Source of the DNA: an uncultured Eubacteriales bacterium
GTDB taxonomy: Bacteria; Bacillota; Clostridia; Oscillospirales; CAG-272
Length of the DNA: 64,000 bases
Direction: 5' to 3'
Assembly: GCA_934467415.1 (NCBI GenBank)
Contig: CAKSLQ010000011.1
Location: 22,581-86,580, forward strand
In this document: one piece after another, positions 1-64,000 of the stretch
Layout of the letters: each line of letters begins with the position of its first letter
How positions within the stretch are numbered: position 1 is the stretch's first letter
Translations under genes and position numbers: made by a program
Notes under the pieces: model-generated
Databases searched by the model: none
The model's input: only the letters and a program-made list of their open reading frames with translations
What the model was told of the DNA's origin: nothing

Positions 1-284
1 TCCCCGCCGATGCGCGTCACCTTGACGAGCACAAAGGCCAGAATCGGCAGCGCCGTGAACAGCACAATGCCCGCGACGAGCGACCAGACCAGCAGCATAT
101 CGTCCCGTTCACCCGGCGCGGACACGCTGGAAAGCACCATGCAGGGGAAAGCGACGCTGAGCAGGATCGCCGAGAGCGTGCGGTTGCCCTCCTGCGTCAC
201 AATGTGCAGCTTGGCCGCGCCGTACCCGACGGCGAGCATGGCCAGCATCATCAGCATCTGCGAGACTACATTCCAAATGTTCAT
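1..284 (-). CDS. AEC-family (auxin efflux carrier / malate-permease-like) membrane transporter, N-terminal fragment; the gene continues beyond the window start
   Basis: Absent from the ORF track because it is truncated. The reverse-strand ATG at 284..282 opens MNIWNVVSQMLMMLAMLAVGYGAAKLHIVTQEGNRTLSAILLSVAFPCMVLSSV... It has hydrophobic TM helices and an N-terminal pattern typical of AEC transporters. Confidence 0.5.
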   Translation of the reverse strand, partial: MNIWNVVSQMLMMLAMLAVGYGAAKLHIVTQEGNRTLSAILLSVAFPCMVLSSVSAPGERDDMLLVWSLVAGIVLFTALPILAFVLVKVTRIGG

Positions 285-399
285 GTTAAGTTACAAACCG
301 TCCGTGAAAAAAGTTGCTCTTACATTCTACTATTTTCACGGCATAGTGTCAAGCAAATTAAATCGTCAAAAATCTGACGATTTTTGTGCAATTTGCGCG

Positions 400-1119
400 T
401 CAGTGCCGCTCCGTGCGCCGTGCATCCGCCGCGATGAAGCCTTTCAGCGCGTCGAGCGCGTCGGAAAGCCCGCCGACCGCGTCGATCAGCCCGCAGCCGA
501 CCGCCTCGCGCCCGTCGATGATGGTGCCGACATCGTTGGCAAGCTCGCTCGTGTTGTTCATCATCTCGCGCAGCTTCCCCTCGGCGACCTGCGAATGCGC
601 GCAGATGAAGTGCACAATGCGATCCTGCATCTTGTCGAAATAGTAGAAGGTCTGCGGCACGCCGATGATCGTCCCGCTGGTGCGCACGGGGTGCAGCGTC
701 ATGGTGGCGCTCGGCACGATGAAGGACTTTCTGCCGCAGACTGCCAGCGGCACGCCGATGGAATGCCCGCCGCCGAGCACCAGCGTCACGGCAGGTTTTT
801 TCATGGACGCCACCATCTCGGCGATCGCCAGCCCCGCCTCCACGTCGCCTCCCATCGTGTTGAGGATGAGCAGCAGGCCGTCGATCTCCCGGCTCTCCTC
901 CACGGCGCAGAGCAGCGGGATGAGATGCTCGTATTTGGTGGTCTTCTGCGTCTGGTCGAGGACGTAGTGCCCCTCGATCTGCCCGATGATGGACAGGCAG
1001 TGGATGGTCTCGCCGTCGCTCCTTGCCGTCACGCCGCCGCTCTTCGCGATTTCCTCAAGATGCGCGCCGATCGGACTCTCGCTTCCCTCTTTTTCTTCTT
1101 TTTCCGGTTTTTCGTTCAT
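400..1119 (-). CDS. ClpP-fold serine protease-like protein (TepA / translocation-enhancing-protein-like)
   Basis: The ORF 400..1146 is trimmed to the ATG at 1119, which is preceded by AAAGGAGAGGGAG. ClpP-like blocks are present: LLLILNTMGGDVEAGLAI, GGGHSIG (Ser) and MTLHPV (His). Confidence 0.75.
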   Translation of the reverse strand: MNEKPEKEEKEGSESPIGAHLEEIAKSGGVTARSDGETIHCLSIIGQIEGHYVLDQTQKTTKYEHLIPLLCAVEESREIDGLLLILNTMGGDVEAGLAIAEMVASMKKPAVTLVLGGGHSIGVPLAVCGRKSFIVPSATMTLHPVRTSGTIIGVPQTFYYFDKMQDRIVHFICAHSQVAEGKLREMMNNTSELANDVGTIIDGREAVGCGLIDAVGGLSDALDALKGFIAADARRTERH

Positions 1120-1189
1120 GCTCCCTCTCCTTTTATCGTTTTTCATACAAGCACGATAAAAATATGCCCGAAATTTTTCTTTTTACGCA

Positions 1190-1218
1190 TTTACAAAGCC
1201 GATTCCCTGTGATATAAT
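1190..1218 (+). promoter_or_regulatory. Sigma-A type promoter of the pduL operon
   Basis: TTTACA (1190-1195), 17-nt spacer, TGaTATAAT extended -10 (1210-1218). It lies about 50 nt upstream of the pduL ATG. Confidence 0.55.
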
Positions 1219-1269
1219 TAACGATGGAAAAACGCAAAATTTGTTTTTTTACATAAGAAGGAGAACATC

Positions 1270-1845
1270 ATGGCAGAAAAATTCCTCGTTGAAACCTCGG
1301 CGCGTCATGTTCACCTGACCGACGCAGATATCGAGACCCTCTTCGGCAAGGGCGCAAAGCTCACGCACAAGAAGGATCTGAGCCAGCCCGGCCAGTTTGC
1401 CTGCGAAGAGCGCGTCACGCTCGTCGGCCCCAAAAAGTCGATTCCGAACGTCATCATCCTCGGGCCCGCCAGAAAGGCGACGCAGGTGGAGGTATCCTTT
1501 ACCGATGCGCGCACGCTCGGCGTGACCGCACCCGTCCGCGAGAGCGGCGACATCGCCGGCTCCGGCGCATGTAAGATTGTCGGCCCCGCAGGCGAGGTTG
1601 ACCTCACCGAGGGCGTGATCGTGGCAAAGCGCCACATCCACATGACCCCCGACGATGCAGCACGCTTCGGCGTCAAGGACAAGGACATCGTCAAGGTCGC
1701 GCTCGAGAGCGACGGCAGAAGCACGGTCTACGGCGACGTGGTCGTCCGCGTCAACCCGAACTTCGCGCTCGCGATGCACATCGACACCGATGAGGCCAAT
1801 GCGGCATGCGCGTTCGGCACGTTCTACGGCGAAATCGTAAAGTAA
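1270..1845 (+). CDS. pduL: Phosphate propanoyltransferase (PduL-type phosphotransacylase)
   Basis: 191 aa. Motifs SARHVHL and AKRHIHMTP, with duplicated PduL half-domains. GGAG SD upstream. Confidence 0.85.
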   Translation: MAEKFLVETSARHVHLTDADIETLFGKGAKLTHKKDLSQPGQFACEERVTLVGPKKSIPNVIILGPARKATQVEVSFTDARTLGVTAPVRESGDIAGSGACKIVGPAGEVDLTEGVIVAKRHIHMTPDDAARFGVKDKDIVKVALESDGRSTVYGDVVVRVNPNFALAMHIDTDEANAACAFGTFYGEIVK

Positions 1846-1873
1846 TAAACCATTCACATAAGGAGACAGAACA

Positions 1874-2590
1874 ATGAGCAAAGAATTTTCCTGTGAATAT
1901 GCCATGAGCGCAGAAGTGCAGCACATGAGCCATGTCACAAAGGGCTGCGATCACGGTCCCGCTCCGATCCCGGAAGAGGGCAAGTGGATCCAGTCCAAGC
2001 AGATCACCGACATCTCCGGCTATACGCACGGCATCGGCTGGTGCGCACCGCAGCAGGGCGCATGTAAGCTCTCGCTGAACGTCAAGAACGGCGTCATCGA
2101 AGAGGCGCTGGTCGAGACGGTCGGCTGCTCGGGTATGACCCACTCCGCGGCAATGGCGGCGGAAATTCTCCCCGGCAAGACCGTGCTGGAAGCACTCAAT
2201 ACCGACCTCGTCTGCGACGCGATCAACACCGCGATGCGTGAGCTGTTCCTCCAGATCGCCTATGGCAGAACCCAGTCGGCGTTCTCCGAGGGCGGCCTCG
2301 TCATCGGCGCGGGTATGGAAGACCTCGGCAAGGGTGCACGCTCCATGGTCGGCACGATGTACGGCACCAAGGCGAAGGGCGTTCGCTACCTCGAAATGAC
2401 CGAGGGCTACTGCACGAGAATGGCGCTCGATGCCAACGACGAAGTCATCGGCTACGAATTTGTTTCGCTCGGCAAGATGACCGACTTCATCAAGAAGGGC
2501 ATGGAGCCCGGCGAAGCCTACAAGAAATCCATCGGTACGTACGGCCGCTTCAACGAAGCCGTCCGCTACATTGATCCGCGTGAGGAATAA
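1874..2590 (+). CDS. NifU/IscU-like iron-sulfur scaffold-like protein with N- and C-terminal extensions
   Basis: 238 aa. Cys-containing blocks GIGWCAPQQGACKL and VGCSGMTHSAAMAAE resemble the NifU N-terminal domain. AAGGAGA SD. It starts 28 nt after pduL. Confidence 0.6.
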   Translation: MSKEFSCEYAMSAEVQHMSHVTKGCDHGPAPIPEEGKWIQSKQITDISGYTHGIGWCAPQQGACKLSLNVKNGVIEEALVETVGCSGMTHSAAMAAEILPGKTVLEALNTDLVCDAINTAMRELFLQIAYGRTQSAFSEGGLVIGAGMEDLGKGARSMVGTMYGTKAKGVRYLEMTEGYCTRMALDANDEVIGYEFVSLGKMTDFIKKGMEPGEAYKKSIGTYGRFNEAVRYIDPREE

Positions 2591-2604
2591 GGAGGAGCAG
2601 CGAA

Positions 2605-3603
2605 ATGGCACAGTTTGAAGGTTACGAAAGACGCGAGGCGAAGATCCTCGGCGTCCTGAAAGAATACGGCATTTCCTCCATCGACGAATGCAAGGAGATC
2701 ACCCTCGCAAAGGGGATCGACGTGGACCAGATCGTCCGCTCCACGCAGCCGATCTGCTTTGAAAACGCTGTCTGGGCATACACCGTCGGCGCGGCGATCG
2801 CGCTGAAGAAGGGCTGCACCAAGGCGGCGGACGCGGCGGCGGCGATCGGTATCGGTCTCCAGTCGTTCTGCATCCCCGGCTCGGTCGCGGAGAACCGCAA
2901 GGTCGGTCTCGGCCACGGCAACCTCGGCGCAATGCTGCTCTCGGATGAGACCGAGTGCTTCTGCTTCCTCGCAGGCCACGAGTCCTTCGCGGCGGCCGAG
3001 GGCGCTATCAAGATCGCACTCAACGCAAACAAGGTCAGAACGAAGCCTCTGCGCGTCATTCTGAACGGTCTCGGCAAGGATGCAGCCTACATCATCTCCC
3101 GCATCAACGGCTTCACCTACTGCAAGACCGTGTTTGACCCCTACACCGAGACGGTCACCGTCGAGAAGGAAATTCCGTTCTCGAACGGCCCGCGCGCGGC
3201 GGTCAAGTGCTACGGCGCTGACAACGTGCCGGAGGGCGTCGCCATCATGCGGCTGGAGAACGTCGGCGTTTCCATCACCGGCAACTCCACCAACCCGACC
3301 CGCTTCCAGCACCCCGTTGCCGGCACCTACAAGAAGTGGTGCGTCGAGAACGGCGTGAAGTACTTCTCGGTTGCATCGGGCGGCGGTACGGGTCGTACCC
3401 TGCACCCCGACAACATGGCTGCCGGTCCTTCCTCTTACGGCATGACCGACACCATGGGCAGAATGCACTCCGACGCACAGTTCGCCGGCTCGTCCTCTGT
3501 CCCGGCGCACGTTGAGATGATGGGTCTCATCGGCATGGGCAACAACCCGATGGTCGGCGCAACCGTTGCAGTCGCCGTCGCGGTCGAGGAAGCTTGCAAA
3601 TAA
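2605..3603 (+). CDS. GGGtGRT family protein (function unknown)
   Basis: 332 aa. It contains the eponymous SVASGGGTGRTLHPD motif and starts 14 nt after the NifU-like gene. Confidence 0.8.
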   Translation: MAQFEGYERREAKILGVLKEYGISSIDECKEITLAKGIDVDQIVRSTQPICFENAVWAYTVGAAIALKKGCTKAADAAAAIGIGLQSFCIPGSVAENRKVGLGHGNLGAMLLSDETECFCFLAGHESFAAAEGAIKIALNANKVRTKPLRVILNGLGKDAAYIISRINGFTYCKTVFDPYTETVTVEKEIPFSNGPRAAVKCYGADNVPEGVAIMRLENVGVSITGNSTNPTRFQHPVAGTYKKWCVENGVKYFSVASGGGTGRTLHPDNMAAGPSSYGMTDTMGRMHSDAQFAGSSSVPAHVEMMGLIGMGNNPMVGATVAVAVAVEEACK

Positions 3604-3618
3604 GCATTCAAATCAAAA

Positions 3619-3646
3619 AGGAAACGCTGCGGCGTTTCCTTTTTTC
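3619..3646 (+). terminator. Rho-independent terminator of the pduL operon
   Basis: AGGAAACGC-tgcg-GCGTTTCCT followed by TTTTT. Confidence 0.7.
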
Positions 3647-3663
3647 ATGCGCTGCGGGCAAAG

Positions 3664-3691
3664 AAAAACCGACGGTTTCCCGTCGGTTTTT
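3664..3691. terminator. Bidirectional hairpin terminator; closes the minus-strand beta-helix/peptide cassette
   Basis: AAAAACCGACGG-tttc-CCGTCGGTTTTT, with A- and T-runs on both sides. It lies 18 nt past the small-ORF stop. Confidence 0.7.
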
Positions 3692-3709
3692 GCTTTTTCC
3701 TATGTAAGC

Positions 3710-3877
3710 TCAGTTCCAGATGTCGCTGTAACGCAGCTCGGTCTTTGCGCCCGTGTAGTCCTCGGCGAGGCTGCCGTGCAGAACCGTCGGCTCCGTGCTG
3801 CCGCCGCTGGCCAGCAGAACGTCCACCGTCGAAACGCGGATGTATTCCAGCCTCGGCTGTTCGTAATTCTTTCTCAT
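3710..3877 (-). CDS. Unannotated small ORF (55 aa), member of a two-copy peptide family in this window
   Basis: Below the ORF-track size cutoff. GGAGG lies 8 nt upstream of the ATG at 3877. Translation: MRKNYEQPRLEYIRVSTVDVLLASGGSTEPTVLHGSLAEDYTGAKTELRYSDIWN. It shares an N-terminal motif with the ORF at 20940..21119 and has the same position relative to a paralogous upstream gene. Confidence 0.6.
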   Translation of the reverse strand: MRKNYEQPRLEYIRVSTVDVLLASGGSTEPTVLHGSLAEDYTGAKTELRYSDIWN

Positions 3878-3890
3878 GTCGATAGCCTCC

Positions 3891-5231
3891 TTATTCCTGC
3901 GGGATCAGACCGTTTACGGTAACGGCCTCGAGCGGCAGAACGATCTGCGTGCCGCCCGCAAGGTTGACATATGCCCATGCATAGATCGCGGTGTCCAGCG
4001 CGGTGTCCGGAATGTTCACGAGATCGACCGCGTAGGTCGTCGTGCCGGTGAACGACTCGGTCAGCGTTGCAGTGGCGATATTGACCTTCTCGGCATTCTG
4101 CGCGACCATGACGCCGTAGCTCTCAACCGTCTGCCCCTCTGCGACGTCCAGGCTGACGATGTAGCGGACAGTCGCAGTGTTGTTGCTGTAGATCGCCGCC
4201 GTGACGCTTGCCGCCGCCAGCTTGACCGGCGCTGCATCAAAGCCCTTAGCGATCTCTGCATAGTTTGCAGCGGCGAGCGCGGCATCGGATGCGTGCAGCG
4301 TGGTCGTGCCGGTCACTTCCACCGCCACGTTGCCCGCGGCGGGATTGATCCAATCCAGCGCGCCGATGCTGCCGCCGTTCCAGTTGACCGTGATGTTCTC
4401 GGCCGTCGTGCCTGTATTGGCAACCGAAATCACCTGATCCACCTGCGCCTGATCGGTAACCGTGAGATTGACGTTGCCGAGCGTGGTGTTCGGCGACTGC
4501 GCCGTGGTCAGATAGAGCGCATCGACCTGTGCCGTGCCCTCCACCGTGATGTTGGCATCACCGTAGACCTTGCCCGCCGTGCTGATACCGCGGCAGTAGC
4601 CGATGACGACCAGGCTGTTGCCCGACTTGAGCGTGATATTCACCGGGTCGGTGTTCGTCGTCTTCGGCGCTGCTCCATTCGTACCCGACTTTGCCTGATA
4701 GCCGCCGAGAATCGAGAACGCCGTTGCGGTCGCGCCGCCCGGATAGTTCTCCATCACAACGCCCTCACCGACCGTGATCGGGTGATGAGCGCCGACCACG
4801 AGGAAGAACTTGTTCTTTGTCGCCGTGTTCTTGAACGTGATGTTCTCAAACGTGGTTGCGCCGCTGCAATAGAAGCGAATGCCGCCCGCGGTGTTGTAGA
4901 CCGCATTGTTCGTCTCGCGGTAGTCCACCCCACCGTAGACGCTGGTGATTGTGACCGACTTCGGCCAGTTTTGGCGTACAAAGTAATTGTTCGCCACATG
5001 AGTGAACGGGCCGCAGACCACGACCGTGCAGTCCAGCGAATTGTCGAGTGCGGCGAATGCCGTGTTGATCGACTTCGTGGGGCTTTCGGGCGACGAACCG
5101 TCACCCGTCGCGCCGTCCATCAGATAGACGACGCTTTGTCCCTCTGCCGCGTCGGCCTGTACGGCAAACGGAATTGCCAGCAGCACCATCGCCAGCAGCA
5201 GGACGCCAAGGAGTTTGAAATGCTTGTTCAA
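3891..5231 (-). CDS. Secreted beta-helix-like protein, paralog A (signal peptide plus DUF1565/pectate-lyase-like N-terminal module plus C-terminal beta-sandwich-like domain)
   Basis: The track ORF runs to 5291. A TTG at 5231 with AAAGGGG 9 nt upstream gives (M)NKHFKLLGVLLLAMVLLAIPFAVQA as a signal peptide, and the predicted promoter (5295-5323) lies downstream of the 5291 ATG. Module motifs: VVYLMDGATGDGSSPESP and TITSVYGGVDYR. Confidence 0.7.
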   Translation of the reverse strand: MNKHFKLLGVLLLAMVLLAIPFAVQADAAEGQSVVYLMDGATGDGSSPESPTKSINTAFAALDNSLDCTVVVCGPFTHVANNYFVRQNWPKSVTITSVYGGVDYRETNNAVYNTAGGIRFYCSGATTFENITFKNTATKNKFFLVVGAHHPITVGEGVVMENYPGGATATAFSILGGYQAKSGTNGAAPKTTNTDPVNITLKSGNSLVVIGYCRGISTAGKVYGDANITVEGTAQVDALYLTTAQSPNTTLGNVNLTVTDQAQVDQVISVANTGTTAENITVNWNGGSIGALDWINPAAGNVAVEVTGTTTLHASDAALAAANYAEIAKGFDAAPVKLAAASVTAAIYSNNTATVRYIVSLDVAEGQTVESYGVMVAQNAEKVNIATATLTESFTGTTTYAVDLVNIPDTALDTAIYAWAYVNLAGGTQIVLPLEAVTVNGLIPQE

Positions 5232-5294
5232 TGCTTGAAATCCCCTTTCTTCCGCTTCAACCGTTTTTGGGTATGAAGCTTGATTATACATTTA

Positions 5295-5323
5295 AGTATA
5301 ACAATAATATTTTACACCGTCAA
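5295..5323 (-). promoter_or_regulatory. Promoter of the paralog A / small ORF cassette
   Basis: On the reverse strand: TTGACG, 17 nt, TATACT. Confidence 0.5.
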
Positions 5324-5474
5324 GGCAAAGATTTTTTCGGATTTGTGGAAAATGTTTGTACTTCGCTGAATAATTTGCACGTTTTTTGTGCAAAAATCGA
5401 CATATTCAACGATTTTGCTCCCGAATCCGCCGTTTCAGCCGCCCGATTCCTGTTCCCGATGCCGTGCCGCCGTG

Positions 5475-5521
5475 CAAAAAAACGAACATGCCCCGCCGGA
5501 GCGGGGCATGTTCGTTTTTTC
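5475..5521. terminator. Bidirectional terminator after the sugar-kinase gene
   Basis: 16-bp perfect stem AACGAACATGCCCCGC-cgga-GCGGGGCATGTTCGTT, flanked by an A-run and a T-run. Confidence 0.75.
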
Positions 5522-5550
5522 GGGAAGACTATGAAAAAAATCGGGTAAAA

Positions 5551-6510
5551 TCAGTTGCTTGCCGTGCGGACGAGGTCTGCGACCTCCTCCGCCGCGGGCA
5601 TGGCACACATGGCGCCCTTGCGCATGGTGATCAGCGACGCCGCCGCATTGGCGAACGTCAGCATTTCACGGAGCGATTCCGCCGTGAAATCCATGCCGTG
5701 CTCCAGCACATGGTGCAGCGCGCAGGCGCAGAAGGTATCGCCCGCGCCGGTGGTGTCCGCCACCTTGTCGTGCAGGAATGCCGGCGCATCGACGCGCAGA
5801 TCGCCGAAGTAGGCGCGGCTGCCGTCTTTGCCGAGGGTGAGCAGGATCAGCGGGATGCCGTACTGCTTTTGCAGCCGACGCACGCCCGCGTCGAAATCCG
5901 TCTCGCCCGTGGCGAATTGCAGCTCGTTATCTGCAATTTTCAATATATCGCATTGGTCGAATCCGTAGTGCATTTTTTCCCTGGCCCGCTCCATGCTGTC
6001 CCAAAGCGGGGGACGCAGGTTCGGGTCGAACGAGCGGAGACAGCCCGCCGCCTTGGCCGCGGCAATGCCGCGCGCCGTTGCTTCGGCAGCGCAGTCGCTC
6101 GTCATGGAGAGTGTGCCGAAGTGGAAGATCCGCGACGCGGCGATGCGGTCGGTCGGCACGTCGTCTGCCGTCAGCATCATGTCCGCGCCTGGGTTGCGGT
6201 AAAAGGAGAAGTCCCGGTCGCCGTTCGGCAGTTTGTGGACGAAGGTCAGCGTGGTGTGCACCTGCTCGTCCATAGAGAGACCGCTGCTGTCGATGCCGAG
6301 GCGCTGAAGCGTCTCCCGCAGCAGGTCGCCGAACATATCGCGGCCGACCTTGCCGATGAAGGCGGTTTTGTGTCCCAGCTTTTGCAGCATGGCCAGCATG
6401 TTGCAGGGCGCGCCGCCGGGGCAGACCTCAAAGAGTGCATTGCCCTGCTCGCTTGTGCCGTAAGGCGCAAAGTCGATCAGCAGCTCGCCGAGCGCAATCA
6501 CGTCATACAT
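5551..6510 (-). CDS. PfkB-family carbohydrate kinase (fructokinase-like)
   Basis: Trimmed to MYDVIALGELLIDF (ATG at 6510). Motifs GGAPCN and DTTGAGDTF. Confidence 0.8.
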   Translation of the reverse strand: MYDVIALGELLIDFAPYGTSEQGNALFEVCPGGAPCNMLAMLQKLGHKTAFIGKVGRDMFGDLLRETLQRLGIDSSGLSMDEQVHTTLTFVHKLPNGDRDFSFYRNPGADMMLTADDVPTDRIAASRIFHFGTLSMTSDCAAEATARGIAAAKAAGCLRSFDPNLRPPLWDSMERAREKMHYGFDQCDILKIADNELQFATGETDFDAGVRRLQKQYGIPLILLTLGKDGSRAYFGDLRVDAPAFLHDKVADTTGAGDTFCACALHHVLEHGMDFTAESLREMLTFANAAASLITMRKGAMCAMPAAEEVADLVRTASN

Positions 6511-7258
6511 GGGTTTCGCCTCGCTTTCCCGCACGGATGACCCGATACGCCGCCTCATCCAGAAACAGCTTGGTGTTCGGATGGAATTGCAGGATGCTTG
6601 CCGGAACCTCGGGACGCACCTTGCCGTAAACCGTTTCGTACAGAATCTCCGCTTTTTCGGCCCCGCTGGCCAGCAGCAGGATCTCTCTTGCGCGGAAGAT
6701 GGTGCCGATGCCCATCGTCAGCGCCTCGCGCGGCACGTCCGCCGCCTTTTCAAAGAAGCGGGCGTTCGCGCGGATGGTCTCCTCCGCAAGCCGCACGCAG
6801 TGCGTGCGCGCGGAGAAGCAGTCTTCCGGCTCGTTGAAGCCGATGTGTCCGTCCGTGCCGATGCCGAGAATCTGCACGTCAACGCCGCCTGCGGCGACGA
6901 CCCGGTTCTCGTATTCGGCGCAGGCATGTGCCGTGTCCTCCGCCGTGCCGTCGATCACATGCAGATGCTCGATCGGCAGATCGGTCACATCCGCGAAGTT
7001 GGTCTTCAGATAGGCATAAAAGGACTGTCGGTCCCGCCGCGTGAGCCCCCGGTATTCGTCCAGCCCGAAGCCGGTCGCCTGCCGGAAGCTGAGACTGCCC
7101 GCCGCATACTGCGCGGCAAGGTTCTCATACATGCCGAGCGGCGATGAGCCGGTGGCAAGGCCGAGAACGAGCGTCGGTTTTTCCCGGACGCGCGCGGCGA
7201 CGATGTCGGCCGCGCGGCGGCTCATCGCCGCATAGTCTTTGTCAACAAAAATCTCCAT
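6503..7258 (-). CDS. nagB: Glucosamine-6-phosphate deaminase
   Basis: Trimmed to MEIFVDKDY (ATG at 7258). Motifs LGLATGSSP and ILGIGTDGHIGFNEP. Confidence 0.85.
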   Translation of the reverse strand: MEIFVDKDYAAMSRRAADIVAARVREKPTLVLGLATGSSPLGMYENLAAQYAAGSLSFRQATGFGLDEYRGLTRRDRQSFYAYLKTNFADVTDLPIEHLHVIDGTAEDTAHACAEYENRVVAAGGVDVQILGIGTDGHIGFNEPEDCFSARTHCVRLAEETIRANARFFEKAADVPREALTMGIGTIFRAREILLLASGAEKAEILYETVYGKVRPEVPASILQFHPNTKLFLDEAAYRVIRAGKRGETHV

Positions 7259-7271
7259 ATCCGTTTCCCGC

Positions 7272-7907
7272 TCAGAGCATCTGCCGCAGCTTCTCCGCCA
7301 CCGCCAGCGCAAACGTGCGGTGCGACGCCACATCAATGTGGATGCCGTCGAGCGGACTGGTTGCCGCATGATCCTCCGCCGCCATGAATTCCACGCCGTA
7401 GCGCGCGGCCAGCGCGCTGTACAGCGGCTTCATCTCGGCCTGCCGCTCCCGGTTGTTGCCGAGGAAGAAGGTGGACGCGAGGTGGCTGTCCTCGACCCTG
7501 CCGATGCGGATCGGCGAGATCAGCAGCACCCGCGGTGCTTTGCCGTCCGCGCCGCAGCCCGAATGCAGGATCGCCTGCAAAATGCGTTCCACGCCGAGCG
7601 TGATGTCCGCCGCGCTCTGGTTGAACCGCCCCTTCAGCTGCACCGTGCCGAGCATCACCACCACCACGTCGATCGGGCGGTGGCTGTCCAGGCAGGGCAT
7701 GAGATAGTCGAGCCCGTTTTTGTAGAGATCGACCGGGTCATCGCAGACCGTCGTGCGGCCGCACTGCCCCTCCTCGATCACGCGCGCCTCGCCGCGCAGC
7801 TCCTCGGTCAGAATACCTGTCCAGCGCTTTTCAAATTCAAGACGACTCTCGTCCACGGGGTTGACGCCCCAGGTGTTCGTGTCGCCGAAGCATAATACTG
7901 TTTTCAT
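7272..7907 (-). CDS. SGNH-hydrolase-fold protein (MsAcT/arylesterase-like) with non-canonical active-site residues
   Basis: 211 aa. It is collinear with MsAcT-type SGNH enzymes. Block I reads CFGDTNTWG (Thr in place of the Ser nucleophile). Block III reads MLGTVQLK instead of GTND. Block V, DGIHI, is kept. Confidence 0.7.
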   Translation of the reverse strand: MKTVLCFGDTNTWGVNPVDESRLEFEKRWTGILTEELRGEARVIEEGQCGRTTVCDDPVDLYKNGLDYLMPCLDSHRPIDVVVVMLGTVQLKGRFNQSAADITLGVERILQAILHSGCGADGKAPRVLLISPIRIGRVEDSHLASTFFLGNNRERQAEMKPLYSALAARYGVEFMAAEDHAATSPLDGIHIDVASHRTFALAVAEKLRQML

Positions 7908-7953
7908 TCCGCTCCTTCAATTCCGGGGCGGTCGCCCGCCCCGGCCGTCATCA

Positions 7954-8739
7954 TCAGAACTTGTAAAGCCGCTTTGCGTTGTTGTACAGGATATCCTCTT
8001 TTTCTTCCTGCGTCAAACGGCATCTCTCAATGTCAATGGGATAGGTACCTTCGCCGCCGAAGATGATCTGTTTCGAGCCGACGATCTTCACCGCATGCTC
8101 GATCCACTCCTGCACCGAGACCGGCGGCATCATGCGCTCTGCATAGTGCGCAAGCCACGCCGTGTCCAGATACAGATTCGGGAAGCGCTCGGCCATGCCG
8201 AGAAATTCCTGATAGAAGTTGCCGCCGAAGTGCGCGCAGATGAGCTTCAGCTCCGGGAACTTCTCCATGACCGTGCCGAACTGCACGGGGAAACCGATGC
8301 AGCTGTACTTGTACACATTATCCGACTTGTTGTTGGCGTCAATGTCGCTGAAATTCAGCCAACCCGTGTGGTACAGCACCGGGATGTCCAGCTCGATGCA
8401 GGTCTCGTAGACGGGGAAGATCGCGGGGTCGTCCACCTGAAAATCGTTGCAGTACGGGTGCATCTTGACGCCGCGGAAAATGCCGCGCTTCACATACTCC
8501 CGCAGCTTTGCAAGCGAGTTGTCCATGTCGTGGACGTTGACATACGCGATACCGAACAGCTTGTCCGGGTACTTCTGCACCGCCTCGATCACTTCATCGT
8601 TTTCGCGCTCGTTGCAGGCGATGACCGCGTTTTTCTCCATGCCGAAATGGTCGATGTACTCCATGAGCGGCCTGTCCTTGAAGAACTCATAGCCGTTCAT
8701 GACGAAAATGTGGCAATGCGAATCAATAACCTTACTCAT
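7954..8739 (-). CDS. Metal-dependent amidohydrolase-fold protein (amidohydrolase-2-like TIM barrel)
   Basis: 261 aa, with N-terminal IDSHCHI and downstream His/Asp blocks. Confidence 0.6.
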   Translation of the reverse strand: MSKVIDSHCHIFVMNGYEFFKDRPLMEYIDHFGMEKNAVIACNERENDEVIEAVQKYPDKLFGIAYVNVHDMDNSLAKLREYVKRGIFRGVKMHPYCNDFQVDDPAIFPVYETCIELDIPVLYHTGWLNFSDIDANNKSDNVYKYSCIGFPVQFGTVMEKFPELKLICAHFGGNFYQEFLGMAERFPNLYLDTAWLAHYAERMMPPVSVQEWIEHAVKIVGSKQIIFGGEGTYPIDIERCRLTQEEKEDILYNNAKRLYKF

Positions 8740-8778
8740 AATTGCGCCTCCTTGCGCTCTGCCGCTGTATTTGCTTCT

Positions 8779-9867
8779 TTACTGGTAAACTCTGAGCTGT
8801 GCCTCGGGCGAATCAATGTTCGTGCCGTCCACCCAGTAGTAGTTGGTGTCGATCTTGGCATTGATCGTGCCGCCGTTCAGATAGCGGACCGCGTTGACGA
8901 TGCCCTGATAGCCGATCATGTAGGGGAAGCTTGCCTCCGTGCCGTACTCGATGCCTGCGTGGATGGCGTCGAGCTGCACCTTGCCGGAGTCAAAGCCGAG
9001 TACGACATAATCGCCCTCTTTGCCCAGCTCCTTGAGTGCGTTCAGCACGCCGACGGCATTGCCCTCGCCGCTGCCGATGATGACCTTCAGATCCGGATAC
9101 GCCTCGATGATGGCCTTGGTGCCGTCAGCCGCCTTCAGCTGGTCGCCGCCGTCGGAATACTGAATGTCTACAAGCTCGATCTGCGGATAGTCCTTGATCT
9201 TCTCGATGAAGGCGTCGCGGCGCTGCACCGAGTAGTCGCTGTACTGGTCGGATGCGATCATCGCAACCTGAACCTTCGCCTCGTTCGGGAACAGCTCATT
9301 GATCTTGTCCGCCATGAAGCGGCCGCCGTCGGCGTGGCCGTAGGTGGTGATGGTGCAGATCGGGATATCGCTGTCTACGGGCTGGTCAATGATGATGACC
9401 GGGATACCCGCCTCCTTGGCGCGCTCCAGCTGAGGCAGAACTGCCTTGGAGTCCAGAGGCCCGAGGATGATGGCATCCGGCTTCTGGTCGATGATGGTGG
9501 ACAGCATTTCAACCTGCTTATCGACCTGGGTCTCGTTTTCGGTGCCCTGGAAGGTGTAGGTGACGCCGCAGTCCTTGGCAGCGGCATCGAGGCCGGCCTT
9601 GACGGACTGATGGTAGTTGTGGTACAGGCCGCGCGTCAGGCACGCGATCTTGTAGCTGCGCTTTGCGGTCTCCGCCTCGGCGAGCTCGGTCGTCGGTTCT
9701 TCATTGTAATTGACCGTGCCGTGCTCCTCGGCCGCGCCGGAAGACGCCGTCGTCGTGGGCGTATCGCCGTCCGTCGTGGACGGGGGAGTGGGTTTTTGTC
9801 CGCAGCCTGCCAGCAAGCTAAGCGACAGAAGCGCTGCAAGGACGCCGATGAGTGCTCTCTTTTTCAT
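8779..9867 (-). CDS. Sugar ABC transporter substrate-binding lipoprotein (ribose/PBP1 type)
   Basis: Lipobox LSLLAGCG, a T/P/S-rich linker, then a periplasmic-binding-protein type 1 body. Confidence 0.8.
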   Translation of the reverse strand: MKKRALIGVLAALLSLSLLAGCGQKPTPPSTTDGDTPTTTASSGAAEEHGTVNYNEEPTTELAEAETAKRSYKIACLTRGLYHNYHQSVKAGLDAAAKDCGVTYTFQGTENETQVDKQVEMLSTIIDQKPDAIILGPLDSKAVLPQLERAKEAGIPVIIIDQPVDSDIPICTITTYGHADGGRFMADKINELFPNEAKVQVAMIASDQYSDYSVQRRDAFIEKIKDYPQIELVDIQYSDGGDQLKAADGTKAIIEAYPDLKVIIGSGEGNAVGVLNALKELGKEGDYVVLGFDSGKVQLDAIHAGIEYGTEASFPYMIGYQGIVNAVRYLNGGTINAKIDTNYYWVDGTNIDSPEAQLRVYQ

Positions 9868-9937
9868 GATGGGTTCCTCCGTTTGATTTTTTTATATTTG
9901 ATGCCGGAAGCCGTGTGCCCCGGCACAAATTCGGGTG

Positions 9938-10921
9938 TTACTGCTTCTTTCTGCGCAGCATATCCACATAGACTGCGAAGATGACGACCGCGCCGGTCAC
10001 CACCGTCTGCCATTCGGACGGGACGGACATGATGCGCAGACCGTTGATCAGCACGCTCATGATGAATGCGCCGATGATCGTACCGCTGACGCTGCCCTCA
10101 CCGCCGCTCATGGAAGCGCCGCCGATGATGCACGCCGCGATGGCGTCCATCTCGTAGCCCGCGCCCGTGCTCGGCTGTGCCGCGTTCAGGCGGGCGGTCA
10201 TGAACCAGGCCGCAAAGCCGGACATCATGCCGCACAGGGCGTAGCTGATGATCTTCCACTTGATGACGTTGACGCCGGAGAGGCGCGCCGCCTCCTCATT
10301 GGAGCCGATGGCAAAGGAGTAACGGCCGAGGATCGTTTTGTTGAGCAGGAAGGATGCGACCGCCATCATGGCGATCATGATGAAGATGCCGTTCGGAATG
10401 TTGACGCCGGTCAGCTCCTTGATGAAGGAGCCTGTCGCCACGGTCTGATAGCCCTTGATGCTGTCCATGTAGATCGGGCGCGCCCCCGAGATGACCAGTG
10501 CAAGGCCCTTGCAGATCATCATCATACCGAGCGTCTGGATGAAGGGCGGCACCTTGCATTTTGCGATCAGGAAGCCGTTGATGAGGCCGACCAGCGTGCC
10601 GACCAGGATGCCGAGCACCACGCTGAGCCAGATGGGCAGCTGCATGGTGGTGGCGAAGACCGCCATCATGACGCCGCAGAGCGTCATATTCGTGCCGACC
10701 GAGATGTCGCAGCCGCCGCCGATCATGACATAGGTGATACCGATGGACAGGATGCCGTTGACCGTGGTCGCCAGCAGAATGCCCGAAAGGTTGCTGAGGG
10801 TGAAGAAGTTATCGGACAGACAGGTGAATACGATGATGATCAACACAAGGCTGGTCAGGATGATTCCCTTTTGCAGCATGTTGCCCGATGCGCCGATTTG
10901 AAGTTTCTTTGTGCTTTTCAT
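9938..10921 (-). CDS. Sugar ABC transporter permease (RbsC-like)
   Basis: 327 aa polytopic membrane protein with an RbsC/AraH-like sequence. Confidence 0.8.
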   Translation of the reverse strand: MKSTKKLQIGASGNMLQKGIILTSLVLIIIVFTCLSDNFFTLSNLSGILLATTVNGILSIGITYVMIGGGCDISVGTNMTLCGVMMAVFATTMQLPIWLSVVLGILVGTLVGLINGFLIAKCKVPPFIQTLGMMMICKGLALVISGARPIYMDSIKGYQTVATGSFIKELTGVNIPNGIFIMIAMMAVASFLLNKTILGRYSFAIGSNEEAARLSGVNVIKWKIISYALCGMMSGFAAWFMTARLNAAQPSTGAGYEMDAIAACIIGGASMSGGEGSVSGTIIGAFIMSVLINGLRIMSVPSEWQTVVTGAVVIFAVYVDMLRRKKQ

Positions 10922-10932
10922 GTTTTCGCCTC

Positions 10933-12438
10933 CTATGACTGCCGCAGCGTCGCCAGCTTCATGACCGACTCCTGCGTTGCATCCCTGCCGTCGATCACGC
11001 CGGTCAGTCTGCCCTCGCTCATGACCGCGATCCGGTCGCTGAGCTTCAGAATCTCCGCCATCTCGGAGGAGATCATGATGATGGATTTGCCTGCATCCGC
11101 CAGCTGCCGCAGCAGCTCGTAGATCTCATTTTTCGCACCGATGTCGATGCCGCGCGTCGGCTCGTCGAAGATCAGGATGTCGCAGTCGCGGAGCAGCCAC
11201 TTTGCGATGATGACTTTCTGCTGGTTGCCGCCGGAGAGGAACTTGATCTTCTGTGCCGCGGACGGCGTCTTGATGCGCAGCCGCCCGATGTAGTCCTCCG
11301 CCGCCGCCGTGCAGGCCGCGCGGCGGACAACGCCGCTTTGACCGTAGCAAAAACGGTTGTAGGACGAAATCACGATGTTGTCGGTAACAGGCAGCGCCCC
11401 GAGAATGCCGAGCGCCTTGCGGTCCTCCGAAAGATACCCGATGCCGTGGCGCACCGCCGCCGTCGTGTTGCGGATGCGGACCGGCTTTCCGTTGATCCTG
11501 ACCGTGCCGCTGTCCGGCAGGTCCGCGCCGAACAGTGCCCGCGCCACCTCGGTGCGTCCCGCCCCCATCAGACCCGAGAAGCCGAGGATCTCGCCGCGCC
11601 GCAGCTTGAAGGAAACGTCCTCAAACTTGCCGCGGCGGGTGAGGTGCTCCACCTCCAGGATGTAATCCTCCCCGAGCGCCCGCTCGGTCTTGGTCACATC
11701 GGTCTCCACCTCGCGGCCGACCATCTTGGCGATGATCTCGTTGACCGTGATCTCCTGCATCGGCGAGGTCTGGATATAGCGGCCGTCACGCATGATCGTG
11801 ATCTTGTCGCAGATGCGCTTCAGCTCGTCCATGCGGTGGGAGATATAGACGATCGCCATGCCGGAGGCCTTCAGCTTTTCGACCACGCGGAAGAGATCTT
11901 CGGTCTCCTCGTCGGTCAGCGCCGCCGTCGGCTCATCCATGATGAGGATCTTCGAGTTGTACGAGATCGCTTTCGCGATCTCCACCATCTGCTGCTTGGC
12001 CACCGAAAGCTCACGCACCCGCGTGGTGGGCGGAATTTTCACATGCAGCTCTTCCAGGTAGTGCGCGGCCTTTTCGTTCAGCACCTTGTCATGGACGAAG
12101 AAGGAGCGGCGCCCCTCGTTTTCACGATTGATGTACATGTTCTGCGCCACCGTCAGATGCGGCATCAGATTCAGTTCCTGATGGATCATGCAGATCCCGC
12201 TTTGCAGCGATTCGCGCGTGTTGGCGAAATCAACTTCCCTGTCCTCAAACAGGATCTGTCCCTCGTCTTTTCGGTAAATCCCGCAGAGAACCTTCATCAG
12301 CGTGGACTTGCCTGCGCCGTTTTCGCCAATCAGCCCGTGCACCTCGCCCTGCGCCAGCGTCAGCCGGCAGTCATCCAGGGCAAGTACGCCCGGAAACCGC
12401 TTTGTGATGTGTTCCATCCGTAAGATGACCTGATTCAC
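10933..12438 (-). CDS. Sugar ABC transporter ATP-binding protein (RbsA-like, duplicated ATPase)
   Basis: Trimmed to the GTG at 12438 (AAAGAGGGG SD), giving VNQVILRMEHITKRF. Walker A GENGAGKST and signature LSGGNQQK. The track ORF reaching 12684 reads through the operator and UTR. Confidence 0.8.
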   Translation of the reverse strand: MNQVILRMEHITKRFPGVLALDDCRLTLAQGEVHGLIGENGAGKSTLMKVLCGIYRKDEGQILFEDREVDFANTRESLQSGICMIHQELNLMPHLTVAQNMYINRENEGRRSFFVHDKVLNEKAAHYLEELHVKIPPTTRVRELSVAKQQMVEIAKAISYNSKILIMDEPTAALTDEETEDLFRVVEKLKASGMAIVYISHRMDELKRICDKITIMRDGRYIQTSPMQEITVNEIIAKMVGREVETDVTKTERALGEDYILEVEHLTRRGKFEDVSFKLRRGEILGFSGLMGAGRTEVARALFGADLPDSGTVRINGKPVRIRNTTAAVRHGIGYLSEDRKALGILGALPVTDNIVISSYNRFCYGQSGVVRRAACTAAAEDYIGRLRIKTPSAAQKIKFLSGGNQQKVIIAKWLLRDCDILIFDEPTRGIDIGAKNEIYELLRQLADAGKSIIMISSEMAEILKLSDRIAVMSEGRLTGVIDGRDATQESVMKLATLRQS

Positions 12439-12580
12439 TGCACACCCCTCTTTCCATGTGTGAAATCCGTTTGCCGTGTTTTTCGTGCTTGCTCGTCGCG
12501 ACCGCACCGCCTGCGTCTGGCGCCTTTGCACAGAACAAGCAGAACAATCCGTGTAATCCGCACGATCTTTCCTCCTCGAA

Positions 12581-12610
12581 GCGCAAACGTTTGCGCAAAC
12601 GTTTGCGCGC
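12581..12610. promoter_or_regulatory. Two overlapping LacI-family operator palindromes in the 5' UTR of the ABC operon
   Basis: GCGCAAACGTTTGCGCAAACGTTTGCGCGC, that is two copies of the palindrome GCGCAAACGTTTGCGC offset by 12 nt. The same core occurs upstream of lacI at 13907-13920. Confidence 0.6.
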
Positions 12611-12682
12611 TCGGGTAAAAATAATAAAGGAAGCCGTGCTCTCCGCTTTTTTTGAACGCCGTCGTCCTTCATTTCTGTTTTC

Positions 12683-12711
12683 ATTATAGGAGTGGCATGT
12701 CATTTTGTCAA
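12683..12711 (-). promoter_or_regulatory. Consensus sigma-A promoter of the ABC / amino-sugar operon
   Basis: On the reverse strand: TTGACA, 17 nt, TATAAT (perfect consensus). Confidence 0.65.
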
Positions 12712-12796
12712 TAATGTTTGCGAAAAAAAATAATAATTGTGCATTGTGCACAGGCCGCTCCGCATTTGCTGATGCAATCTGAACAAGGGTTTATGG

Positions 12797-12835
12797 AAAA
12801 AGCGCGCTGTCAGCGATGCGACGGCGCGCTTTTTC
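12797..12835. terminator. Hairpin terminator downstream of the LacI-family gene
   Basis: AGCGCGCTGTC-agcgatgc-GACGGCGCGCT (1 mismatch), flanked by an A-run and a T-run. Confidence 0.55.
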
Positions 12836-12858
12836 TGCGAATGATTCTGATTTTCCGG

Positions 12859-13875
12859 TCAGCGCGTCCCCTTGACTACCTCGCCGCAGGACTGCCGTTT
12901 GACCAGCAGCGGCGCGAGCGAAATGCGCTGCACGGGCGCCTGTCGGTTGCCGATCCGCTCCTTGAGCAGACGCAGCGCCTCAATGCCGATCTGATAGCAG
13001 GGCTGTGCCAGCGCTGTGAGGCGCGGTTCGAGATACTCCGCCCACTCAAAGTCGCCGAACGAGGCCAGCGCGACATCCTCCGGCACGCGCAGGCCGAGCC
13101 TTGTGAAAGCGCGCATGGCGCTGTACACCATGCGGTTGTTGGCGGCGATCCAGGCCGTCGGGCTGTTGCCCGACGTCATGGCGCGCAGGATCGCCTCGGT
13201 CAGCATATTCTTGCGGTAGTCGCCCGCGATCAGCCAGCTGTCGTTCTGCTCCAGGCGGCACTCGCGGATCACGTCGTTGTAGCCGCGGATGCGCTCCTCG
13301 GTGGTGCTGATGCCGCCGAAGCCCGCGAGAAAGCCGATCTTCCGGTAGCCGAGGCCGACCACGTAGCGCACGAGCAGCTTGGTGGACTCATAGTTCTCCA
13401 CACCGACAAAGTCAAAGTCGCCGCCGATCGAGCGGTCGATCATCACGACGGGCACCTGCATCCGGCGCAGGTATTCCAGGCTGAATTTGTCCGAATCGCG
13501 GGTGGGCGACCAAATGATGCCGTCCACGCGGCGCTCGCAGAACGCACGGATGATCTCGTGCTCCTTCTGCGGATCCTCATCCGATGAAGAAACGAACACC
13601 TGATAGCCGTCCTTGCGCGCCTCGGTGTCAATGATGTGCACAACATCGGTGAAAAACTCGTTTTTGATGTCGGTGACCAGCAGGCCGATCGTCTGCGTCT
13701 GCGCCTGCTTCAGCCCCTTGGCCATCAGATTGGGGATGTAGCCGGTCTCCTCGATCGCGCGCAGCACCCGCTGCCTCGTGTCTTCATTGACGGGTCGCGT
13801 GCCGTTCAGCACGTGCGACACCGTGGAGATCGAGACCTTGGCCAGGCGGGATACATCGTTGATGGTTGCTTTCAT
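12859..13875 (-). CDS. LacI-family transcriptional regulator
   Basis: Trimmed to MKATINDVSRLAKVSISTVSHVLNG (HTH), followed by a sugar-binding PBP-like domain. Confidence 0.85.
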   Translation of the reverse strand: MKATINDVSRLAKVSISTVSHVLNGTRPVNEDTRQRVLRAIEETGYIPNLMAKGLKQAQTQTIGLLVTDIKNEFFTDVVHIIDTEARKDGYQVFVSSSDEDPQKEHEIIRAFCERRVDGIIWSPTRDSDKFSLEYLRRMQVPVVMIDRSIGGDFDFVGVENYESTKLLVRYVVGLGYRKIGFLAGFGGISTTEERIRGYNDVIRECRLEQNDSWLIAGDYRKNMLTEAILRAMTSGNSPTAWIAANNRMVYSAMRAFTRLGLRVPEDVALASFGDFEWAEYLEPRLTALAQPCYQIGIEALRLLKERIGNRQAPVQRISLAPLLVKRQSCGEVVKGTR

Positions 13876-13906
13876 AGTGTTACTCCGATCCGATCGTCCG
13901 ATCGCC

Positions 13907-13920
13907 GCGCAAACGTTTGC
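13907..13920. promoter_or_regulatory. LacI-type operator upstream of the regulator gene (probable autoregulation)
   Basis: GCGCAAACGTTTGC, lying between the predicted promoter (13975-14003) and the ATG at 13875. Confidence 0.5.
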
Positions 13921-13974
13921 TTTCTCAGCCGTGTCCTGCCGCAATCCGCGTCCGTTATTTACTTATGTGTTTTT

Positions 13975-14003
13975 ATGGTAGCACATTTTTCCGCAATTTT
14001 CAA
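13975..14003 (-). promoter_or_regulatory. Putative promoter of the LacI-family gene
   Basis: On the reverse strand: TTGAAA, 17 nt, TGcTACCAT (extended -10). Confidence 0.4.
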
Positions 14004-14032
14004 GAGCGAATCCGAATTTCCGAAAAAGCTGC

Positions 14033-14065
14033 AAAAAGCCTGTGCAGAATCTGCGCAGGCTTTTT
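14033..14065. terminator. Bidirectional terminator after the GH43 gene
   Basis: GCCTGTGCAG-aat-CTGCGCAGGC with a flanking A-run and T-run. Confidence 0.65.
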
Positions 14066-14075
14066 GCGGTACGGT

Positions 14076-15512
14076 TTACCGCCGGACGATGCTGCAGAGC
14101 TCGCCGAGGGCGGCGTCGCCGCCCTCGAAATGCAGCTCAAGCTTCTGCACGCGCACGTCGGCGGGCAGCCCTTCAAAACGGAGAACGGCGGGGCGCAGCG
14201 GGTCGTCGGCGGTAAAGGCGACCGCATCCGTCGTGTAGGCGTCGTTGACAACGGCCGTCACCGCCGCGGGCAGACGCGCCGCATCGGGCGTGGCGTAAAT
14301 CCACAGGCTGTGCAGCCGCACGGGGTCGGCATAGGTCAGTGTCACGCTGCCGCTGTCGGCGGCAAACGCAAAAGCATCCCCGGTATTCTCCGCGGCAAAC
14401 GGGATCACGCCGTCGGTCAGCGCACCGATCCTGCCGCCGCGCGTGCGGCAGGAGGAGGTGACCGTCACCCCGTCGGTCTGCCGGTACAGGCCGTGCGCAC
14501 CGGAGGGGAGCGGCTGTACAAAATCCGAAGTCGGACCGTTGACTTTCAGCCTGCCGTCCGGGCGGAACACCAGACGGTCGATGCAGGGTGTGCGGTCGGC
14601 CTGCGGATTGACTGCCTGATCCACGGCCGTCAGCGTATGGTACACGATGTAGTCTTCCGTGCCGTCCGGCGAACGCGTCAGGTTGCAGTGCCCCGTCCCA
14701 GCCGTGCTCTTGCCGTCGCCGACAAGAATCGGGTTCTCGGCCGCCTTGGTGTACGGGCCGAGCGGCGAGGCCGCCGTGGCGTAGCCGACGGCATAGTGGC
14801 GCGACGCATAGTAATTGGCGGTGAACAGCAGATAATACAGGCCGTTCCGCTTGAACGCGCAGGGCCCCTCATTCCAGATCACGCTGCCGCTCTTCAGCTC
14901 CCACGGAGATGTCGGCGTCGCCAGCAGCACCGGCTCGCCGATCGTGCCGCTGAGATCGGCGGCAAGCTCCACGCCGCAGGTCTCGCTGACGCGCTTATCC
15001 CCCCGGTAATTCTCGCAGTTGTCGCGGGCATAGAGCAGATAGACGCGGCCGTCGTCGTCAAACAGCAGGCTCGCGTCGATGACGCTGTAGCCGGGGGCAA
15101 AAAGCGGATGATCGTACACATCGACAAAGGGGCCTGCCGGATGCTCCGCCTTCGCAAGGCCGATGCAGTGGCGCAGCTTGTTCACCGAGATGCTCTCGGG
15201 CGTCTTGTACGCCGCCGAATACACCATGTAATACGCGCCGCGGTATGCATAGACCTCGGGCGCCCAGTAGCAGGTCGTGCCGAAGGACTTCTCGGTCACC
15301 CGGTAGGCGTCGCCGAGCGGCGTCCAGCTGCTGAAGTCTTCGGACGACCAACAGGGGTAATGCCCTCTGCCGGTGCAGTACATGTAATATTTCTTCTCGG
15401 GCTCGTTATAAAGGATGAACGGGTCGCCGATGCGCGAGATCTGCCGGTACGGGCTGGTGAAGCCGTCCGCGTCGGTCGGTGCGGTGTTCGGGATTTTGGT
15501 CAGTTCCTGCAT
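14076..15512 (-). CDS. Glycoside hydrolase family 43 (beta-xylosidase / alpha-L-arabinofuranosidase-like) with a C-terminal beta-sandwich domain; cytoplasmic form
   Basis: GDPFILY, WAPEVY, IDASLLFDDDG and WNEGPC (the three GH43 acidic residues). Start moved to the ATG at 15512 (AAGGAGG SD), because the predicted promoter -10 at 15545-15550 excludes the 15542 ATG. No signal peptide. Confidence 0.8.
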   Translation of the reverse strand: MQELTKIPNTAPTDADGFTSPYRQISRIGDPFILYNEPEKKYYMYCTGRGHYPCWSSEDFSSWTPLGDAYRVTEKSFGTTCYWAPEVYAYRGAYYMVYSAAYKTPESISVNKLRHCIGLAKAEHPAGPFVDVYDHPLFAPGYSVIDASLLFDDDGRVYLLYARDNCENYRGDKRVSETCGVELAADLSGTIGEPVLLATPTSPWELKSGSVIWNEGPCAFKRNGLYYLLFTANYYASRHYAVGYATAASPLGPYTKAAENPILVGDGKSTAGTGHCNLTRSPDGTEDYIVYHTLTAVDQAVNPQADRTPCIDRLVFRPDGRLKVNGPTSDFVQPLPSGAHGLYRQTDGVTVTSSCRTRGGRIGALTDGVIPFAAENTGDAFAFAADSGSVTLTYADPVRLHSLWIYATPDAARLPAAVTAVVNDAYTTDAVAFTADDPLRPAVLRFEGLPADVRVQKLELHFEGGDAALGELCSIVRR

Positions 15513-15544
15513 AGAGGCCTCCTTGACTGTTGGTTTATACATCC

Positions 15545-15573
15545 AGTATAACCCGCCGCACAGCTTTTTTCAA
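15545..15573 (-). promoter_or_regulatory. Promoter of the cytoplasmic GH43 gene
   Basis: On the reverse strand: TTGAAA, 17 nt, TATACT. Confidence 0.5.
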
Positions 15574-15613
15574 TCTTTTTCGGGTGTAAATTCCGCGCCG
15601 AAAATCCAACTGT

Positions 15614-15653
15614 AAAATGACAGAGACTCCCATTTTTGGAACGGGAGCCTCTG
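15614..15653 (-). terminator. Terminator after the SLH paralog B gene
   Basis: CAGAGACTCCC / GGGAGCCTCTG stem (1 mismatch), followed by a T-rich tract on the reverse strand. Confidence 0.45.
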
Positions 15654-15666
15654 CGGAAAAACGCAG

Positions 15667-17211
15667 TCAGTTGGCTTTTGCGTCGCGCATGGCGGCAACG
15701 GCGATGCGCGTAAAGATGACGCAGGCTTCGCCGCGCTTGATGTCATTCTGCGGGTTGTACTTGCCGCCCGCGCCGCCGACAATGCCCGCCTCGGCGAGCT
15801 TCTTGACGGCCGCCGCGGAGGGCAGCGTGTCGTTCATGTCGGAGAGCGTGTAGGTGCGGATCGCCGCATATTCGCTCTCGGGCAGGATGTTTGCAAAGAC
15901 GATCGCCATCTCGCCGCGCGTGATGTTCCTGTTGTAGTCGGTGAACTGGCCGTCCCCAATGATGCCGCTTGTCACGCAGTATTCGACGTAGGGCATGTAC
16001 CATGCCTCGCCTGCCGCCGCCGCGCGAACCTTTGTGCCGTTGTACGCGGTGTGGATGTTGGCCGCCGCGGTCAGCGCCTGCGCAACCGTAAACGTCCCCT
16101 CGGGTGAGAACGCGGATGCGCTCGTGCCGTTGGCCAGGCCGTATTCATACGCCGTCTTCACATATTCGAGCGACCAGTGGGACGCCACGTCTGCAAACTG
16201 GTTCCCATAGGTGCGCGTGGGCGCAAAGCCGCCCTGCTTATTGAGGGTGTCAAACGAGCTGCCGACCACGCCGAACGAGATCGTCTTACCGACGGCGGCG
16301 CTGTAATGCAGCGCAAAGCCCTCCGCCGACTTGTCCTCCGGCTTGCGGTCAAATGCGCCGAGCGTGCCGCCCGTCCAGTTGAGGACGAAGCGCTGCATCG
16401 AGATCGGCTTGTCGCTGCATACCAGGCGCTCGATGTGCGCATTGCCGCCGAGGTTCAGCGTGGTGTCGGTGTTGCCCGCCGAGACGCCGTTGACCGGCGC
16501 GATATACAGCGTGCCGATCTTGGCATCGCCCTCGACCGTGACGGTCGCCGCGCCCGAGAAGTCGGAGTTGGCAAAGCCGCGCGAATAGGCGGCAATGGTG
16601 ATCCCCTCGCCGCTGCGCACCGTAATCTCCACGGGGTCGCTGCCGCTGGCCTGCGGCTTGGCCCCGCCGATGGTCATCGCCTGCCCCATCTGATAGCCGC
16701 CGCAGATTGCAAACGCCGAAGCAAAGGATTTGCCGTCAAATTTCGCGCCGTCGCTGGTGATCGTGACGCCGGTGTCAATGGTGACGGGATAGTGGTTGGC
16801 GATGACGAAGAAGTAGTTGTCGAGCAGGTGGAAATCAAGGTCGCGGAACACATATGCGCCCGCGCACATGAAGCGCTGCCCGGAGACGGTGTACTTCGCG
16901 CCCTGCGCGCGGTAGTCCACACCGTCATACACGGCGGTGATCGTCACCGTGCCGGAAAATTCCTCCGTGTAGGCGAAGAACGTGGTCTGCTTAAATTCGC
17001 CGACGAGCACCACCGTGGCGTCGTCGCGCGAGAGGTCGAGCGCATCCATCGCCGTGGTCAGTCTGCCGATCGGCGCGTCCGGCGACGAGCCGTCACCCGT
17101 GCCGCCCGTGGCGAGAAAGACCACATTGTCCGCCGCGGCCGCCGCAAGGGACAGCGCAAACAGCGAGAGGACAAGCAGGAAAAGGGAAACCAGCATCCGG
17201 TTGTGTTTCAT
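15667..17211 (-). CDS. Cell-surface beta-helix-like protein, paralog B, with C-terminal SLH domains
   Basis: Signal peptide MKHNRMLVSLFLLVLSLFALSLAAAAA. Module motifs VVFLATGGTGDGSSPDAP and TITAVYDGVDYR. C-terminal SLH-type repeats: FADVASHWSLEYVKTAYEYGLANG..., then YMPYVEYCVTSGII..., then AVKKLAEAGIVGG. Confidence 0.75.
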   Translation of the reverse strand: MKHNRMLVSLFLLVLSLFALSLAAAAADNVVFLATGGTGDGSSPDAPIGRLTTAMDALDLSRDDATVVLVGEFKQTTFFAYTEEFSGTVTITAVYDGVDYRAQGAKYTVSGQRFMCAGAYVFRDLDFHLLDNYFFVIANHYPVTIDTGVTITSDGAKFDGKSFASAFAICGGYQMGQAMTIGGAKPQASGSDPVEITVRSGEGITIAAYSRGFANSDFSGAATVTVEGDAKIGTLYIAPVNGVSAGNTDTTLNLGGNAHIERLVCSDKPISMQRFVLNWTGGTLGAFDRKPEDKSAEGFALHYSAAVGKTISFGVVGSSFDTLNKQGGFAPTRTYGNQFADVASHWSLEYVKTAYEYGLANGTSASAFSPEGTFTVAQALTAAANIHTAYNGTKVRAAAAGEAWYMPYVEYCVTSGIIGDGQFTDYNRNITRGEMAIVFANILPESEYAAIRTYTLSDMNDTLPSAAAVKKLAEAGIVGGAGGKYNPQNDIKRGEACVIFTRIAVAAMRDAKAN

Positions 17212-17247
17212 TTTACATACTCCTTTACGCAGAAATTTCGGTATTCT

Positions 17248-19071
17248 TTATTTTTGCTGCTCGGCAACGACCACGATCTCGCAGAGGGTCGCCGTGCCGG
17301 AAGCAGCGGGTGCCGCCTCAAAATACAGCTTCACCGTCTTTGTCTGTGTCCCCTCCGGCAGATTGCCGCAGGTCAGCACCACGGGGGTCTGCCCCTCAAC
17401 GGCGGAAAAATTCTTCGCACGCAGGCGGTAGGTATCGTCCAGCACCGCCGAGACGTTCTTCGGCGAGAGGGTCGCATGCTCCGTGCCGAAGATCCACAGC
17501 GCCGACAGCTCGACCGCGCTGTCAAACTCCAGCGTGATGCAGCCGTCCGCCGTGACCTCAAAGCGATAGAGATCCGCGTCGCCGAGCTTGCCTGTGACGA
17601 CACCGTCGAGCAGGTTTTCCGCGCTGCCGTTCAGCGTCGGGTAGCTTGACGTGATCTTCACGCCGCTGTATTTCTTATAGAGCCCGTTTGCCCCCGATGG
17701 GATCGGCTGCATGTAGACGGAAGGCCCGCTGACCGCGAGGCTGCCGTCGGGGCGCACGACCAGCTTGTCAAAGCAGGGGGTTCGGTTCGCCACGGGATTG
17801 GTGGTCTGCGTCACGTCGGCGTGGGAATGGTACACAAGGTACAGCTCGGTGCCGTCCGGCGAACGCGTGACACTGCAATGCCCCGTTCCCGAGGTCTTTT
17901 TGCCGTCACCGATCAGGATCGGGTTCTCCGCCGCCTTTTTGTATGTACCGAGCGGTGCGGACGCCGTGGCGTAGCCGACCGAATAGGCTGCGGAGGCATA
18001 ATAGTTGGCGGTGAACAACAGATAATACGTCCCGTTTTGCTTGAATACGCAGGGACCCTCGTTCCAGAGTGTGCTGCCGCTCTTCAGCTCCCACGCCGAC
18101 GTCGGCGTGGCGAGCAGCACCGGCTCGCCGACCGTGCCGCTGAGGTCGGACGCAAGCTCGATCCCGTAGACCTGGCTTGTTTTCTTGCCGTTCACCACAT
18201 TCTCGGAGCAGTCGCGCGCATAGTAGAGATAGATCCTGCCGTCGTCGTCAAAGAGCAGGCTTGCGTCAATGACGCTGTAGTCCGGCGCAAACAGCGGATG
18301 GTCGTACACATCGGTGAAGGGACCTGCGGGATTGTCCGCTTTGGCCAGCCCGATAGAGTGACGCAGCCCCGTCGAGGACAGGCTGCCCTCGACCTTGCGC
18401 GCCGCCGAATAGACCATGTAGTACGCGCCGTTCCATTTGTAGACCTCGGGCGCCCAGTAGTTCTGCGTGCCGAAGGACTTCTCGGTCTCGGTATAGGCGT
18501 CGCCGAGCTCCGTCCAGCTCTTGAAGGTGTCGGAGGACCAGCAGCGGAATTTGCCGCCCGTGCAGTACATGTAATACTTGCCGGATGCCTCGTCGTACAG
18601 CACAAAGGGGTCGCCGATGTGCGAGATCTGCCGGTAGGGGCTGACAAAATAGTCCGCACCGTTTTGCCGGCTGTTTGCAATGTCAATCAGTTCGTTCACT
18701 TTCTTCTCCGTTGTCGCACTTGTTGCCGCGGTTGTATCTGCCGCGCTTGTAGCCGTACTTGTGGCCGTACTTGTTGCTTCGGCGGTTGCCGCCGTCGCGG
18801 TTGTCTCCGTCGTCGCTTCCGGCGGTTCGGTCGTCGCCGCAGGCGTCCCGGCCGTGGCGGGCGCGCTTGTCGCGTCCGTGTCGGTCGTCACCTCTGCGGA
18901 GGCGGTCGTCACCTCTGCGGAGACGGTCGTCTCCTCTGCGGAGGCGGTCGGCGCCGATGTGTCCGCCGACGATGCGGGCGGCTGCGTATCCGGTGCGGGC
19001 TTCTCCCCGCAGCCGGGCAGCGCGAGCGCCGCCGCAAGCAGGCAGAGCGCAATGATCTTTCTTTGTTTCAT
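17248..19071 (-). CDS. Extracellular GH43 lipoprotein (paralog of 14076..15512) with a Thr/Ala-rich linker
   Basis: Lipobox LALPGCG, then a T/A/S/E-rich linker of about 100 aa, then the same GH43 blocks (GDPFVLY, WAPEVY, IDASLLFDDDG, WNEGPC). Its ATG overlaps the upstream stop as ATGA. Confidence 0.8.
   Translation of the reverse strand: MKQRKIIALCLLAAALALPGCGEKPAPDTQPPASSADTSAPTASAEETTVSAEVTTASAEVTTDTDATSAPATAGTPAATTEPPEATTETTATAATAEATSTATSTATSAADTTAATSATTEKKVNELIDIANSRQNGADYFVSPYRQISHIGDPFVLYDEASGKYYMYCTGGKFRCWSSDTFKSWTELGDAYTETEKSFGTQNYWAPEVYKWNGAYYMVYSAARKVEGSLSSTGLRHSIGLAKADNPAGPFTDVYDHPLFAPDYSVIDASLLFDDDGRIYLYYARDCSENVVNGKKTSQVYGIELASDLSGTVGEPVLLATPTSAWELKSGSTLWNEGPCVFKQNGTYYLLFTANYYASAAYSVGYATASAPLGTYKKAAENPILIGDGKKTSGTGHCSVTRSPDGTELYLVYHSHADVTQTTNPVANRTPCFDKLVVRPDGSLAVSGPSVYMQPIPSGANGLYKKYSGVKITSSYPTLNGSAENLLDGVVTGKLGDADLYRFEVTADGCITLEFDSAVELSALWIFGTEHATLSPKNVSAVLDDTYRLRAKNFSAVEGQTPVVLTCGNLPEGTQTKTVKLYFEAAPAASGTATLCEIVVVAEQQK
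18883..18945. repeat. 3 x 21-nt tandem repeat inside the GH43 linker
   Basis: GGTCGTCACCTCTGCGGAGGC / ...GAC / GGTCGTCTCC..., encoding SAEVTTA-type heptads. Confidence 0.8.
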
Positions 19072-20804
19072 TCCTTTGTTACAGTATAGGTCTCCCGGTT
19101 GTAGTCCACCGTGAACACCGTTCCGTCCGAATAGGTCGTGCGGTAGACGCCCTCGGCGAGCTTCTCGTGGTTCTCCATGAATTCATACTGGAGGTGCTTG
19201 TACTTCTCGTACTCATCGTAGGCGACCTTGATGGCGTCTGTGGCGCGCTCGATGTCGTCGTCATTTGCGCAGTGCAGGTCGAGGTCACCCATCCAGTTGC
19301 GGTCGGCGCCGAACTTGCTGTAGAAATACATGACCGGGCGCCCGCCGTACTCGAGGAACTTCAGGTGCTGGTACGCCTCCTTGACCGGGTAGTTGACGGT
19401 CTGCGAGGTCGGGTTGGAAAGGACGATGCCGTGATACACCAGCTGCCAGAACGGAATGCCCTCGTCAAACAGCGCGCACTGCTCGTGCGTCAGCCTTGAC
19501 TGCACGCCGATATAGAGCGCCGCGTCCAGGTATTCGTTCATGTAGTCCATGTAGCCCTCGGTCTGGAAGCCGCCGAAGAGGTCGCGACAGTAAGCGGCAA
19601 CCTTTCTGTGGTAGTCCCAGGCCTCCTTGCGGGAGACGGGGTGGTTTTTGTCATAGCACTTCTCGGGGATGATGGCGGTCAGCTCATCGTTGTAGTGCAG
19701 CCCCTCAAAGCCGTAGCCGCGCACCTTCGGAAAATCCTTGATGACATAGTTTTCCCAGGCGGTTCTGGCGCAGAGGTGATACGGCTCGCCGCCGTTGAGC
19801 CCATCCTTCTTATAGTGCTCGCGGATGTAGGGCTCGGGGTCGCCGCAGGCGTTTTTCTTCTTGGTGAGGAGGTCGCGGTCGAAATTGTCCGCGATCTCGT
19901 ACGCGCCGCAGGAGACCGTGTGGCAGACCACCTGATAGCCCATGCGCTGTGCCTTGGCGATGAAGGCGCGCAGCGCCTCGTCCCCGCCGAAGCGCTCGTC
20001 CGAGGGGTACTGCTGGGGGAAACGGCCGTCATGCCCGCCGGGTCCCCAGCCGACGAGGCAGATCTCCGCCTTGTCAACGCCTTTTGCCTGCATACGGTCC
20101 ACGATCTTGTTCAGCCGCTCGACATCGCAGGCGACAAACATCTCGGGCTCGTTTGCAAGGTTCTGATGGCGCACCGGGGTGGGGATCGGCTTCCAGCCCA
20201 TGCGGATGCGCAGCTCCATGCCGTCCGCCGCACGGCGGAGCGGCTCACGCAGCGCGGCGCGCTTCCGCAGCGGCACACAGCCGCAGAAATCCAGCTGATA
20301 CTGCCGGTAGGCACGCGCCATCGCGGAATAGCTTGCGCCCGGCATGCGCGTGTAGACGATCTCGACATCCTCGTCCGGCTCGTCGCCGTCGAAGCGGAAC
20401 TGCGGCGTGACGGTGTAGACGCCGTTCTTCACCTCGATCTCGAAGCGGCCGTCAAACGCCTCGCCGCGGATGTGGACAAACACGGCGCGCTCGCTCTCGC
20501 AGGCAAAGCCGCAGACCAGCGTCGCGGTCGGCCAGGTCTTGAACAGTGTGTCCGGCTTTTCGTCAAAGCGGGTCAGCGCAAAGCCGTAATAGAAGTTGGT
20601 GGGGTAAAACATATAGCCGGCGTCGCCCGCATGTGCGGTCGTCAGCGTCGATTCCACGCGCAGCGTTTCCATGCGCGGGTTGGACAGTGCGGCGCGCGGG
20701 ATGACCACGCGGATCTCGCCTCCGTTTTCCCGAACGGCGGGCGTAAAGGTTTTTGTAAAGCCGCCGACCGTGACGCCGGTGACCTTGAAGCTGTACTCGT
20801 TCAT
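19068..20804 (-). CDS. Uncharacterised TIM-barrel-like putative glycoside hydrolase (resembles DUF5696-type proteins), cytoplasmic
   Basis: Trimmed to MNEYSFKVTG (ATG at 20804, GGAGG SD). No signal peptide. Contains CLVGWGPGGHDGRFP and FIAKAQRMGYQVVCH, which look like beta/alpha-barrel strands. The family name is from memory only. Confidence 0.4.
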   Translation of the reverse strand: MNEYSFKVTGVTVGGFTKTFTPAVRENGGEIRVVIPRAALSNPRMETLRVESTLTTAHAGDAGYMFYPTNFYYGFALTRFDEKPDTLFKTWPTATLVCGFACESERAVFVHIRGEAFDGRFEIEVKNGVYTVTPQFRFDGDEPDEDVEIVYTRMPGASYSAMARAYRQYQLDFCGCVPLRKRAALREPLRRAADGMELRIRMGWKPIPTPVRHQNLANEPEMFVACDVERLNKIVDRMQAKGVDKAEICLVGWGPGGHDGRFPQQYPSDERFGGDEALRAFIAKAQRMGYQVVCHTVSCGAYEIADNFDRDLLTKKKNACGDPEPYIREHYKKDGLNGGEPYHLCARTAWENYVIKDFPKVRGYGFEGLHYNDELTAIIPEKCYDKNHPVSRKEAWDYHRKVAAYCRDLFGGFQTEGYMDYMNEYLDAALYIGVQSRLTHEQCALFDEGIPFWQLVYHGIVLSNPTSQTVNYPVKEAYQHLKFLEYGGRPVMYFYSKFGADRNWMGDLDLHCANDDDIERATDAIKVAYDEYEKYKHLQYEFMENHEKLAEGVYRTTYSDGTVFTVDYNRETYTVTKE

Positions 20805-20834
20805 GATGCCTCCGTATACCGATTTTATACCTTC

Positions 20835-20863
20835 AGTATATCGCTTCGGGACACCGTTTTCAA
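20835..20863 (-). promoter_or_regulatory. Promoter of the DUF5696-like / GH43 / SLH-paralog operon
   Basis: On the reverse strand: TTGAAA, 17 nt, TATACT. Confidence 0.5.
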
Positions 20864-20898
20864 TGTACTTTTTCACCCGGCTATTGTATTTTCCGAGC

Positions 20899-20931
20899 AA
20901 AAAGCGGGCGGGTGTTCCGCCACCCGCCCGC
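20899..20931 (-). terminator. Strong terminator directly after the small ORF
   Basis: GCGGGCGGGTG-ttccgc-CACCCGCCCGC, followed by TTTTT on the reverse strand. It lies 8 nt after the stop at 20940. Confidence 0.75.
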
Positions 20932-20939
20932 TCGCCGCA

Positions 20940-21119
20940 TCAGTTGTAGAAGAAGTCCGACCAGTTCTTATACTGATACCGTTCGGACGTGATGTCAAAC
21001 GTGTTCAGCGCCCCGCGAGCCTCATATTCGCCGGGGTTCACCTCGCCGCTGGCCAGCAGAATATCGTTTGCGGCCAGTTCCACCTTTTGCAGGGTCGGTT
21101 TTATATAGGTATGCTTCAT
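20940..21119 (-). CDS. Small ORF (59 aa), second member of the peptide family
   Basis: The track ORF 20940..21218 is trimmed to the ATG at 21119 (AAAGGGAG 10 nt upstream). Translation: MKHTYIKPTLQKVELAANDILLASGEVNPGEYEARGALNTFDITSERYQYKNWSDFFYN. An alternative ATG at 21140 overlaps the upstream stop as ATGA. Confidence 0.6.
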   Translation of the reverse strand: MKHTYIKPTLQKVELAANDILLASGEVNPGEYEARGALNTFDITSERYQYKNWSDFFYN

Positions 21120-21136
21120 TTTATTCACGCTCCCTT

Positions 21137-22726
21137 TCATCCGATGATCGTGTTGACACTCACACCTGCCGCGATCGGCAGCGTGTACTGCACGCCGTCG
21201 GCCTCGACAAACGCCCATGCGTAAATCGTCGTGTCAAGCTCGCTTTGCGGGATCTCGGCAAGGTCGAGCGCAAACGCCGTCTCCGTGCCGTCCGTCGCCG
21301 TCCATTCCGCCACCTTGGCGCTGCCGATGACGTCGGTCTTGGCAACGAAGATGCCGTAGCGGGCGACGGTTGCATCCGCCGTCGTCACAAGCTTGGCAAT
21401 CAGGCGGATCGTGCCTGCGCCGGTCTTGTCGGTCGCCGCGCTGACGCTGCCGAGCTCCAGCTTTGCCGTGATGGCCGGGATATCGCGGGTCTCAGACACG
21501 TTGCAGACCGTGCAGGTGCGCTTCTCCACGCCCTTCACGCCGAAGTCGGCCGGGGTCACGACCATCCAGTCGCCATAGGTGTGTTCGGTCTTGCCCAGAA
21601 CGCCTTCCTCGGTGGCCGAGCAGGTCTTGCAGGGGTAGAGCACTTTGCCCTCCGCCACACAGGTTGCTGGCGTCAGCACCTTGCCGTTGGTATAATCAAA
21701 GTCGTGCGTGTGCGTTGTCAAGGAAGTGAAGTCGCCGCCCATAGTAATCGCCGTATAGCTGTCAGACTCCTGCTGCACTTTATCGGTCGCCTCCAGCGTG
21801 ACTGCGCCCGCGGCCGTCAGACCGACGCTGCCGTTCGGCTTCATGGCGAAAGAGCCGACCTCGCCGCCGGTCCAGAGCAGGGTCAGATCGCTTGCCGCAA
21901 CATTGTGGACGCCCGCGCCGTAGACCGCGCCGACCGATGCATCGCCGAACACCTCCACACGGACACTGCCGACCGTGGTGTTTCTCGACTGATAGCCTGC
22001 CGCGTACAGCTCGTTGACCGCAGCCGTGCCGCCGATGTGCACGTTGATGTCGCCGTAGGTGCAGGCATTTGACGCCGTGACACCCTGCGCCGTGCCGAAC
22101 TGGCGCGGACCGCCGACCACGATCATATCGCTGCCGGAGAGCACGGTGACATTCGTCGCCGTGGGTCTGTCCACATACTTCGGACCGGCTGCGCCGCCGA
22201 AGTTATGCTGCACGCTGCCGACCACCCAGAACGCCTTGCCGATGTCACCGCCGGTATAGTTGTTCATCGCAACGCCCTCGCCGATGGTGACGGCATGGTG
22301 CTGACCGACCACCATAAAGGAGGTGCCGTCCGCCGACGCAAAGGTGACATTCTCAAAGGTCGTGTCGTCCGCAAGGCCGAAGCGGGCATACTTCGAGGTC
22401 TTGTAGACCGCGCCGCTGTCGCGATAGTCCACGCCGCCGTACACACTGGTAATCGTGATGGACTTTGCGGAGTGCGCGCGTGCAAAGTGCGTGCTCTGCG
22501 AGAATGCGCCGCAGAGGACGACCGTGCCGTCCTGGTCGGGGTCGAGCAGGTTGTACGCCGCGTTGAGGCCGGCAACCGCTGTCTCCGGGGTCAGACCGTC
22601 CGCCTCATTGTTGCCGCTCCCGCTCAGGTACACGACGGTCGCCGTGCCTGCCGCCGAAGCGCAGAGTGCAAATGTCAGGAGCATCAGAAGCGCCGTGACA
22701 AGTGCTAGGCCGAATTGCTTTTTCAC
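21137..22726 (-). CDS. Secreted beta-helix-like protein, paralog C, with a Cys-rich insert
   Basis: Trimmed to the GTG at 22726 (AAAGGAG SD), giving VKKQFGLALVTALLMLLTFALCASA as a signal peptide. Module motifs VVYLSGSGNNEADGLTPE and TITSVYGGVDYR. The C-terminal domain aligns with paralog A (IYAWAFVEADG vs IYAWAYVNLAG). Confidence 0.7.
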   Translation of the reverse strand: MKKQFGLALVTALLMLLTFALCASAAGTATVVYLSGSGNNEADGLTPETAVAGLNAAYNLLDPDQDGTVVLCGAFSQSTHFARAHSAKSITITSVYGGVDYRDSGAVYKTSKYARFGLADDTTFENVTFASADGTSFMVVGQHHAVTIGEGVAMNNYTGGDIGKAFWVVGSVQHNFGGAAGPKYVDRPTATNVTVLSGSDMIVVGGPRQFGTAQGVTASNACTYGDINVHIGGTAAVNELYAAGYQSRNTTVGSVRVEVFGDASVGAVYGAGVHNVAASDLTLLWTGGEVGSFAMKPNGSVGLTAAGAVTLEATDKVQQESDSYTAITMGGDFTSLTTHTHDFDYTNGKVLTPATCVAEGKVLYPCKTCSATEEGVLGKTEHTYGDWMVVTPADFGVKGVEKRTCTVCNVSETRDIPAITAKLELGSVSAATDKTGAGTIRLIAKLVTTADATVARYGIFVAKTDVIGSAKVAEWTATDGTETAFALDLAEIPQSELDTTIYAWAFVEADGVQYTLPIAAGVSVNTIIG

Positions 22727-22750
22727 TGTTATCAATCTCCTTTCGCCGAT

Positions 22751-22790
22751 GCCGACAGCATCGCTTCTTTCATCAGCCGACAGCATCGCT
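22751..22790. repeat. Two 15-nt direct repeats in the paralog C leader
   Basis: GCCGACAGCATCGCT at 22751-22765 and again at 22776-22790 (25-nt period). They lie between the predicted -10 and the SD. Confidence 0.7.
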
Positions 22791-22802
22791 TTTTATATAA
22801 AC

Positions 22803-22831
22803 AGAATAGCATTGCCGTGCCGCATTTCCAA
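22803..22831 (-). promoter_or_regulatory. Putative promoter of the paralog C / small ORF cassette
   Basis: On the reverse strand: TTGGAA, 17 nt, TATTCT. Confidence 0.35.
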
Positions 22832-22851
22832 TGTATTTTTCGGGAGAATGG

Positions 22852-22880
22852 TTGTATTTTTCAGCAAAGCTTGCTATAAT
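22852..22880 (+). promoter_or_regulatory. Promoter of the AraC-family gene
   Basis: TTGTAT, 17 nt, TATAAT. It lies 21 nt upstream of the ATG region, which carries a GGAGG SD. Confidence 0.5.
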
Positions 22881-22901
22881 GGAGGAAAAGGAGGGATCGC
22901 C

Positions 22902-23738
22902 ATGACCGAACTGATTTCCCTTGACGCCATTGAACCGAAGCATCTGTTCTGTGACATCTACGGGCTTCCGCAGCGCTGGCAAAAGGGCGAAAGCTGGAGC
23001 TTTATCGGCTCACCGCGCCGGGATCACGGCTTTGCCTACATCCTTTGCGACGAGGCCTATATTCGCCTTGCCGACGGCACGGAGCAGCATTTCCGCCGCG
23101 GCAGTCTTTTGTATATTCCGAAAGGCTGTGAATATTACGCCGAGTACCGCGGCACGACCGGCGCCTGCTCGGACATCCTTGTCAACTTTGATATCCGCGA
23201 CACCTGCGGCGGCGAATATGCCCTCGCGGACGAGGTGACCTGCCTGCTCCGCACCGTGCCGCCCCAGCTGGCAAACGACATTGAGAAGCTGGCGGAGGCC
23301 AGCACCAATCTCAGGCACCCTGCCCTGCGCGTGACCCGCATGTTCTACGCCTTGCTGGAAAATCTGCTGGCCTGCATCATGCTGCTGCACACCGACGGCG
23401 GCGCCGAGGCTGACCCGACTGCGCCCGCCCGCTTCTACATCGACCACCATATCGGCGACAAGATCCCGGTGGCCGAGCTTGCGAAAATGTGTCTGCTGTC
23501 CGAGTCGGCGTTCCGCAGGGCATTCCATACGGCAACCGGCATGTCTCCGGCACAGTACAAGGTACACGTCAAGATCCGCAAGGCGCAGGAGCTGCTCGCC
23601 GGTACGCCCGAGGTCTCCATCGCCGAGATCGCGGACATCCTCGGCTTCTACGACATGTCCTATTTCTACAAATCCTTCACCGCACAGGTCGGCACGACGC
23701 CGGGACAATATCGCGAGGAGGCGCAGGCGGCGCGCTGA
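22902..23738 (+). CDS. AraC-family transcriptional regulator (cupin-like sensor plus HTH)
   Basis: Trimmed to MTELISLDAIEP (ATG at 22902). The C-terminal HTH is AELAKMCLLSESAFRRAFHTATGMSPAQY...IAEIADILGFYDMSYFYKSF. Confidence 0.85.
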   Translation: MTELISLDAIEPKHLFCDIYGLPQRWQKGESWSFIGSPRRDHGFAYILCDEAYIRLADGTEQHFRRGSLLYIPKGCEYYAEYRGTTGACSDILVNFDIRDTCGGEYALADEVTCLLRTVPPQLANDIEKLAEASTNLRHPALRVTRMFYALLENLLACIMLLHTDGGAEADPTAPARFYIDHHIGDKIPVAELAKMCLLSESAFRRAFHTATGMSPAQYKVHVKIRKAQELLAGTPEVSIAEIADILGFYDMSYFYKSFTAQVGTTPGQYREEAQAAR

Positions 23739-23840
23739 TCTGTAGCCGACCCGCAGCCGGGCCATTGCCTACCTATATCGGAAAATACAATTCACAGCGC
23801 GGATTCTACAATGCAAAAATGCGGGAAACTGTGCTACCAT

Positions 23841-23873
23841 AACTGCGGAAGCAATCTTCCGCAGTTATTTTTA
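23841..23873 (+). terminator. Hairpin plus T-run between the AraC gene and the solute-binding protein gene (terminator or leader structure)
   Basis: AACTGCGGAAG-caat-CTTCCGCAGTT followed by ATTTTTA. It ends 16 nt before the SBP ATG. Confidence 0.5.
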
Positions 23874-23889
23874 TACAACGGAGGCATTT

Positions 23890-25368
23890 ATGAAGCGAAC
23901 AGTTTTATCCGCCGCGGCACTCGTGCTGTGTCTGCTCGCCCTTGCCGCCTGCGGCAAAAAGGAGACGCCGCAGGGCACCACGGCATCCGACGCGGCGACA
24001 GAACCCACCACGGAGGTCACGGGCGAGGTGCTCGGTGTACCGACGCACGCCGACTACGGCGGGGAGACCTTCTCCATTCTGACAGCGGGCAATGTGGCGC
24101 ACCGCGACTTCACCTTTGACGAGCAGTCCTCGCTGCCGATGGATTCGGCGCAGTACCGCCGCCGCGCCCGCGTCGAAGAAGACTACAAAGTCAAGATCGA
24201 GCAGACGCGTATGCAGGGGTATTCCAGCGGTGCGGGGCCCGGATTCATGGAAGTCAGCACCGCGGTGAACGCGGGGGAGACAAAATGGGACCTCGCGCTG
24301 ATCGCCGGGTATGACGTGAGCGTGCTGGCCTACAACGGACTGCTCTATGACCTCAATTCCGTCCCCGGCATTGACCTCACAAAATCCTGGTGGGATCAAA
24401 AGGCCAATGAGAGCCTTGCGATGAACGGCGTCATGTTCTTCTCGACCGGTGAGATCACCACCTCGGACAACAATGCCGCTTTTGTCATCATGTTCAACAA
24501 GGACCTCATGCGCGACTATGCGCTGGATGACCCCTATCAGCTGGTCTACGACGGCAAATGGACGATGGGCAAATTCGCCGAGCTGTGCAAGACCGTCACC
24601 GAGGACCTGAATCAGGACAGTAAAATGGATGAAAACGACCGCTTCGGCCTCCTCGTGTGGGACGACTCGGTGGTCGGCATCGTCAACGCGGCCGGACAGC
24701 GCTGCTGCACGATCGAGGACGGCGAGATCCGGCTGACGCTCTACAACGAGACCACGCTCTCCGCGCTTGAGACCTACTTCTCCATCGCCTATGACACGCA
24801 GTATGCGTTTACCTATCAGCGAAACGGCAGCGGCACCGACTATGAGCAAAGGCTGTGGGAGGGCAACCACGGGCTGTTCTGGACGACCTATATGGGCATC
24901 GTCCCGACCTTCCGCGAGATGGAGAGCGACTTCGGCCTGCTTCCCTACCCCAAGCTGACCGAAAAGCAGGACGCCTACTACAGCACGGTCGCACCCTTCA
25001 ACTCGCAGTTCATCTGCGTGCCGCTGGTGCAGGACGACATCGAGCGCACCGGGACAATCACCGAGGCGCTGGCCTATTACGGCAAGGAGATCGTCACCCC
25101 GGTCTACTATGATGTGAACCTCATCGGGCAGTCCACGCGCGACGAGGAATCCGCCGACATGCTGGACATCATCTTCGGTTCCTTTGTTTTCGACATCGGC
25201 TACTACTACCAGATCGGCCCCTACAACAAGGAGCTGATCTACATGGTGCGCGAGTTTGACACGAACTTTGCCTCGCGCTACGACGCCAAGGCCGGCACGG
25301 CCGAGGCGCTGCTCGGCGTCATCAATGAATACTATCAGAACGCCGTCTCCCAGTGGAAGACGGAGTGA
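23890..25368 (+). CDS. Extracellular solute-binding lipoprotein (large family-1 sugar SBP); no cognate permeases adjacent
   Basis: Lipobox LLALAACG. 492 aa, LplA-like SBP sequence character. Confidence 0.7.
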   Translation: MKRTVLSAAALVLCLLALAACGKKETPQGTTASDAATEPTTEVTGEVLGVPTHADYGGETFSILTAGNVAHRDFTFDEQSSLPMDSAQYRRRARVEEDYKVKIEQTRMQGYSSGAGPGFMEVSTAVNAGETKWDLALIAGYDVSVLAYNGLLYDLNSVPGIDLTKSWWDQKANESLAMNGVMFFSTGEITTSDNNAAFVIMFNKDLMRDYALDDPYQLVYDGKWTMGKFAELCKTVTEDLNQDSKMDENDRFGLLVWDDSVVGIVNAAGQRCCTIEDGEIRLTLYNETTLSALETYFSIAYDTQYAFTYQRNGSGTDYEQRLWEGNHGLFWTTYMGIVPTFREMESDFGLLPYPKLTEKQDAYYSTVAPFNSQFICVPLVQDDIERTGTITEALAYYGKEIVTPVYYDVNLIGQSTRDEESADMLDIIFGSFVFDIGYYYQIGPYNKELIYMVREFDTNFASRYDAKAGTAEALLGVINEYYQNAVSQWKTE

Positions 25369-25374
25369 AAGAGC

Positions 25375-25409
25375 AAAAAACAGGCTCTCCGTGCGGAGAG
25401 CCTGTTTTT
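25375..25409. terminator. Bidirectional terminator between the SBP gene and argH
   Basis: CAGGCTCTCC-gtgc-GGAGAGCCTG with an A-run and a T-run. Confidence 0.75.
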
Positions 25410-25418
25410 CAGTCTGCT

Positions 25419-26798
25419 TTATTTTTTCCCGAGGAAAGCGGCGACATAGTCCCGCTCGGCGGCGAAGGATGCGGGCGAAGTGCCGCCCGCCGAGGTGCGT
25501 TTGGCCACGCAGGTCTCGAGCCTGATGGCGTCATAGAGATCCGCCTCAAAATTCGCGTCGAACTGCTTGTAAACATCGAGCGGGATCGCGTCGAGCACGG
25601 TGTGCTCCCGCACGGCGTAAGCCACGATGCTGCCGACCGTCTTATACGCGGTGCGGAAGGGTTCCCCACGGCCGACGAGGTAGTCCGCAAGGTCGGTCGC
25701 GTTGATGAAGCCGCCCTGCGCCGCCTTGTACATCGCGTCGGCATGCACCTCCATGGTGGCCACCATCGGCGCGAACACGTCGAGGCACATTTTCACGGTG
25801 TCCACGCTGTCGAAGACCGCCTCCTTGTCCTCCTGCATGTCCTTGTTGTAGGCAAGCGGCAGCCCCTTCAGCATGGTGAGCGTGGCAATGAGATTGCCGT
25901 AGACCCGTCCCGTCTTGCCGCGCACCAGCTCCGCCATGTCCGAATTCTTCTTCTGCGGCATGATGCTCGACCCCGTGGTATAGGCGTCCGACAGGGTGAC
26001 AAAGCCGAACTCAAAGCTCGACCAGAGGATAATCTCCTCCGCAAAGCGGGAGAGATGCATCGACAGGATGGCAAACGCGCTCTCCAGCTCCACGACGAAA
26101 TCGCGGTCGGACACGCCGTCGAGGCTGTTGAGCGCAATCGCGTCAAAGCCGAGCGCCGCCGCCGTCATTTCGCGGTCGATGGGGTAGGTCGTCCCCGCCA
26201 GCGCACAGCAGCCGAGCGGCGACACGTTCATGCGGGCGGCGGCGTCCGCGATGCGTCCCGCGTCGCGGATGAGCATCATGGCATAGGCTAAGAGATGATG
26301 CCCGAACGTGACGGGCTGCGCCCTTTGCAGATGCGTGTAGCCCGGCAGGATGGTGTCCCTTTGCGCCTCGGCCACCTCGAGAACCGCCGCAACGAGCGCG
26401 CGCAGCTTCTCGTCGATCTCGCCGCACGCCTGCCGCAGATAGAGCCGCAGGTCGAGCGCGACCTGATCGTTGCGGGAGCGGGCGGTGTGCAGGCGACGGC
26501 CGACGTCGCCGATACGCGCGGTCAGCTCCGCCTCGACAAACATGTGAATATCCTCGGCGTCGGGCGAGATCTCGAGCTTTCCCGCGTCAATATCCTCGAG
26601 GATCGCGCCGAGCGTGTCGATCAGCAGCGTGCTGTCCGCCGCGGTGATGATCCCCTTTGCGCCTAGCATGGCGGCGTGCGCCATCGAGCCTTCGATATCC
26701 TGTTTGTACATCCGCTTGTCCACCGCGATGGAGGAATTGAAGTCGTCCGCCACGCGGTCGAGCGCACCCGCGGTGCGCCCTGCCCACATCTTATTCAT
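25419..26798 (-). CDS. argH: Argininosuccinate lyase
   Basis: 459 aa. Fumarate-lyase signature GSSIMPQKKNSD and a typical ArgH N-terminus, MWAGR. Confidence 0.9.
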   Translation of the reverse strand: MNKMWAGRTAGALDRVADDFNSSIAVDKRMYKQDIEGSMAHAAMLGAKGIITAADSTLLIDTLGAILEDIDAGKLEISPDAEDIHMFVEAELTARIGDVGRRLHTARSRNDQVALDLRLYLRQACGEIDEKLRALVAAVLEVAEAQRDTILPGYTHLQRAQPVTFGHHLLAYAMMLIRDAGRIADAAARMNVSPLGCCALAGTTYPIDREMTAAALGFDAIALNSLDGVSDRDFVVELESAFAILSMHLSRFAEEIILWSSFEFGFVTLSDAYTTGSSIMPQKKNSDMAELVRGKTGRVYGNLIATLTMLKGLPLAYNKDMQEDKEAVFDSVDTVKMCLDVFAPMVATMEVHADAMYKAAQGGFINATDLADYLVGRGEPFRTAYKTVGSIVAYAVREHTVLDAIPLDVYKQFDANFEADLYDAIRLETCVAKRTSAGGTSPASFAAERDYVAAFLGKK

Positions 26799-26819
26799 AC
26801 AGCCTCCGATGTGCCGTTT

Positions 26820-28055
26820 TTATTTTTTCTTCGCGTTCTTGGCCGCGACCTGTGCCTGCACCGAGATCGGCAGGCCGAACAGGTTGATGAACCCGGCGCT
26901 GTCCGCCTGGTTGTAGACGTGATCCTCGCCGAAGGTTGCGATCTCCTCGGAATAGAGCGACCAGTCGCTCCATGCGCCCGCCTTGATCATGTTGCCCTTG
27001 TAGAGCTTGATCTTAACCTTGCCGGTGACGTGCTCCTGCGTCTTGGTGACGAAGGCGGAGAGCGCCTCGCGCAGCGGCGTGTACCACTGCCCGTTGTAGA
27101 CGAGGTCCGCAAAGGTGACGGCCAGCTCCTGCTTCTTGTGCATGGTCATCTTGTCGAGGCAGAGCGTCTCGAGGTAGTTGTGCGCGAAATAGAGGATCGC
27201 GCCGCCGGGTGTCTCGTACACGCCGCGGCACTTCATGCCGACGAGGCGGTTCTCCACGATGTCGAGCAGGCCGATGCCGTTCGAGCCGCCGACCTCGTTG
27301 AGCGCGAGGATGATGTCCTTTGCGCTCATCGGCTTGCCGTCGAGCGCGACCGGCTTGCCCTCGACGAAGTCGAGCGTGATGTAGGTCGGCTTGTCGGGCG
27401 CGTCGATCGGGGAGACGCCCATCTCGAGGAAGCCGGGCTTCTCGTAGAGCGGCTCACTCCCCGCATCCTCGAGGTCAAGCCCCTCGTGCGAGAGGTGCCA
27501 CATGTTCTTATCCTTGGAGTAATTGGTCTCGCGGTTGATCTTCAGCGGGATGTTGTGCGCCTCGGCGTAGTCGATCTCCTCATCGCGGGACTTGATGTCC
27601 CACTCGCGCCAGGGCGCGATGATCGGCATACCGGGTGCAAACGCCTTGATCGCCAGCTCGAAGCGCACCTGATCGTTGCCCTTGCCGGTGCAGCCGTGGC
27701 AGATGGCGTCCGCGCCCTCTTTGAGCGCAATCTCGGCAAGGCGCTTGCCGATGATCGGGCGCGCCAGCGACGTGCCGAGCATGTACTCCTCATACTTTGC
27801 GCCCGCCTGCACCGTCGGGATGACGATGTCGTTGACGAACTCGTCGGTCAGATCCTCAACGTAGAGCTTGGACGCGCCGGTCTTCAGCGCCTTCTCCTCC
27901 AGCCCCTCCAGCTCGTCCGCCTGTCCGACGTTGCCCGAGACCGCGATGATCTCGCAGTTGTTGTAGTTCTCCTTCAGCCACGGAATGATGATGGACGTAT
28001 CCAGACCGCCCGAGTAGGCGAGAACGACCTTTTTGATCTTGCTCTTATCAATCAT
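26820..28055 (-). CDS. argG: Argininosuccinate synthase
   Basis: Trimmed to [21 protein letters not shown] (GGAGGG SD). Confidence 0.9.
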
Positions 28056-28096
28056 GACTTTGCCCTCCGCATGTCGTGTTTTTGTTTGATGGACAC

Positions 28097-28136
28097 AGTA
28101 TAGCACAGCTTGAATATAAATGCAATACTTTTGCAT
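28097..28136 (-). promoter_or_regulatory. argG promoter with an overlapping ARG-box-like palindrome
   Basis: On the reverse strand: TTGCAT, 17 nt, TGcTATACT. The palindrome ATGCAA-n5-TTGCAT (28120-28136) overlaps the -35. Confidence 0.35.
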
Positions 28137-28207
28137 AAATATTCTTTATTTCAGCGAAACAACCAATAAATCCGTGTGTCGAATCGTTATTTATACGCCG
28201 AGAGAAC

Positions 28208-28236
28208 AAAAAAGCACGGAAAATCCGTGCTTTTTT
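28208..28236. terminator. Bidirectional terminator after tandem gene 1
   Basis: AGCACGGA-aaa-TCCGTGCT flanked by A6 and T6. Confidence 0.7.
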
Positions 28237-28245
28237 CTGCATAAA

Positions 28246-30972
28246 TCATTTGGAGAGCTTCGTAAGGGCAGTGTACACGTCCGCGATGCCGACGTCGCGC
28301 AGCCCGTGGTAATACGGCTGTGCCGCCGCATCGAGGCCGCCGCCTACCGCCGCCTTGCAGAGCAGCAGCGCGTCGGCGAGATCGACCCTGCCGTCCCGGT
28401 TCAGGTCGCCCGCAAGGATGCGGGTGAGCGTGACGCCGTCCGCCGTCTCGACCGTCACGCGGCCGGTGTTGCGGTACGCAGCATAGGTCTGCCCCTCGAC
28501 CTTGCCGGGAGCGGTATAGTCCCGGAAGCTGCCCGAGACCGTCCCGGCCACATGGGCGCTGACGCTGCCGGTGAGGTAATTCTGCCCGGCAAAGCCGTTC
28601 ATGCCGTTGGCCGCAACGGTCGCGCCCTTGCCGATCCGCACCGTCAGATTGCCGCCGTAGGTGGCAAACGGCGATGTGCCGAAGAGCCGGTAGTTGCCGC
28701 CGACGAAGAACATATACCTGCCGCCGTCCAGAATCACGGTCTGGTCGGCGCTGCTGCCCGCGCTCGCGGCGTCGTCGGCCGCGGTCTTGGCAAAGTCGCC
28801 TTCAAAGAGCAGGTTGCCGCAGAGCACATAGAAGTTGCCCGACGTCTTGACCATCTCAGTAAACTCTGCGTTGTTCCAGCCGAGCGCAAGGTAGGCGATG
28901 CCGGTATCGCGCCGCAGCGTCAGGTTGTCAAAGCGCGCGCCCGCGCCGAGGCGGATCATGTCGCCGGTGAGTGCCAGCGCCGCGTCCGTTCCCTCGCCGA
29001 CGAAGGTCAGCGTGCCGCTGCCCAGCGGCGTGACAAACTTGGTGTAGGCCACCGTACCCATGATGTGAATCGTCGCTTCCCCGTCCGGGTCGACAAGGCC
29101 GAAAGCGACGGGCAGCGAGGAGATCGGGTCGGCCGCCGTACCTGCGCCCGCCAGTCTGCCCGCAGCGGAAACGTAGACGTCCGAGCGGTAGAAGTTTTCA
29201 ACCTCGGTCACGCCGCCAAAGATGGCGTTGTAGACCGCGGCGGCGTAGAGCCTGTAGCCGTCCGCATCCGGGTGCAGCTTGTCGCCCGCGAAGAGCGCGT
29301 CGCTCACCGCGTCGGGCAGGAGCAGCGCATAGAGGTCGATGTAGGTGAATTTGCCCGGCACCGCGGCGGCAAGCGCGCGGGTGACGCGCGCCTGAATCGG
29401 TCGGATGACCGAGACCGCACGGATGTCCGCCTCCTTGTTGGAGGTGTAGCGGTAAATGGCCGAGGTGGTGAACACGCGCGCCGTATCCGGCAGCGCGGCA
29501 TAGTCGCGGAGCAGCGCCTCGTATTCGCGCTCGAAATGCGCGCGCTGGCCGATGGTACCGCCCGCAACGAGCGCATCGTTGGTGCCGAGCGCGACCAGCA
29601 CATAGGCGCTGTCCGCCTCGGTGAGCGAGAGTACGCCCGCCAGCGTATCGCGGTGGCGGATCTGATTGTAGGGGAGCACCGTGGAAGCGCCCACGCCGAA
29701 GTTGGAGACGACAAGCTCCCTGCCTTCCTTTTCCGCGGTCTCCAGCACGCGCGCCGTGTAGGCATTGTGCGTCGGATCGGCTGCGCCCGTGCCCTCGGTG
29801 ATGCTGTCGCCGACGAAGGAGATGCGCAGCGGTTCCGTGTAGGTCTGCACCTCGCCGTTGACCACGTCGAAGCGCTTGATTGTAAGACCCGATGCCGCGG
29901 GACAGGTCAGCGTCGCCTTCTTGTCCGTGCCGGGGTAGGCCTTGACCTGCGTGGCGTCCACCACCGTCCCGGCTGCAAAGGCCGCACCCGCGCCGACCGT
30001 CACATCAAAGTTGCCGCGCAGCACCTGCGTATAGCCCGTGGAGGTCTGGAACGCGCTGATCTCGCCGCCCGCAAAGCTGCCGCCCGTGATATTCACCGTG
30101 ATGTCGCCGTCGAGCGCATAGCGGCTGCTGTCGGACGACGCCCAGACGGAGCAGTAACTTGCATAGGCTGCGACCTCGCCGAGCCGCCCCTGCGCGTAGA
30201 TGGGCAGGTTGAAGCTGCCGCCGTTTATCGTGAGGGTCGCGTCATCGCAGAGCAGCGACATGCCGGAGAGGCTGAACGCATTTTCGTCCTTGTTGTTGCT
30301 TGCCGTGTCATAGCCGACCTTGCCGCCGAACGTGCCGCCGTTTACCGTGACGGTGAGCGGTGCGGTGATCGAGCCGACGAGGTTCTGCCGGTCGGCGCGG
30401 CGGTTGCCGCCCGCGAAGGTGGCAAATGTGCCGGCGTTTACCGTGATCGAATAGGGCAGCTCACAGCTGATCACCTTGCCGATGTGCAGATTGCCCGCGT
30501 CCTGCCGCATCTCGCCGGGCATCGTATCCACGCCGCCGAAAAAGTCCAGCGTGCCGTCCGCGCTGAAATGCTCGCCGAACGTGATCGAGTTGAACCCGCC
30601 GAGGATCGCGCGGCGACCGCGCGCCGCGACGGGCAGATCGAGCGTGATCACGCCGTCGTCCGTATTTTTCGCAAACGAAAGATCGCCGTAAAGGATCAGG
30701 CTTCCGCCTTCGGCCGCATAGGTGACGTTCCCCGCCTCGGGCAGAGTCACATCCCCGCGCAAAGCGAGGCTGCCGAGGATGACGATACGGCCGTCGCCGC
30801 CGCCGAGCGCTTCGGCCGCCGCCGTAAGCGAACCGAGCGGGGACGCGGCGCTTGTGCCATCGCCGTCGCCGCCCTCCCGCACATACAAAGTCGTTTCCGC
30901 CGCGGCCGCGCCGCAGACCGTTCCGCACAGAAGTCCCATACAAAGCAAAGCAGAAAGCCAAAACTTACGCAT
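28246..30972 (-). CDS. Secreted multidomain protein 1 of 3: beta-helix-like module, SGNH/GDSL esterase, second beta-helix-like module, dockerin-like tail
   Basis: Trimmed to MRKFWLSALLCMGLLCGTVCGAAAA (GGAGGA SD; a promoter at 31003-31031 excludes the 31026 start). SGNH blocks: FVGDSITEG, FGVGAST, LGTNDA, DKLHPDADGY. C-terminus: GDLNRDGRVDLADALLL. Confidence 0.75.
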   Translation of the reverse strand: MRKFWLSALLCMGLLCGTVCGAAAAETTLYVREGGDGDGTSAASPLGSLTAAAEALGGGDGRIVILGSLALRGDVTLPEAGNVTYAAEGGSLILYGDLSFAKNTDDGVITLDLPVAARGRRAILGGFNSITFGEHFSADGTLDFFGGVDTMPGEMRQDAGNLHIGKVISCELPYSITVNAGTFATFAGGNRRADRQNLVGSITAPLTVTVNGGTFGGKVGYDTASNNKDENAFSLSGMSLLCDDATLTINGGSFNLPIYAQGRLGEVAAYASYCSVWASSDSSRYALDGDITVNITGGSFAGGEISAFQTSTGYTQVLRGNFDVTVGAGAAFAAGTVVDATQVKAYPGTDKKATLTCPAASGLTIKRFDVVNGEVQTYTEPLRISFVGDSITEGTGAADPTHNAYTARVLETAEKEGRELVVSNFGVGASTVLPYNQIRHRDTLAGVLSLTEADSAYVLVALGTNDALVAGGTIGQRAHFEREYEALLRDYAALPDTARVFTTSAIYRYTSNKEADIRAVSVIRPIQARVTRALAAAVPGKFTYIDLYALLLPDAVSDALFAGDKLHPDADGYRLYAAAVYNAIFGGVTEVENFYRSDVYVSAAGRLAGAGTAADPISSLPVAFGLVDPDGEATIHIMGTVAYTKFVTPLGSGTLTFVGEGTDAALALTGDMIRLGAGARFDNLTLRRDTGIAYLALGWNNAEFTEMVKTSGNFYVLCGNLLFEGDFAKTAADDAASAGSSADQTVILDGGRYMFFVGGNYRLFGTSPFATYGGNLTVRIGKGATVAANGMNGFAGQNYLTGSVSAHVAGTVSGSFRDYTAPGKVEGQTYAAYRNTGRVTVETADGVTLTRILAGDLNRDGRVDLADALLLCKAAVGGGLDAAAQPYYHGLRDVGIADVYTALTKLSK

Positions 30973-31002
30973 CTGTTTTTCCTCCGAGATGATTTCGATT
31001 TC

Positions 31003-31031
31003 AGTATAGCGTTCTGTACAAAGCAAAGCAA
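31003..31031 (-). promoter_or_regulatory. Own promoter of tandem gene 1
   Basis: On the reverse strand: TTGCTT, 17 nt, TATACT. Confidence 0.45.
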
Positions 31032-31085
31032 GCGCTTTCTCCCATCAATCGGAAAATGTATACAAAGACCTGCTTTTTTCATATC

Positions 31086-31114
31086 AAAAAGGCTGCACCG
31101 AAGTGCAGCCTTTT
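31086..31114. terminator. Terminator after tandem gene 2
   Basis: AAAAGGCTGCAC-cgaa-GTGCAGCCTTTT. Confidence 0.75.
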
Positions 31115-31123
31115 GGTTCGGAT

Positions 31124-33973
31124 TTATGCGATTTTCTTCAGCATCCAGATGATGTCGCGCAGGGTGACCGTGCTTCTGCCGAAGTAATGCGCGCCGTCCG
31201 CCGCGGTGAAGCTGCTGTTCAGCAGCTTGGAGACCGCGATCAGCGCATCGCGTGCATTGAAGACGCCGTCGCCGTCGAAGTCGCCGACAACCCGGCGGGC
31301 AATGCTGCCCGCGCCGATCGTCTCGACCGTGATGCTGCCGGTATTCTTCGTGCAGTCAAAGGTCGTGCCGACAGGTCCTGTAATGGTCGCATAGTCGCAC
31401 AGCGTGCCGGTGATCGGTGCGGCAGTCACCAGCTTGACGGAGCCGGTGAGGTAGTTTGCGCCGCAGGCGCCGCTCTGCCCGTCGGCCGACAGTGCAACCT
31501 GTGCGCCCGCGCCGATGTTGATGGTCAGATTGCCGCCGTAGGTGCAGATCGGCGAAAAGCCTTTCCAGCGCCAGTTGCCGCCGATGATCCAGCGCCAGTT
31601 ACCGCCGTTCACCGTCACCACGGCATCCGCATCGCTGCTGCCTGCCGCGACGGTATCAAAGTTGCGCGTGTCGGGATTGGTCACGCTGTAGACCTCGCTG
31701 CCGCCGTAGACCGCATGGCCCGCAGCAAGCACGCCGACGACCGGCATGGTCACGCTGTCGGTGATCTCGACGTTGTGGTAGTTGCAGACGACGAACATCG
31801 CGCCCGCGCCGGTGTAGTTCAGCTTGAGATTGTCAATGCAGCCGTCCGTGCGGAAGCGGATCATCTTGGCGTTTTTGTCCAGTGCAAGCGTTGCACCGTC
31901 GCCGACGCCGACGAACCTGATGCTCGCAAGATCGTCGGGCGCGGTCAGCCATGTGCTGACGGTCTGTGTGCCGATGACGCGCACCTCGGCGTCCGAGCCG
32001 GGACGCAGGCGCGCGATGGCGACCTCGATATAGCGGATGGGGTCATCCGCCGTGCCTGCGCCGTCGATGCGGCCCGTGTCCGAGACATAGACCGTATCGA
32101 GCGTGCTGAAGCCCTCAACCGCGGTCACGCCGCCGAAAATCGCATTGTAGATGGCGGGGGCATACACATTCCGATAGCCCTCCGCATGGGGATGCAGCAT
32201 GTCGCCGGAGAGCAGCGCGCCCGCCGCGCCCTTGCTGTCCACCTGCATGGCCTCCGCAAAGGTCAGCGCGTAGAGGTCAACAAAGACGTACTTGTCGCTT
32301 GTCTTGGCCAGCGTCTCGGTGGCGCGGCGCTGCATAGCACGGACATTGACTGCGCCGAGCGCCGACTGGCGCTGTGACGGCTTCGTCTTTTCGTTGTCTT
32401 CATATTTTTTAATTGAGCGATAGAGCGCGCTGGTGGTGAACACCTTCTTCGTGGTCGGAAGGTCGCCGTAGCCCTTGATGAAGGCGGTGTACATCTCTTC
32501 AAAGCGCGCATGCTGACCGTCGGTCACCATCGTGTTGTAGGCGTCGTTGGTGCCGAGGCCGATGATGAACCAGTCGGCGTCGCATTCCTCGCGCGTCAGC
32601 CGGAAGTTCAGCATGTCGTTGTACCAGATGTTGTTGGTCGGCATGACGGTGGAGCCGCCGATACCGTAGTTGCCGAGGATCGCCTCGCCGCCGTTCTTTT
32701 CAATCAGCGCAAGGAGCTGCGCCGGATACGACTTGGTCTCAAAATCCCATGCACCGCTGCCCGCGCCCGTGCCCTGCGTGATGCTGTCGCCGATGCAGGC
32801 GATGCGCAGCGGCTCGTCGTAGGTCTGCGCCGCGCCGTTGACCATGTCGAAGCGCTTGGGGGTGATGTTCATCGACGCGGGATAGACAAGCGTCGCCTTC
32901 TGATCCGCACCGGCATACGCCTTGACCTGCGTTGCGTCGATGACCGTGTCCGGCGCAAAGGTCGCGCCGTCCGTGATATGGACATTGAAATTGCCGCGCA
33001 GGACCTGCGTCAGCCCCGCGCCGGTCTGGTAGGCGCTGATCTCAAAGCTCTCAAAAGTACCGCCCGTGATATTCAGCGTGATGTCGCCGTCTATCGCGTA
33101 ATACCTGCGGTCGGACATGGTGAGCGCCGAGCAGCCGCCCATGCGGGAGTTGCCGACGCCGCCGCGGCCGATGACATAGACCGGTGCGCGGAATGTGCCG
33201 CCCGTGATGGTGAGTGTGGCATCGTCGGCGAGGATACCCATGCCGGAGACGCTGAATGCGTTTTCATTCTTGTTCAGCGAGGTCTGCGTAAAGGAGACGG
33301 CGCGCCCGAAGGTACCGCCGTTTATCGTGATTTCGATCGGCGCGGCGATCGAGCCGAGCAGGCAGCTGCCGTTTACGCGGCGGTTGCCGCCCGCAAAGAC
33401 GCCGAAGTTGCCGTTGTCCACCGTGATGGAATAGGGCAGCTCGGTGACGCACTTCGCGTTCAGCGTGCGGTTCTGCGCCGCATAGCTCGTGATATCCGCC
33501 GTGCCCTCCGGCGTGTCCACGCCGCCGAAGAAGTCAACCGCGGTCGCCATCTCGCACTTCGCGGTGAAATGCAGGCTGTTGTAGCCGCCGAAGATGACCC
33601 GCTCGCCACTCGCCGTAATCGGCAGGTCGAGTGTGATCAGGTTGGCATTCGTGTTCTTGGCAAAGGTGAGGTCGGCCGCAAGGTTCAGGCGTCCGTTCCC
33701 CTCCGCCGTAAAGGTCAGATCACCGCTCTGCTCCGGCACGGTGTATGCCGCGGAAAGCGTGACCGGCGAAAGGAAGACGACCGTGCCGCCCTCGCCGCCG
33801 AGCGCGGCAACCGCCGTGCCGAGCGAGCCTGTCGGGGATGCGGCACTTGCGCCGTCGCCCGTCCCGGCCGCCGAGACATAGACGGTGCGCTCCGCCGCCG
33901 CAGCCGTGCAGACAAGCGCAGCCGCCAGGCAGACCAGTGCGCAAAGAAGCAGAATCGATTTCATTTTTCGCAT
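31124..33973 (-). CDS. Secreted multidomain protein 2 of 3 (same architecture as gene 1)
   Basis: Start at the ATG at 33973 (GGAGG 9 nt upstream), giving MRKMKSILLLCALVCLAAALVCTAAAA. SGNH blocks: CIGDSITQG, LGTNDA, DMLHPHAEGY. Tail: GDFDGDGVFNARDALIAV. Confidence 0.75.
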   Translation of the reverse strand: MRKMKSILLLCALVCLAAALVCTAAAAERTVYVSAAGTGDGASAASPTGSLGTAVAALGGEGGTVVFLSPVTLSAAYTVPEQSGDLTFTAEGNGRLNLAADLTFAKNTNANLITLDLPITASGERVIFGGYNSLHFTAKCEMATAVDFFGGVDTPEGTADITSYAAQNRTLNAKCVTELPYSITVDNGNFGVFAGGNRRVNGSCLLGSIAAPIEITINGGTFGRAVSFTQTSLNKNENAFSVSGMGILADDATLTITGGTFRAPVYVIGRGGVGNSRMGGCSALTMSDRRYYAIDGDITLNITGGTFESFEISAYQTGAGLTQVLRGNFNVHITDGATFAPDTVIDATQVKAYAGADQKATLVYPASMNITPKRFDMVNGAAQTYDEPLRIACIGDSITQGTGAGSGAWDFETKSYPAQLLALIEKNGGEAILGNYGIGGSTVMPTNNIWYNDMLNFRLTREECDADWFIIGLGTNDAYNTMVTDGQHARFEEMYTAFIKGYGDLPTTKKVFTTSALYRSIKKYEDNEKTKPSQRQSALGAVNVRAMQRRATETLAKTSDKYVFVDLYALTFAEAMQVDSKGAAGALLSGDMLHPHAEGYRNVYAPAIYNAIFGGVTAVEGFSTLDTVYVSDTGRIDGAGTADDPIRYIEVAIARLRPGSDAEVRVIGTQTVSTWLTAPDDLASIRFVGVGDGATLALDKNAKMIRFRTDGCIDNLKLNYTGAGAMFVVCNYHNVEITDSVTMPVVGVLAAGHAVYGGSEVYSVTNPDTRNFDTVAAGSSDADAVVTVNGGNWRWIIGGNWRWKGFSPICTYGGNLTINIGAGAQVALSADGQSGACGANYLTGSVKLVTAAPITGTLCDYATITGPVGTTFDCTKNTGSITVETIGAGSIARRVVGDFDGDGVFNARDALIAVSKLLNSSFTAADGAHYFGRSTVTLRDIIWMLKKIA

Positions 33974-34006
33974 TTGCAAAGACCTCCGCTTTGATTTCTT
34001 ATCTTT

Positions 34007-34035
34007 AGTTTAACATTTTGCCGCTCCGTCCGCAA
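34007..34035 (-). promoter_or_regulatory. Putative own promoter of tandem gene 2
   Basis: On the reverse strand: TTGCGG, 17 nt, TGtTAAACT. Confidence 0.3.
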
Positions 34036-34100
34036 CAAAAAGCATGTGTAAAAGGCTATTCAAAGCACAGGAAAATGCGGATTTTATACACAAAAACGCC

Positions 34101-34133
34101 AAAACAAAGGAGCCGGTAGCGGCTCCTTTGTTG
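34101..34133. terminator. Terminator after tandem gene 3
   Basis: CAAAGGAGCCG-gtag-CGGCTCCTTTG. Confidence 0.7.
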
Positions 34134-34148
34134 AAACTGTTCAATTTT

Positions 34149-36896
34149 TCACCCTGCGGTTTGGCCAAGGATCCAGGTCACGTCGGCGAGGGTGACATGC
34201 CGTCTGCCGAAATAAGCGTAGCTGTAGGGGAATTTTTCGTCCAGCGCGCAGCGCAGCATGATGAGCGCATCGCGGATATCGACCGCGCCGCTGCCGTCGA
34301 AGTCGCCTGCAAGCACCTCGCCGCGGATGATCCTGCCCGTGTTGTTTGCCTCGTCATAGACCACGCCGGAAAGCGTGCCGGTGATCATATAGTCGGGCAG
34401 CGCGGCGTCTGTCTTGATATCTGCCGTGACAGAGCCGGTGAGATAGTTCGCACCGACAATGCCGATGTAGTCCGTGGCGGTGATCTTCACACCCGCACCG
34501 ACCGTCAGCACCATGTTGCCGCTGTAGGTGCCGATGGGGGCGCCGCCCGCAAAGCGGCGGTTACCGCCCGCAAAGCCGACCCATGTGCCGCCGTTGACCG
34601 AGATGACGGCGTTGCGGCTCGAAGATGCGCTTGCCACCGTGTCATAGGTTGTCGCCGTTGCAGCGACCGCCTCTGCGCGCGTGAAGACATTGTAGCCCGC
34701 ATAGAAGTTCCAGGTGCCCGTCGTTTTTACGCTGTCCGTGATCTCCACATCGTTGTAGCAGGCGATGATATGGGTGCCCGTTTCGGACTTCAGCGTGATG
34801 TTGTCGAGCTTCGTATTGCTGCCGAGCTTGAACGTGTTGCCCGAGATGCTGAGCACCGCGTCCGCCCCCTCGCCGACGATGGTCAGGTGCGAGGGATTCA
34901 TCGAGGAGAAGAAGTTGCCCGCGAGCGTCCAGGTGCCGACCACATGCAGGGCGGCATCCTTATTGTAGGCGAGCTTATCCATCGCGACCGCAAAGTTTGA
35001 GATGGGGTCGGCCGCCGTGCCCGCGCCGTTGATCGAACCGCTGTCCGAGACATAGACGTCGGTCATGCAGAAGCCCGCGACCTTCTTGTCGCCGCCGCCG
35101 AGCATGGCATCGTACAGCTTCCTTGCCATGATGCCGTAGCCGCTTGCGGCGGGATGCAGGTTCTCTTTGCTGTCCGCAAACAGCGCGCCGCTCTTGGCAT
35201 CGGCATAGGTGAGCTGGTAGAGGTCGATGAAGTCGTACTTGCCCGGGTTCTCCGCCGCAAGCTCGCGCGCGATGCGTTCCTGCGTGGGGTGCAGCGCCGA
35301 CGATGCGCGCAGGTCGTTCACGGCATTCGAGGTTTTGCGGTAGATGGCGGTCGTGATATAGACGCATTCGGTGTCCGGTTTGTTGCCGAACAGCGTGCAA
35401 ATATCGCGATAGTTGGCCTCAAACTTTTGCAGCGCACCGTTCGTGCCGCCGATGGTGGCCGCATCGTTCGTGCCCATCGCGATGACGTAGAGCGCCGCGT
35501 CGCACTCCTCGGTGGCCAGCGGGTAGGCCAGCATCTTCATGTAGTCACGCTTGGTGCTGGGGAGGAAGCCGGAGGCGGAAACGCCGTAGTTGGAGACGAT
35601 GATCTCGCGGCCGTCCGTCTCGGCAAGGCCGAGGAACTGCGCGGGATAAGCCTGTGTCAGACGATCCGTGGTCGCCCCCGAGACAGACAGATAGTAGCCC
35701 TCGGTGATGCTGTCACCGATGAACGCGACGCGCAAAGGCTCTGTGTAGGTCTGTGCCGCGCCGTTGACCACGTCAAAGCGCTTTGCCGTAAGGCCGAGTT
35801 CCGCGGGATAGGTCAGCGTCGCTTTCTTATCCGCGCCGGCATACGCCTTGACCTGCGTCGCATCAATGACCGTACCCGCCGCAAAGACGGGCGAACCGGT
35901 GACGGTCACGTCAAAATTGCCGCGCAGCATCTGGGTGTAGCCCGCCTGCGTGTAGTACGCGCTGATGAGCCCGCCGCCAAAGGTACCACCGCTGATGTTG
36001 ATCTGAATATCGCCGTCCGCCGCGTAGTACTTTCTGTCCGACGCGGTCAGGGTGGAAGTCTGCGAAGAGCCCGCCGGCACATTGTCCAGCCTGCCCTGCG
36101 CAAAAATCGGTGCGTTGAACGTGCCGCCCGTGATGTTCAGCGTCGCATCGTCGGCGAGAATGGCTGCACCGGAAATGCTGATATCCCAGTAGTTCTTGTT
36201 GTTCGTGGTGAGGTCATAGTCCCCCGCCTTGCCGAAGGTGCCGCCGTTGATTGTAATGGTGACGGGTGCGGCGATTGAACCGACCGGAACGCCCTTGCCG
36301 GCGCTCTGCGGTGCATTGCGGTAGTTGCCCGCGGAAAACATGTAGAAGTCGCCGCCGTCCACCGTGATGGAATACGGCAGAGTGGTGACAAGGTCGGCAT
36401 TCGCCGTGCCGTCAGACGCCAGCGCGCCGCCCATGAAGTGCAGTCTGCCGCTTGCTCCATTGTTGGTGACGACGCACTTGTCGGTGAAATGCACGCTGTT
36501 GAAGCCGCCGAAGATGAAGACCGGGTAGGTCTTTGTCATCACGATCGGCAAATCAAAGGTGAAGGTGTTGCCATTCGTGTTCTTGCCGAGCTGAAGACGG
36601 CTGCCCTGGAGCAGTCTGCCGCCGTCCGCGGCGGTCAGCGTGAAGTCGCCGCTCTGCTCGGGAATGGTGGTGATGTCACTGATGGTCACATCACCGCAGG
36701 CGACGACCGTACCGCCCTTGCCGCCGAGCGCCGAAACCGCCGCATTCAGCGTGCCGAGCGGGCTTGCCGCGCTCGAGCCGTCACCCGTGCCGCCGTCCCG
36801 CACATAGACGGTCACGCCGTCGGCCGCAAACGCCGCCGCGGTGCAAAGGCAGGCGCAGATCAGCATCGAAAGGATGAACAAAAGAGACTTGCGCAT
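34149..36896 (-). CDS. Secreted multidomain protein 3 of 3 (same architecture)
   Basis: MRKSLLFILSMLICACLCTAAAFA. SGNH blocks: FIGDSITEG, MGTNDA, ENLHPAASGY. Tail: GDFDGSGAVDIRDALIML. Confidence 0.75.
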   Translation of the reverse strand: MRKSLLFILSMLICACLCTAAAFAADGVTVYVRDGGTGDGSSAASPLGTLNAAVSALGGKGGTVVACGDVTISDITTIPEQSGDFTLTAADGGRLLQGSRLQLGKNTNGNTFTFDLPIVMTKTYPVFIFGGFNSVHFTDKCVVTNNGASGRLHFMGGALASDGTANADLVTTLPYSITVDGGDFYMFSAGNYRNAPQSAGKGVPVGSIAAPVTITINGGTFGKAGDYDLTTNNKNYWDISISGAAILADDATLNITGGTFNAPIFAQGRLDNVPAGSSQTSTLTASDRKYYAADGDIQINISGGTFGGGLISAYYTQAGYTQMLRGNFDVTVTGSPVFAAGTVIDATQVKAYAGADKKATLTYPAELGLTAKRFDVVNGAAQTYTEPLRVAFIGDSITEGYYLSVSGATTDRLTQAYPAQFLGLAETDGREIIVSNYGVSASGFLPSTKRDYMKMLAYPLATEECDAALYVIAMGTNDAATIGGTNGALQKFEANYRDICTLFGNKPDTECVYITTAIYRKTSNAVNDLRASSALHPTQERIARELAAENPGKYDFIDLYQLTYADAKSGALFADSKENLHPAASGYGIMARKLYDAMLGGGDKKVAGFCMTDVYVSDSGSINGAGTAADPISNFAVAMDKLAYNKDAALHVVGTWTLAGNFFSSMNPSHLTIVGEGADAVLSISGNTFKLGSNTKLDNITLKSETGTHIIACYNDVEITDSVKTTGTWNFYAGYNVFTRAEAVAATATTYDTVASASSSRNAVISVNGGTWVGFAGGNRRFAGGAPIGTYSGNMVLTVGAGVKITATDYIGIVGANYLTGSVTADIKTDAALPDYMITGTLSGVVYDEANNTGRIIRGEVLAGDFDGSGAVDIRDALIMLRCALDEKFPYSYAYFGRRHVTLADVTWILGQTAG

Positions 36897-37030
36897 CGAA
36901 AATTCCTCCTGTCTGCGGAGGCAAATGCCTCCGATTGTGTACTATAATCAGTTTAGCATAATATTGCACACATAACAAGCTAAAAACACCTGTATTTTCG
37001 GTCAAAATTTCACAGTTTTGAACCTCTTTC

Positions 37031-37070
37031 AAAAAAAGTCCGAAATCCCGGATGGGATTTCGGACTTTTT
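37031..37070. terminator. Terminator after the SLH-BNR gene
   Basis: 17-bp stem AAAAAGTCCGAAATCCC-ggat-GGGATTTCGGACTTTTT. Confidence 0.8.
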
Positions 37071-37071
37071 G

Positions 37072-39570
37072 TCAATCCAATACGATCGACGGCCAAAGCG
37101 AGGTGGAAAATGCGGAGACGCCGGTGAGCGTGTCCGAGATCGAGCCGCTGCCGTCCTGATTGGCCAGCGCCGGGCGCACCTTGAAGCGCGATGCACCGAC
37201 AAGGCCGACGGCCGATTTCGGCACGGCGATCTCGGCGACACAACCCTCGTCGCGGTCGTCGTTGTTCCCCACCGTGCCGAGCACCTTGACCGCCGCTCTT
37301 CCGCCGGTGAGCGTCTGCTGCTTTGCGCCGCCCGCATAGTGGTCAATCGTCATCGCGCCGTCAATGCCTACCGTGATGCGGTAATCCGCCGCCGCGCCCG
37401 CGCCGATGCACACCGTCATCGTGTCGCCGTCCTGCAGGAAGTCGTCCGAGCGGGAGAGGAGGAAGTAGACGTTCTCATCGTCGTGCGCGGCGCGCAGCGT
37501 CATCTGCGCCTGCGACTCGCTGCCGACAAAGAGCGCGTCGGTATTTTCGATGTCGTCCCAGTCGTTCGTGTAACCGTCCACCGTGACCTTGACCTTCGGC
37601 GCGTTGATGCGGTGGTTGAGATATTCGCGCACCAGCATCAGCCCGGAGTTGCCGTCCGCCGTCTTATGCTGGTTGGCCGCGATCACGGCATGGCTGCCGA
37701 CCGGGCTGACCGAGCCCCAGACGCCGACCGCCTCCATCGTCTGAAAATCCTTGTTTGCAAACGCGGTGCCGTCCGGCTTGCCTAGCCTGCCGCAGAGCCG
37801 CGCGCCCTTGTTGTACACCATGTAGGTCTCGCCGGACGCAAAGCGCGTGACATAGGGCGAGCCGACCGCGTAGACCGTTTCGCTCAGCGTCTCGGGGCCG
37901 ACCTCCTCGAGGTCGAGCGCGCGCCAGACGCCGTTTTCCCCGCTCGTGGCATACGAGCCCCAGAATTTCAGATTCAGATCCTGAATTTCATAGACGAGCA
38001 GCGTTTTACCGTTGTACAACTCCACCGGGACGGGCATCTGCCCGCCGAAATAGGGGCGCGAAACGCCGTCGGGGCCGACCTTGTTGCCGAGCGCGGTCTG
38101 CACGACGGTTGTCGCACGGTAATGATTCGTGTCGCCCGCCTGAATGTTCGGCGTCCAGCTGTAGCCGTTGTCCTTCGAAACAAGCAGACCGATGCCCGCC
38201 GAACGCTTCTCGGTGTCAAAACCGTAGAGGTCGATATAGGGTGCGATCTGCGTGAAATACACCTCCACCGTGCCGTCCGCGCGCTGCTGAATGCCCGGCT
38301 CCCAGACCTGCCCGGTGTAGATTTTCGTCGGCTGCGACCACTCGATGTCGCCGTCGTCCGTCACCCTGCCGCGCAAGAGGAACAGCCCGCACAGATCGGC
38401 ATACATGCGGTAGCCGCCGGGCGCACGCTCGGCAAAGACGCAGAGAATCTCGCCGTTTTGCAGCACGACGGCATCCGGGTTGACCGCCGCATAGTTCTCG
38501 GTCTTGCCGACAAGCGAGGTGTCGCCGTTCTTCGCGGGCTCGGTATAGGTGAACATGTGATCCTGCCCTCTGTAGAGCACCTGCGGCTCGTTCCACCTGA
38601 CGCCGTCGCGGCTGGTGGCGTAGTACATATGCAGCCCAAACTCACCGTAGTGGTAGAGGAGCAGATAGAGGTCGTCGCGCACCTGCTTCACGCGCGGGTA
38701 CCATGCGTTTTCATAGCGGTAATAGCCGGTCTTCGCCGCCGTCAGCTCCACTTTGGTGCGGAAGTCCGCCTCCACCGACGCCGTGTTGTAATCGTCATCC
38801 GCATGGTCGCCGTCCGTCCCCTTGGTATTCAGCTGTGCAATGGGGGTGATGACCGTCTTCAGCTCCTTCGGATCGGTATCCGGCTGTATCGGTGCGCCGC
38901 CCCCGTTCATCGCCTTGTCATAGGCCTCCTTCGTGAAGACGCCCTTGGCAATCAGCTGATCCGCAATGCTGTCCCCGCTCTTCACCGCCGCCGTCAGCGC
39001 ACGATAGCAGAGGACGAACGCACCGCCGCGGTTGAAGCCGTTCGATTTTGCATCGCAAAGGCCGACCGACTTTGCCAGCGTGTAGGGGTCGTTCCACTTG
39101 AAGTCACCCGCGCCGTCGTCGTAGCCGAGCACGCGCAGCAGGATCGTGAGGAACGCCGCCTCCGACACCTCGGTGTCGGGGTCAAACTTCGTCTCGCTCA
39201 CGCCCTTGGTGATGCCGTTTGCATAGACGTAGCCGATATAGGGGTTTGCCCATGCGGGTACATCGGTGAACGGATGCTTCTGCACGTTCGCCGTCGCGTC
39301 CTTCTCCGCGCCGACAAAGCGCACCACGAGGACGAACGCCTGCGCGCGCGTCAGCTTGTCGCCGAGCGCAAAATTCACGCTGCCGTCCGCGTTATTCCCG
39401 TAGCCGCCGACCAGCCCGAGCGCATGGAGCGCCTCGGCCGCGCCGCCCGCCGTCGGAACCGCGTTTGTCGTCACGGGCGCGGGCGAAATCAGCAGGCCGT
39501 CCGCCGCGTATGCGGGCAACGCGCTGCACAGCGCCGCCAGAGCGAGCAGACATGCAAGCCATTTTTTCAT
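37072..39570 (-). CDS. Cell-surface protein: N-terminal SLH domains, BNR/Asp-box beta-propeller (sialidase-like or GH93-like), C-terminal CBM9-like domain
   Basis: Trimmed to MKKWLACLLALAALCSALPAYA. SLH-type FTDVPAWANPYIGYVYANGITKG. Asp-boxes SRDGVRW and SKDNGYSW. The C-terminal VDGYTNDWDDIENTDALF...AHDDENVYFLL resembles CBM9. Confidence 0.65.
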   Translation of the reverse strand: MKKWLACLLALAALCSALPAYAADGLLISPAPVTTNAVPTAGGAAEALHALGLVGGYGNNADGSVNFALGDKLTRAQAFVLVVRFVGAEKDATANVQKHPFTDVPAWANPYIGYVYANGITKGVSETKFDPDTEVSEAAFLTILLRVLGYDDGAGDFKWNDPYTLAKSVGLCDAKSNGFNRGGAFVLCYRALTAAVKSGDSIADQLIAKGVFTKEAYDKAMNGGGAPIQPDTDPKELKTVITPIAQLNTKGTDGDHADDDYNTASVEADFRTKVELTAAKTGYYRYENAWYPRVKQVRDDLYLLLYHYGEFGLHMYYATSRDGVRWNEPQVLYRGQDHMFTYTEPAKNGDTSLVGKTENYAAVNPDAVVLQNGEILCVFAERAPGGYRMYADLCGLFLLRGRVTDDGDIEWSQPTKIYTGQVWEPGIQQRADGTVEVYFTQIAPYIDLYGFDTEKRSAGIGLLVSKDNGYSWTPNIQAGDTNHYRATTVVQTALGNKVGPDGVSRPYFGGQMPVPVELYNGKTLLVYEIQDLNLKFWGSYATSGENGVWRALDLEEVGPETLSETVYAVGSPYVTRFASGETYMVYNKGARLCGRLGKPDGTAFANKDFQTMEAVGVWGSVSPVGSHAVIAANQHKTADGNSGLMLVREYLNHRINAPKVKVTVDGYTNDWDDIENTDALFVGSESQAQMTLRAAHDDENVYFLLSRSDDFLQDGDTMTVCIGAGAAADYRITVGIDGAMTIDHYAGGAKQQTLTGGRAAVKVLGTVGNNDDRDEGCVAEIAVPKSAVGLVGASRFKVRPALANQDGSGSISDTLTGVSAFSTSLWPSIVLD

Positions 39571-39709
39571 AGGTTGTCTTCCTTTCTCTCCGCAAAGCAC
39601 ATATAAAATCGTGTAACTTTATTATACAATATCACACAACTGATTTCCACAGGCAATCCCACGCTCGGTGATATTGTCAAGTTTTTCGGTGAAAAATGCA
39701 AACAGCACG

Positions 39710-39746
39710 AAAAAAGACTGCAAAAAGGAAGTCCTTTTTACAGTCT
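39710..39746 (-). terminator. Terminator of the DUF3798 ABC operon
   Basis: 14-bp stem AGACTGCAAAAAGG / CCTTTTTACAGTCT (1 mismatch) plus a T-run on the reverse strand. Confidence 0.65.
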
Positions 39747-39758
39747 CTTTTGTGGTCT

Positions 39759-40217
39759 TCAGAATTCGCCGAGGCCCATATCGTCGGTGGTCTCCTCCGG
39801 CTCGGTCTCGGTGACCGGCGCGGGGATGAACTCCGAAATATACGCCTCCTCGGGCAGTCCGGCAAGATAACCGGGCAGGTTGACGATGACGCCGTCGATG
39901 CCCATCGGCAGCTTCAGGTCGCAGACCACCGTCTTCGGCTCGTCGCCCTTGTTTTCGATGATCTCGAGCGTCATTTTGTAGTCGCTGCCCATCTTTTCAT
40001 CGCTGCCGCGTTCGCGCGCGGCGAGCTTGGAGAGCTTTTCGCCCTTTTCGTTGTACACCGTCACGCGGTAGAAGGCCTTGTAGGTCTCGCCCTCGTACTC
40101 CAGCGTCTTGTTGTCAAAATAGATCGAGTGGCCGCGGCCGATGAAGAACATCGCCACGCCGAGCGCGATCAGCGCGAGAACGGCAATGATGCGGATGATG
40201 ATTCTGCGTGTCTTCAT
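39759..40217 (-). CDS. Small membrane-anchored protein of unknown function, last gene of the ABC operon
   Basis: 152 aa. One N-terminal TM helix (IIIRIIAVLALIALGVAMFFIG) and an acidic C-terminus. Its ATG overlaps the permease stop (ATGA). Confidence 0.5.
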   Translation of the reverse strand: MKTRRIIIRIIAVLALIALGVAMFFIGRGHSIYFDNKTLEYEGETYKAFYRVTVYNEKGEKLSKLAARERGSDEKMGSDYKMTLEIIENKGDEPKTVVCDLKLPMGIDGVIVNLPGYLAGLPEEAYISEFIPAPVTETEPEETTDDMGLGEF

Positions 40218-41368
40218 TTTGCCGCCTCCGCTTCTTCCCGCTTCTGATCCGCCATCAGCTGTACGCCGAGGAGGCTCTTGCTTCTGCGTTTCTTGGTCTC
40301 ATACATCACGAGCGCGACCGTGATGACCGCGTAGGAAACAAACACGCGGAAGTATTCGCCGATCATCGAGTCCCCCGTGAACTTCGTACCCGCGCTGGGC
40401 GCGACGATGAACATGGTGTGGAACAGGATGACGCCGAGGAACACGTTGCCGATGTTCGCCTTTTCAACCGACGCACCGCCGACAAGCAGCGCCGCGATGC
40501 AGAACATACCGATCTGCGAGTGCGCCGAATAGGTCGGCAGGTTGCCGATGTTTTGCAGATAGATCAGCATGCCGAAATCCGCAAAAACCGTGGAGATGAC
40601 GATGGACAGAATGCGCGTGCGCTCCACGTTGATACCCGCGGCGCGCGCGACCTCCATATCCTGACCGACGGCGCGCATATCCTGCCCGAGCTTGGTCCTG
40701 CGGAACCAGACGATGAACAGGCAGGCAAGCGCGATGATAATCAGCGTCAGCACCGGGATCTTGACGCCGCCGACATTGACGGCGAGCAGATTGTCCACCT
40801 TCTGCCGCATGGACAGAAGATCGACCGTGTTGCGAATGCCGTAGCCGCGCGGCAGCAGGATGGAATTGTGAAGAATCGGGATAATCGGCCCCATCATATA
40901 GAGCACGACAAACTGATAGATACCGTTGATGAAGAATGCCAGCATGTAGCTTGCAATCATTTCTCTGCCGCGTGCCGCATTGAGCACCTTGCCGCAGACC
41001 ACGCCGAGCAGGATCGCAATCGGAATCGAGATGATGGCGGCCAGGACGAGACCGGGAATGCCCCAGATCTGCCAGTCGGCCACCAGAATCAGCGCAATTT
41101 CGCCTGCCATGGCGCCGAGGGTCATACCGAAGTTCAGCCCCATGCCCGCCATGATCGGGATCAGCAGGCTGAGGATGAGGAATGCGTTGCGCCCGAGGCG
41201 CGTGGTGATCTCGTTGAGCAGGTACGCCGGGGAAAAGCCCGAAACCGGGATGCAGACCGCACAGATGAGGATGAACATGAGCGGCACGGAGTTGTTGCCG
41301 AGGAAACGCAGGAAGCTGTTTCCGCCCGCGGACTTGCGGGATGCGGAAGTCTTGGTTTTTGCGCTCAT
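40214..41368 (-). CDS. ABC transporter permease (BMP/nucleoside-sugar type)
   Basis: 384 aa polytopic protein. It overlaps the upstream permease by 4 nt. Confidence 0.75.
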   Translation of the reverse strand: MSAKTKTSASRKSAGGNSFLRFLGNNSVPLMFILICAVCIPVSGFSPAYLLNEITTRLGRNAFLILSLLIPIMAGMGLNFGMTLGAMAGEIALILVADWQIWGIPGLVLAAIISIPIAILLGVVCGKVLNAARGREMIASYMLAFFINGIYQFVVLYMMGPIIPILHNSILLPRGYGIRNTVDLLSMRQKVDNLLAVNVGGVKIPVLTLIIIALACLFIVWFRRTKLGQDMRAVGQDMEVARAAGINVERTRILSIVISTVFADFGMLIYLQNIGNLPTYSAHSQIGMFCIAALLVGGASVEKANIGNVFLGVILFHTMFIVAPSAGTKFTGDSMIGEYFRVFVSYAVITVALVMYETKKRRSKSLLGVQLMADQKREEAEAAK

Positions 41369-42456
41369 TTCTTTTTACCCCCTTCCGTCTTGCGCGTCAG
41401 CGCGTACAGGATCATACCGTTGGAAACGACCTGACGGATGACCTCGCTCATATCCATATGGAACAGCGAGTTCATGATCGTCGGCGTCATGGTGACGATG
41501 CCCTGATACAGGAACGTACCGATGATAACGTTGCCGATGGACGCCTTGTTGACCGATGCGCCGCCGATCAGGATCGCCGCAACGGCCGGGAACGCCATGT
41601 TCAGCGCACCGTTATAGAGCTGGACGAAGCCGAAGCCCTGCTGGTATACAATGATACCGACCGCGCCGAGCCAGGTGGACAGCACGACCGAAAGCAGGCG
41701 CGTGCGGTCGATGTTGATGCCCGCCGCGCGTGCAAACGCGGGATTGGAGCCGACGGCGGTCATCGCCGTGCCGGTCTTGGTGTGCAAAAACGCCCACATG
41801 AAGAGCGCCAGCACCGCGAAGAAAATCAGCGTGCCGAGCGGCAGCTTGAACGGGATGCCGATCTTGGTGAGGTCGATTGCGTCGGCCAGCACCTTGTCGT
41901 AGAAGCCTTCGAGCGAAATGACCGTGCGCAGACCCTTGCCCGCAAAGCCCCAGACCATCTTTGCGCTGTGATACGGCAGCAGCAGCCACATCATGCACAT
42001 AAAGGAGACCGAGGAGAAGCCGACGTAGGTCGCGATCATCATTTCGCCGCCCTTGATCTTGTTGAGCAGCGCACCGTAGCCCGCACCGAAAGCCAGTGCA
42101 AACGGCGTGGCGATGAGGATCGCCATCGCAAAGCTCGCAGCGCCGGAGAACCCGAGCTCGATGGACAACGTTGCGCCGAGCAGACCGGCGACGATGCCGA
42201 GCGGCAGGCCGAAGTTGAGGCCGCAGCCCGAGTGAATCATCGGCACCATGGCCAGAACCATGATCGCGTTCCAGCTGAAGCGATTGATGACGTTCAGCAC
42301 CTGCGTGCCGAAATTGACGTTGGCGGCCGGTGCGAGCGCAAAGAGCAGCGCAAGGAAGCACGTGATGATCAGGCGCGGCATTCCGAAGCTGTCGATCAGT
42401 TGCCTGAGTTTGCCCGTCCCGGACGGCGGATTCAGTTGTTTTGTATCGTTATTCAT
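41365..42456 (-). CDS. ABC transporter permease (BMP/nucleoside-sugar type)
   Basis: 363 aa polytopic protein. Confidence 0.75.
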   Translation of the reverse strand: MNNDTKQLNPPSGTGKLRQLIDSFGMPRLIITCFLALLFALAPAANVNFGTQVLNVINRFSWNAIMVLAMVPMIHSGCGLNFGLPLGIVAGLLGATLSIELGFSGAASFAMAILIATPFALAFGAGYGALLNKIKGGEMMIATYVGFSSVSFMCMMWLLLPYHSAKMVWGFAGKGLRTVISLEGFYDKVLADAIDLTKIGIPFKLPLGTLIFFAVLALFMWAFLHTKTGTAMTAVGSNPAFARAAGINIDRTRLLSVVLSTWLGAVGIIVYQQGFGFVQLYNGALNMAFPAVAAILIGGASVNKASIGNVIIGTFLYQGIVTMTPTIMNSLFHMDMSEVIRQVVSNGMILYALTRKTEGGKKK

Positions 42457-42466
42457 GCCGTCCTCC

Positions 42467-44062
42467 TTACTTCACCTGGCTGACCATCAGCGTGCCGAAC
42501 GCCTCAGAGGTCTCGTTTGCGGGCAGGATGCCCGCCACCTTGCCGCCCGACACGATCGCGATGCGGTCGCAGGTCGAGCGCAGCTCCTCCAGCTCGGACG
42601 AAATGATGACCACGGTGACACCGCTCTCGCGGTTGAACTGCTTGAGTGCATCCAGCACCAGCGCCTTCGCGCCGACGTCGATACCGCGCGTCGGCTCGGA
42701 GACGAACAGAAACTTCGGTTCGAGCGCAAACGCCTTGGCCAGGCAGACCTTCTGCTGGTTGCCGCCCGAAAGCTCCTTCGCCTTCTGCTTGGAACCCGTA
42801 CACTTGATGGCGAGCGCGTCGATATACTTCTGCGTCACAGCATAGATTTCCTTGCTGTCGCGCCAGGTGAACAGGCCGCCGAGATACTTCTTCAAAAATC
42901 TGTTCTGGATCTGCATCGCGGGGAACGCGATGTTCCACTCCAGCGTCTCGTCGAGGAGCAGACCGACGCCGCGCCGATCCTCGGACACAAACGCAAGCGA
43001 TGCATCCAGGCATCTGCGCGGACTGTTCAGCGGGATCGGCTTGCCGCAGAACTCCACGCTGCCGCCCGCCTCGTAAAGCCCCATGACGCCGTTCGGAATG
43101 CCGAGCTTGCCCTGACCGGCGAGGCCGCCGATGCCGAGAATCTCCCCCTCCTTGACGTCGAGGTTGACGTTGCGCACGATTTCACCGGGCATATCCACCC
43201 ACAGCTTGCGGATGGACAGGATCGTCGGTCTGTCCGACATATCGCGCACCTCATGCGCCCCGCCCGCGGCGAGATCGACCTCGCGGCCGACCATCATCCG
43301 GGTGATCTCGGGAATGCTTATCTCTGCGGTCGGCGTGTCCTTGACGACATGGCCGTCACGCATGATGACCACCTTGTCGCAGACCGCCATGATCTCATGC
43401 AGACGGTGCGTGATGAAGATCACGGCGATGCCGCGCGATGCCATGCCGCGGATCGACGCGAGCAGCGCCGCCGCCTCATGCTCGGTGAGGACCGCGGTCG
43501 GCTCGTCGAGGATGAGCAGCTTCAGATTGTCCTTGCTCAGCTCGCGCGCGATCTCGGTAAACTGCTTGTGGCCGACGGGCATATCGCTGATGGTCATATG
43601 CGCGTCAATCGAGACGCCCATCTTGTCGATCGCCGAGGCGGCGCGGGCGTCCATCTCTTTATAATTCAGCGTGTCCAGCCGATCGCCGAACACTTCGGAA
43701 AGTACATTCTTTTTCTTGGGCTCACGATTGAGCAGAATATTTTCGGTGGCCGTAAAGCCGGGGATCAGAGAAAACTCCTGATGCACCATGCCGATGCCGG
43801 CATGCAGCGCGTCAAACGGCGTATTGAAGCTGACCTTCTCGCCGTCAAGCAGGATATCGCCGCCGTAACCGCCGGTCTCGCGGATGACATCCATGCCGAA
43901 AAGAATCTTCATCAGCGTCGATTTGCCCGCGCCGTTTTCGCCGACGAGGCCGAGCACTTCACCCGCTTGCAGCGTGAAGTTGATGTCTTCGAGAACCTGA
44001 TTGCCGAAGAAGTCCTTTTTGATGTTTCGCATCTCCAGAAGCGGAGCATTTTTATTTTCCAT
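42467..44062 (-). CDS. ABC transporter ATP-binding protein (duplicated ATPase)
   Basis: GENGAGKSTLMK and LSGGNQQK. 531 aa. Confidence 0.85.
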   Translation of the reverse strand: MENKNAPLLEMRNIKKDFFGNQVLEDINFTLQAGEVLGLVGENGAGKSTLMKILFGMDVIRETGGYGGDILLDGEKVSFNTPFDALHAGIGMVHQEFSLIPGFTATENILLNREPKKKNVLSEVFGDRLDTLNYKEMDARAASAIDKMGVSIDAHMTISDMPVGHKQFTEIARELSKDNLKLLILDEPTAVLTEHEAAALLASIRGMASRGIAVIFITHRLHEIMAVCDKVVIMRDGHVVKDTPTAEISIPEITRMMVGREVDLAAGGAHEVRDMSDRPTILSIRKLWVDMPGEIVRNVNLDVKEGEILGIGGLAGQGKLGIPNGVMGLYEAGGSVEFCGKPIPLNSPRRCLDASLAFVSEDRRGVGLLLDETLEWNIAFPAMQIQNRFLKKYLGGLFTWRDSKEIYAVTQKYIDALAIKCTGSKQKAKELSGGNQQKVCLAKAFALEPKFLFVSEPTRGIDVGAKALVLDALKQFNRESGVTVVIISSELEELRSTCDRIAIVSGGKVAGILPANETSEAFGTLMVSQVK

Positions 44063-44080
44063 AAAGCTCTTCCAACCTAA

Positions 44081-44120
44081 AATAAGCGGGGGAGAGGAAA
44101 CCCTCTCCCCCTTATTTTTC
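44081..44120 (-). terminator. Intra-operon hairpin after the binding-protein gene (partial terminator / mRNA stabiliser)
   Basis: GGGGGAGAGG-aaac-CCTCTCCCCC with flanking AATAAG and CTTATT, plus a T-run. Confidence 0.5.
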
Positions 44121-44176
44121 CGTCTTGCGGGGATTTTGCCGGGGAATGCGTGAAAAGTGCACAGAAAGTGCGAAAA

Positions 44177-45439
44177 TTACTTCATGGTGAAGTACTTCTC
44201 GGGAACCTCAACATCGGTCGAGCCCATGAAGTGACCGGGGTTGCCCATGATGTAGGTATCCTGGTATACAAGGAAGATGTTCTCCGCCTTGACGCCGGTG
44301 GTTGCATTGGTGTAGTTGGAGCCGTTCCACGCCGCCTTGGGAGAGAAGACCTCGTATGCCTTTGCAATGTCGTCGATGTCGCAGAGCTCGCTCTCGCCGT
44401 TGATGACGTTCAGCGCGTGCTGTGCGAGACCTGCGGATACGGTGTAGCCGTAGGAGTATGCCCAGGTACCGAAGTGATCGGCGCCGCCCTTCTCGCAGAT
44501 GGCGGACTCAACCTTGGCAAGGATCTTCTCAAAGTCGCCGGCCTCAGCGGTCAGGTCAAGACCCAGTGCGCCCGGATAGCCCATCAGAGGAGACGGCAGG
44601 TCAGCCTCGATGAAGTAGCCGCCGTAGGTGAGCAGCTGCTTGAGCAGAGGCTCGGTATGTGCGTCGTTGGTGCAGAAGTATGCGGCCTGCTTGCCGTACT
44701 TCTCAACCCATTCCGGAACCTTCTCGAGGATGTAAGCCTGTGCGCCTGCAACGCCGACGTCGGAGGTCGGGTCTGGAGCCGTCTCCAGGACGAACTTCAT
44801 GCCGAACTCTTCGCATGCGGCCTTCATGATCGCAACACGGCGGCTCATCGTCTCATACGCCATGTGGCGCGGGAAGGAAACGTGGACAAAGGTGTCGCAG
44901 CCCAGCTCATGCGCGGTGCGGATGATGAGGTAGCCGCGCGCAACAAAGTCGTTGTTGCAGACGAGGTCGGCCGCCTCGCCGATCACGGGCAGGTCCTCAT
45001 GCGCTTCACCTGCGATGCAGAGAATGTCGGGGCGGCGCTCCTTGATCTGACGGAACGCTTCGGCCGTGCCGGGGACAGACTGGTTGACGATGATCGCCTT
45101 CATCTCGGGATCATCGGACAGGTTGACGATGGTCTGGATGGTGGTCTCCAGCTCTTCCGTGAAGTTGTCGGGATAGATCGCAAGCTTGACCATATCCTCA
45201 CCGTACATAGCCTGGAAGGCCTCGGCGCCGCGGCGGTCGTCCTCCGACTGCGAAACGGAACCGGTTACGATGCCGATATGCGGCTTCTTTGCGTCTGTCG
45301 TGTCATCGGTTGCGACGGTCGTGTCGCCGCTGCCGACGGTCGTGTCCCCGCTCGTGTTAGCGGGATCCTTCTGCTCACCGCAGGCTACCAGTGCGAACAC
45401 CATAACCAGCGCCAGAAGGAGGCTGATAAATCTCTTCAT
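44177..45439 (-). CDS. DUF3798-type substrate-binding lipoprotein
   Basis: Trimmed to MKRFISLLLALVMVFALVACG (lipobox; GGAGG SD). The predicted promoter -10 at 45484-45489 excludes the 45481 ATG. Confidence 0.65.
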   Translation of the reverse strand: MKRFISLLLALVMVFALVACGEQKDPANTSGDTTVGSGDTTVATDDTTDAKKPHIGIVTGSVSQSEDDRRGAEAFQAMYGEDMVKLAIYPDNFTEELETTIQTIVNLSDDPEMKAIIVNQSVPGTAEAFRQIKERRPDILCIAGEAHEDLPVIGEAADLVCNNDFVARGYLIIRTAHELGCDTFVHVSFPRHMAYETMSRRVAIMKAACEEFGMKFVLETAPDPTSDVGVAGAQAYILEKVPEWVEKYGKQAAYFCTNDAHTEPLLKQLLTYGGYFIEADLPSPLMGYPGALGLDLTAEAGDFEKILAKVESAICEKGGADHFGTWAYSYGYTVSAGLAQHALNVINGESELCDIDDIAKAYEVFSPKAAWNGSNYTNATTGVKAENIFLVYQDTYIMGNPGHFMGSTDVEVPEKYFTMK

Positions 45440-45483
45440 ACTTACCTCCATAAATTTTTTAAGTTTTGCAAGAGACAACACAT

Positions 45484-45525
45484 ACTATACCGCACTTGTG
45501 AACGTTTGTCAACAATTTTGTGAAC
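45484..45525 (-). promoter_or_regulatory. Promoter of the DUF3798 ABC operon, flanked by direct repeats
   Basis: On the reverse strand: TTGACA (45507-45512), 17 nt, TATAGT (45484-45489). The 8-mer TTGTGAAC occurs at 45496-45503 and 45518-45525, bracketing the -35. Confidence 0.5.
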
Positions 45526-45596
45526 TTCACCAATATTTATGCAGCTTTTCGACCGCTTTCGCTGCATTTTTTCTCAAAAGCCGACGCGGCGGCGGC

Positions 45597-45625
45597 TTGA
45601 CTTTTTCCGCCTTTTCGTATATACT
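45597..45625 (+). promoter_or_regulatory. Promoter of the mscS-family gene
   Basis: TTGACT, 17 nt, TATACT. Confidence 0.5.
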
Positions 45626-45656
45626 TATAGCATCCTTTTTTTCGGAGGCATCTGTT

Positions 45657-46475
45657 ATGGAAATTCTGGACACGATCAAATCCTTTATCGCCACGGGCGG
45701 CATCAATCTGCTGTTCTCGGCGATCTGTGCGATCGTCTTCGTTCTGATCGGCTTCAAGCTGTCCGGCAAGGTCACAAAGCTCGTCCGGAACAGCAAGCAT
45801 TTTCAGCATCTGGACGACAGCGCGCGCGGCTTCATCGGCAGTTTCATCGGCATCGGTCTGAAGGTGCTCATCATCATCATCGCCGCGTCGATCCTCGGTA
45901 TCAACGGCACGGCGCTCGCGTCGGTCATCGGCACGGCGGGCGTGGCCATCGGCCTTGCCATGCAGGGCAGCCTGTCCAATCTGGTGGGCGGCATGATGAT
46001 CCTGTTCTTCCGCCCGTTCAAGGTCGGCGACTACATCGACAACCATACGGACAGCGGCACGGTCAGGGAGATCGGCGTGTTCTACACCGTGCTCCGCACG
46101 CCGGACAACAAGACCATCACCATCCCGAACGGCGCGCTCTCCAACGCGACGGTCGTCAACTACAGCGTGGAGGAACGCCGCCGCGTGGACATGACCTTCT
46201 CGGTCGCCTATACCACCGATCTCGACAAGGCGGAAAAGGTGATGCGCACGGTTGTGGAGGCCAACCCGCTGGTGCTGAAGGACCCGGCGCCTTTCGTCGG
46301 TATGCTCAGCCAGGACGCCAGCGCCCTGACCTATACGGTGCGCGCATGGTGCAATGCGGGCGACTACTGGACGCTCTATTTCGATCTCAACACCAATATG
46401 AAGAAGGCCTTTGACACGGTCGGCATCGAGATCCCGTTCAATCAGCTCGATGTCCATATGAAAAACGAGGAGTGA
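45657..46475 (+). CDS. Small-conductance mechanosensitive channel (MscS family)
   Basis: Trimmed to MEILDTIKSF (GGAGG SD). Three TM helices plus the MscS beta-domain, GTVREIGVFYTVLRTPDNKTITIPNG. Confidence 0.85.
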   Translation: MEILDTIKSFIATGGINLLFSAICAIVFVLIGFKLSGKVTKLVRNSKHFQHLDDSARGFIGSFIGIGLKVLIIIIAASILGINGTALASVIGTAGVAIGLAMQGSLSNLVGGMMILFFRPFKVGDYIDNHTDSGTVREIGVFYTVLRTPDNKTITIPNGALSNATVVNYSVEERRRVDMTFSVAYTTDLDKAEKVMRTVVEANPLVLKDPAPFVGMLSQDASALTYTVRAWCNAGDYWTLYFDLNTNMKKAFDTVGIEIPFNQLDVHMKNEE

Positions 46476-46530
46476 AGGAAACGCGCATTTTTGGCGTTGT
46501 ACTTTCTGAAACCAATGTAGCTACATTTTC

Positions 46531-46678
46531 AGCCCCCTCGGTGAGAATTGAAAGCCAGCAGTTCCATTTACCTCCCTCTTTGAGGGAGGGGGACCGCGCC
46601 AGCGGTGGAAGGAGTTTTGCGCTTTTGCAAAAACTCCCCCAGTCGCCTTTCGGCGACAGCCCCCTCACCGAGGGGGCT
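46531..46678 (+). repeat. Modular GC-rich hairpin repeat element, copy 1
   Basis: Bounded by the 16-nt inverted repeat AGCCCCCTCGGTGAGA... / CCTCACCGAGGGGGCT. Internal hairpins: CCTCCCTC-ttt-GAGGGAGG, GGAGTTTTGC..GCAAAAACTCC and GTCGCC-tttc-GGCGAC. It shares its core with copies 2-4. Confidence 0.7.
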
Positions 46679-46741
46679 AAAATTGAACAATCTCTCATGC
46701 ACATGCGTGTCGCACAACAAACCCAACACCTTACGCAACCC

Positions 46742-46778
46742 AAAAGAACGCCTTCCCGCGCGGGAAGGCGTTCTTTTT
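46742..46778. terminator. Terminator after hisS
   Basis: AAAAGAACGCCTTCCC-gcgc-GGGAAGGCGTTCTTTT. Confidence 0.8.
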
Positions 46779-46787
46779 ATGCTTGAC

Positions 46788-48107
46788 TTATGCTTGTTTG
46801 ATCTTTTCGATCGCGGTATAGACGTCGAGCAGCGCCTGCTCGCCGGTCTCCATGTTTTTCAGCGTCAGCTTGCCCGCCGCCGCCTCATCCTCGCCGACGA
46901 GCGCGACATAGGGAATGCCGCTGCGGTTGGCAAACTTCATCTTCGGCTTCATGCCCTTGTCGAGGCAGTACACGTCCACGTTCAGCCCCGCCGCGCGCAT
47001 CTCGGCGGCGCTCCCCAGCACGAAATCCATGTGCGCCTTGTCGGTGGGGACAAAGAGGACGTCGCAGAGGCTCTTCTTCGTATCCGTGATGATCTCGGCG
47101 GCGCGCAGCTGCGAGAACAGGCGGGTCAGCCCGATGGAAATGCCGATGCCGGGCATATGATCGTCGGTGTAGTAGCCGGTGAGGTTGTCATACCGCCCGC
47201 CCGAGCAGACGCTGCCGAGCGTGGGGTAGTCCACCAGCTTGGTCTCATAGACCGTGCCGGTGTAGTAGTCAAGGCCGCGGGCAATCGTCAGGTCGATCGC
47301 GATGTTCTTCTCGGGAATGCCGTAGAGGTACGCATAGTGTATCACCTTGTCCAGCTCCTCCACGCCCTCGCGGAAGGTCGCGTCATCGCAGTCGAGCGCG
47401 CGCAGCGCCGCCAGCACCGCGTCATTGCTGCCGCCGATGCCGATAAAGGCGAGAATCTTATCCGCCGCTTCGCCGACCACGCCAAACTCCGCAAGCTCCG
47501 CCCGCACCTTTTCCGCGCCGATCTTCTCCAGCTTGTCGATGGTGCGCAGGATGTCGCCGATCTTGTCGGCAAAGCCGAGGGATGCAAAGAAGCCGTTGAG
47601 CACCTTGCGGTTGTTGAGGCGGATGACGAAATCGCCGAACGCGAGTTTTGTGAAAACGTTGTAGATGACGGCGGGCATTTCGGCGTCGTACATGAGGTCG
47701 AGCGACTCGGCGCCGATGATGTCGATGTCGCACTGGTAGAACTCGCGGAAGCGTCCCTTCTGCGGGCGCTCGCCGCGATAGACCTTGCTCATCTGATAGC
47801 GCTTGAACGGGAAGACCAGATCCGCCTTGTGCTGTGCGACATAGCGCGCCAGCGGCACGGTGAGGTCGAAGCGCATCGCAAGGTCGGCGTCGCCCTTGGT
47901 GAAGCGGTAAATCTGCTTTTCGGTCTCGCCGCCCGCCTTGGCGAGCAGCACCGAGGCATATTCCAGCACCGGGGTGTCGAGCGGCAGAAAGCCGAAGCTC
48001 TCATACACGCCGCGAATGGTGTCGTACATACGGTTGAAAAGAATCTGATCGGGGGGAAGCAATTCCATCGTCCCCTGCAGGGTGCGGGGTTCTACGCGTT
48101 CTGCCAT
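46788..48107 (-). CDS. hisS: Histidine--tRNA ligase
   Basis: 439 aa. Class II motifs: RYQMSKVYRGERPQKGRFREFYQCD. A C-terminal anticodon-binding domain is present. Confidence 0.85.
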   Translation of the reverse strand: MAERVEPRTLQGTMELLPPDQILFNRMYDTIRGVYESFGFLPLDTPVLEYASVLLAKAGGETEKQIYRFTKGDADLAMRFDLTVPLARYVAQHKADLVFPFKRYQMSKVYRGERPQKGRFREFYQCDIDIIGAESLDLMYDAEMPAVIYNVFTKLAFGDFVIRLNNRKVLNGFFASLGFADKIGDILRTIDKLEKIGAEKVRAELAEFGVVGEAADKILAFIGIGGSNDAVLAALRALDCDDATFREGVEELDKVIHYAYLYGIPEKNIAIDLTIARGLDYYTGTVYETKLVDYPTLGSVCSGGRYDNLTGYYTDDHMPGIGISIGLTRLFSQLRAAEIITDTKKSLCDVLFVPTDKAHMDFVLGSAAEMRAAGLNVDVYCLDKGMKPKMKFANRSGIPYVALVGEDEAAAGKLTLKNMETGEQALLDVYTAIEKIKQA

Positions 48108-48135
48108 AACTGTATATCTCCTGTGTTTGAATCTC

Positions 48136-49854
<1,719 letters not shown>

Positions 49855-50006
49855 AGTCTTCCCCCATGTGTAAACACAGTTATTATATATGAAGTCGCGG
49901 GAGAAGTCAACAGCAAAAAGCCGTTTTGCCTGCGGCGGCGCTTGACAGGCACGGGCGGGTATGGTAGACTGAAAGCAGAAAAATCCACTCGCACGGAGGC
50001 CTCGCC

Positions 50007-51128
50007 ATGTCAAAACGCCGTTTTCTTCTTTTCCTGTCTCTTGCCCTTTTGTCCGCCGTTTTGCTCGCCGCCTGCGGTGAGGCGAAACCGCCGCAGAACA
50101 GCACGTCCGCCGTGCAGACGACGCAAACGGAGGATGCCGGAGAGCATGTGCAAGATCCCGCCGCAGGTCTCACGCCGTGGGGTACGACACTGCGTCTGTC
50201 CGTGCCGGAGGGTGCTGTCGGCGTCAGCGTGACGCGGACGGTGGTCAATCATCTCGGACAGGAGCTGTCAGCGGAATATGATGTGCCGTGCAGCGCCGCG
50301 GGCGAGGTGACGCACACGCCGTTCGGCGGTATTTTCGCCGCGCCGTGCCCCGACGGCACGGTCTATGTCCGCTACAGCCCGGTATTCGCCGGTGCGGACG
50401 CGCCAGAAGAAATCACGGTGCGCAGCGCGTTCCCGAGCTTTGCAAATTCCGACCTTGCAGCGCGGCTTGCGGCGGCGCTTGCGGATGGAGACGCCGAGCA
50501 GGCGCTGCCGTCCGTCAGCGGCGACACGGCGGGAGACGGCAACGACAAGGTTGTTGCGCTGTGGCTGACCGAGGACGGCATCCCGTTCCTCACGGCGGAC
50601 AATGCGGTTGTTCTTTGCCTCGGCGCATGCGATCCCGCCCGCTACGAGGGCGCGGACATGCAGGCGCTCGACCTCGGCGACGGTCGGGACGCTGTCGTGA
50701 TTGTGTGGGGGCAGCTGTGGGATATGGAGCTGCAATGCGCCGTGCAGGATGCGGACGGCTGGCGCGAGCTTCCGCTGCCGACACCTGCCGCAGCGGCGAC
50801 GCTTTCCGCGCCCTATCGGCTGGACTTCACCCTGCCGGACGGGCAGACGGTCAGCCTCGACGCACGGGAATTTGACGCCCTCGCCGCCTTCTTCGACGCG
50901 GACGGCAAGCCCTATCGGACGAACGGTGAGGTCGCCTTCCGCATCGACGCACCGCACGAGGTCGTGACGCTCGACGGTCATGCGACGCTCCGCTTCACCG
51001 GCTGCCCGATTCTGACCGGCATGGACGCGAATGGCGCGCACGATGCCGATTTTGCCACCCTGCCGATGACGCTGTACATCCAAAACGGCGAACTCCGCTA
51101 CGCCTGCGGCGCATTGACAGCGGAATAG
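50007..51128 (+). CDS. Lipoprotein of unknown function
   Basis: MSKRRFLLFLSLALLSAVLLAACG lipobox. No family recognised. Confidence 0.55.
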   Translation: MSKRRFLLFLSLALLSAVLLAACGEAKPPQNSTSAVQTTQTEDAGEHVQDPAAGLTPWGTTLRLSVPEGAVGVSVTRTVVNHLGQELSAEYDVPCSAAGEVTHTPFGGIFAAPCPDGTVYVRYSPVFAGADAPEEITVRSAFPSFANSDLAARLAAALADGDAEQALPSVSGDTAGDGNDKVVALWLTEDGIPFLTADNAVVLCLGACDPARYEGADMQALDLGDGRDAVVIVWGQLWDMELQCAVQDADGWRELPLPTPAAAATLSAPYRLDFTLPDGQTVSLDAREFDALAAFFDADGKPYRTNGEVAFRIDAPHEVVTLDGHATLRFTGCPILTGMDANGAHDADFATLPMTLYIQNGELRYACGALTAE

Positions 51129-51142
51129 AATCAAATGAAAAT

Positions 51143-51171
51143 ACCGCCCGCCGAAAAATCCGGCGGGCGGT
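51143..51171. repeat. Hairpin, first copy of a duplicated terminator-like stem-loop
   Basis: ACCGCCCGCCG-aaaaatc-CGGCGGGCGGT. A near-identical hairpin occurs at 51448-51476. Confidence 0.7.
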
Positions 51172-51255
51172 GCTTACAGTACCATCAAAATACACAAAGA
51201 GGCGACGGGTCGTCGAGGGCGCCGGTCCATACAAGTAATACCGTGCGCATCTAAC

Positions 51256-51399
51256 CAAGCCTCCACCTGACGGGGGAGGTGGCACGCGAAGCGTGACGGA
51301 GGGAGAGATACCGCGAAAGAACGGACAGCGCGCAAATGTTACTGTTCGTTATCTCTCCCTCAGTCGGCTACGCCGACAGCTCCCTCGTCAGAGGGAGCC
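51256..51399 (+). repeat. Modular GC-rich hairpin repeat element, copy 2
   Basis: CAAGCCTCCACCTGACGGGGGAGGTGGCACGCGAAGCGTGACGGAGGGAGAGATA...TATCTCTCCCTCAGTCGGCTACGCCGACAGCTCCCTCGTCAGAGGGAGCC. It is highly similar to the reverse complement of copy 4. Confidence 0.75.
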
Positions 51400-51447
51400 T
51401 TGTTTTTTGCAATCTATTTTTTATTATCAAACTTTACCCGCACCATA

Positions 51448-51481
51448 ACCGCCCGCCGGGGAATCCGGCGGGCGGTGCTTT
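51448..51481 (+). terminator. Second copy of the hairpin, with a T-run (probable terminator of the lipoprotein transcript)
   Basis: ACCGCCCGCCGG-ggaat-CCGGCGGGCGGT followed by GCTTTTT. Confidence 0.6.
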
Positions 51482-52474
51482 TTACAAGCCGAGGCGGACA
51501 AGGAGCGCGTCGCTCTCGGTGTTCACGCGGTCGTAGTTGACAAAGGGACGGTAGATGGCTTCAATCTCGTCGTGAACGGCGAGGCAGGCGGACAGCTCCC
51601 CGACCGCGCGGGCGACGAGGTTGTCGCTCTCCGCCTTTGCATAGGCGACAAAGTCGGGCAGCGGCGCTTTGAGAAAGGCGGTTGCCGCCTCGGTGGGCTT
51701 GTCGCCGCCGCAGAGCGTGACGGCGGCGGCGGGGAGCAGGATGCAGCGCGGCACCTCGGGCATGACAAAGTCGCCGAGCAGCGTGACCGCCCTGCCCTTT
51801 GCCATCCGCGCCGCCTCACGCAGGATGGCAGCGCCCGCCGCACCGCCGTAGCACCGCACGCCGACAAGGTCAAGTGTATCGGTGTGGTCCACCACCCCGC
51901 GCGGCGTGGCAGAGGCGGCAAACAGGCGGCGGCTCTCGCCCACCGTCTCTCCGGCAAAGAGCGGCGCAAGCGCCTTGCGCACGGCGGGCATATCCAGCGC
52001 CGCCGCCGCCGCATCGGTCGCCTGCACCGTGAGCGCGCGGGCGGCGGCGAGGCAGGCATAGGCGCGGGCATAGTGGGTTTTGTTTGCGGCAAAGCGCGCG
52101 CGCAGTCTGTCCGCCTCGCGCATAAATTCCTCGTGGCGCAGAAAATGCCCGAGGTCGATCACCTCGTCGCACGCGCCGGGGATGACGGGGTCAATCGAAT
52201 GCGGCGCGGTGCCGTCGAGCAGCACCACGCGCAGCTCCGCCACGCGCACCGCGTCAAAGCTGTCGGGATCGCCGGCGCAGCGGAATTCCTCCACGGTGTA
52301 CCCCTTGGCGGCCGCGCGCGCGGCGACCTTGCGCATCAGGGTGCTTTTGCCGACGCCGGGCCCGCCCTTCAGCACATAGGTATAATGCGGTTTTGCCCAC
52401 GGCGGCACGATGCCGTCAAAGCGGCTGACAAAGCCGAGCCCCGTGTTCGCCCCGGGAAAGTAGGTCGCGTTCAT
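51482..52474 (-). CDS. P-loop NTPase of unknown function
   Basis: 330 aa. Walker A GGPGVGKST and Walker B-like VVLLDG. It resembles the uncharacterised Firmicutes ATPase family I recall as PRK06851-like (from memory only). Confidence 0.5.
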   Translation of the reverse strand: MNATYFPGANTGLGFVSRFDGIVPPWAKPHYTYVLKGGPGVGKSTLMRKVAARAAAKGYTVEEFRCAGDPDSFDAVRVAELRVVLLDGTAPHSIDPVIPGACDEVIDLGHFLRHEEFMREADRLRARFAANKTHYARAYACLAAARALTVQATDAAAAALDMPAVRKALAPLFAGETVGESRRLFAASATPRGVVDHTDTLDLVGVRCYGGAAGAAILREAARMAKGRAVTLLGDFVMPEVPRCILLPAAAVTLCGGDKPTEAATAFLKAPLPDFVAYAKAESDNLVARAVGELSACLAVHDEIEAIYRPFVNYDRVNTESDALLVRLGL

Positions 52475-52555
52475 CCTGTTTCCTCCTTATGGTGGTTTAC
52501 AGGGAAAGTATATGCAGGACGCGGCGATGTGGTACGCGGATAAGGAAAAATACAG

Positions 52556-52777
52556 CCTTCCCCGGTGGGGAAGGTGGCACGCGGAGCGTGACGGATGAGG
52601 GCATGCAGACTGCTGGCACAGCATAGTGCGATGTTTGACGTGCTTCAATCCCTCATCAGGCACCGGATGTTTTCCCATCGGGAAAACATCCTCCGCCGTG
52701 AGCCGACTGGGGTAGTTTTTGCTATGTGCAAAACTCCTTCCGTCGCCATTCGGCGACACCTCCCTCACCGAGGGAGG
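52556..52777 (+). repeat. Modular GC-rich hairpin repeat element, copy 3
   Basis: CCTTCCCC-ggt-GGGGAAGG, then TGGCACGCGGAGCGTGACGGA (as in copy 2), then GTCGCC-attc-GGCGAC and CCTCCCTC-acc-GAGGGAGG (as in copy 1). Confidence 0.7.
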
Positions 52778-52853
52778 TATTAAAGATAGATTGCGCACGA
52801 TTCGGGGGGAAGCCGGAAGGCACCCTGCAATTTTGCGGTGTGCTTGACCAACC

Positions 52854-52878
52854 AAAAAAGGCGCTTTCGCGCCTTTTT
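52854..52878. terminator. Terminator after the histidine kinase gene
   Basis: AGGCGC-tttc-GCGCCT flanked by A6 and T5. Confidence 0.6.
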
Positions 52879-52887
52879 CGGTTTCTT

Positions 52888-54348
52888 TTACAGCTCAAAG
52901 TAGAACGTGCTTCCCTTGCCGACCTCGCTGGTCACGCCGAACGGCGCGCCCTGCGCGGTGAGAATGTTCTTCACGATGGAAAGCCCCAGCCCCGTGCCGG
53001 TGACGGCACGCTTGTGTACCTTGTCCACCTTATAATAGCGGTCGAAAATGTAGGGCAGATTCTCCTTTTCGATGCCCTCGCCGTGGTCGATGACCTCGAC
53101 CCGCGCGCGGCCGTCCGCCGCATCGCAGAGCCGCACGAGGACGGTCTTGTCGTCGCCCGCATAGTTGATCGCGTTGTTGATGAGATTGTAGACCACTTGC
53201 AGAATGCGTTTCTTGTCGCAGTCGGCAAAGCGCTGCCCCACGCTCTCGTAGACAAAGGTATATCCCTTGCCCGCCATCAGCTTGCGGTAGCGGTCGATGA
53301 CCTCCGCAAGCATCGCGTCCAGATCAATGCGCTCGATCTCCACCTTCGGCCCCGCCCCGTTCTGATACTTGGACAGATCCACCAGATCGTTCACAAGCGA
53401 GGTCAGCCGCGCGGTCTCGTCCAGCACGACCTGCATGTTCTCCGGCGTGTTCTCGCCCTCGATATCCCGCATCATCTCGCAGTAGCCGGTGATCATGGTC
53501 AGCGGTGTGCGCAGATCGTGCGAAATGTTGGCGATGAGCTCCTTCTGCATCTTGTCGGTGCGCGCAAGCTCCTCCGCCGTGCGGTTCAGCGTGTCGGACA
53601 GCTCGACGATCTCGCGGTAGCCGTCGCCGTCAAACTGCACGTCGTAGACCCCCGCCGTCAGCTGCTTGGCCGCGCGGTTCACGTCCGTGATCGGGCGGGA
53701 CAGCCGTTTGGCCAGCGAATTGGCCACGAAGCCCGCAATCACTGTCATGGTGAGCGTGACCAGCATCAGCTGGAGCATCAGCGCGCCCTTGATCATGTTG
53801 ACCGGGGTGACCGCGCTGTCAAACAGCAGGATCAGCACACCGCGCGACGTGTCCTTGACCGCGGCATAGAGCAGACGGTCGCGCACATGATAGGAGCCGC
53901 CCGAAAGGAACGGACGGGTCTCGCCGCTCTGAAAGCCGGAAAGCCCGGCGCGGTGAAAATAGTCGCCGCCCTGATTCAGTGCGCGCTGATACAGCTTGGT
54001 GAGCGCGTTGTCGCTGATGTTGTGGATGAGGCAGCCGCCGCCGATGTCCGCCGTGGTGGTGAGCTTGCCATCTGCGTCAAAGACGCTGATGCACAGCTCA
54101 TTGTTCAGGCCGATGCCGTAAACCTCGCTGTCAAAATCCTCGTCCTCCGCCTCGTAGAGCGCGACAATCTCGCCCGCCGCCGTCATCATGCGCCGCTTGG
54201 TGACCTCGTAATAGAAGCGGTCGAGCAGCAGGATCTGAAAGCCCCACAAAAGCAGGATCGCCGTCAGCGTGAACACCGCGAAGCTGACAAACAGCTTGGC
54301 GCGCATCCGCATGACGTGGTGCGGCTTCTTTACGGTCTCATGCCTCAT
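52888..54348 (-). CDS. Sensor histidine kinase (two TM segments, HAMP, HisKA, HATPase)
   Basis: H-box SHDLRTPLT and G-box GTGLGLSIVK. It overlaps the response-regulator stop. Confidence 0.85.
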   Translation of the reverse strand: MRHETVKKPHHVMRMRAKLFVSFAVFTLTAILLLWGFQILLLDRFYYEVTKRRMMTAAGEIVALYEAEDEDFDSEVYGIGLNNELCISVFDADGKLTTTADIGGGCLIHNISDNALTKLYQRALNQGGDYFHRAGLSGFQSGETRPFLSGGSYHVRDRLLYAAVKDTSRGVLILLFDSAVTPVNMIKGALMLQLMLVTLTMTVIAGFVANSLAKRLSRPITDVNRAAKQLTAGVYDVQFDGDGYREIVELSDTLNRTAEELARTDKMQKELIANISHDLRTPLTMITGYCEMMRDIEGENTPENMQVVLDETARLTSLVNDLVDLSKYQNGAGPKVEIERIDLDAMLAEVIDRYRKLMAGKGYTFVYESVGQRFADCDKKRILQVVYNLINNAINYAGDDKTVLVRLCDAADGRARVEVIDHGEGIEKENLPYIFDRYYKVDKVHKRAVTGTGLGLSIVKNILTAQGAPFGVTSEVGKGSTFYFEL

Positions 54349-55024
54349 CGCTGTACCTGTAGCCGACGCCGCGCAGCGTCACGATGTAGGAGCTGTAGCG
54401 GCCGAGGCTCTTGCGCAGCAGCTTGACGTGCGTGTCGAGCGTGCGGTCGCCGCCGAAGAAGTCGTAGCCCCAGACCTTGCTGATGAGCGTTTCGCGCGAC
54501 AGCGCGATGTTGCGGTTGCGGATCATGTAGAAAAGCAGGTCATACTCCTTCGGTGAGAGGCTGATCTCCGTACCGTCCACATAGACGCGGCGCGCCGTGA
54601 AGTTGACCTCGAGCCCCTCGCTTTTGTAGATCTCGGCGGCAGGCTTTTCCTCGGCCTGCGGCTTCTTTGCGCGCTTCAGGATCGCGTCCACGCGCAGCAT
54701 CAGCTCCTTCGGCGAAAAGGGCTTGACCACATAGTCGTCGATGCCCAGTTCAAAGCCGTTGATCTTGTCGTATTCCTCGCCGCGCGCCGAAAGCATCAGA
54801 ATCGGCACGTCCGACTTCTTGCGGATCTCGCGGCAGGCGGAGAAGCCGTCGAGATTCGGCATCATGATGTCCATGATGACAATGTCGTAGGTGTTGTCGC
54901 GGCACTTTTCGATCGCCTGCATACCGTCCTCGGCATAGTCCACCTCGTGCCCCTCAAACTTTGCGTACTTGCCGATCAGCTCGCGGATCTTTTCTTCGTC
55001 ATCGACTACAAGGATTTTGTACAT
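54338..55024 (-). CDS. OmpR-family response regulator
   Basis: MYKILVVDDEE...IMDIMMPNLDG, with a winged helix ending TLRGVGYRY. Confidence 0.9.
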   Translation of the reverse strand: MYKILVVDDEEKIRELIGKYAKFEGHEVDYAEDGMQAIEKCRDNTYDIVIMDIMMPNLDGFSACREIRKKSDVPILMLSARGEEYDKINGFELGIDDYVVKPFSPKELMLRVDAILKRAKKPQAEEKPAAEIYKSEGLEVNFTARRVYVDGTEISLSPKEYDLLFYMIRNRNIALSRETLISKVWGYDFFGGDRTLDTHVKLLRKSLGRYSSYIVTLRGVGYRYSDEA

Positions 55025-55079
55025 ATGTTCCCCCTATCCCAAAAATGCCCCGCACGGGGGCATTTTTGCGTATATTCAC

Positions 55080-56336
55080 TTACTGTCTTTCGGTCGAGAG
55101 CTCGATCTTGGTCTCTGCGGGTTTGTCCTCGATCAGCGTGACGCTGACCTCCGTATACCTGCCGCTGCGGACAACCGTGATGGTCACCGTGTCGCCCACC
55201 TTATAGCTCTGGAGCGCACTCTTGAGCGTTGCGGAGCCGGAGACCTCATAGTCGCCGATGCGCACGATGCGGTCGCCGTTTTTCAGCCCGGTTTCGCCGC
55301 CGTCATACACATAGATGCCGTAGGAATTGACGCGGTAGCGCATCAGATCCATATAGTCGTCGATCTCGATGTAGGAGATGCCGATGGCGGGACGTCCCGA
55401 GACGTAGCCGTTGGTCATCAGCTCCGACGCGATCTTGTATGCCGTGTTGATCGGGATGGCAAAGCCCAGTCCCTCGATGTCGCTGCCGGACGCCTTTGCG
55501 TTGACGACCGCGATCAGCTCGCCGCGCATATTGAAGAGACCGCCGCCGCTGTTGCCCGGGTTGATGGCCGCGTTGGTCTGGAGCAGCGTCATCGACTGCC
55601 CCGAGACAATGATCTCGCGGTCAAGCGCGCTGATGATGCCGTTGGTCACGCTGCCGCCCAGCGAACCGAGCGGATTGCCGACCGCAAGCACCTCGTCCCC
55701 GACGACCAGCTTCGAGCTGTCGCCGAGCGTGGCTGCGGGCAGATCCTTCGCGTCAATCTTGATGACCGCGATATCCTCCTGCGAGTCCGTGCCGACAAGC
55801 GTCGCTTCATATTCATCGCCGCTGGTCAGGCGCACCGTGATCTTGGTGGCGCCGTCCACCACATGGTTGTTGGTGATGATGTAGCCGTCCGACGTGATGA
55901 CCACGCCGCTGCCCGCACCGCTCTTCACATACTGCTCAAAATACGAGCCGTTGACCGTCTGCTCCGTCGTGATCTCCACGACCGTGGGCTTGACCTTCGC
56001 CGCAACCTCGGCATAGGTCATGCTGCCCGCGGAGGAGAGCCCCGCGCCCGAAATCTGCGCGCCCGGAATGGTCGCGACCGGCGTGGTGGCCGCGGGCTGC
56101 TGCACCGCGGGTTCAGCCGTCGCGCCGCCGCGCCCCGCCAGCGTTGCGCCGAGTGCGCCGCTGCCGGCCGAGATGCCGACAATCAGGAGGGCGACCGCGA
56201 GATTGCGCAGGATCTTGCTCTTTTTCTTCGGGGGCTTCCGCTCCCCTTCAAAATGCAGGACGACCGGCTCGCCGGTGCGGCGCTCCGCTTCCTGTGAATA
56301 ATTGTTTTCGGAATTGCCAAATTGATATTCAGCCAT
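55080..56336 (-). CDS. htrA: HtrA/DegP-family serine protease with PDZ domain
   Basis: Membrane anchor, then TNNHVV (His), GNSGGGLFN (Ser) and a C-terminal PDZ domain. Confidence 0.85.
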   Translation of the reverse strand: MAEYQFGNSENNYSQEAERRTGEPVVLHFEGERKPPKKKSKILRNLAVALLIVGISAGSGALGATLAGRGGATAEPAVQQPAATTPVATIPGAQISGAGLSSAGSMTYAEVAAKVKPTVVEITTEQTVNGSYFEQYVKSGAGSGVVITSDGYIITNNHVVDGATKITVRLTSGDEYEATLVGTDSQEDIAVIKIDAKDLPAATLGDSSKLVVGDEVLAVGNPLGSLGGSVTNGIISALDREIIVSGQSMTLLQTNAAINPGNSGGGLFNMRGELIAVVNAKASGSDIEGLGFAIPINTAYKIASELMTNGYVSGRPAIGISYIEIDDYMDLMRYRVNSYGIYVYDGGETGLKNGDRIVRIGDYEVSGSATLKSALQSYKVGDTVTITVVRSGRYTEVSVTLIEDKPAETKIELSTERQ

Positions 56337-56435
56337 GATTACGACCTCGCTTTCCGTTTGTGCTTACAGTATACCCCGCCATTGTGACGATTGTATGACA
56401 GCGCACGGAAATTACGCTGAATTTTATGGATGATT

Positions 56436-56867
56436 CTACGTGTTTTTTTCGCGATCGAGATAATTCTGCAAAATGATCTCGGCCGACAGCGTGTCCACCA
56501 CGCTCTTGCGCTTTGCGCCGCGCGTGTCGGTCAGATTGAGGATCTGATGCGCCGCCATCGTCGTGACGCGCTCGTCGAAGAAGACGATCTCCGCCGCCGT
56601 CAGCGGGCGGAGCAGCTCGGCAAATGCGCGGATCTTGTCCGCGCTCCCTCCCTCGCTGCCGTCCATGTTCTTCGGCATACCGATCACAATGACCGCCGCG
56701 CCGCGCTCTGCCGCCACGGCGGCGACCTTTTTCGCCGTCGAGCGCATACCGCCCTCCGAAATCGTGCCGATGCCGCCCGCGAGGAAGCGGTTTGCATCCG
56801 AGATCGCAAGCCCCGTGCGCCGGTCGCCGTAGTCCACGCCCAGCACACGCCCTTTGTTTTCCGTCAT
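56436..56867 (-). CDS. ruvX: Holliday-junction-resolvase-like nuclease RuvX/YqgF
   Basis: 143 aa. Contains LGVDYGDRRTGLAISD. Confidence 0.85.
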   Translation of the reverse strand: MTENKGRVLGVDYGDRRTGLAISDANRFLAGGIGTISEGGMRSTAKKVAAVAAERGAAVIVIGMPKNMDGSEGGSADKIRAFAELLRPLTAAEIVFFDERVTTMAAHQILNLTDTRGAKRKSVVDTLSAEIILQNYLDREKNT

Positions 56868-56964
56868 AGTTTGTCCTTTCCGGCCGCGCCATGCTCCGCC
56901 GCAGAATGGGTAAAAGCTCCGGTCGCCGCGTTCGGCAGCGAAGCGAGGCGAAGCATCGCGGAAT

Positions 56965-58026
56965 TTATTCGATCAGCATTGCATCGCCAAAACTGAAGAA
57001 GCGATAGCCCTCGCGCACCGCCAGCTTGTAGGCGTCGAGCATCTTTTCGCGCGACCACAGCGCGCTGACCAGCATGAGCAAGGTGCTTTCGGGCAGATGA
57101 AAATTGGTGATCAGCGCGTCGGTCATCTTAAATTTGTAGCCCGGGTAGATGAAAATGCCGGTGTCGTCCGTCATCTCATGCAGGATACCGTCCTCGTCCG
57201 ACGCGCTCTCGAGCACGCGGCAGGAGGTCGTCCCGACCGCGATGACGCGCCCGCCCGCCGCGCGGCGGCGGTTGATCTCCTCGGCGGCCTCGCGGCTGAC
57301 CGAAAAATACTCGCTGTGCATCACATGGTCGCCGACCTTTGACTCCTTGACCGGGCGGAACGTGCCGAGCCCGACATGCAGCATGACCGGCACGATCGCC
57401 GTGCCCCTCGCGCGGATCCTGTCGAGCAGTTCCTCGGTGAAATGCAGCCCCGCGGTCGGCGCGGCGGCGCTGCCCGCCTCGCGGGCATACACCGTCTGAT
57501 AGAGGCTGTCATCCTCGAGCTTTTCCGTGATGTAGGGCGGGAGCGGCATGCTGCCGATCTTCTCCAGCACGCCGTAGATCTCCGCGCCGCCGACCGAGAA
57601 GGTCACGATGCGGTTGCCCTCCTCGACGATGTCCGTAATCTCGCCTTCAAGCAGGCCGTCGCCGAAGATGAATCTCTTGCCGATCTTCGCTTTCTTGCCG
57701 GGGCGCACCAGCGTCTCCCAGGTGCGGTCACCGTGCCGCCGCAGAAGCAGGAACTCCACCACGCGGTCCGGCTTTTCCGCGTCCGTGCCGTAAAGCCGCG
57801 CGGGAATAACCTTGGAGTCGTTGATGACCAGCACATCCTCGGGGCGGATGCAGTCAATCACATCGTAGAAATGCTTGTGCGTAATTTCGCCGCTTGCGCG
57901 GTCGATAACCATCAGACGTGCTGCGTCGCGCGGCTCGGCGGGGTGCTGTGCGATCTGCGCCTGCGGCAGGTCGTAGTAAAAATCCTCTTTGCGCAAATCG
58001 GTTGCAATGCGTTCGTTCTTTACCAT
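56965..58026 (-). CDS. queA: S-adenosylmethionine:tRNA ribosyltransferase-isomerase
   Basis: Trimmed to MVKNERIATDLRKEDFYYDLPQAQIAQHPAEPRDAARLMV. Also contains TAGLHFT. Confidence 0.9.
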   Translation of the reverse strand: MVKNERIATDLRKEDFYYDLPQAQIAQHPAEPRDAARLMVIDRASGEITHKHFYDVIDCIRPEDVLVINDSKVIPARLYGTDAEKPDRVVEFLLLRRHGDRTWETLVRPGKKAKIGKRFIFGDGLLEGEITDIVEEGNRIVTFSVGGAEIYGVLEKIGSMPLPPYITEKLEDDSLYQTVYAREAGSAAAPTAGLHFTEELLDRIRARGTAIVPVMLHVGLGTFRPVKESKVGDHVMHSEYFSVSREAAEEINRRRAAGGRVIAVGTTSCRVLESASDEDGILHEMTDDTGIFIYPGYKFKMTDALITNFHLPESTLLMLVSALWSREKMLDAYKLAVREGYRFFSFGDAMLIE

Positions 58027-58120
58027 ACGTTTCTTTCGCAAAAAATGCGTTCTTTCATACATTGATATCAGACAGACTTATTATAAACCACTCTGCACAA
58101 AAATTCAAGTAGAGGTTTCT

Positions 58121-59017
58121 ATGAAAGAGCATTCCGAAAACACATCGCTTTTCACGGGTGCGGCAACGGCGCTGGCCACGCCGTTTTCGGGCGGCGAAAT
58201 CGACCTTGCCGCCTTTGAGCGGCTGGTTGAATGGCAGCTCGACATGGGCATCGACGCCGTCTGCGTGGCGGGGACGACCGGCGAGGCGGCCACGCTCTCG
58301 CGCGGCGAGCGCCGCCGTCTGCTCGGCGCGGCACGCGCGCTCTCGGCGGGCAAAGTGCCGCTGATCGCCGGATGCGGCAGCGCCGACACCAAGGCGGCCT
58401 GTACGCTCACGGCCGATGCGGTCGCCTGCGGCGCGGACGCGCTGCTCGTCATCACGCCCTACTGCAACAAGGGAACGGCGGACGGCATCCTCGAGCACTA
58501 CCGCCGCGTGGCCGATGCGGCGTGCGGCCGCCCCGTCATTCTCTACAACATCCCGTCCCGCACCGGCGTGGATCTCACCGCAGCCCAGTATGCCGCGCTT
58601 GCCGAAATTCCGCACATCTGCGCGGTCAAGGAAGCCTCCGGCAGCATGGCAAAGCTCACGCGGCTCTGCGCCGACGGGCGGCTCGCGGTCTACAGCGGCA
58701 ATGACGATCAGATCCTGCCCGTCATGGCTGTCGGTGGCCGCGGCGTGATCTCGGTGCTGTCCAACCTCGCGCCCGCCGCCGTCTCGGCCATGACGCACGC
58801 GGCGGCGGACGGCGACTTTGCCACGGCGCGGCATCTCGCGTACAAATACGCGCGGCTCATTTCGCTGCTCTTCGCCGAGACCAATCCCGCGCCGCTGAAA
58901 TACGCCTTAGAGCTGCTCGGCCTTTGCAGAGGCGAGGTGCGCCTGCCGCTGGCCGAAGTCGGCGATGACCTGAAGGCGGCGCTGCGCGGGGAGCTCACCG
59001 CCCTCGGCATGCTGTAA
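58121..59017 (+). CDS. dapA: 4-hydroxy-tetrahydrodipicolinate synthase
   Basis: Trimmed to MKEHSENTSLFTGAATALATPF. Motifs GTTGEAATLS, YNIPSRTG and KEASG. Confidence 0.85.
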   Translation: MKEHSENTSLFTGAATALATPFSGGEIDLAAFERLVEWQLDMGIDAVCVAGTTGEAATLSRGERRRLLGAARALSAGKVPLIAGCGSADTKAACTLTADAVACGADALLVITPYCNKGTADGILEHYRRVADAACGRPVILYNIPSRTGVDLTAAQYAALAEIPHICAVKEASGSMAKLTRLCADGRLAVYSGNDDQILPVMAVGGRGVISVLSNLAPAAVSAMTHAAADGDFATARHLAYKYARLISLLFAETNPAPLKYALELLGLCRGEVRLPLAEVGDDLKAALRGELTALGML

Positions 59018-59082
59018 ACATGCGACGCATGGAATGGCAGCATCTGGTTACAACAAGGCTTTCGGCAGATTCTGCAAATTCA

Positions 59083-59355
59083 GGCTCCCTCTGACGAGGG
59101 TGAGCTGTACGAGACGCGATGCGTCTCGCGGAGTTTTTCTTCGTCGGCTGAACGCCGACGATTTCGCTATGCGAAACCGAAAAACATCCTGACGGTGACT
59201 GAGGGAGAGATAACGCGCAGTAACATTTGCACGCCTTTTCCTTCTTTTGAGATATCTCTCCCTCCGTCACGGCGTTGCCGTGATGTTTTCCGAAGGAAAA
59301 CTCATGAGGAACACATCGTGTTCCGTGCCACACTCCCCCGTCAGGTGGAGGCTTG
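59083..59355 (-). repeat. Modular GC-rich hairpin repeat element, copy 4 (inverted orientation, with extra hairpin modules)
   Basis: Its reverse complement aligns with copy 2: CAAGCCTCCACCTGACGGGGGAG..GGCACG, GACGGAGGGAGAGATA, GCAAATGTTACTG..CGTTATCTCTCCCTCAGTC and CTCGTCAGAGGGAGCC. Confidence 0.7.
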
Positions 59356-59589
59356 TTTAGATACAACATTGTATTGCTTGCAGAAATAGGCATAAAAAGC
59401 GGGCGATTCATGAATCGCCCCCTACAGCTTTGCAAAGAACTTGTTCTTGTAGGGACCGGCATCCTCTGTCAAGAGCAAGATTGTATACATTTCAGCATTG
59501 CCGCTTTGAATCTGCATATTCGCCCTCTTCAAAAGCCGTATTGCCGAAAGGCGATGCGGCTTTTCGCCTCTTTTTATTGAATCTTGCCG

Positions 59590-59618
59590 TTGACAGTCGC
59601 CCGAAATGCGGATATAAT
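59590..59618 (+). promoter_or_regulatory. Consensus promoter of guaA
   Basis: TTGACA, 17 nt, TATAAT. Confidence 0.6.
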
Positions 59619-59669
59619 ACATATTGTATCTTATTTTGCGCTTTCTTTGAAGAAAGGAAACCTGAAAAC

Positions 59670-61538
59670 ATGGAAAAACTTGCGATTCTCGACTGCGGCG
59701 GCCAGTACACAAAAGTGATTGACCGCAAGGTTCGCGAGCTGGGCGTCTACTCGGACATTTTCCCGATGGGCGTCGGCGCGGACAAGCTGCGCGGCTACGA
59801 TGCGATGATCCTCAGCGGCGGCCCCTCCAGCGTATGGGAGAGCGGCGCGCCCGCCTACGATCCCGCCATCTTTGAGCTCGGCATCCCGACGCTCGGCATC
59901 TGCTACGGTATGCAGCTCATCAACGAGCATTTCGGCGGCATCGTCCTGCCCGAGGTCAAGACCGAGTACGGTCCGACCGAGATCGACATCATCGCGCCCT
60001 GCCCGCTCACCGACGGCATGGACAGGAAGCAGACCGTCCTGATGAGCCACGGCGACGCGGTCAAGAAGCACGCGGACGGCTTTGTCACCTTTGCCGTCAC
60101 CGGCGATGTCGTCGCCGGTATTTACAACGCCGAGCGGAAGATCATCGGCGTGCAGTTCCACCCCGAGGTAGACCTCTCGGAGCACGGCGTGGAAATGCTG
60201 GAGAATTTTCTGCGCAAGGTCTGCGGCCTCAGGGAGACCTACGCGCTGGAGGACCGCATCGAGACCTCGGTGCGCATGATCCGCGAAAAGGTCGGAAACG
60301 AAAAGGTCATCGTCCTCGTTTCGGGCGGCGTGGACAGCGCCGTCACCGCTGCGCTGCTGGTACGCGCGCTCCCGCCGGAGAATGTCTATGCCATCCACAT
60401 CGACCACGGCATGATGCGCAAGAACGAGAGTGACCTCATCTGCGAGAACCTGAAGAAGCTCGGCCTCGTCCACATGAAGCGCGTCAACGCCGAGAACGAG
60501 TTCTTCAACGGCGCCGTGGATGACGGCACGGGCAAGGTCATCGGCCCTCTCTCCGCCACCGTCGATCCCGAGAAGAAGCGCAAGATCATCGGCTCCATGT
60601 TCGTCAAGGTCACCGCAAAGGCGGCCGAGGAGCTGGGCATCGACTTCGACAACACCTTCTTGGCGCAGGGGACGCTCCGCCCCGACCTGATCGAGAGCGG
60701 CAACCCCGATGTCAGCGGTTACGCCAACAAGATCAAGACGCATCACAACGACGTCGATATTATCCGCAAGTTCCGCGAAAAAGGCAAGATCATCGAGACC
60801 AACTGGGACTGGCACAAGGATGAGGTCCGCCAGGTCGCGCGTATGCTCGGCCTCGACGAGGAGATCGCCTCGCGCCAGCCGTTCCCCGGCCCCGGCCTCG
60901 GCGTCCGCATCCTCTGCAACGACTCCACCGTTGCCATCACGACCGAGCAGCGTAAAAAGCTCGCCGACTTCCTCGCCGACTACGAGGGCGGCAAATACGT
61001 CGGCAAGATCGCGCCGATCCGCAGCGTCGGCGTCCAGGGTGACAACCGCTCCTACAAGAGTCTGGTCGTCCTCGGCGGCGGCCTGCCGACCGACTGGGAC
61101 GCGCTCTTTGAGGTCGCCCGCGCCATCCCCAACAACCTCTCGTTCATCAACCGCGTTGCCTACCGCGTAGACTCGAAGGAGCCGGTCAACACGCTGACCT
61201 GCACGCCGATGCACATCTGCCACGAGACCGCGGAGGTTCTCCGCGAGGCGGACGCCATCGTCACCGGCACGGTCATGAACAAGAAGATCGCACAGTGCTT
61301 CGCCGTGCTGCTCCCCGTCTCGACCGACGAGACCTCGGCGCGTCCCTATTCGATCGTCATCCGCGCCGTCGTCACCAGCGACTATATGACCGCCCGTGCC
61401 GCCGTCCCCGGCGTCCACTTCCCCGTCGAAGCGCTCGAGTCCGCCGCAAAGCAGATCAAAGAAAAGCTCGGCGATAAGGTCGATATGGTCCTCTACGATG
61501 TCACCGGTAAACCCCCGGCAACGATCGAGTGGGAATGA
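59670..61538 (+). CDS. guaA: GMP synthase (glutamine-hydrolysing), long form with a eukaryote-like C-terminal region
   Basis: Trimmed to MEKLAILDCGGQYTKV. GATase GICYGMQ, PP-loop SGGVDSAV, C-terminal KPPATIEWE. 622 aa. Confidence 0.9.
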   Translation: MEKLAILDCGGQYTKVIDRKVRELGVYSDIFPMGVGADKLRGYDAMILSGGPSSVWESGAPAYDPAIFELGIPTLGICYGMQLINEHFGGIVLPEVKTEYGPTEIDIIAPCPLTDGMDRKQTVLMSHGDAVKKHADGFVTFAVTGDVVAGIYNAERKIIGVQFHPEVDLSEHGVEMLENFLRKVCGLRETYALEDRIETSVRMIREKVGNEKVIVLVSGGVDSAVTAALLVRALPPENVYAIHIDHGMMRKNESDLICENLKKLGLVHMKRVNAENEFFNGAVDDGTGKVIGPLSATVDPEKKRKIIGSMFVKVTAKAAEELGIDFDNTFLAQGTLRPDLIESGNPDVSGYANKIKTHHNDVDIIRKFREKGKIIETNWDWHKDEVRQVARMLGLDEEIASRQPFPGPGLGVRILCNDSTVAITTEQRKKLADFLADYEGGKYVGKIAPIRSVGVQGDNRSYKSLVVLGGGLPTDWDALFEVARAIPNNLSFINRVAYRVDSKEPVNTLTCTPMHICHETAEVLREADAIVTGTVMNKKIAQCFAVLLPVSTDETSARPYSIVIRAVVTSDYMTARAAVPGVHFPVEALESAAKQIKEKLGDKVDMVLYDVTGKPPATIEWE

Positions 61539-61648
61539 TCCCCGAAAGGCTGAAAAGCCTTGAAAATGCTGAACTTTTGCGGATTTTGATGCTGTCAAAA
61601 TCGCTTTTTGACGCGAATTTGACGCAACTTATTTTCAGAGAAAATAAG

Positions 61649-61690
61649 AAATGCTCTGACGAAACCAATCGTCAGAGCATTTCCTTTATT
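61649..61690. terminator. Bidirectional terminator between guaA and the R-M island
   Basis: AAATGCTCTGACG-aaaccaat-CGTCAGAGCATTT followed by a T-rich tract. Confidence 0.7.
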
Positions 61691-61790
61691 CTTCATCATC
61701 TTTGATGTCTGCGTAATGAATCGGATTGCGGCTGCCCAAACCAAATTAGAAGAGAGCCGTTATCGCAATAGTCTCGTAAATGAGCAAACA

Positions 61791-62909
61791 TTATTCCTCA
61801 CTTTTTACTATCTCTTTAGTTTTTTCAATCTTTCTATCTGCATAGAGAACTACATCTTTGATGACAAGTTTTTGTACAGCAGAAATCAAAATTGCCATTG
61901 TATCATAATCAGGTTTCCCGTCTTTCGTCGGAAGCTGAATGTCGAGAGCATCGGCATCTTTAGCGTAGAAGTTATGTCCGTAATCAAATTTACCGGTGTG
62001 AGCCGCTTTGTGGATGGCAGCGGTCAGAAAGATTGATGCTTTCATTGGAACAGTTTCGGTATGTACAACCGCCACGTGATCGTCTGCTCCGTACTTGTAA
62101 TTACGATACTTAGCAGAACCGAACATATCAATCGTTGTAGTGTTTTTCTCGAACACCTCAACATCATTGCTGATATATGCGGAAATGCCTTCCGATGCTT
62201 CACCCGCAGTAACAAATGGGAGCGTTCCTGCAATACGGTCATCACCTTTCAAACGCTTGCCCCGTGTAGATTTACCAAAGAGCCTTTCAAGATTATATGT
62301 ATCCCATTTAAGCGACTGAAAGTTTTTAAGTGCGCTTTCCTCTTCACTGGATAATTCATAATTATCCAGTCCGCTTACTGTTAAGTAAGCGGACAGCTCC
62401 GCTACACGCTCCGCTTCCAGCTCCGCTATAAAGGATTCCATAAAAGTAAAGTCGATAGAACCGTTATTTTTTTTTGGAAGTGAAACTGTTTGTTTTTTTA
62501 ATGTTTCGACGTTGAATCTTGAACTTCCCCAAGCGAAAGAACAAAACGCCTTTCTCATGGCCGAAAGGAAAAATTGAGCGTTATCTTTTCCAAATTTGGT
62601 ATACTTCGGCTTTAGTATTTTTATTTTGTCTCCCGTAAAATATGGCTTTTCTTGATAAAACATTGTGGCGGTATCTTGACCAAAAGATATTGTATTCCCT
62701 GGATTAAGATATTTAATAGGTTCATCAATGTTACCTTTTTTCCCATTTTCGGTACTTTGGCGAACTATGTATGGATGCCCGCCATTTTCGATAATTTTCA
62801 CTTTGTTGGCATCAAAACGTTTTTTATAAGATACAACTTCAAATAAATCCCCAAGCTTATATTCGCCCCACTTAACAGTCCTCAACTTTTCGTTAAGTGA
62901 GGCATTCAT
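61791..62909 (-). CDS. hsdS: Type I restriction-modification specificity subunit
   Basis: Trimmed to MNASLNEKLRTVKWGEYKLGDLFEV (its ATG overlaps the hsdM stop as ATGA). Two target-recognition domains are separated by the conserved helix FMESFIAELEAERVAELSAYL. The DNA is AT-rich. Confidence 0.8.
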   Translation of the reverse strand: MNASLNEKLRTVKWGEYKLGDLFEVVSYKKRFDANKVKIIENGGHPYIVRQSTENGKKGNIDEPIKYLNPGNTISFGQDTATMFYQEKPYFTGDKIKILKPKYTKFGKDNAQFFLSAMRKAFCSFAWGSSRFNVETLKKQTVSLPKKNNGSIDFTFMESFIAELEAERVAELSAYLTVSGLDNYELSSEEESALKNFQSLKWDTYNLERLFGKSTRGKRLKGDDRIAGTLPFVTAGEASEGISAYISNDVEVFEKNTTTIDMFGSAKYRNYKYGADDHVAVVHTETVPMKASIFLTAAIHKAAHTGKFDYGHNFYAKDADALDIQLPTKDGKPDYDTMAILISAVQKLVIKDVVLYADRKIEKTKEIVKSEE

Positions 62910-64000
62910 TTTCCCAGACGGTCGTCCTCCGTGGATTGATTTTTGAGAAGATTTGATACTTCCCAAGCCAGATAATCGCTGACTGTTTTCTTGAAATCTT
63001 CAAGTGTCGGTTTTGTGTCTATCGGCGCCGTCTGGTTCCAATCCGCGCCGTTTTCGGGGTCTATTTTGCCTTCGTAGTATTCTTTTTCGGTAAAAATATT
63101 CAGCTTTGATTTGCCGAAACGCACCAAGTCGACAAGCTCGGCATATCGCTCTTTTGCGTGGTCGGTATCTCGCAGGTTACAGCTTGCCTTTTTGCGATTT
63201 GTTCGCGTATATCCGTCAACAGAGAAATCGATGAACTTTACGGTGTCGTCTTTCTGGTGTGCTTCTCCGATGCGGAAAACATAGACATTCGTCTGAACGC
63301 TGGATTTGCCGATAAAAAGGTCTATCGGCATTTTGATGCTTGCAAGCAGAGTGCTGTGTTTCAAAATTCTCTTGTTATATTCCGTTGCTTTGCCGCTGCC
63401 TGCGGAATTCTGGATGATAATTGCGGCGTAGCCTTTGCTCATCATCGAGAGGGCTTTTTCAACGAAAACCATTCCATTGCCCGGCGCAGAATACGGCGGA
63501 TTCAGGACAAAAGCATCTGCCGGGAACTTTTCATCCGTTTTGCTGAAGCCGTAATGACCGTTAAATTCTTTCAGAGAGTCCTTGTTCAGAATATTAGAGC
63601 TGCCGTCGCCCATCAGAATCATATTGAGGATAGCAAGCATATAAACTTCCGAAAGAATTTCAAGACCGAGCAGCTGATTAGCCTTTATTTCGGCAGATTT
63701 TAGTGCAAAGGCATCTGGGGATTTTATCTTTTCTTTAGCATCTATCAGCATCTCATTCATAGACGCGACGAGAAGCCCGGCCGAACCGGTTGCAAAATCC
63801 CACACATAAGAATCCTTGTTTACCCTTGCGAGTCTTGCCAAAAGGGTGGCAACATAGGAAGGCGTCAGCACAACATCATTCAGCTTGTCCTGTGAAAAGC
63901 CGAGCCAGCTGTACATTTCATTAAACAATTTTCCGGTAAAATCGGTGCTTAAACCAATTTTATAGTAAATGCCGAGATCGTCGATGATTTTTGTAAATAC
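62906..64000 (-). CDS. hsdM: Type I restriction-modification N6-adenine DNA methyltransferase, truncated by the window end
   Basis: Motifs FATGSAGLLV (AdoMet binding) and LNPPYS (catalytic NPPY). The reading frame stays open from 63928 to 64000 (VFTKIIDDLGIYYKIGLSTDFTGK...), so the true start lies outside the window. Confidence 0.8.
   Translation of the reverse strand, partial: VFTKIIDDLGIYYKIGLSTDFTGKLFNEMYSWLGFSQDKLNDVVLTPSYVATLLARLARVNKDSYVWDFATGSAGLLVASMNEMLIDAKEKIKSPDAFALKSAEIKANQLLGLEILSEVYMLAILNMILMGDGSSNILNKDSLKEFNGHYGFSKTDEKFPADAFVLNPPYSAPGNGMVFVEKALSMMSKGYAAIIIQNSAGSGKATEYNKRILKHSTLLASIKMPIDLFIGKSSVQTNVYVFRIGEAHQKDDTVKFIDFSVDGYTRTNRKKASCNLRDTDHAKERYAELVDLVRFGKSKLNIFTEKEYYEGKIDPENGADWNQTAPIDTKPTLEDFKKTVSDYLAWEVSNLLKNQSTEDDRLGK

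Follow-up and report, generated by a model that had tools for sequence, protein, structure and literature searches.

The leader peptides of lasso precursors carry a YxxPxL motif as their RRE-binding element, and these precursors also have a Thr at the penultimate leader position, a Gly, Ala, Ser or Cys at the start of the core, an Asp or Glu at core position 7-9, and a fixed spacing between these elements. In the staphopain-staphostatin, barnase-barstar and WapA-WapI pairs, a secreted protein is encoded together with a co-operonic cytoplasmic neutralizer. T9SS cargo proteins that have a type B C-terminal domain have cognate adjacent accessory genes (SprF/PorP-like). To our knowledge, there is no precedent in Firmicutes for dedicated small chaperones for Sec substrates. 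The mRNA of the S. aureus lipase sal1 encodes a small protein in each of its former UTRs, of which the upstream one, LspU, has been characterized; LspU leaves the cell through PSM transporters whose genes lie elsewhere, and it retains the enzyme at the cell surface (PMC12607899).

The guts of humans and animals harbor abundant Oscillospiraceae and related uncultured Clostridia, and it is poorly understood how these bacteria display or release their large adhesin-like and carbohydrate-active surface proteins. Here we describe a two-gene cassette that occurs twice in a stretch of 64,000 nucleotides from such a bacterium (the window). It encodes a large Sec-exported protein followed by an acidic microprotein, and it shares individual features with each of the systems described above.

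Organization of the copy 1 locus

Copy 1 of the cassette has the following features.

5295 to 5323, minus strand: promoter-like site TTGACG-17-TATACT, predicted from a match to a sigma-70-like consensus only
3891 to 5231, minus strand: big gene of copy 1, 446 amino acids from TTG 5231
5154 to 5231, minus strand: predicted signal peptide of the big protein, residues 1-26
4290 to 5132, minus strand: right-handed beta-helix-like domain, residues ~34-314, from an AF2 model
3894 to 4226, minus strand: C-terminal domain (CTD), residues 336-446, an Ig-like seven-strand beta-sandwich of about 110 amino acids in the AF2 model (strands within 336-437)
3886 to 3890, minus strand: Shine-Dalgarno sequence GGAGG of the small ORF, abutting the TAA of the big gene, with an 8-nt spacer to ATG 3877
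3710 to 3877, minus strand: small ORF of copy 1, 55 amino acids, acidic
3664 to 3691, no strand assigned: bidirectional intrinsic terminator hairpin, 18 nt past the TGA of the small ORF

The position of the small ORF, its GGAGG and spacer, and its distances to the big gene and the hairpin are as given in the initial annotation, all on the minus strand. The big ORF stops at TAA 3893 to 3891, so that the stop-to-ATG distance is 13 nt. The hairpin has the form AAAAACCGACGG-GAAA-CCGTCGGTTTTT with 12 pairs, and since it is flanked by both an A-run and a T-run, it is predicted to terminate transcription in both directions. All Rfam matches at this terminator lie below the gathering score, with none above it. 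The layout of promoter, secreted beta-helix protein, 13-nt gap, 55-residue ORF and terminator, as predicted from these signals, supports the proposal that copy 1 is organized as an operon and that the small ORF belongs to it together with the upstream secreted protein.

The promoter-like site was found in a promoter scan with 10 of 12 consensus matches and a TG ahead of its -10. Its sequence is as first described, but it had been placed downstream of the ATG at 5291 from which the big ORF is called; on the minus strand it lies immediately upstream, and its -10 ends 4 nt ahead of that ATG. A perfect TATAAT is also present at 5283 to 5288 (minus strand), within the ORF called from 5291. Under either -10, the 5291 ATG lies at or before the start of the transcript, and thus the proposal that the big gene starts at TTG 5231 still holds. 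This TTG has AAAGGGGA 9 nt ahead of it and matches the Met-Lys-Lys starts of seven of eight aligned homologs: P0021, P0023 (internal Lys), P0025, P0028, P0030, P0032 and P0033. Among the eight, the extended N-terminus of the 5291 call occurs only in the close ortholog P0019, and the ortholog P0020 (446 amino acids) is called from the start equivalent to TTG 5231. These comparisons suggest that TTG 5231 is most likely the better start. It gives a predicted signal peptide of 26 residues, with the mature start after it: MNKHFKLLGVLLLAMVLLAIPFAVQA.

The small ORF encodes a conserved microprotein

We searched the copy 1 peptide for a signal peptide, a transmembrane segment and Cys residues and found none of these. 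The peptide instead carries the motif YxxPxL-x8-D(I/V)LL(A/T)S ... GxL(D/N) ... Wxx(I/F)(W/F), with Y5, P8, L10, D19, L21, L22, S24 and G35-x-L37 as its conserved positions. The N-terminal part of this motif (N-motif) spans nucleotides 3800 to 3877, and the aromatic C-terminal tip is YSDIW in copy 1 and WxDIW in most relatives. All 114 aligned family members have Y5, P8 and L10. The residue after the invariant S24 is Gly in 70 (61%), Thr in 36 (32%) and Ser in 4 of these 114 sequences, and the next is Glu in 47, Gly in 40 and Thr in 10. The N-terminus of the peptide is conserved and its C-terminus is variable.

A word-indexed search returned 253 relatives of the small ORF at E<=10, of which the best 120 have E values of 1e-14 or lower, and a library of 1.84 billion representatives yielded 54 clusters of relatives at E<=0.001. 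The relatives are nearly all 35-75 amino acids long and unnamed, and nearly all are without Pfam or NCBIfam matches. Within subtypes, dN/dS is 0.2-0.4 at dS of 0.3-1.0. The ORF is short and is missed by standard ORF tracks, as a chance ORF or an annotation artifact would be. Such an origin is vanishingly improbable, however, as it is refuted by the relatives, by dN/dS and by the conservation of start codon, Shine-Dalgarno sequence and position over about 60 loci. Sequence comparison therefore indicates that the small ORF is, as the initial annotation had argued, a real gene that ORF calling has missed, and that it is under purifying selection.

AF2 models the peptide alone, with the 114-sequence alignment as input, mostly as coil (pLDDT 61), with short helices at residues 17-23 and 50-54 and 12 of 55 residues helical. 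The lone peptide is thus predicted to be disordered, a property typical of peptides that fold upon binding a partner. Searched against the PDB, the peptide profile picked up nothing but the ankyrin-repeat helix LEIVDVLLAxGADV of DARPins. We take this match as chance because its score sums a short repeated motif; at most, it hints that D(I/V)LL(A/T)SG forms a Gly-capped helix. Literature searches on the motif strings found nothing, the main text of the small-protein survey by Sberro et al. does not discuss the family, and no description of it was found in the databases or literature searched.

The large protein and its C-terminal domain

The AF2 model of the copy 1 big protein (pLDDT 84, pTM 0.82) has about 25 short strands over residues 34-314 at high pLDDT. 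Foldseek matches this part weakly, with low TM scores, to phage pectate-lyase-like proteins (E 2e-4 to 3e-3), so the passenger domain is tentatively predicted to be a pectate-lyase-like right-handed beta-helix. Both big proteins of the window and both peptides are without meaningful matches in Pfam, NCBIfam, PADLOC and PHROGs, and a PDB sequence search with the big-protein profile gave no match. A phage origin, as a tail fiber with its assembly chaperone, is unlikely given the Sec signal peptides of the big proteins and the empty PHROGs result. A motif scan of IMG/VR gave a single chance match, inside a 166-amino acid phage protein. Hitch-hiking through the Tat route is likewise unlikely, since no twin-arginine motif is left after correction of the starts.

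The initial annotation had paired the peptide with the beta-helix protein. We find instead that the peptide tracks the CTD. The CTD together with the peptide is found on proteins of 446 to about 1560 amino acids that differ in their N-terminal parts, and these parts include, besides beta-helices, GLUG-like and multi-repeat (1558 amino acids) forms. Conversely, where a beta-helix paralog in the window carries an SLH or dockerin-like module at its C-terminus, there is no peptide. The constant partner of the peptide is therefore the CTD, the last ~110 amino acids of the big protein, and the passengers vary. The CTD is acidic, as is the peptide. AF2 models it as an already complete seven-strand sandwich, for which Foldseek finds only generic sandwiches (ApaG and GH3 Fn3-like domains) at E about 1e-3.

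These features bear on whether the cassette is a toxin-immunity or enzyme-inhibitor pair, in which the CTD would harm the producer if it folded inside the cell, with the small cytoplasmic protein as its neutralizer. The gene order fits such a pair, with a Sec-exported protein followed by a signal-less acidic small protein in one operon, and so do the autonomy of the module and its presence in several copies per genome. We regard this explanation as very improbable. The CTD is predicted to be an acidic Ig-like sandwich with fold matches to ApaG/Fn3-like domains only, it has no toxin or enzyme match in Pfam, PADLOC or the PDB, and its sequence is conserved, not polymorphic. Known immunity proteins and inhibitors are larger and more structured than the peptide, which has 36-62 amino acids and is predicted to be disordered, and the best-conserved part of the peptide is common to differing upstream C-termini.

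Copy 2 and tandem cassettes

The second copy in the window has the following features.

21137 to 22726, minus strand: big gene of copy 2, likely from GTG 22726, with GGAGA 9 nt upstream
20940 to 21119, minus strand: small ORF of copy 2, 59 amino acids, of the same family as the copy 1 peptide
20907 to 20921: terminator 3' of the copy 2 small ORF

The ATG used by the ORF track for copy 2 (22786) adds 20 residues that are missing from most aligned homologs. The big protein has the same beta-helix and CTD as that of copy 1, with a Cys-rich insert between them. The two copies had been described as sharing a motif core at the nucleotide level, and a 21-nt core indeed occurs exactly twice in the window, at 3803 to 3823 and 21045 to 21065; in a shuffle control, the mean was 0.04 matches and 0 of 100 shuffles reached two.

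Tandem pairs of cassettes are found in L059, L078, L080, L109, L192 and L196, and one MAG has at least four cassettes. One cassette is present or absent between L077 and L078, and the genes flanking the cassette vary between loci. Together with the two copies in the window, these observations support the view that the two genes are inherited jointly and, as suggested earlier, duplicate as a unit. The accompanying suggestion that they move as a unit does not find support, as there are no mobile-element genes alongside the cassette.

The peptide gene follows a large gene at surveyed loci

We pooled genome and metagenome sequences into a survey of 67 peptide ORFs in 60 loci. At the loci with enough upstream sequence, a large gene on the same strand precedes the peptide ORF, with spacings from a 4-nt overlap to 29 nt and, in one case, 81 nt. 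In the genome loci, 17 of 17 peptide ORFs lie behind a large same-strand ORF, and 10 of 10 ORFs recognized as CTD-bearing by a CTD HMM are followed by a peptide ORF. An independent metagenome sample gave the same picture, with all 33 assessable peptides behind a large ORF that was CTD-positive in 30 cases. A further CTD ORF, cut at the edge of locus L165, also has a peptide. The initial annotation had raised the prospect of homologous cassettes that lack the small ORF; we observe the opposite, every CTD cassette having one. The two-gene module is thus widespread and unannotated in gut Clostridia, and in the core family the peptide strictly co-occurs with the CTD.

The big protein is the sole widely shared neighbor family (49 of 60 loci). 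No third gene recurs within 7 kb, every other neighbor cluster being present in at most 8 of the 60 loci, and Pfam annotates the neighbors as housekeeping genes. A Shine-Dalgarno-like sequence lies about 7-10 nt ahead of the peptide start in 13 of 14 core loci and 5 of 8 distant ones. More distant relatives of the peptide also adjoin large secreted-protein genes on their 3' side and keep the N-motif, yet the upstream C-termini are not recognized by the CTD HMM. In two of these loci (L084 and L092), the upstream proteins have tails that look T9SS-like by eye, which models do not confirm. The peptide and the CTD diverge together: against CTD identity, the N-motif gives a Spearman correlation of 0.70 and the tail one of 0.54, values that shared descent confounds. 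In the tandem cassettes of L078, the CTDs are 87% identical and the peptide tails only 44%.

Two further explanations can be weighed against the survey. The peptide may be exported as a leader and a core, such that its first ~25 residues would be read as a leader by a machine encoded elsewhere in the genome and the variable acidic remainder would be released, either to act as a signal or to help, as a partner outside the cell, to retain or organize the co-expressed surface protein. The conserved N-terminus and variable C-terminus would suit this arrangement, as would the persistence of the N-motif among relatives whose upstream C-termini differ and the presence of YxxPxL in lasso leaders as well; the signal-less small proteins on the sal1 exoenzyme mRNA provide a precedent (PMC12607899). 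We nevertheless consider it somewhat unlikely. No processing enzyme or transporter recurs around the 60 loci, no candidate cleavage site is conserved past S24, and the cores are without Cys or an obvious modifiable pattern and are acidic rather than amphipathic or cationic. In addition, NCBIfam and Pfam precursor models give no match at E<=1, and the peptides are never seen apart from a large secreted-protein gene, which a remote machine would not predict.

Alternatively, the peptide could act on expression or quality control, whether as a feedback regulator, as a degradation adaptor for unexported protein, or through a role in translation at the 3' end. The conservation of three separate protein motifs under purifying selection argues for a specific protein interaction instead, no DNA- or RNA-binding features were found in the peptide, and no regulator gene is consistently nearby. 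Even with the tight translational coupling and the lack of other partner genes in its favor, this explanation is decidedly unlikely.

Proposed role of the microprotein

The reading that we tentatively prefer, and hold to be possible though short of probable, is that the peptide, translationally coupled to the big protein, binds the CTD as its cognate partner and serves as its escort or cap. The first gene encodes a Sec-exported modular exoprotein or surface protein that ends in the CTD, and the second, translationally coupled to it, encodes the signal-less 55-residue acidic microprotein. The microprotein would then bind the CTD of the protein just made from the same mRNA, folding as it binds by way of the invariant strand-plus-helix motif at its N-terminus, YxxPxL...D(I/V)LL(A/T)S. 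In this way it might keep the CTD, which is made last and would fold fast, export-competent or masked until Sec translocation, and it would stay in the cytoplasm once the big protein is translocated. We infer physical binding of the peptide to the CTD; that it serves as an escort or cap, and does so in the cytoplasm, is speculative.

The linkage to the CTD, the independence from the passenger, the translational coupling, the co-divergence, the predicted disorder of the lone peptide and its acidic composition without a signal peptide or Cys argue for a CTD partner, as does the place of the more distant peptide relatives right after large secreted proteins. Several points count against it. The modeled CTD is already a complete sandwich and so has no obvious need for a donated strand; the tails in L078 have diverged further than their tight co-evolution with the CTD would lead one to expect; peptide and CTD alike are acidic; the distant relatives keep the N-motif without a recognized CTD, so that the motif may address a common cellular machine instead; and no dedicated small chaperone for a Sec substrate is known from Firmicutes. 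We also tested whether the N-motif resembles strand one of the CTD and could act as a donor strand. Although the best local hits coincide with that strand in 3 of 7 proteins, every score is negative, and the idea finds no support.

A broader, and in our estimate unlikely, reading is that these microproteins mark an undescribed pathway for the biogenesis, sorting or retention of large surface proteins in monoderm gut Clostridia, and perhaps in Bacteroidota too. The CTD and its cognate microprotein would jointly set export competence or surface attachment, and the pair would stand in for the SLH, dockerin or LPXTG modules of paralogs. A multicopy microprotein family that is strictly linked to large surface proteins and invisible to standard annotation suggests that a component of the surface-protein biology of these bacteria has been missed, and the CTD together with the peptide provides a simple genomic marker for finding such large adhesin-like or carbohydrate-active surface proteins.

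Comparison with known systems

Like lasso and other RRE-dependent RiPP leaders, the peptide is small and signal-less, with an invariant Y-x-x-P-x-L, a conserved hydrophobic segment and a variable C-terminus, and it probably binds a partner in an extended form. Unlike them, it has no Gly at L+4 and no penultimate-leader Thr: in the 114-sequence alignment, L+4 is variable (Arg, Glu or Ser), L+10 is hydrophobic (Val or Ile), and there is no conserved Thr-x-Gly junction. Lasso maturation genes (RRE/B protease and C cyclase) adjoin none of the 60 loci, where the neighbor is always a large secreted protein, and the curated precursor models of NCBIfam or Pfam match no peptide at E<=1 or E<=0.1. The peptide also differs from double-glycine-leader bacteriocins and PCAT substrates in that it has no invariant GG, GA or GS cleavage site, and no C39-peptidase ABC exporter lies close to any surveyed locus.

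The cassette resembles the neutralizer pairs in that a Sec-exported protein is followed by a small acidic signal-less protein in one operon. In contrast to those pairs, the constant partner is predicted to be a non-enzymatic Ig-like domain, the small protein is half the size or less and predicted to be disordered, and sequence and models give no sign of toxicity or polymorphism.

As in T9SS cargo, Sec-exported proteins that are otherwise unrelated end here in a seven-strand Ig-like sandwich, and a cognate accessory gene lies immediately downstream. However, hosts of the T9SS are Bacteroidota and the host here is a monoderm member of the Oscillospiraceae (its closest genome comes from an Oscillospiraceae MAG), the T9SS CTD models in Pfam and NCBIfam do not match the CTD, and the accessory product is a 55-residue soluble peptide rather than an outer-membrane barrel.

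The sal1/LspU system likewise has unannotated signal-less microproteins on the mRNA of a secreted protein. The LspU-type proteins are PSM-like amphipathic helices, whereas the peptides described here are acidic and are not amphipathic helices; LspU is exported by the PSM transporters, whereas these peptides have no known exporter; and LspU is encoded upstream of its enzyme, whereas these peptides are always encoded downstream of the big gene. The module thus fits no known kind among the systems compared, as it lacks the defining features that were tested for each, and its mechanism may prove to be a variant of the partner or chaperone systems.

Organization of the two cassettes

Inspection of the minus-strand sequence, feature scans and tblastn recovered all of the features that the initial annotation had described for copy 1, as well as the existence of a second cassette, copy 2. 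Each cassette consists of a gene for a large secreted protein (the big gene) with a small peptide gene directly behind it.

5323..5295, minus strand: copy 1, sigma-70-like promoter TTGACG-17-TATACT (promoter scan)
3893..3891, minus strand: copy 1, TAA stop codon of the big gene (sequence)
3890..3886, minus strand: copy 1, GGAGG before the small ORF, with an 8-nt spacer to its start (sequence)
3877..3710, minus strand: copy 1, small ORF of 55 codons (sequence)
3691..3664, read on the minus strand: copy 1, terminator hairpin of 12 pairs flanked by A and T runs, 18 nt past the small ORF (scan)
21137..22786 and 20940..21119, minus strand: copy 2, big gene and peptide gene (tblastn)
20907..20921: copy 2, its own terminator, which closes the cassette

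The window contains two occurrences of a 21-nt core, GAYRTTCTGCTGGCCAGCGGC (3803..3823 and 21045..21065), against a shuffle expectation of 0.04. A second hairpin at 3612..3645 (AAAAAGGAAACGCTGCGGCGTTTCCTTTTTT on the plus strand) adjoins the 3664..3691 terminator and is the probable terminator of the convergent GGGtGRT-family gene at 2605..3603.

The copy 1 promoter had been placed downstream of the ATG at 5291. This is wrong: it lies just upstream, its -10 element ending 4 nt before that ATG. A perfect TATAAT (5288..5283; TG directly before it, 5283..5290) lies inside the 5291 reading frame, 7 nt downstream of the scanned TATACT, so that the operon, judged from its sequence, may carry two overlapping -10 elements. 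Despite the corrected promoter position, the 5291 ATG is still not the start of the big gene. The start previously proposed, the TTG at 5231, is supported by AAAGGGGA 9 nt upstream and by alignment with the Met-Lys-Lys start in seven of eight aligned homologs; it yields a 26-residue signal peptide and a 446-aa protein. The exception among the homologs is the close ortholog P0019, whose gene call shares the long N-terminus that the 5291 ATG would give; ortholog P0020 is called from exactly the equivalent of the TTG. The copy 2 gene probably starts at the GTG at 22726, which is preceded by GGAGA at a distance of 9 nt and coincides with the MKK start of most aligned homologs; the ATG at 22786 would then be 20 codons too long.

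The small ORF is a gene

The small ORF is a genuine gene, and a spurious ORF was excluded. A profile built from the two window peptides found 15 close relatives at first and, once enriched with peptides from related loci, 253 proteins. The best 120 of these 253 are 54-89 aa long, and none has a source name or a Pfam domain. When 1.84 billion representatives were searched in full with HMMER, 54 clusters reached E<=0.001; almost all of them are 35-74 aa long, indicating that the family is real but narrow. Within subtypes, dN/dS is 0.2-0.4 at dS 0.3-1.0 (Nei-Gojobori); for window copy 2 and the peptide of L002 (L-numbers denote related genome or metagenome loci), dS is 0.99, dN 0.26 and their ratio 0.27.

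Across 114 aligned peptides, Y5, P8, L10, L22 and L37 are 100% conserved, and D19, L21, S24 and a Trp near the C-terminus exceed 96%. The motif begins M-(K/R)-x2-3-Y-x-x-P-x-L-x-x-V-x-L-x3-D-(I/V)-L-L-(A/T)-S-(G/T) (its YxxPxL...D(I/V)LL(A/T)S portion is hereafter the N-motif) and continues with an acidic Pro-rich linker, G-x-L-(D/N), and W-x-x-(I/F/V)-(W/F) close to the C-terminus. The peptides, which are acidic, lack Cys, a signal peptide and any transmembrane segment. Since AlphaFold2 with the 114-sequence alignment gives a pLDDT of 61 and a model that is coil for the most part, apart from short helices at residues 17-23 and 50-54, the peptide looks disordered when modelled alone. Residues 14-30 (3788..3838), in which acidic residues come after LxxxD(I/V)LLA(S)G, match the DARPin consensus ankyrin-repeat helix (LEIVDVLLAHGADVNA), a likeness that we judged to be a chance motif match, though it hints at a Gly-capped helix here.

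The peptide follows the C-terminal domain

Searches of Pfam, NCBIfam and PDB sequences found no match to the big protein of copy 1. Its AlphaFold2 model (pLDDT 84, pTM 0.82) has three parts: a signal helix; about 25 short strands at residues 34-314, consistent with a beta-helix; and a seven-strand sandwich at residues 336-437, within the last ~110 aa (the CTD). With Foldseek, the first domain has at most weak pectate-lyase-superfamily matches and the last at most generic Ig/Fn3-like sandwiches (ApaG, GH3 C-terminal domains). Proteins that carry the CTD are between 446 and about 1560 aa long and differ in the passenger preceding it: L059, L077 and L080 have GLUG-like repeats there, and L045 has four beta-helix modules together with what resembles, by eye, a peptidase module. 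Most homologs also have a Cys-rich insert between passenger and CTD (about residues 330-430 in copy 2; also L002, L027, L059 and L087; absent from copy 1). Its paired CxxC-like motifs, e.g. TCVAEGKVLYPCKTCSATEEG...HTYGDW...KRTCTVCNVSE, look like a zinc-ribbon-like module, unusual for a Sec-exported protein.

We scanned one genome per species, giving 76 loci with big-protein relatives, and applied peptide and CTD HMMs to all six-frame ORFs. All 10 CTD-containing ORFs have a peptide ORF behind them, where a cassette lacking the small ORF would have spoken against the pairing, and all 17 peptide ORFs lie behind a large same-strand ORF (L077-L080 included). Loci matching only the N-terminal beta-helix contain no peptide ORF. 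A separate metagenome scan with a degenerate DNA form of the motif yielded 33 loci with 36 true members of the family; a large ORF precedes the peptide in 33 of 33 assessable cases, and the CTD is present in 30 of these upstream ORFs. The apparent orphan CTD in this set (L165) is an edge effect. The two genes overlap by 4 nt at one extreme and are 29 nt apart at the other (once 81 nt), and in most cassettes a Shine-Dalgarno sequence precedes the peptide start by about 7-10 nt. Among 60 pooled loci with 67 peptide ORFs, the big protein is the sole widely shared neighbour family (49 loci); every other neighbour cluster occurs in at most 8 loci and reflects local synteny, and no conserved enzyme, transporter or regulator was found near the peptide.

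The window itself encodes three further secreted proteins that share the N-terminal beta-helix domain, which is unannotated (motifs GDG and TSVYGGVDYR).

15667..17211, minus strand: secreted beta-helix paralog
31124..33979, minus strand: secreted beta-helix paralog
34149..36896, minus strand: secreted beta-helix paralog

One of them ends in SLH repeats and two in GDSL esterase domains with weak dockerin matches; GH43, DUF5696 and LacI genes surround them, and they look like a family of carbohydrate-active surface enzymes. None of the three has a small ORF of the peptide family.

Because the same CTD and peptide occur with varied passengers and beta-helix-only loci are peptide-free, the peptide follows the CTD, not the beta-helix. 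The unit, originally defined as a beta-helix protein with a peptide, should thus be re-centred on a secreted protein that ends in an Ig-like domain and its cognate microprotein, the beta-helix being one of several interchangeable passengers. Its inheritance and duplication as a unit, also proposed initially, are supported: tandem cassettes occur in L059, L078, L080, L109, L192 and L196, the MAG CAKSLU01 has at least four cassettes (L002, L005 and two in L059), and a single locus, seen in L077, L079 and L078, carries either one cassette or two. The second tandem cassette (4455..6135 in L078) is present or absent between strains of one species (L077/L079 vs L078).

Distant relatives

Relatives at E 1e-4 to 1e-3 keep the N-motif (e.g. 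MKKNYEEPELELIKLDSEDIIVTSG...) and have short, acidic tails. All eight that we re-examined sit 3-30 nt (once 81 nt) behind genes for large secreted proteins, which carry LRR_5, Listeria-Bacteroides repeat or BACON domains and whose C-termini are not recognized by the CTD HMM. Therefore, a large gene directly upstream is general, and the specific link to the CTD belongs to the core family, including both window copies. By eye, several of these partners end in a similar final hairpin (xYAxAYxxxxG...).

In L081, L083 and L087, a second C-terminal module with no Pfam match recurs beside the shortest peptide relatives; by eye, it ends in a helix, and it carries a repeated A(L/M)xxYGxxAxxY helix motif, for instance the terminal LKAMYTYNQATIAYLNK. 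The borderline family members P0190 and P0202 lie behind proteins with BACON or InlB-B-repeat domains (L084 270..2909 and L092 2..1716) whose tails, ...KGVYIVNGKKVIIK and ...KGHLYITKGKTFIAR, appear T9SS-like by eye; neither Pfam nor NCBIfam confirms a T9SS domain in them. On this sequence evidence, the microprotein family may extend into Bacteroidota.

Possible functions of the peptide

Given that the pair is autonomous and translationally coupled, that the peptide lacks an export signal and apparently folds in dependence on a partner, and that it co-occurs with the CTD whatever the fusion, binding to the CTD is the simplest reading. The peptide would bind the CTD of the big protein whose translation from the shared mRNA immediately precedes its own, and would do so in the cytoplasm, since the peptide has no signal peptide. 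Speculatively, it would be a private escort or cap, keeping or masking the last-synthesized, fast-folding sandwich until Sec export. We advance this role tentatively, as a possibility short of even likelihood, because the modelled sandwich is already complete and because the tandem CTDs of L078 are 87% identical yet their peptide tails only 44%.

A third point against this reading, that relatives whose partners have other C-termini share the N-motif, is compatible with recognition of the motif by one shared machine. It favours the main rival, a leader-core peptide that a machinery with genes at some other site would export and perhaps also process. Such a peptide might help to retain the surface protein. 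This retention has a precedent in LspU, a signal-less microprotein on the S. aureus sal1 lipase mRNA described as holding the lipase at the cell surface (PMC12607899); nevertheless, we regard a leader-core peptide as rather unlikely. A role in expression or quality control seems less probable still. The gene order would also fit a toxin-immunity or enzyme-inhibitor pair, but the CTD is acidic, conserved, non-enzymatic and Ig-like and the peptide is tiny and disordered, which makes such a pair very improbable.

Comparison with known systems

The initial finding is real and is better supported than the sequence alone could show: a tightly conserved, unannotated microprotein family is linked to surface proteins in gut bacteria that are abundant. 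Our literature search for the peptide motif found no mention of it, and the defining features tested for the families considered are absent; we therefore assign the cassette to no known kind, which denotes a lack of assignment and not a demonstrated new mechanism. The YxxPxL of the peptide recalls lasso-peptide leaders, but the other leader landmarks, maturation genes and curated precursor models of lasso and other RRE-dependent RiPPs all fail here, as do the cleavage site and exporter of double-glycine leaders. Although the monoderm Oscillospiraceae host and the lack of matches to T9SS models set the cassette apart from T9SS cargo, the two are alike in placing an Ig-like domain at the C-terminus of diverse Sec substrates and in pairing it with a cognate accessory gene downstream.

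Follow-up and report, generated by a model that had tools for sequence, protein, structure and literature searches.

Small proteins are the least understood gene content of the gut microbiome, and very few of them have a defined partner. The 64,000-nt stretch of DNA analyzed here (the window), from an uncultured Eubacteriales bacterium, raises the question whether a short ORF directly behind the gene of a large secreted protein encodes such a small protein and, if so, with which part of its neighbor it is paired.

A preliminary description of the window had reported the ORF of the cassette termed copy 2, with a Shine-Dalgarno sequence 10 nt ahead of its ATG and a GC hairpin plus T-run behind it. 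All three could be confirmed: the coordinates of the ORF hold, its translation is identical to the one given before, the Shine-Dalgarno sequence is present at that distance, and the hairpin (20902-20933) with its U-run folds with −34.2 kcal/mol (z = −5.3 compared to shuffles). The Shine-Dalgarno sequence overlaps the TGA stop (21137-21139) of the large gene, an arrangement that we read as putative coupled translation of the large gene and the peptide gene. An in-frame ATG at the large-gene stop (ATGA) would give rise to an alternative peptide form of 66 aa; this start is not conserved in the other loci. The large protein carries a Sec-type signal peptide, and its linker modules matched weakly to the IgA protease chain 9qa6 (E = 0.0036, PDB sequence search). 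A promoter-like site of the next gene is located beyond the terminator, at 20835-20863.

The second cassette, copy 1, described before at 3664..5323, was found as well, with a paralogous large gene, a peptide ORF, a terminator and a promoter-like site (5295-5323). The large proteins of the two cassettes share 39% identity over 304 residues and 40% over the final 108 residues, and by this measure they are paralogs. In the six-frame translation of the window the peptide motif occurs in only two places, namely in these cassettes (Table 1). Both are closed, self-contained units as had been proposed, but this does not extend to other genomes, in which the pair of peptide and C-terminal domain (CTD) of the large protein is also found in tandem arrays (L011, L044) or within longer operons.

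Table 1. Features of the two cassettes and of the SLH paralog in the window.
Feature	Position	Strand	Remarks
Peptide gene, copy 2	20940..21119	minus	ATG 21119, stop 20940-20942; 59 aa + stop; MKHTYIKPTLQKVELAANDILLASGEVNPGEYEARGALNTFDITSERYQYKNWSDFFYN
Shine-Dalgarno sequence AAAGGGAG of the copy-2 peptide gene	21130..21137	minus	10 nt 5' of ATG
Large secreted-protein gene, copy 2	21137..22786	minus	549 aa (ATG 22786) or 529 aa (GTG 22726)
Beta-solenoid-like passenger domain, copy 2	21752..22645	minus	residues ~48-345; AF2 and tblastn paralogs
Cys-containing linker modules (HTYGDW...C..C), copy 2	21491..21751	minus	structure of low confidence
CTD of the copy-2 large protein	21140..21490	minus	~117 aa, predicted all-beta; alignment A3
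Intrinsic terminator, copy 2	20899..20933	minus	13-bp GC stem and U-run closing the cassette
Peptide gene, copy 1	3710..3877	minus	55 aa; family profile E = 1.6e-21
Large secreted paralog, copy 1	3891..5291	minus	466 aa; CTD at 3894..4241
Bidirectional terminator after copy 1	3664..3691	both	−25.1 kcal/mol, z = −5.8
SLH paralog	15667..17211	minus	same passenger; SLH domains replace the CTD (Pfam); no peptide gene behind

Gene calls of many gut metagenome assemblies include homologs of the peptide; those of copy 2 have 73-98% identity, and the close homologs called in other assemblies form 12 + 3 clusters. The copy-2 peptide matched the family profile with E = 1.4e-22. When 1.8 billion representatives were searched exhaustively with a profile, 28 true clusters were obtained, all of 36-74 aa, and a scan of the genome collection with peptide alignment A1 yielded one true locus (L009). 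A Mesorhizobium match (L010) was rejected as a member, since it was not confirmed by the family profile. Shorter variants of 39-44 aa exist, and the C-termini of the proteins preceding them matched the CTD in a profile-profile comparison with E = 0.0088 and a probability of 4.6%, which is suggestive only.

Within the family the amino-acid sequence remains conserved at identities as low as 25-30%, the Y, P, D, L and S positions being invariant. The pooled dN/dS is 0.30 for the N-terminal and 0.34 for the C-terminal half (0.29 for the CTD for comparison), and no stops or frameshifts were found in the ORF across ~45 loci. The start codon is conserved and, at nearly all loci, follows the stop of the large gene after 4-20 nt. 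Most loci have a comparable GGAGG, AAGGAG or GGGAG site ahead of it; in a few loci its place is taken by a weaker purine-rich stretch, and no such site is seen at the start mapped for L029. Neutral evolution, stops or frameshifts, and a motif that is not enriched downstream of the large genes had been named beforehand as findings that would speak against a peptide gene, and none of these was found. From these comparisons, the ORF is considered a real, conserved and translated-looking gene that is recurrently paired with the upstream secreted protein. The idea that an ORF so short, located between a stop codon and a terminator, is a 3' by-product that serves translation termination, mRNA stability or the terminator without functioning as a protein is, on the comparative evidence, already refuted by this conservation, together with the selection on the sequence, the conserved start codon, the ribosome-binding site at nearly all loci and the intact reading frames; a scan of the window moreover identified no Rfam family.

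The peptides of both cassettes matched no Pfam or NCBIfam family at E ≤ 1. PDB sequences were searched with profiles of the peptide and of the CTD as well as with the complete large protein, which gave chance-level matches only, and the peptide motif strings retrieved nothing relevant in the searched literature. The CTD-peptide pair matches no described system in Pfam, NCBIfam, the PDB or this literature.

In the preliminary description the peptide was paired with a beta-helix-like protein. However, the conserved partner of the peptide gene is not the beta-helix-like part but the last ~110 residues of the large protein, the CTD. When metagenome loci with downstream sequence were collected via the CTD alone, the peptide gene was next, 4-20 nt behind the stop, in 24 of 24, and in loci seeded with full-length peptides (at least 50 aa) the CTD was located at the extreme C-terminus of the gene ahead. 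The coupling is obligate in both search directions; the exception to the rule leading from peptide to CTD is P0037, a weak family member whose locus is Bacteroidetes-like and encodes no CTD protein (L016/L017). As passengers, the CTD has beta-solenoid, GLUG, BspA-LRR_5, cohesin+LRR_5 and unknown domains, which comprise at least four unrelated types. The beta-solenoid passenger of copy 2 is also present in copy 1 and in the SLH protein (tblastn), in the latter with 30% identity over 280 aa, and neither the peptide profile nor the CTD profile matched the SLH paralog. The same combination, with SLH in place of the CTD, the same passenger and no peptide, was found for the 1495/1521-aa genes in L001 and L009. 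SLH and CTD are alternative C-termini of paralogs in this genome, and the SLH paralog is a natural negative control for the CTD-peptide link. Since the same CTD and peptide gene accompany unrelated passengers and no peptide accompanies SLH, the passenger is irrelevant to the pairing, and the proposed link to the beta-helix is contradicted from both sides. The peptide family has a partner by a clean genetic rule, CTD means peptide, with natural negative controls.

The passengers are adhesin- or enzyme-like surface proteins of abundant human gut Clostridia (BspA-type LRR, GLUG, cohesin, beta-solenoid) and the loci are glycan-utilization operons. Because the partners are surface proteins of such loci, the CTD-peptide module probably affects their export or display.

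CTD and peptide are inherited together as one module. Their identities across loci are strongly correlated (r = 0.88, Mantel p ≤ 5e-4), and the CTD and peptide of copy 1 are closer to those of GLUG-type cassettes than to those of their own passenger class. Between copy 2 and L001, the CTD is 89% and the peptide 80% identical, compared with 40% for the passenger. In L035 and L036 nearly identical CTDs are accompanied by peptides that differ at 12 of 52 residues, unlike the prediction of strict one-to-one co-evolution. No fusion of peptide and CTD was identified among the best 29 matches in the 1.8 billion representatives, which fits two polypeptides with different fates. Recoding, by which readthrough or a frameshift would fuse the peptide to the CTD, was rejected, because the gaps of 4-20 nt place the two genes in every possible relative frame, and almost all peptide genes come with a ribosome-binding site and an ATG of their own.

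Structure prediction with AF2 gave an all-beta coil for the copy-2 passenger (pLDDT 85-95). For the CTD, eight strands and no helices were predicted with low confidence (pLDDT 45-54), from an alignment that was shallow because the word-indexed CTD search gave six fragments only. A Foldseek comparison of the copy-2 large-protein model with the PDB gave no match at E < 1e-3, and the weak matches were Ig/CBM21-like. The large proteins of both window cassettes matched no Pfam or NCBIfam family, and Pfam searches with six further upstream proteins were uninformative. A Pfam match, a transmembrane tail and a sortase motif are all lacking in the CTD; hydrophobic and structural residues (A, V, G, L, I, P, Y, W) make up most of its invariant positions (alignment A3), with a single Asp. 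That the CTD is itself a PqqD-like RRE was rejected, as its low-confidence all-beta model contains no winged helix-turn-helix of three helices and a three-stranded sheet, and Pfam gave no PqqD match. The signal peptides of the large proteins are of the Sec type and have no conserved twin-arginine, and hitchhiking on the Tat pathway was rejected on this ground.

The peptide is acidic and hydrophilic (GRAVY −0.49). As described before, it has no signal peptide, and no transmembrane segment was detected; its candidate h-region is interrupted by Lys, Glu or Asn and a near-invariant Asp, which leaves no uninterrupted hydrophobic h-region behind a basic n-region of the kind seen in Sec/SPase I-secreted peptides. 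When modeled alone, the peptide is predicted to be unfolded, with an extended N-terminus (AF2 pTM 0.18). The N-terminal segment reads Y-x-x-P-x-L ... D-[IV]-L-L-[AT]-S, and in 27 of 27 members the invariant Ser lies exactly 19 residues past the Tyr; across alignment A2, Y and P are near-invariant and L, M or V is found at +5. Of 46 family members, 45 carry the aromatic motif [WYF]-x-[DN..]-[IVF]-[WF] at the C-terminus. The C-terminal half had been called divergent, which is true between the two window copies but not family-wide, given this motif and the low dN/dS of this half.

The N-terminus K-x-x-Y-x-x-P-x-L, with Ile or Val 15 residues past the Tyr (lasso position −2), resembles the leaders of lasso peptides, in which a YxxPxL motif at −17 to −12 docks as a beta-strand on the receptor RRE (the PqqD-like B1) (PMC10368454). 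Unlike lasso clusters, the peptide loci examined contain no RRE, B2 protease or C cyclase; the peptide has no consistent ring-forming Asp/Glu and a conserved, aromatic C-terminus, and its gene is always tied to the CTD of a secreted protein, which is predicted to be all-beta rather than a winged-helix RRE. LPP (linear polyphosphorylated peptide) precursors are likewise from Bacillota, of similar size, and have a YxxPx[VL] leader with an invariant Ser 18 residues past the Tyr, compared with 19 here (PMC13381572). [quoted passage not shown] However, the HQ..I.FET part of the LPP consensus YxxPxVLxHQxIxFETxxS is absent from the peptide family, LPP cores are highly variable, and no LPP-type enzyme or pump genes were found near any cassette examined.

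Three options had been put forward for the peptide, a leader/core precursor, an exported signaling peptide and a docking partner of the upstream protein. The last one fits best, specifically as a partner of the CTD, the domain for which a complex prediction had been suggested in that description. We tentatively propose, as a reading that may well be correct, that the peptide is a binding partner dedicated to the CTD but encoded by a gene of its own and acts in the cytoplasm as an escort or masking factor before Sec export; binding to the CTD, the strand-docking mode and the escort role are what we infer from sequence features. With both proteins translated in a coupled manner from one mRNA, the peptide would emerge beside the domain that is synthesized last, the CTD. 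Its rigid N-terminal segment would dock on the CTD, predicted to be all-beta, by contributing an extra beta-strand, similar to a RiPP leader on an RRE, YxxPxL-type motifs being experimentally established beta-strand docking motifs (PMC10368454; PMC13381572). A weak PDB match of the peptide profile to the TfuA leader (6jx3) covers the YxxPxL stretch exactly. The acidic, aromatic C-terminal part (W-x-D-I-W type), which shows the closest co-variation with the CTD, may carry cognate specificity. As the large protein has a Sec signal and the peptide has none, contact would most likely be made in the cytoplasm, where the peptide, as a private escort or mask, may keep the CTD export-competent or inert until it is stripped off at translocation. 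To our knowledge, there is no precedent for such an escort role on Sec substrates in Firmicutes. Three features count against the partner reading and point equally to a processed, exported peptide: an N-terminus that resembles a leader, the constant distance between Tyr and Ser, and an SPase-like site, L-A-S↓G. The P0037 locus and the L035/L036 peptides also count against the partner reading. An RRE-type docking motif without RiPP machinery nearby would imply either protein-protein docking beyond natural-product biosynthesis or trans-acting leader processing, and either explanation would broaden current views.

A processed and exported peptide is possible, although somewhat unlikely. The first ~24 residues would be a leader that is read by an RRE-type adapter via YxxPxL and cut near L-L-A-S↓G, with Ser24 possibly modified; the enzymes and the exporter would be unlinked and common to all cassettes, and the mature acidic, aromatic peptide would act outside the cell as a ligand or anchor of the CTD or as a signal reporting expression of the surface protein. 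The N-terminus fits the [Y/W]xxPx[L/V/I/F/A] motif of lasso and Bacillota LPP leaders, and the constant Tyr-Ser spacing, the Ile/Val in lasso register and the predicted unfolded state are in line with this reading. Several cassettes per genome could use one shared machinery, CTD and SLH alternate at the C-termini of paralogs, and the divergence of the L035/L036 peptides recalls pherotype-like variation. However, genes of RiPP precursors are usually found next to those of their enzymes, and here the search for such partners was negative: no RRE, peptidase, kinase, cyclase, radical-SAM or C39-ABC exporter gene was identified in the window or in the flanks of ~45 loci. The sole ABC_membrane/ABC_tran gene of the window (48136..50013) is 27 kb off and adjoins hisS. 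Moreover, the likeness to leaders is at the motif level only (PDB match with E = 0.77, no Pfam or NCBIfam precursor family at E ≤ 1), and a shared ligand would not need 1:1 gene pairing. The leader/core option is borne out for the YxxPxL motif, but not for the enzymes, which are absent nearby, nor for the C-terminal part, which is constrained instead of hypervariable. The aromatic C-terminus also brought to mind a radical-SAM core of the triceptide or darobactin type, which was rejected, as no radical-SAM gene was found in the window. A double-glycine/PCAT peptide, which would have Gly at −2 and Gly/Ala/Ser at −1 after an amphipathic leader and a C39-peptidase ABC transporter beside it, was rejected because the invariant Ser precedes the conserved Gly, the Gly is replaced by A, T, D or E in some members, and no C39 transporter is present in any locus.

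It is decidedly unlikely that the module is a hitherto unrecognized surface-display or sorting system of gut Clostridia, in which unlinked RRE-type machinery would read the peptide via YxxPxL, cut and export it and perhaps modify it at the invariant Ser, so that on the cell envelope it would become the receptor or anchor of the CTD. If true, any CTD-bearing passenger would be displayed, as a functional alternative to SLH anchoring, and a RiPP-like peptide would be a structural docking partner and not a natural product. SLH, the T9SS C-terminal domain and LPXTG are also conserved C-terminal modules on many unrelated passengers, and we know of none with a separately encoded peptide.

Pairs of a secreted protease and a cytoplasmic inhibitor are known, e.g., staphopain/staphostatin and SpeB/Spi, and barnase/barstar is alike. 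An effector and immunity or inhibitor pair of this kind, in which the CTD would be harmful or reactive and the signal-less peptide would neutralize it inside the producer, is nevertheless highly unlikely. Its layout is matched in that a small signal-less gene comes directly behind the C-terminal domain of a secreted protein, tandem arrays of cassettes exist, and the partners are encoded 1:1 in the same operon and co-vary, as in polymorphic toxin systems (PMC3482391). The polarity, however, is reversed: in toxins of this type the N-terminal part, which serves trafficking, is conserved and the C-terminal toxin domain is variable, whereas here the CTD is conserved and the N-terminal parts are variable. 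The CTD shows no catalytic-looking residue set and no indication of toxicity or enzyme activity, its weak fold matches are Ig/CBM21-like sandwiches, and it is common to unrelated passengers that are adhesin- or enzyme-like and encoded in glycan-utilization operons. A 55-aa peptide predicted to be unfolded is also atypical of immunity proteins.

That the peptide is the precursor of a conventional RiPP natural product, lasso-type or other, adjoining CTD genes incidentally, is largely refuted and has a close to negligible probability. The YxxPxL motif with Ile/Val in the −2 register would agree with it. However, Asp/Glu is found at ring positions 7-9 in 59-74% of members (four registers) compared with 45% expected by composition, in lasso register 43 of 46 members have Leu as first core residue, where Gly, Ala, Ser or Cys would be expected, genes for B, C or RRE are absent from the window and the gene tables of L001-L049, and the NCBIfam lasso precursor models gave no match. 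The strict link to the CTD is unlike the chance neighbor expected for such a precursor.

Bicistronic arrangements of a large gene and a small peptide gene are also known from the signaling cassettes Rap-Phr and ComQ-ComX, whose large genes encode cytoplasmic receptors or modifying enzymes; Phr peptides carry Sec signals. No homology to either system was detected; ComX shares with the peptide family a Trp-containing C-terminal end.

The peptide gene of copy 2 was confirmed from its coordinates, and its translation matches the one in the preliminary description. The overlap of AAAGGGAG with the upstream stop codon is a layout typical of coupled translation. A terminator with a 13-bp GC stem and a U-run follows 6 nt past the peptide stop (-34.2 kcal/mol, z = -5.3 compared with shuffled sequences). 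The second cassette of matching organization that had been proposed could be located with its peptide gene, large gene, terminator and promoter-like site. The large proteins of both copies are paralogs (39% identity over 304 aa and 40% over the last 108), and in a six-frame translation of the window the peptide motif was confined to both cassettes. No Rfam family was detected anywhere in the window. An alternative in-frame ATG of copy 2 (window 21117..21140), which overlaps the upstream stop (ATGA), would give a 66-aa form, MKGSVNKMKHT..., that is called in some assemblies (homologue records P0001 and P0004); the extension is not kept at other loci.

Positions of the elements of both cassettes in the window
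Feature	Position	Strand	Remark
Peptide ORF, copy 2	ATG 21119, stop 20940-20942	minus	
Shine-Dalgarno AAAGGGAG, copy 2	21130-21137	minus	ends 10 nt ahead of the ATG; overlaps TGA stop of upstream gene 21137..22786
Promoter-like TTGAAA-17-TATACT	20835-20863		for the next gene, past the copy-2 terminator
Peptide gene, copy 1	3710..3877		cassette layout as in copy 2
Large gene, copy 1	3891..5291		
Bidirectional terminator, copy 1	3664-3691		-25.1 kcal/mol, z = -5.8
Promoter-like site, copy 1	5295-5323		

Word-indexed searches returned 12 homologue clusters for copy 2 (73-98% identity) and 3 for copy 1; in each case the ORF had been called as a gene in a gut metagenome or MAG assembly. When 1.84 billion representative proteins were searched exhaustively with a peptide profile (E <= 1e-3), 29 matches were obtained, namely 28 peptides of 36-74 aa and one ankyrin-like false positive. 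In the family alignment, the consensus M-K-x-x-x-Y-x-x-P-x-L-x-x-V-x-L-A-A-x-D-I-L-L-A-S-G contains an invariant Tyr and Ser, spaced by exactly 19 residues in 27/27 unique peptides, and near-invariant Pro, Asp, Leu and Gly. The family also has a Pro/Gly/acid-rich linker, and a C-terminal aromatic motif of the W-x-D-I-W type is present in 45 of the 46 members. A Shine-Dalgarno-like sequence was identified at nearly every locus together with an ATG 4-20 nt past the upstream stop, all frame relations being represented across loci. Readthrough or frameshift fusion to the upstream protein is ruled out by these gaps in all frames together with the peptide's own Shine-Dalgarno sequence and ATG. No stops or frameshifts were found in the ORF at any locus, and pooled Nei-Gojobori dN/dS values (ten pairs) were 0.30 and 0.34 for the N- and C-terminal halves of the peptide and 0.29 for the adjacent CTD, the last ~110 residues of the large protein. 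With an intact frame, a dN/dS of ~0.3, the motif downstream of the large genes and ribosome-binding sites, the small ORF put forward earlier holds, and the peptides are a genuine small-protein family, always a separate polypeptide. The range of the family is narrow: its 28 clusters at 50% identity all derive from assemblies of gut-type Clostridia, and the nearest named record is 'uncultured Eubacteriales'. A tblastn match in a genome scan to the first 39 peptide residues in Mesorhizobium sp. WSM4306 (L010 6001..6123, 44% identity) is probably due to chance, since the family profile does not confirm it.

Coupling of the peptide to the CTD, a new domain at the C-terminus of diverse Sec-secreted surface proteins, is obligate and modular. 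The similarity of proteins upstream of distant peptides to the window protein is limited to the last ~110 residues. Locus L011 contains two (probably three) tandem cassettes with GLUG-motif proteins, which align with the window protein only in the CTD (43-47% identity over their C-terminal ~115 aa), and at L014 this tail is found on a BspA-type LRR_5 protein. Between window copy 2 and its ortholog in L001, identities were 40% for the passenger (the variable domain N-terminal to the CTD), 89% for the CTD and 80% for the peptide. A metagenome collection was searched with the CTD alignment only, independently of the peptide, which returned 25 loci; in 24/24 loci having downstream sequence a match to the peptide family profile starts 4-20 nt past the stop, and the 25th ends at the contig end. 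Among the passengers, at least four classes with no relation to one another were distinguished: window-type beta-solenoid, GLUG, LRR_5, in one case with a cohesin, and an unknown class. When a window-type passenger carries SLH domains instead of the CTD (window 15667..17211; genes of 1495/1521 aa in L001 and L009), no peptide gene follows. The docking partnership suggested in the preliminary description is favoured, with the CTD and not the beta-helix as partner. CTD and peptide identities are correlated (r = 0.88, Mantel p <= 5e-4; r = 0.89 for the C-terminal half of the peptide). Copy 1 is closer to GLUG-type cassettes (CTD 0.51-0.61, peptide 0.45-0.55 identity) than to its own passenger class (0.33-0.43 and 0.25-0.33, respectively), indicating that CTD and peptide are shuffled as one unit. 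The 29 best matches from the exhaustive profile search did not include a fusion of CTD and peptide.

The peptide is acidic (mean pI 4.85; net charge of the C-terminal part -2.8), hydrophilic (GRAVY -0.49) and essentially Cys-free, and its sequence properties indicate neither a signal peptide nor a membrane segment. In the AF2 prediction, based on 30 aligned sequences, the peptide lacks a tertiary fold (pTM 0.18) and its N-terminus is extended, which makes it a linear-motif peptide rather than a mini-protein. The large proteins have Sec-type signal peptides without a twin-arginine motif. In the AF2 model of the window protein, the passenger is a beta-solenoid predicted with confidence (pLDDT 85-95), and the CTD is all-beta with eight strands but of low confidence (pLDDT 45-54; shallow alignment). 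Foldseek with this model gave nothing below E = 1e-3, the weak top matches being ~100-residue Ig/CBM21-like sandwiches, and neither peptide nor CTD matched Pfam, NCBIfam or PDB sequences. Between passenger and CTD, ~35-aa Cys modules (H-T-Y-G-D-W ... C-x-x-C; window 21491..21751, residues ~346-432 of the 549-aa protein) were observed, one of which is 94% identical in L001 despite a passenger at only 40%. They show a weak sequence match to the IgA protease chain 9qa6 (E = 0.0036) and may be a zinc-ribbon-like linker travelling with the CTD.

The N-terminal K-x-x-Y-x-x-P-x-L corresponds to the motif that lasso-peptide leaders carry at -17 to -12 (PMC10368454), and Ile/Val at Tyr+15 to the lasso -2 register. 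A YxxPxL-type motif is also part of the leader of linear polyphosphorylated peptides (LPPs), recently described in Bacillota (PMC13381572). Both leaders bind a discrete RRE, the leader-binding domain of RiPP systems, as an added beta-strand (PMC10368454, PMC13381572). In LPPs a SipW-like peptidase cleaves the leader, and phosphorylation occurs on a Ser three residues into the core (PMC13381572); here the invariant Ser is at Tyr+19, compared to +18 in LPPs, and an SPase-like L-A-S↓G resembles signal-peptidase-cut leaders. The lone sequence-level signal, a PDB match to the TfuA leader (profile positions 1-14, E = 0.77), is at chance level.

Tentatively, and as a reading that could well be correct, we infer that the peptide docks on its cognate CTD through the leader-like N-terminal strand, and specificity for the cognate CTD may reside in the acidic, aromatic tail, which co-varies with it. 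It would be made right after the CTD from one mRNA and has no export signal, so that contact would most likely be cytoplasmic, the peptide serving as private escort or mask of the CTD until the large protein is exported. Rather unlikely, although a serious competitor, is a true leader recognized by unlinked RRE-type machinery, with the mature peptide as extracellular CTD ligand, anchor or signal; this would account for the strict geometry of the leader, the alternation of SLH and CTD, and the near-identical CTDs with clearly different peptides at L035 and L036. An immunity or inhibitor pair is improbable, since the similarity to toxin/immunity cassettes is superficial and limited to gene layout, whereas variation has the opposite polarity and the invariant CTD residues are structural, not catalytic.

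A conventional RiPP is very improbable. The leader/core option raised earlier retains its leader-like motif, but membership in the lasso and LPP families fails on defining features that were tested. No gene for a radical-SAM enzyme, lasso cyclase/protease, RRE, HprK-like kinase, S26 peptidase or C39-ABC exporter was identified in the window or in the flanks of the other loci examined; besides the peptide gene, that of the CTD protein alone is common to all loci. The LPP motif does not continue past the shared part, only 59-74% of members have a ring-forming Asp/Glu (45% by chance), and the 'core' would start with Leu. The all-beta model argues against the CTD being an RRE, and double-glycine and Sec leaders on the peptide are ruled out by the family alignment and peptide properties. 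That the ORF is non-functional is hardly conceivable. Pfam, NCBIfam, Rfam, PDB and the literature that could be searched yielded no description of the CTD-peptide module, which is therefore rated outside known kinds; it could yet prove an unusual member of a chaperone-like or RiPP-like class.

A divergent AraC-type regulator lies on one side of copy 2, and on the other an operon for glycan utilisation (DUF5696/DUF6259, two GH43 enzymes, the SLH paralog, a LacI regulator and a sugar ABC transporter); copy 1 is flanked by a PfkB kinase gene and a GGGtGRT/PTAC cluster. The latter, a conserved PTAC/238-aa/GGGtGRT (PF14057) gene trio (window 1270..3603) directly downstream of cassette 1, is syntenic in L005-L007. 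Four large tandem genes lie at window 28246..39600 (minus strand): three paralogs of ~915-950 aa with a central GDSL lipase/acylhydrolase domain and an SLH protein of 842 aa that BNR_2 (BNR repeat-like) and PepX_N matched weakly, in both cases under the Pfam cut-off; passenger domain and CTD are missing from all four. At the window edge, type I restriction-modification specificity (HsdS-like) and N6-methylase genes (61791..63928, minus strand) adjoin several ORFs without Pfam match (56329..61598).

The N-terminal motif is combined with a W-G-D-I-W-G terminus in a 64-aa ORF, P0037 (L016 7792..7986 and L017 326..520). Its neighbours, in a Bacteroidetes-like mobile region, are an HU-like gene and a lipoprotein gene, and the locus has neither a CTD protein nor a Shine-Dalgarno site. 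The similarity either results from convergence or hints at a wider family. Short variants of 39-44 aa with only the N-terminal motif also follow large secreted proteins without Pfam match, partly in tandem (L044, L047, L049). The preceding C-termini could be distant CTDs, for which the profile comparison (E = 0.0088) is only suggestive; the short variants suggest a wider superfamily. The L044 array (2654..8120) encodes proteins of 764 + 41 aa and 752 + 39 aa, and that of L011 (4190..9076) 510 + 54 aa, 483 + 56 aa and the start of a third cassette. The peptides of L035 (397..549) and L036 (4333..4488) differ at 12/52 residues and by many synonymous changes (dS 0.2-0.7), whereas their CTDs are nearly identical (dN 0.008, dS 0.011), which suggests recombination replacing the peptide gene alone or pherotype-like variation.
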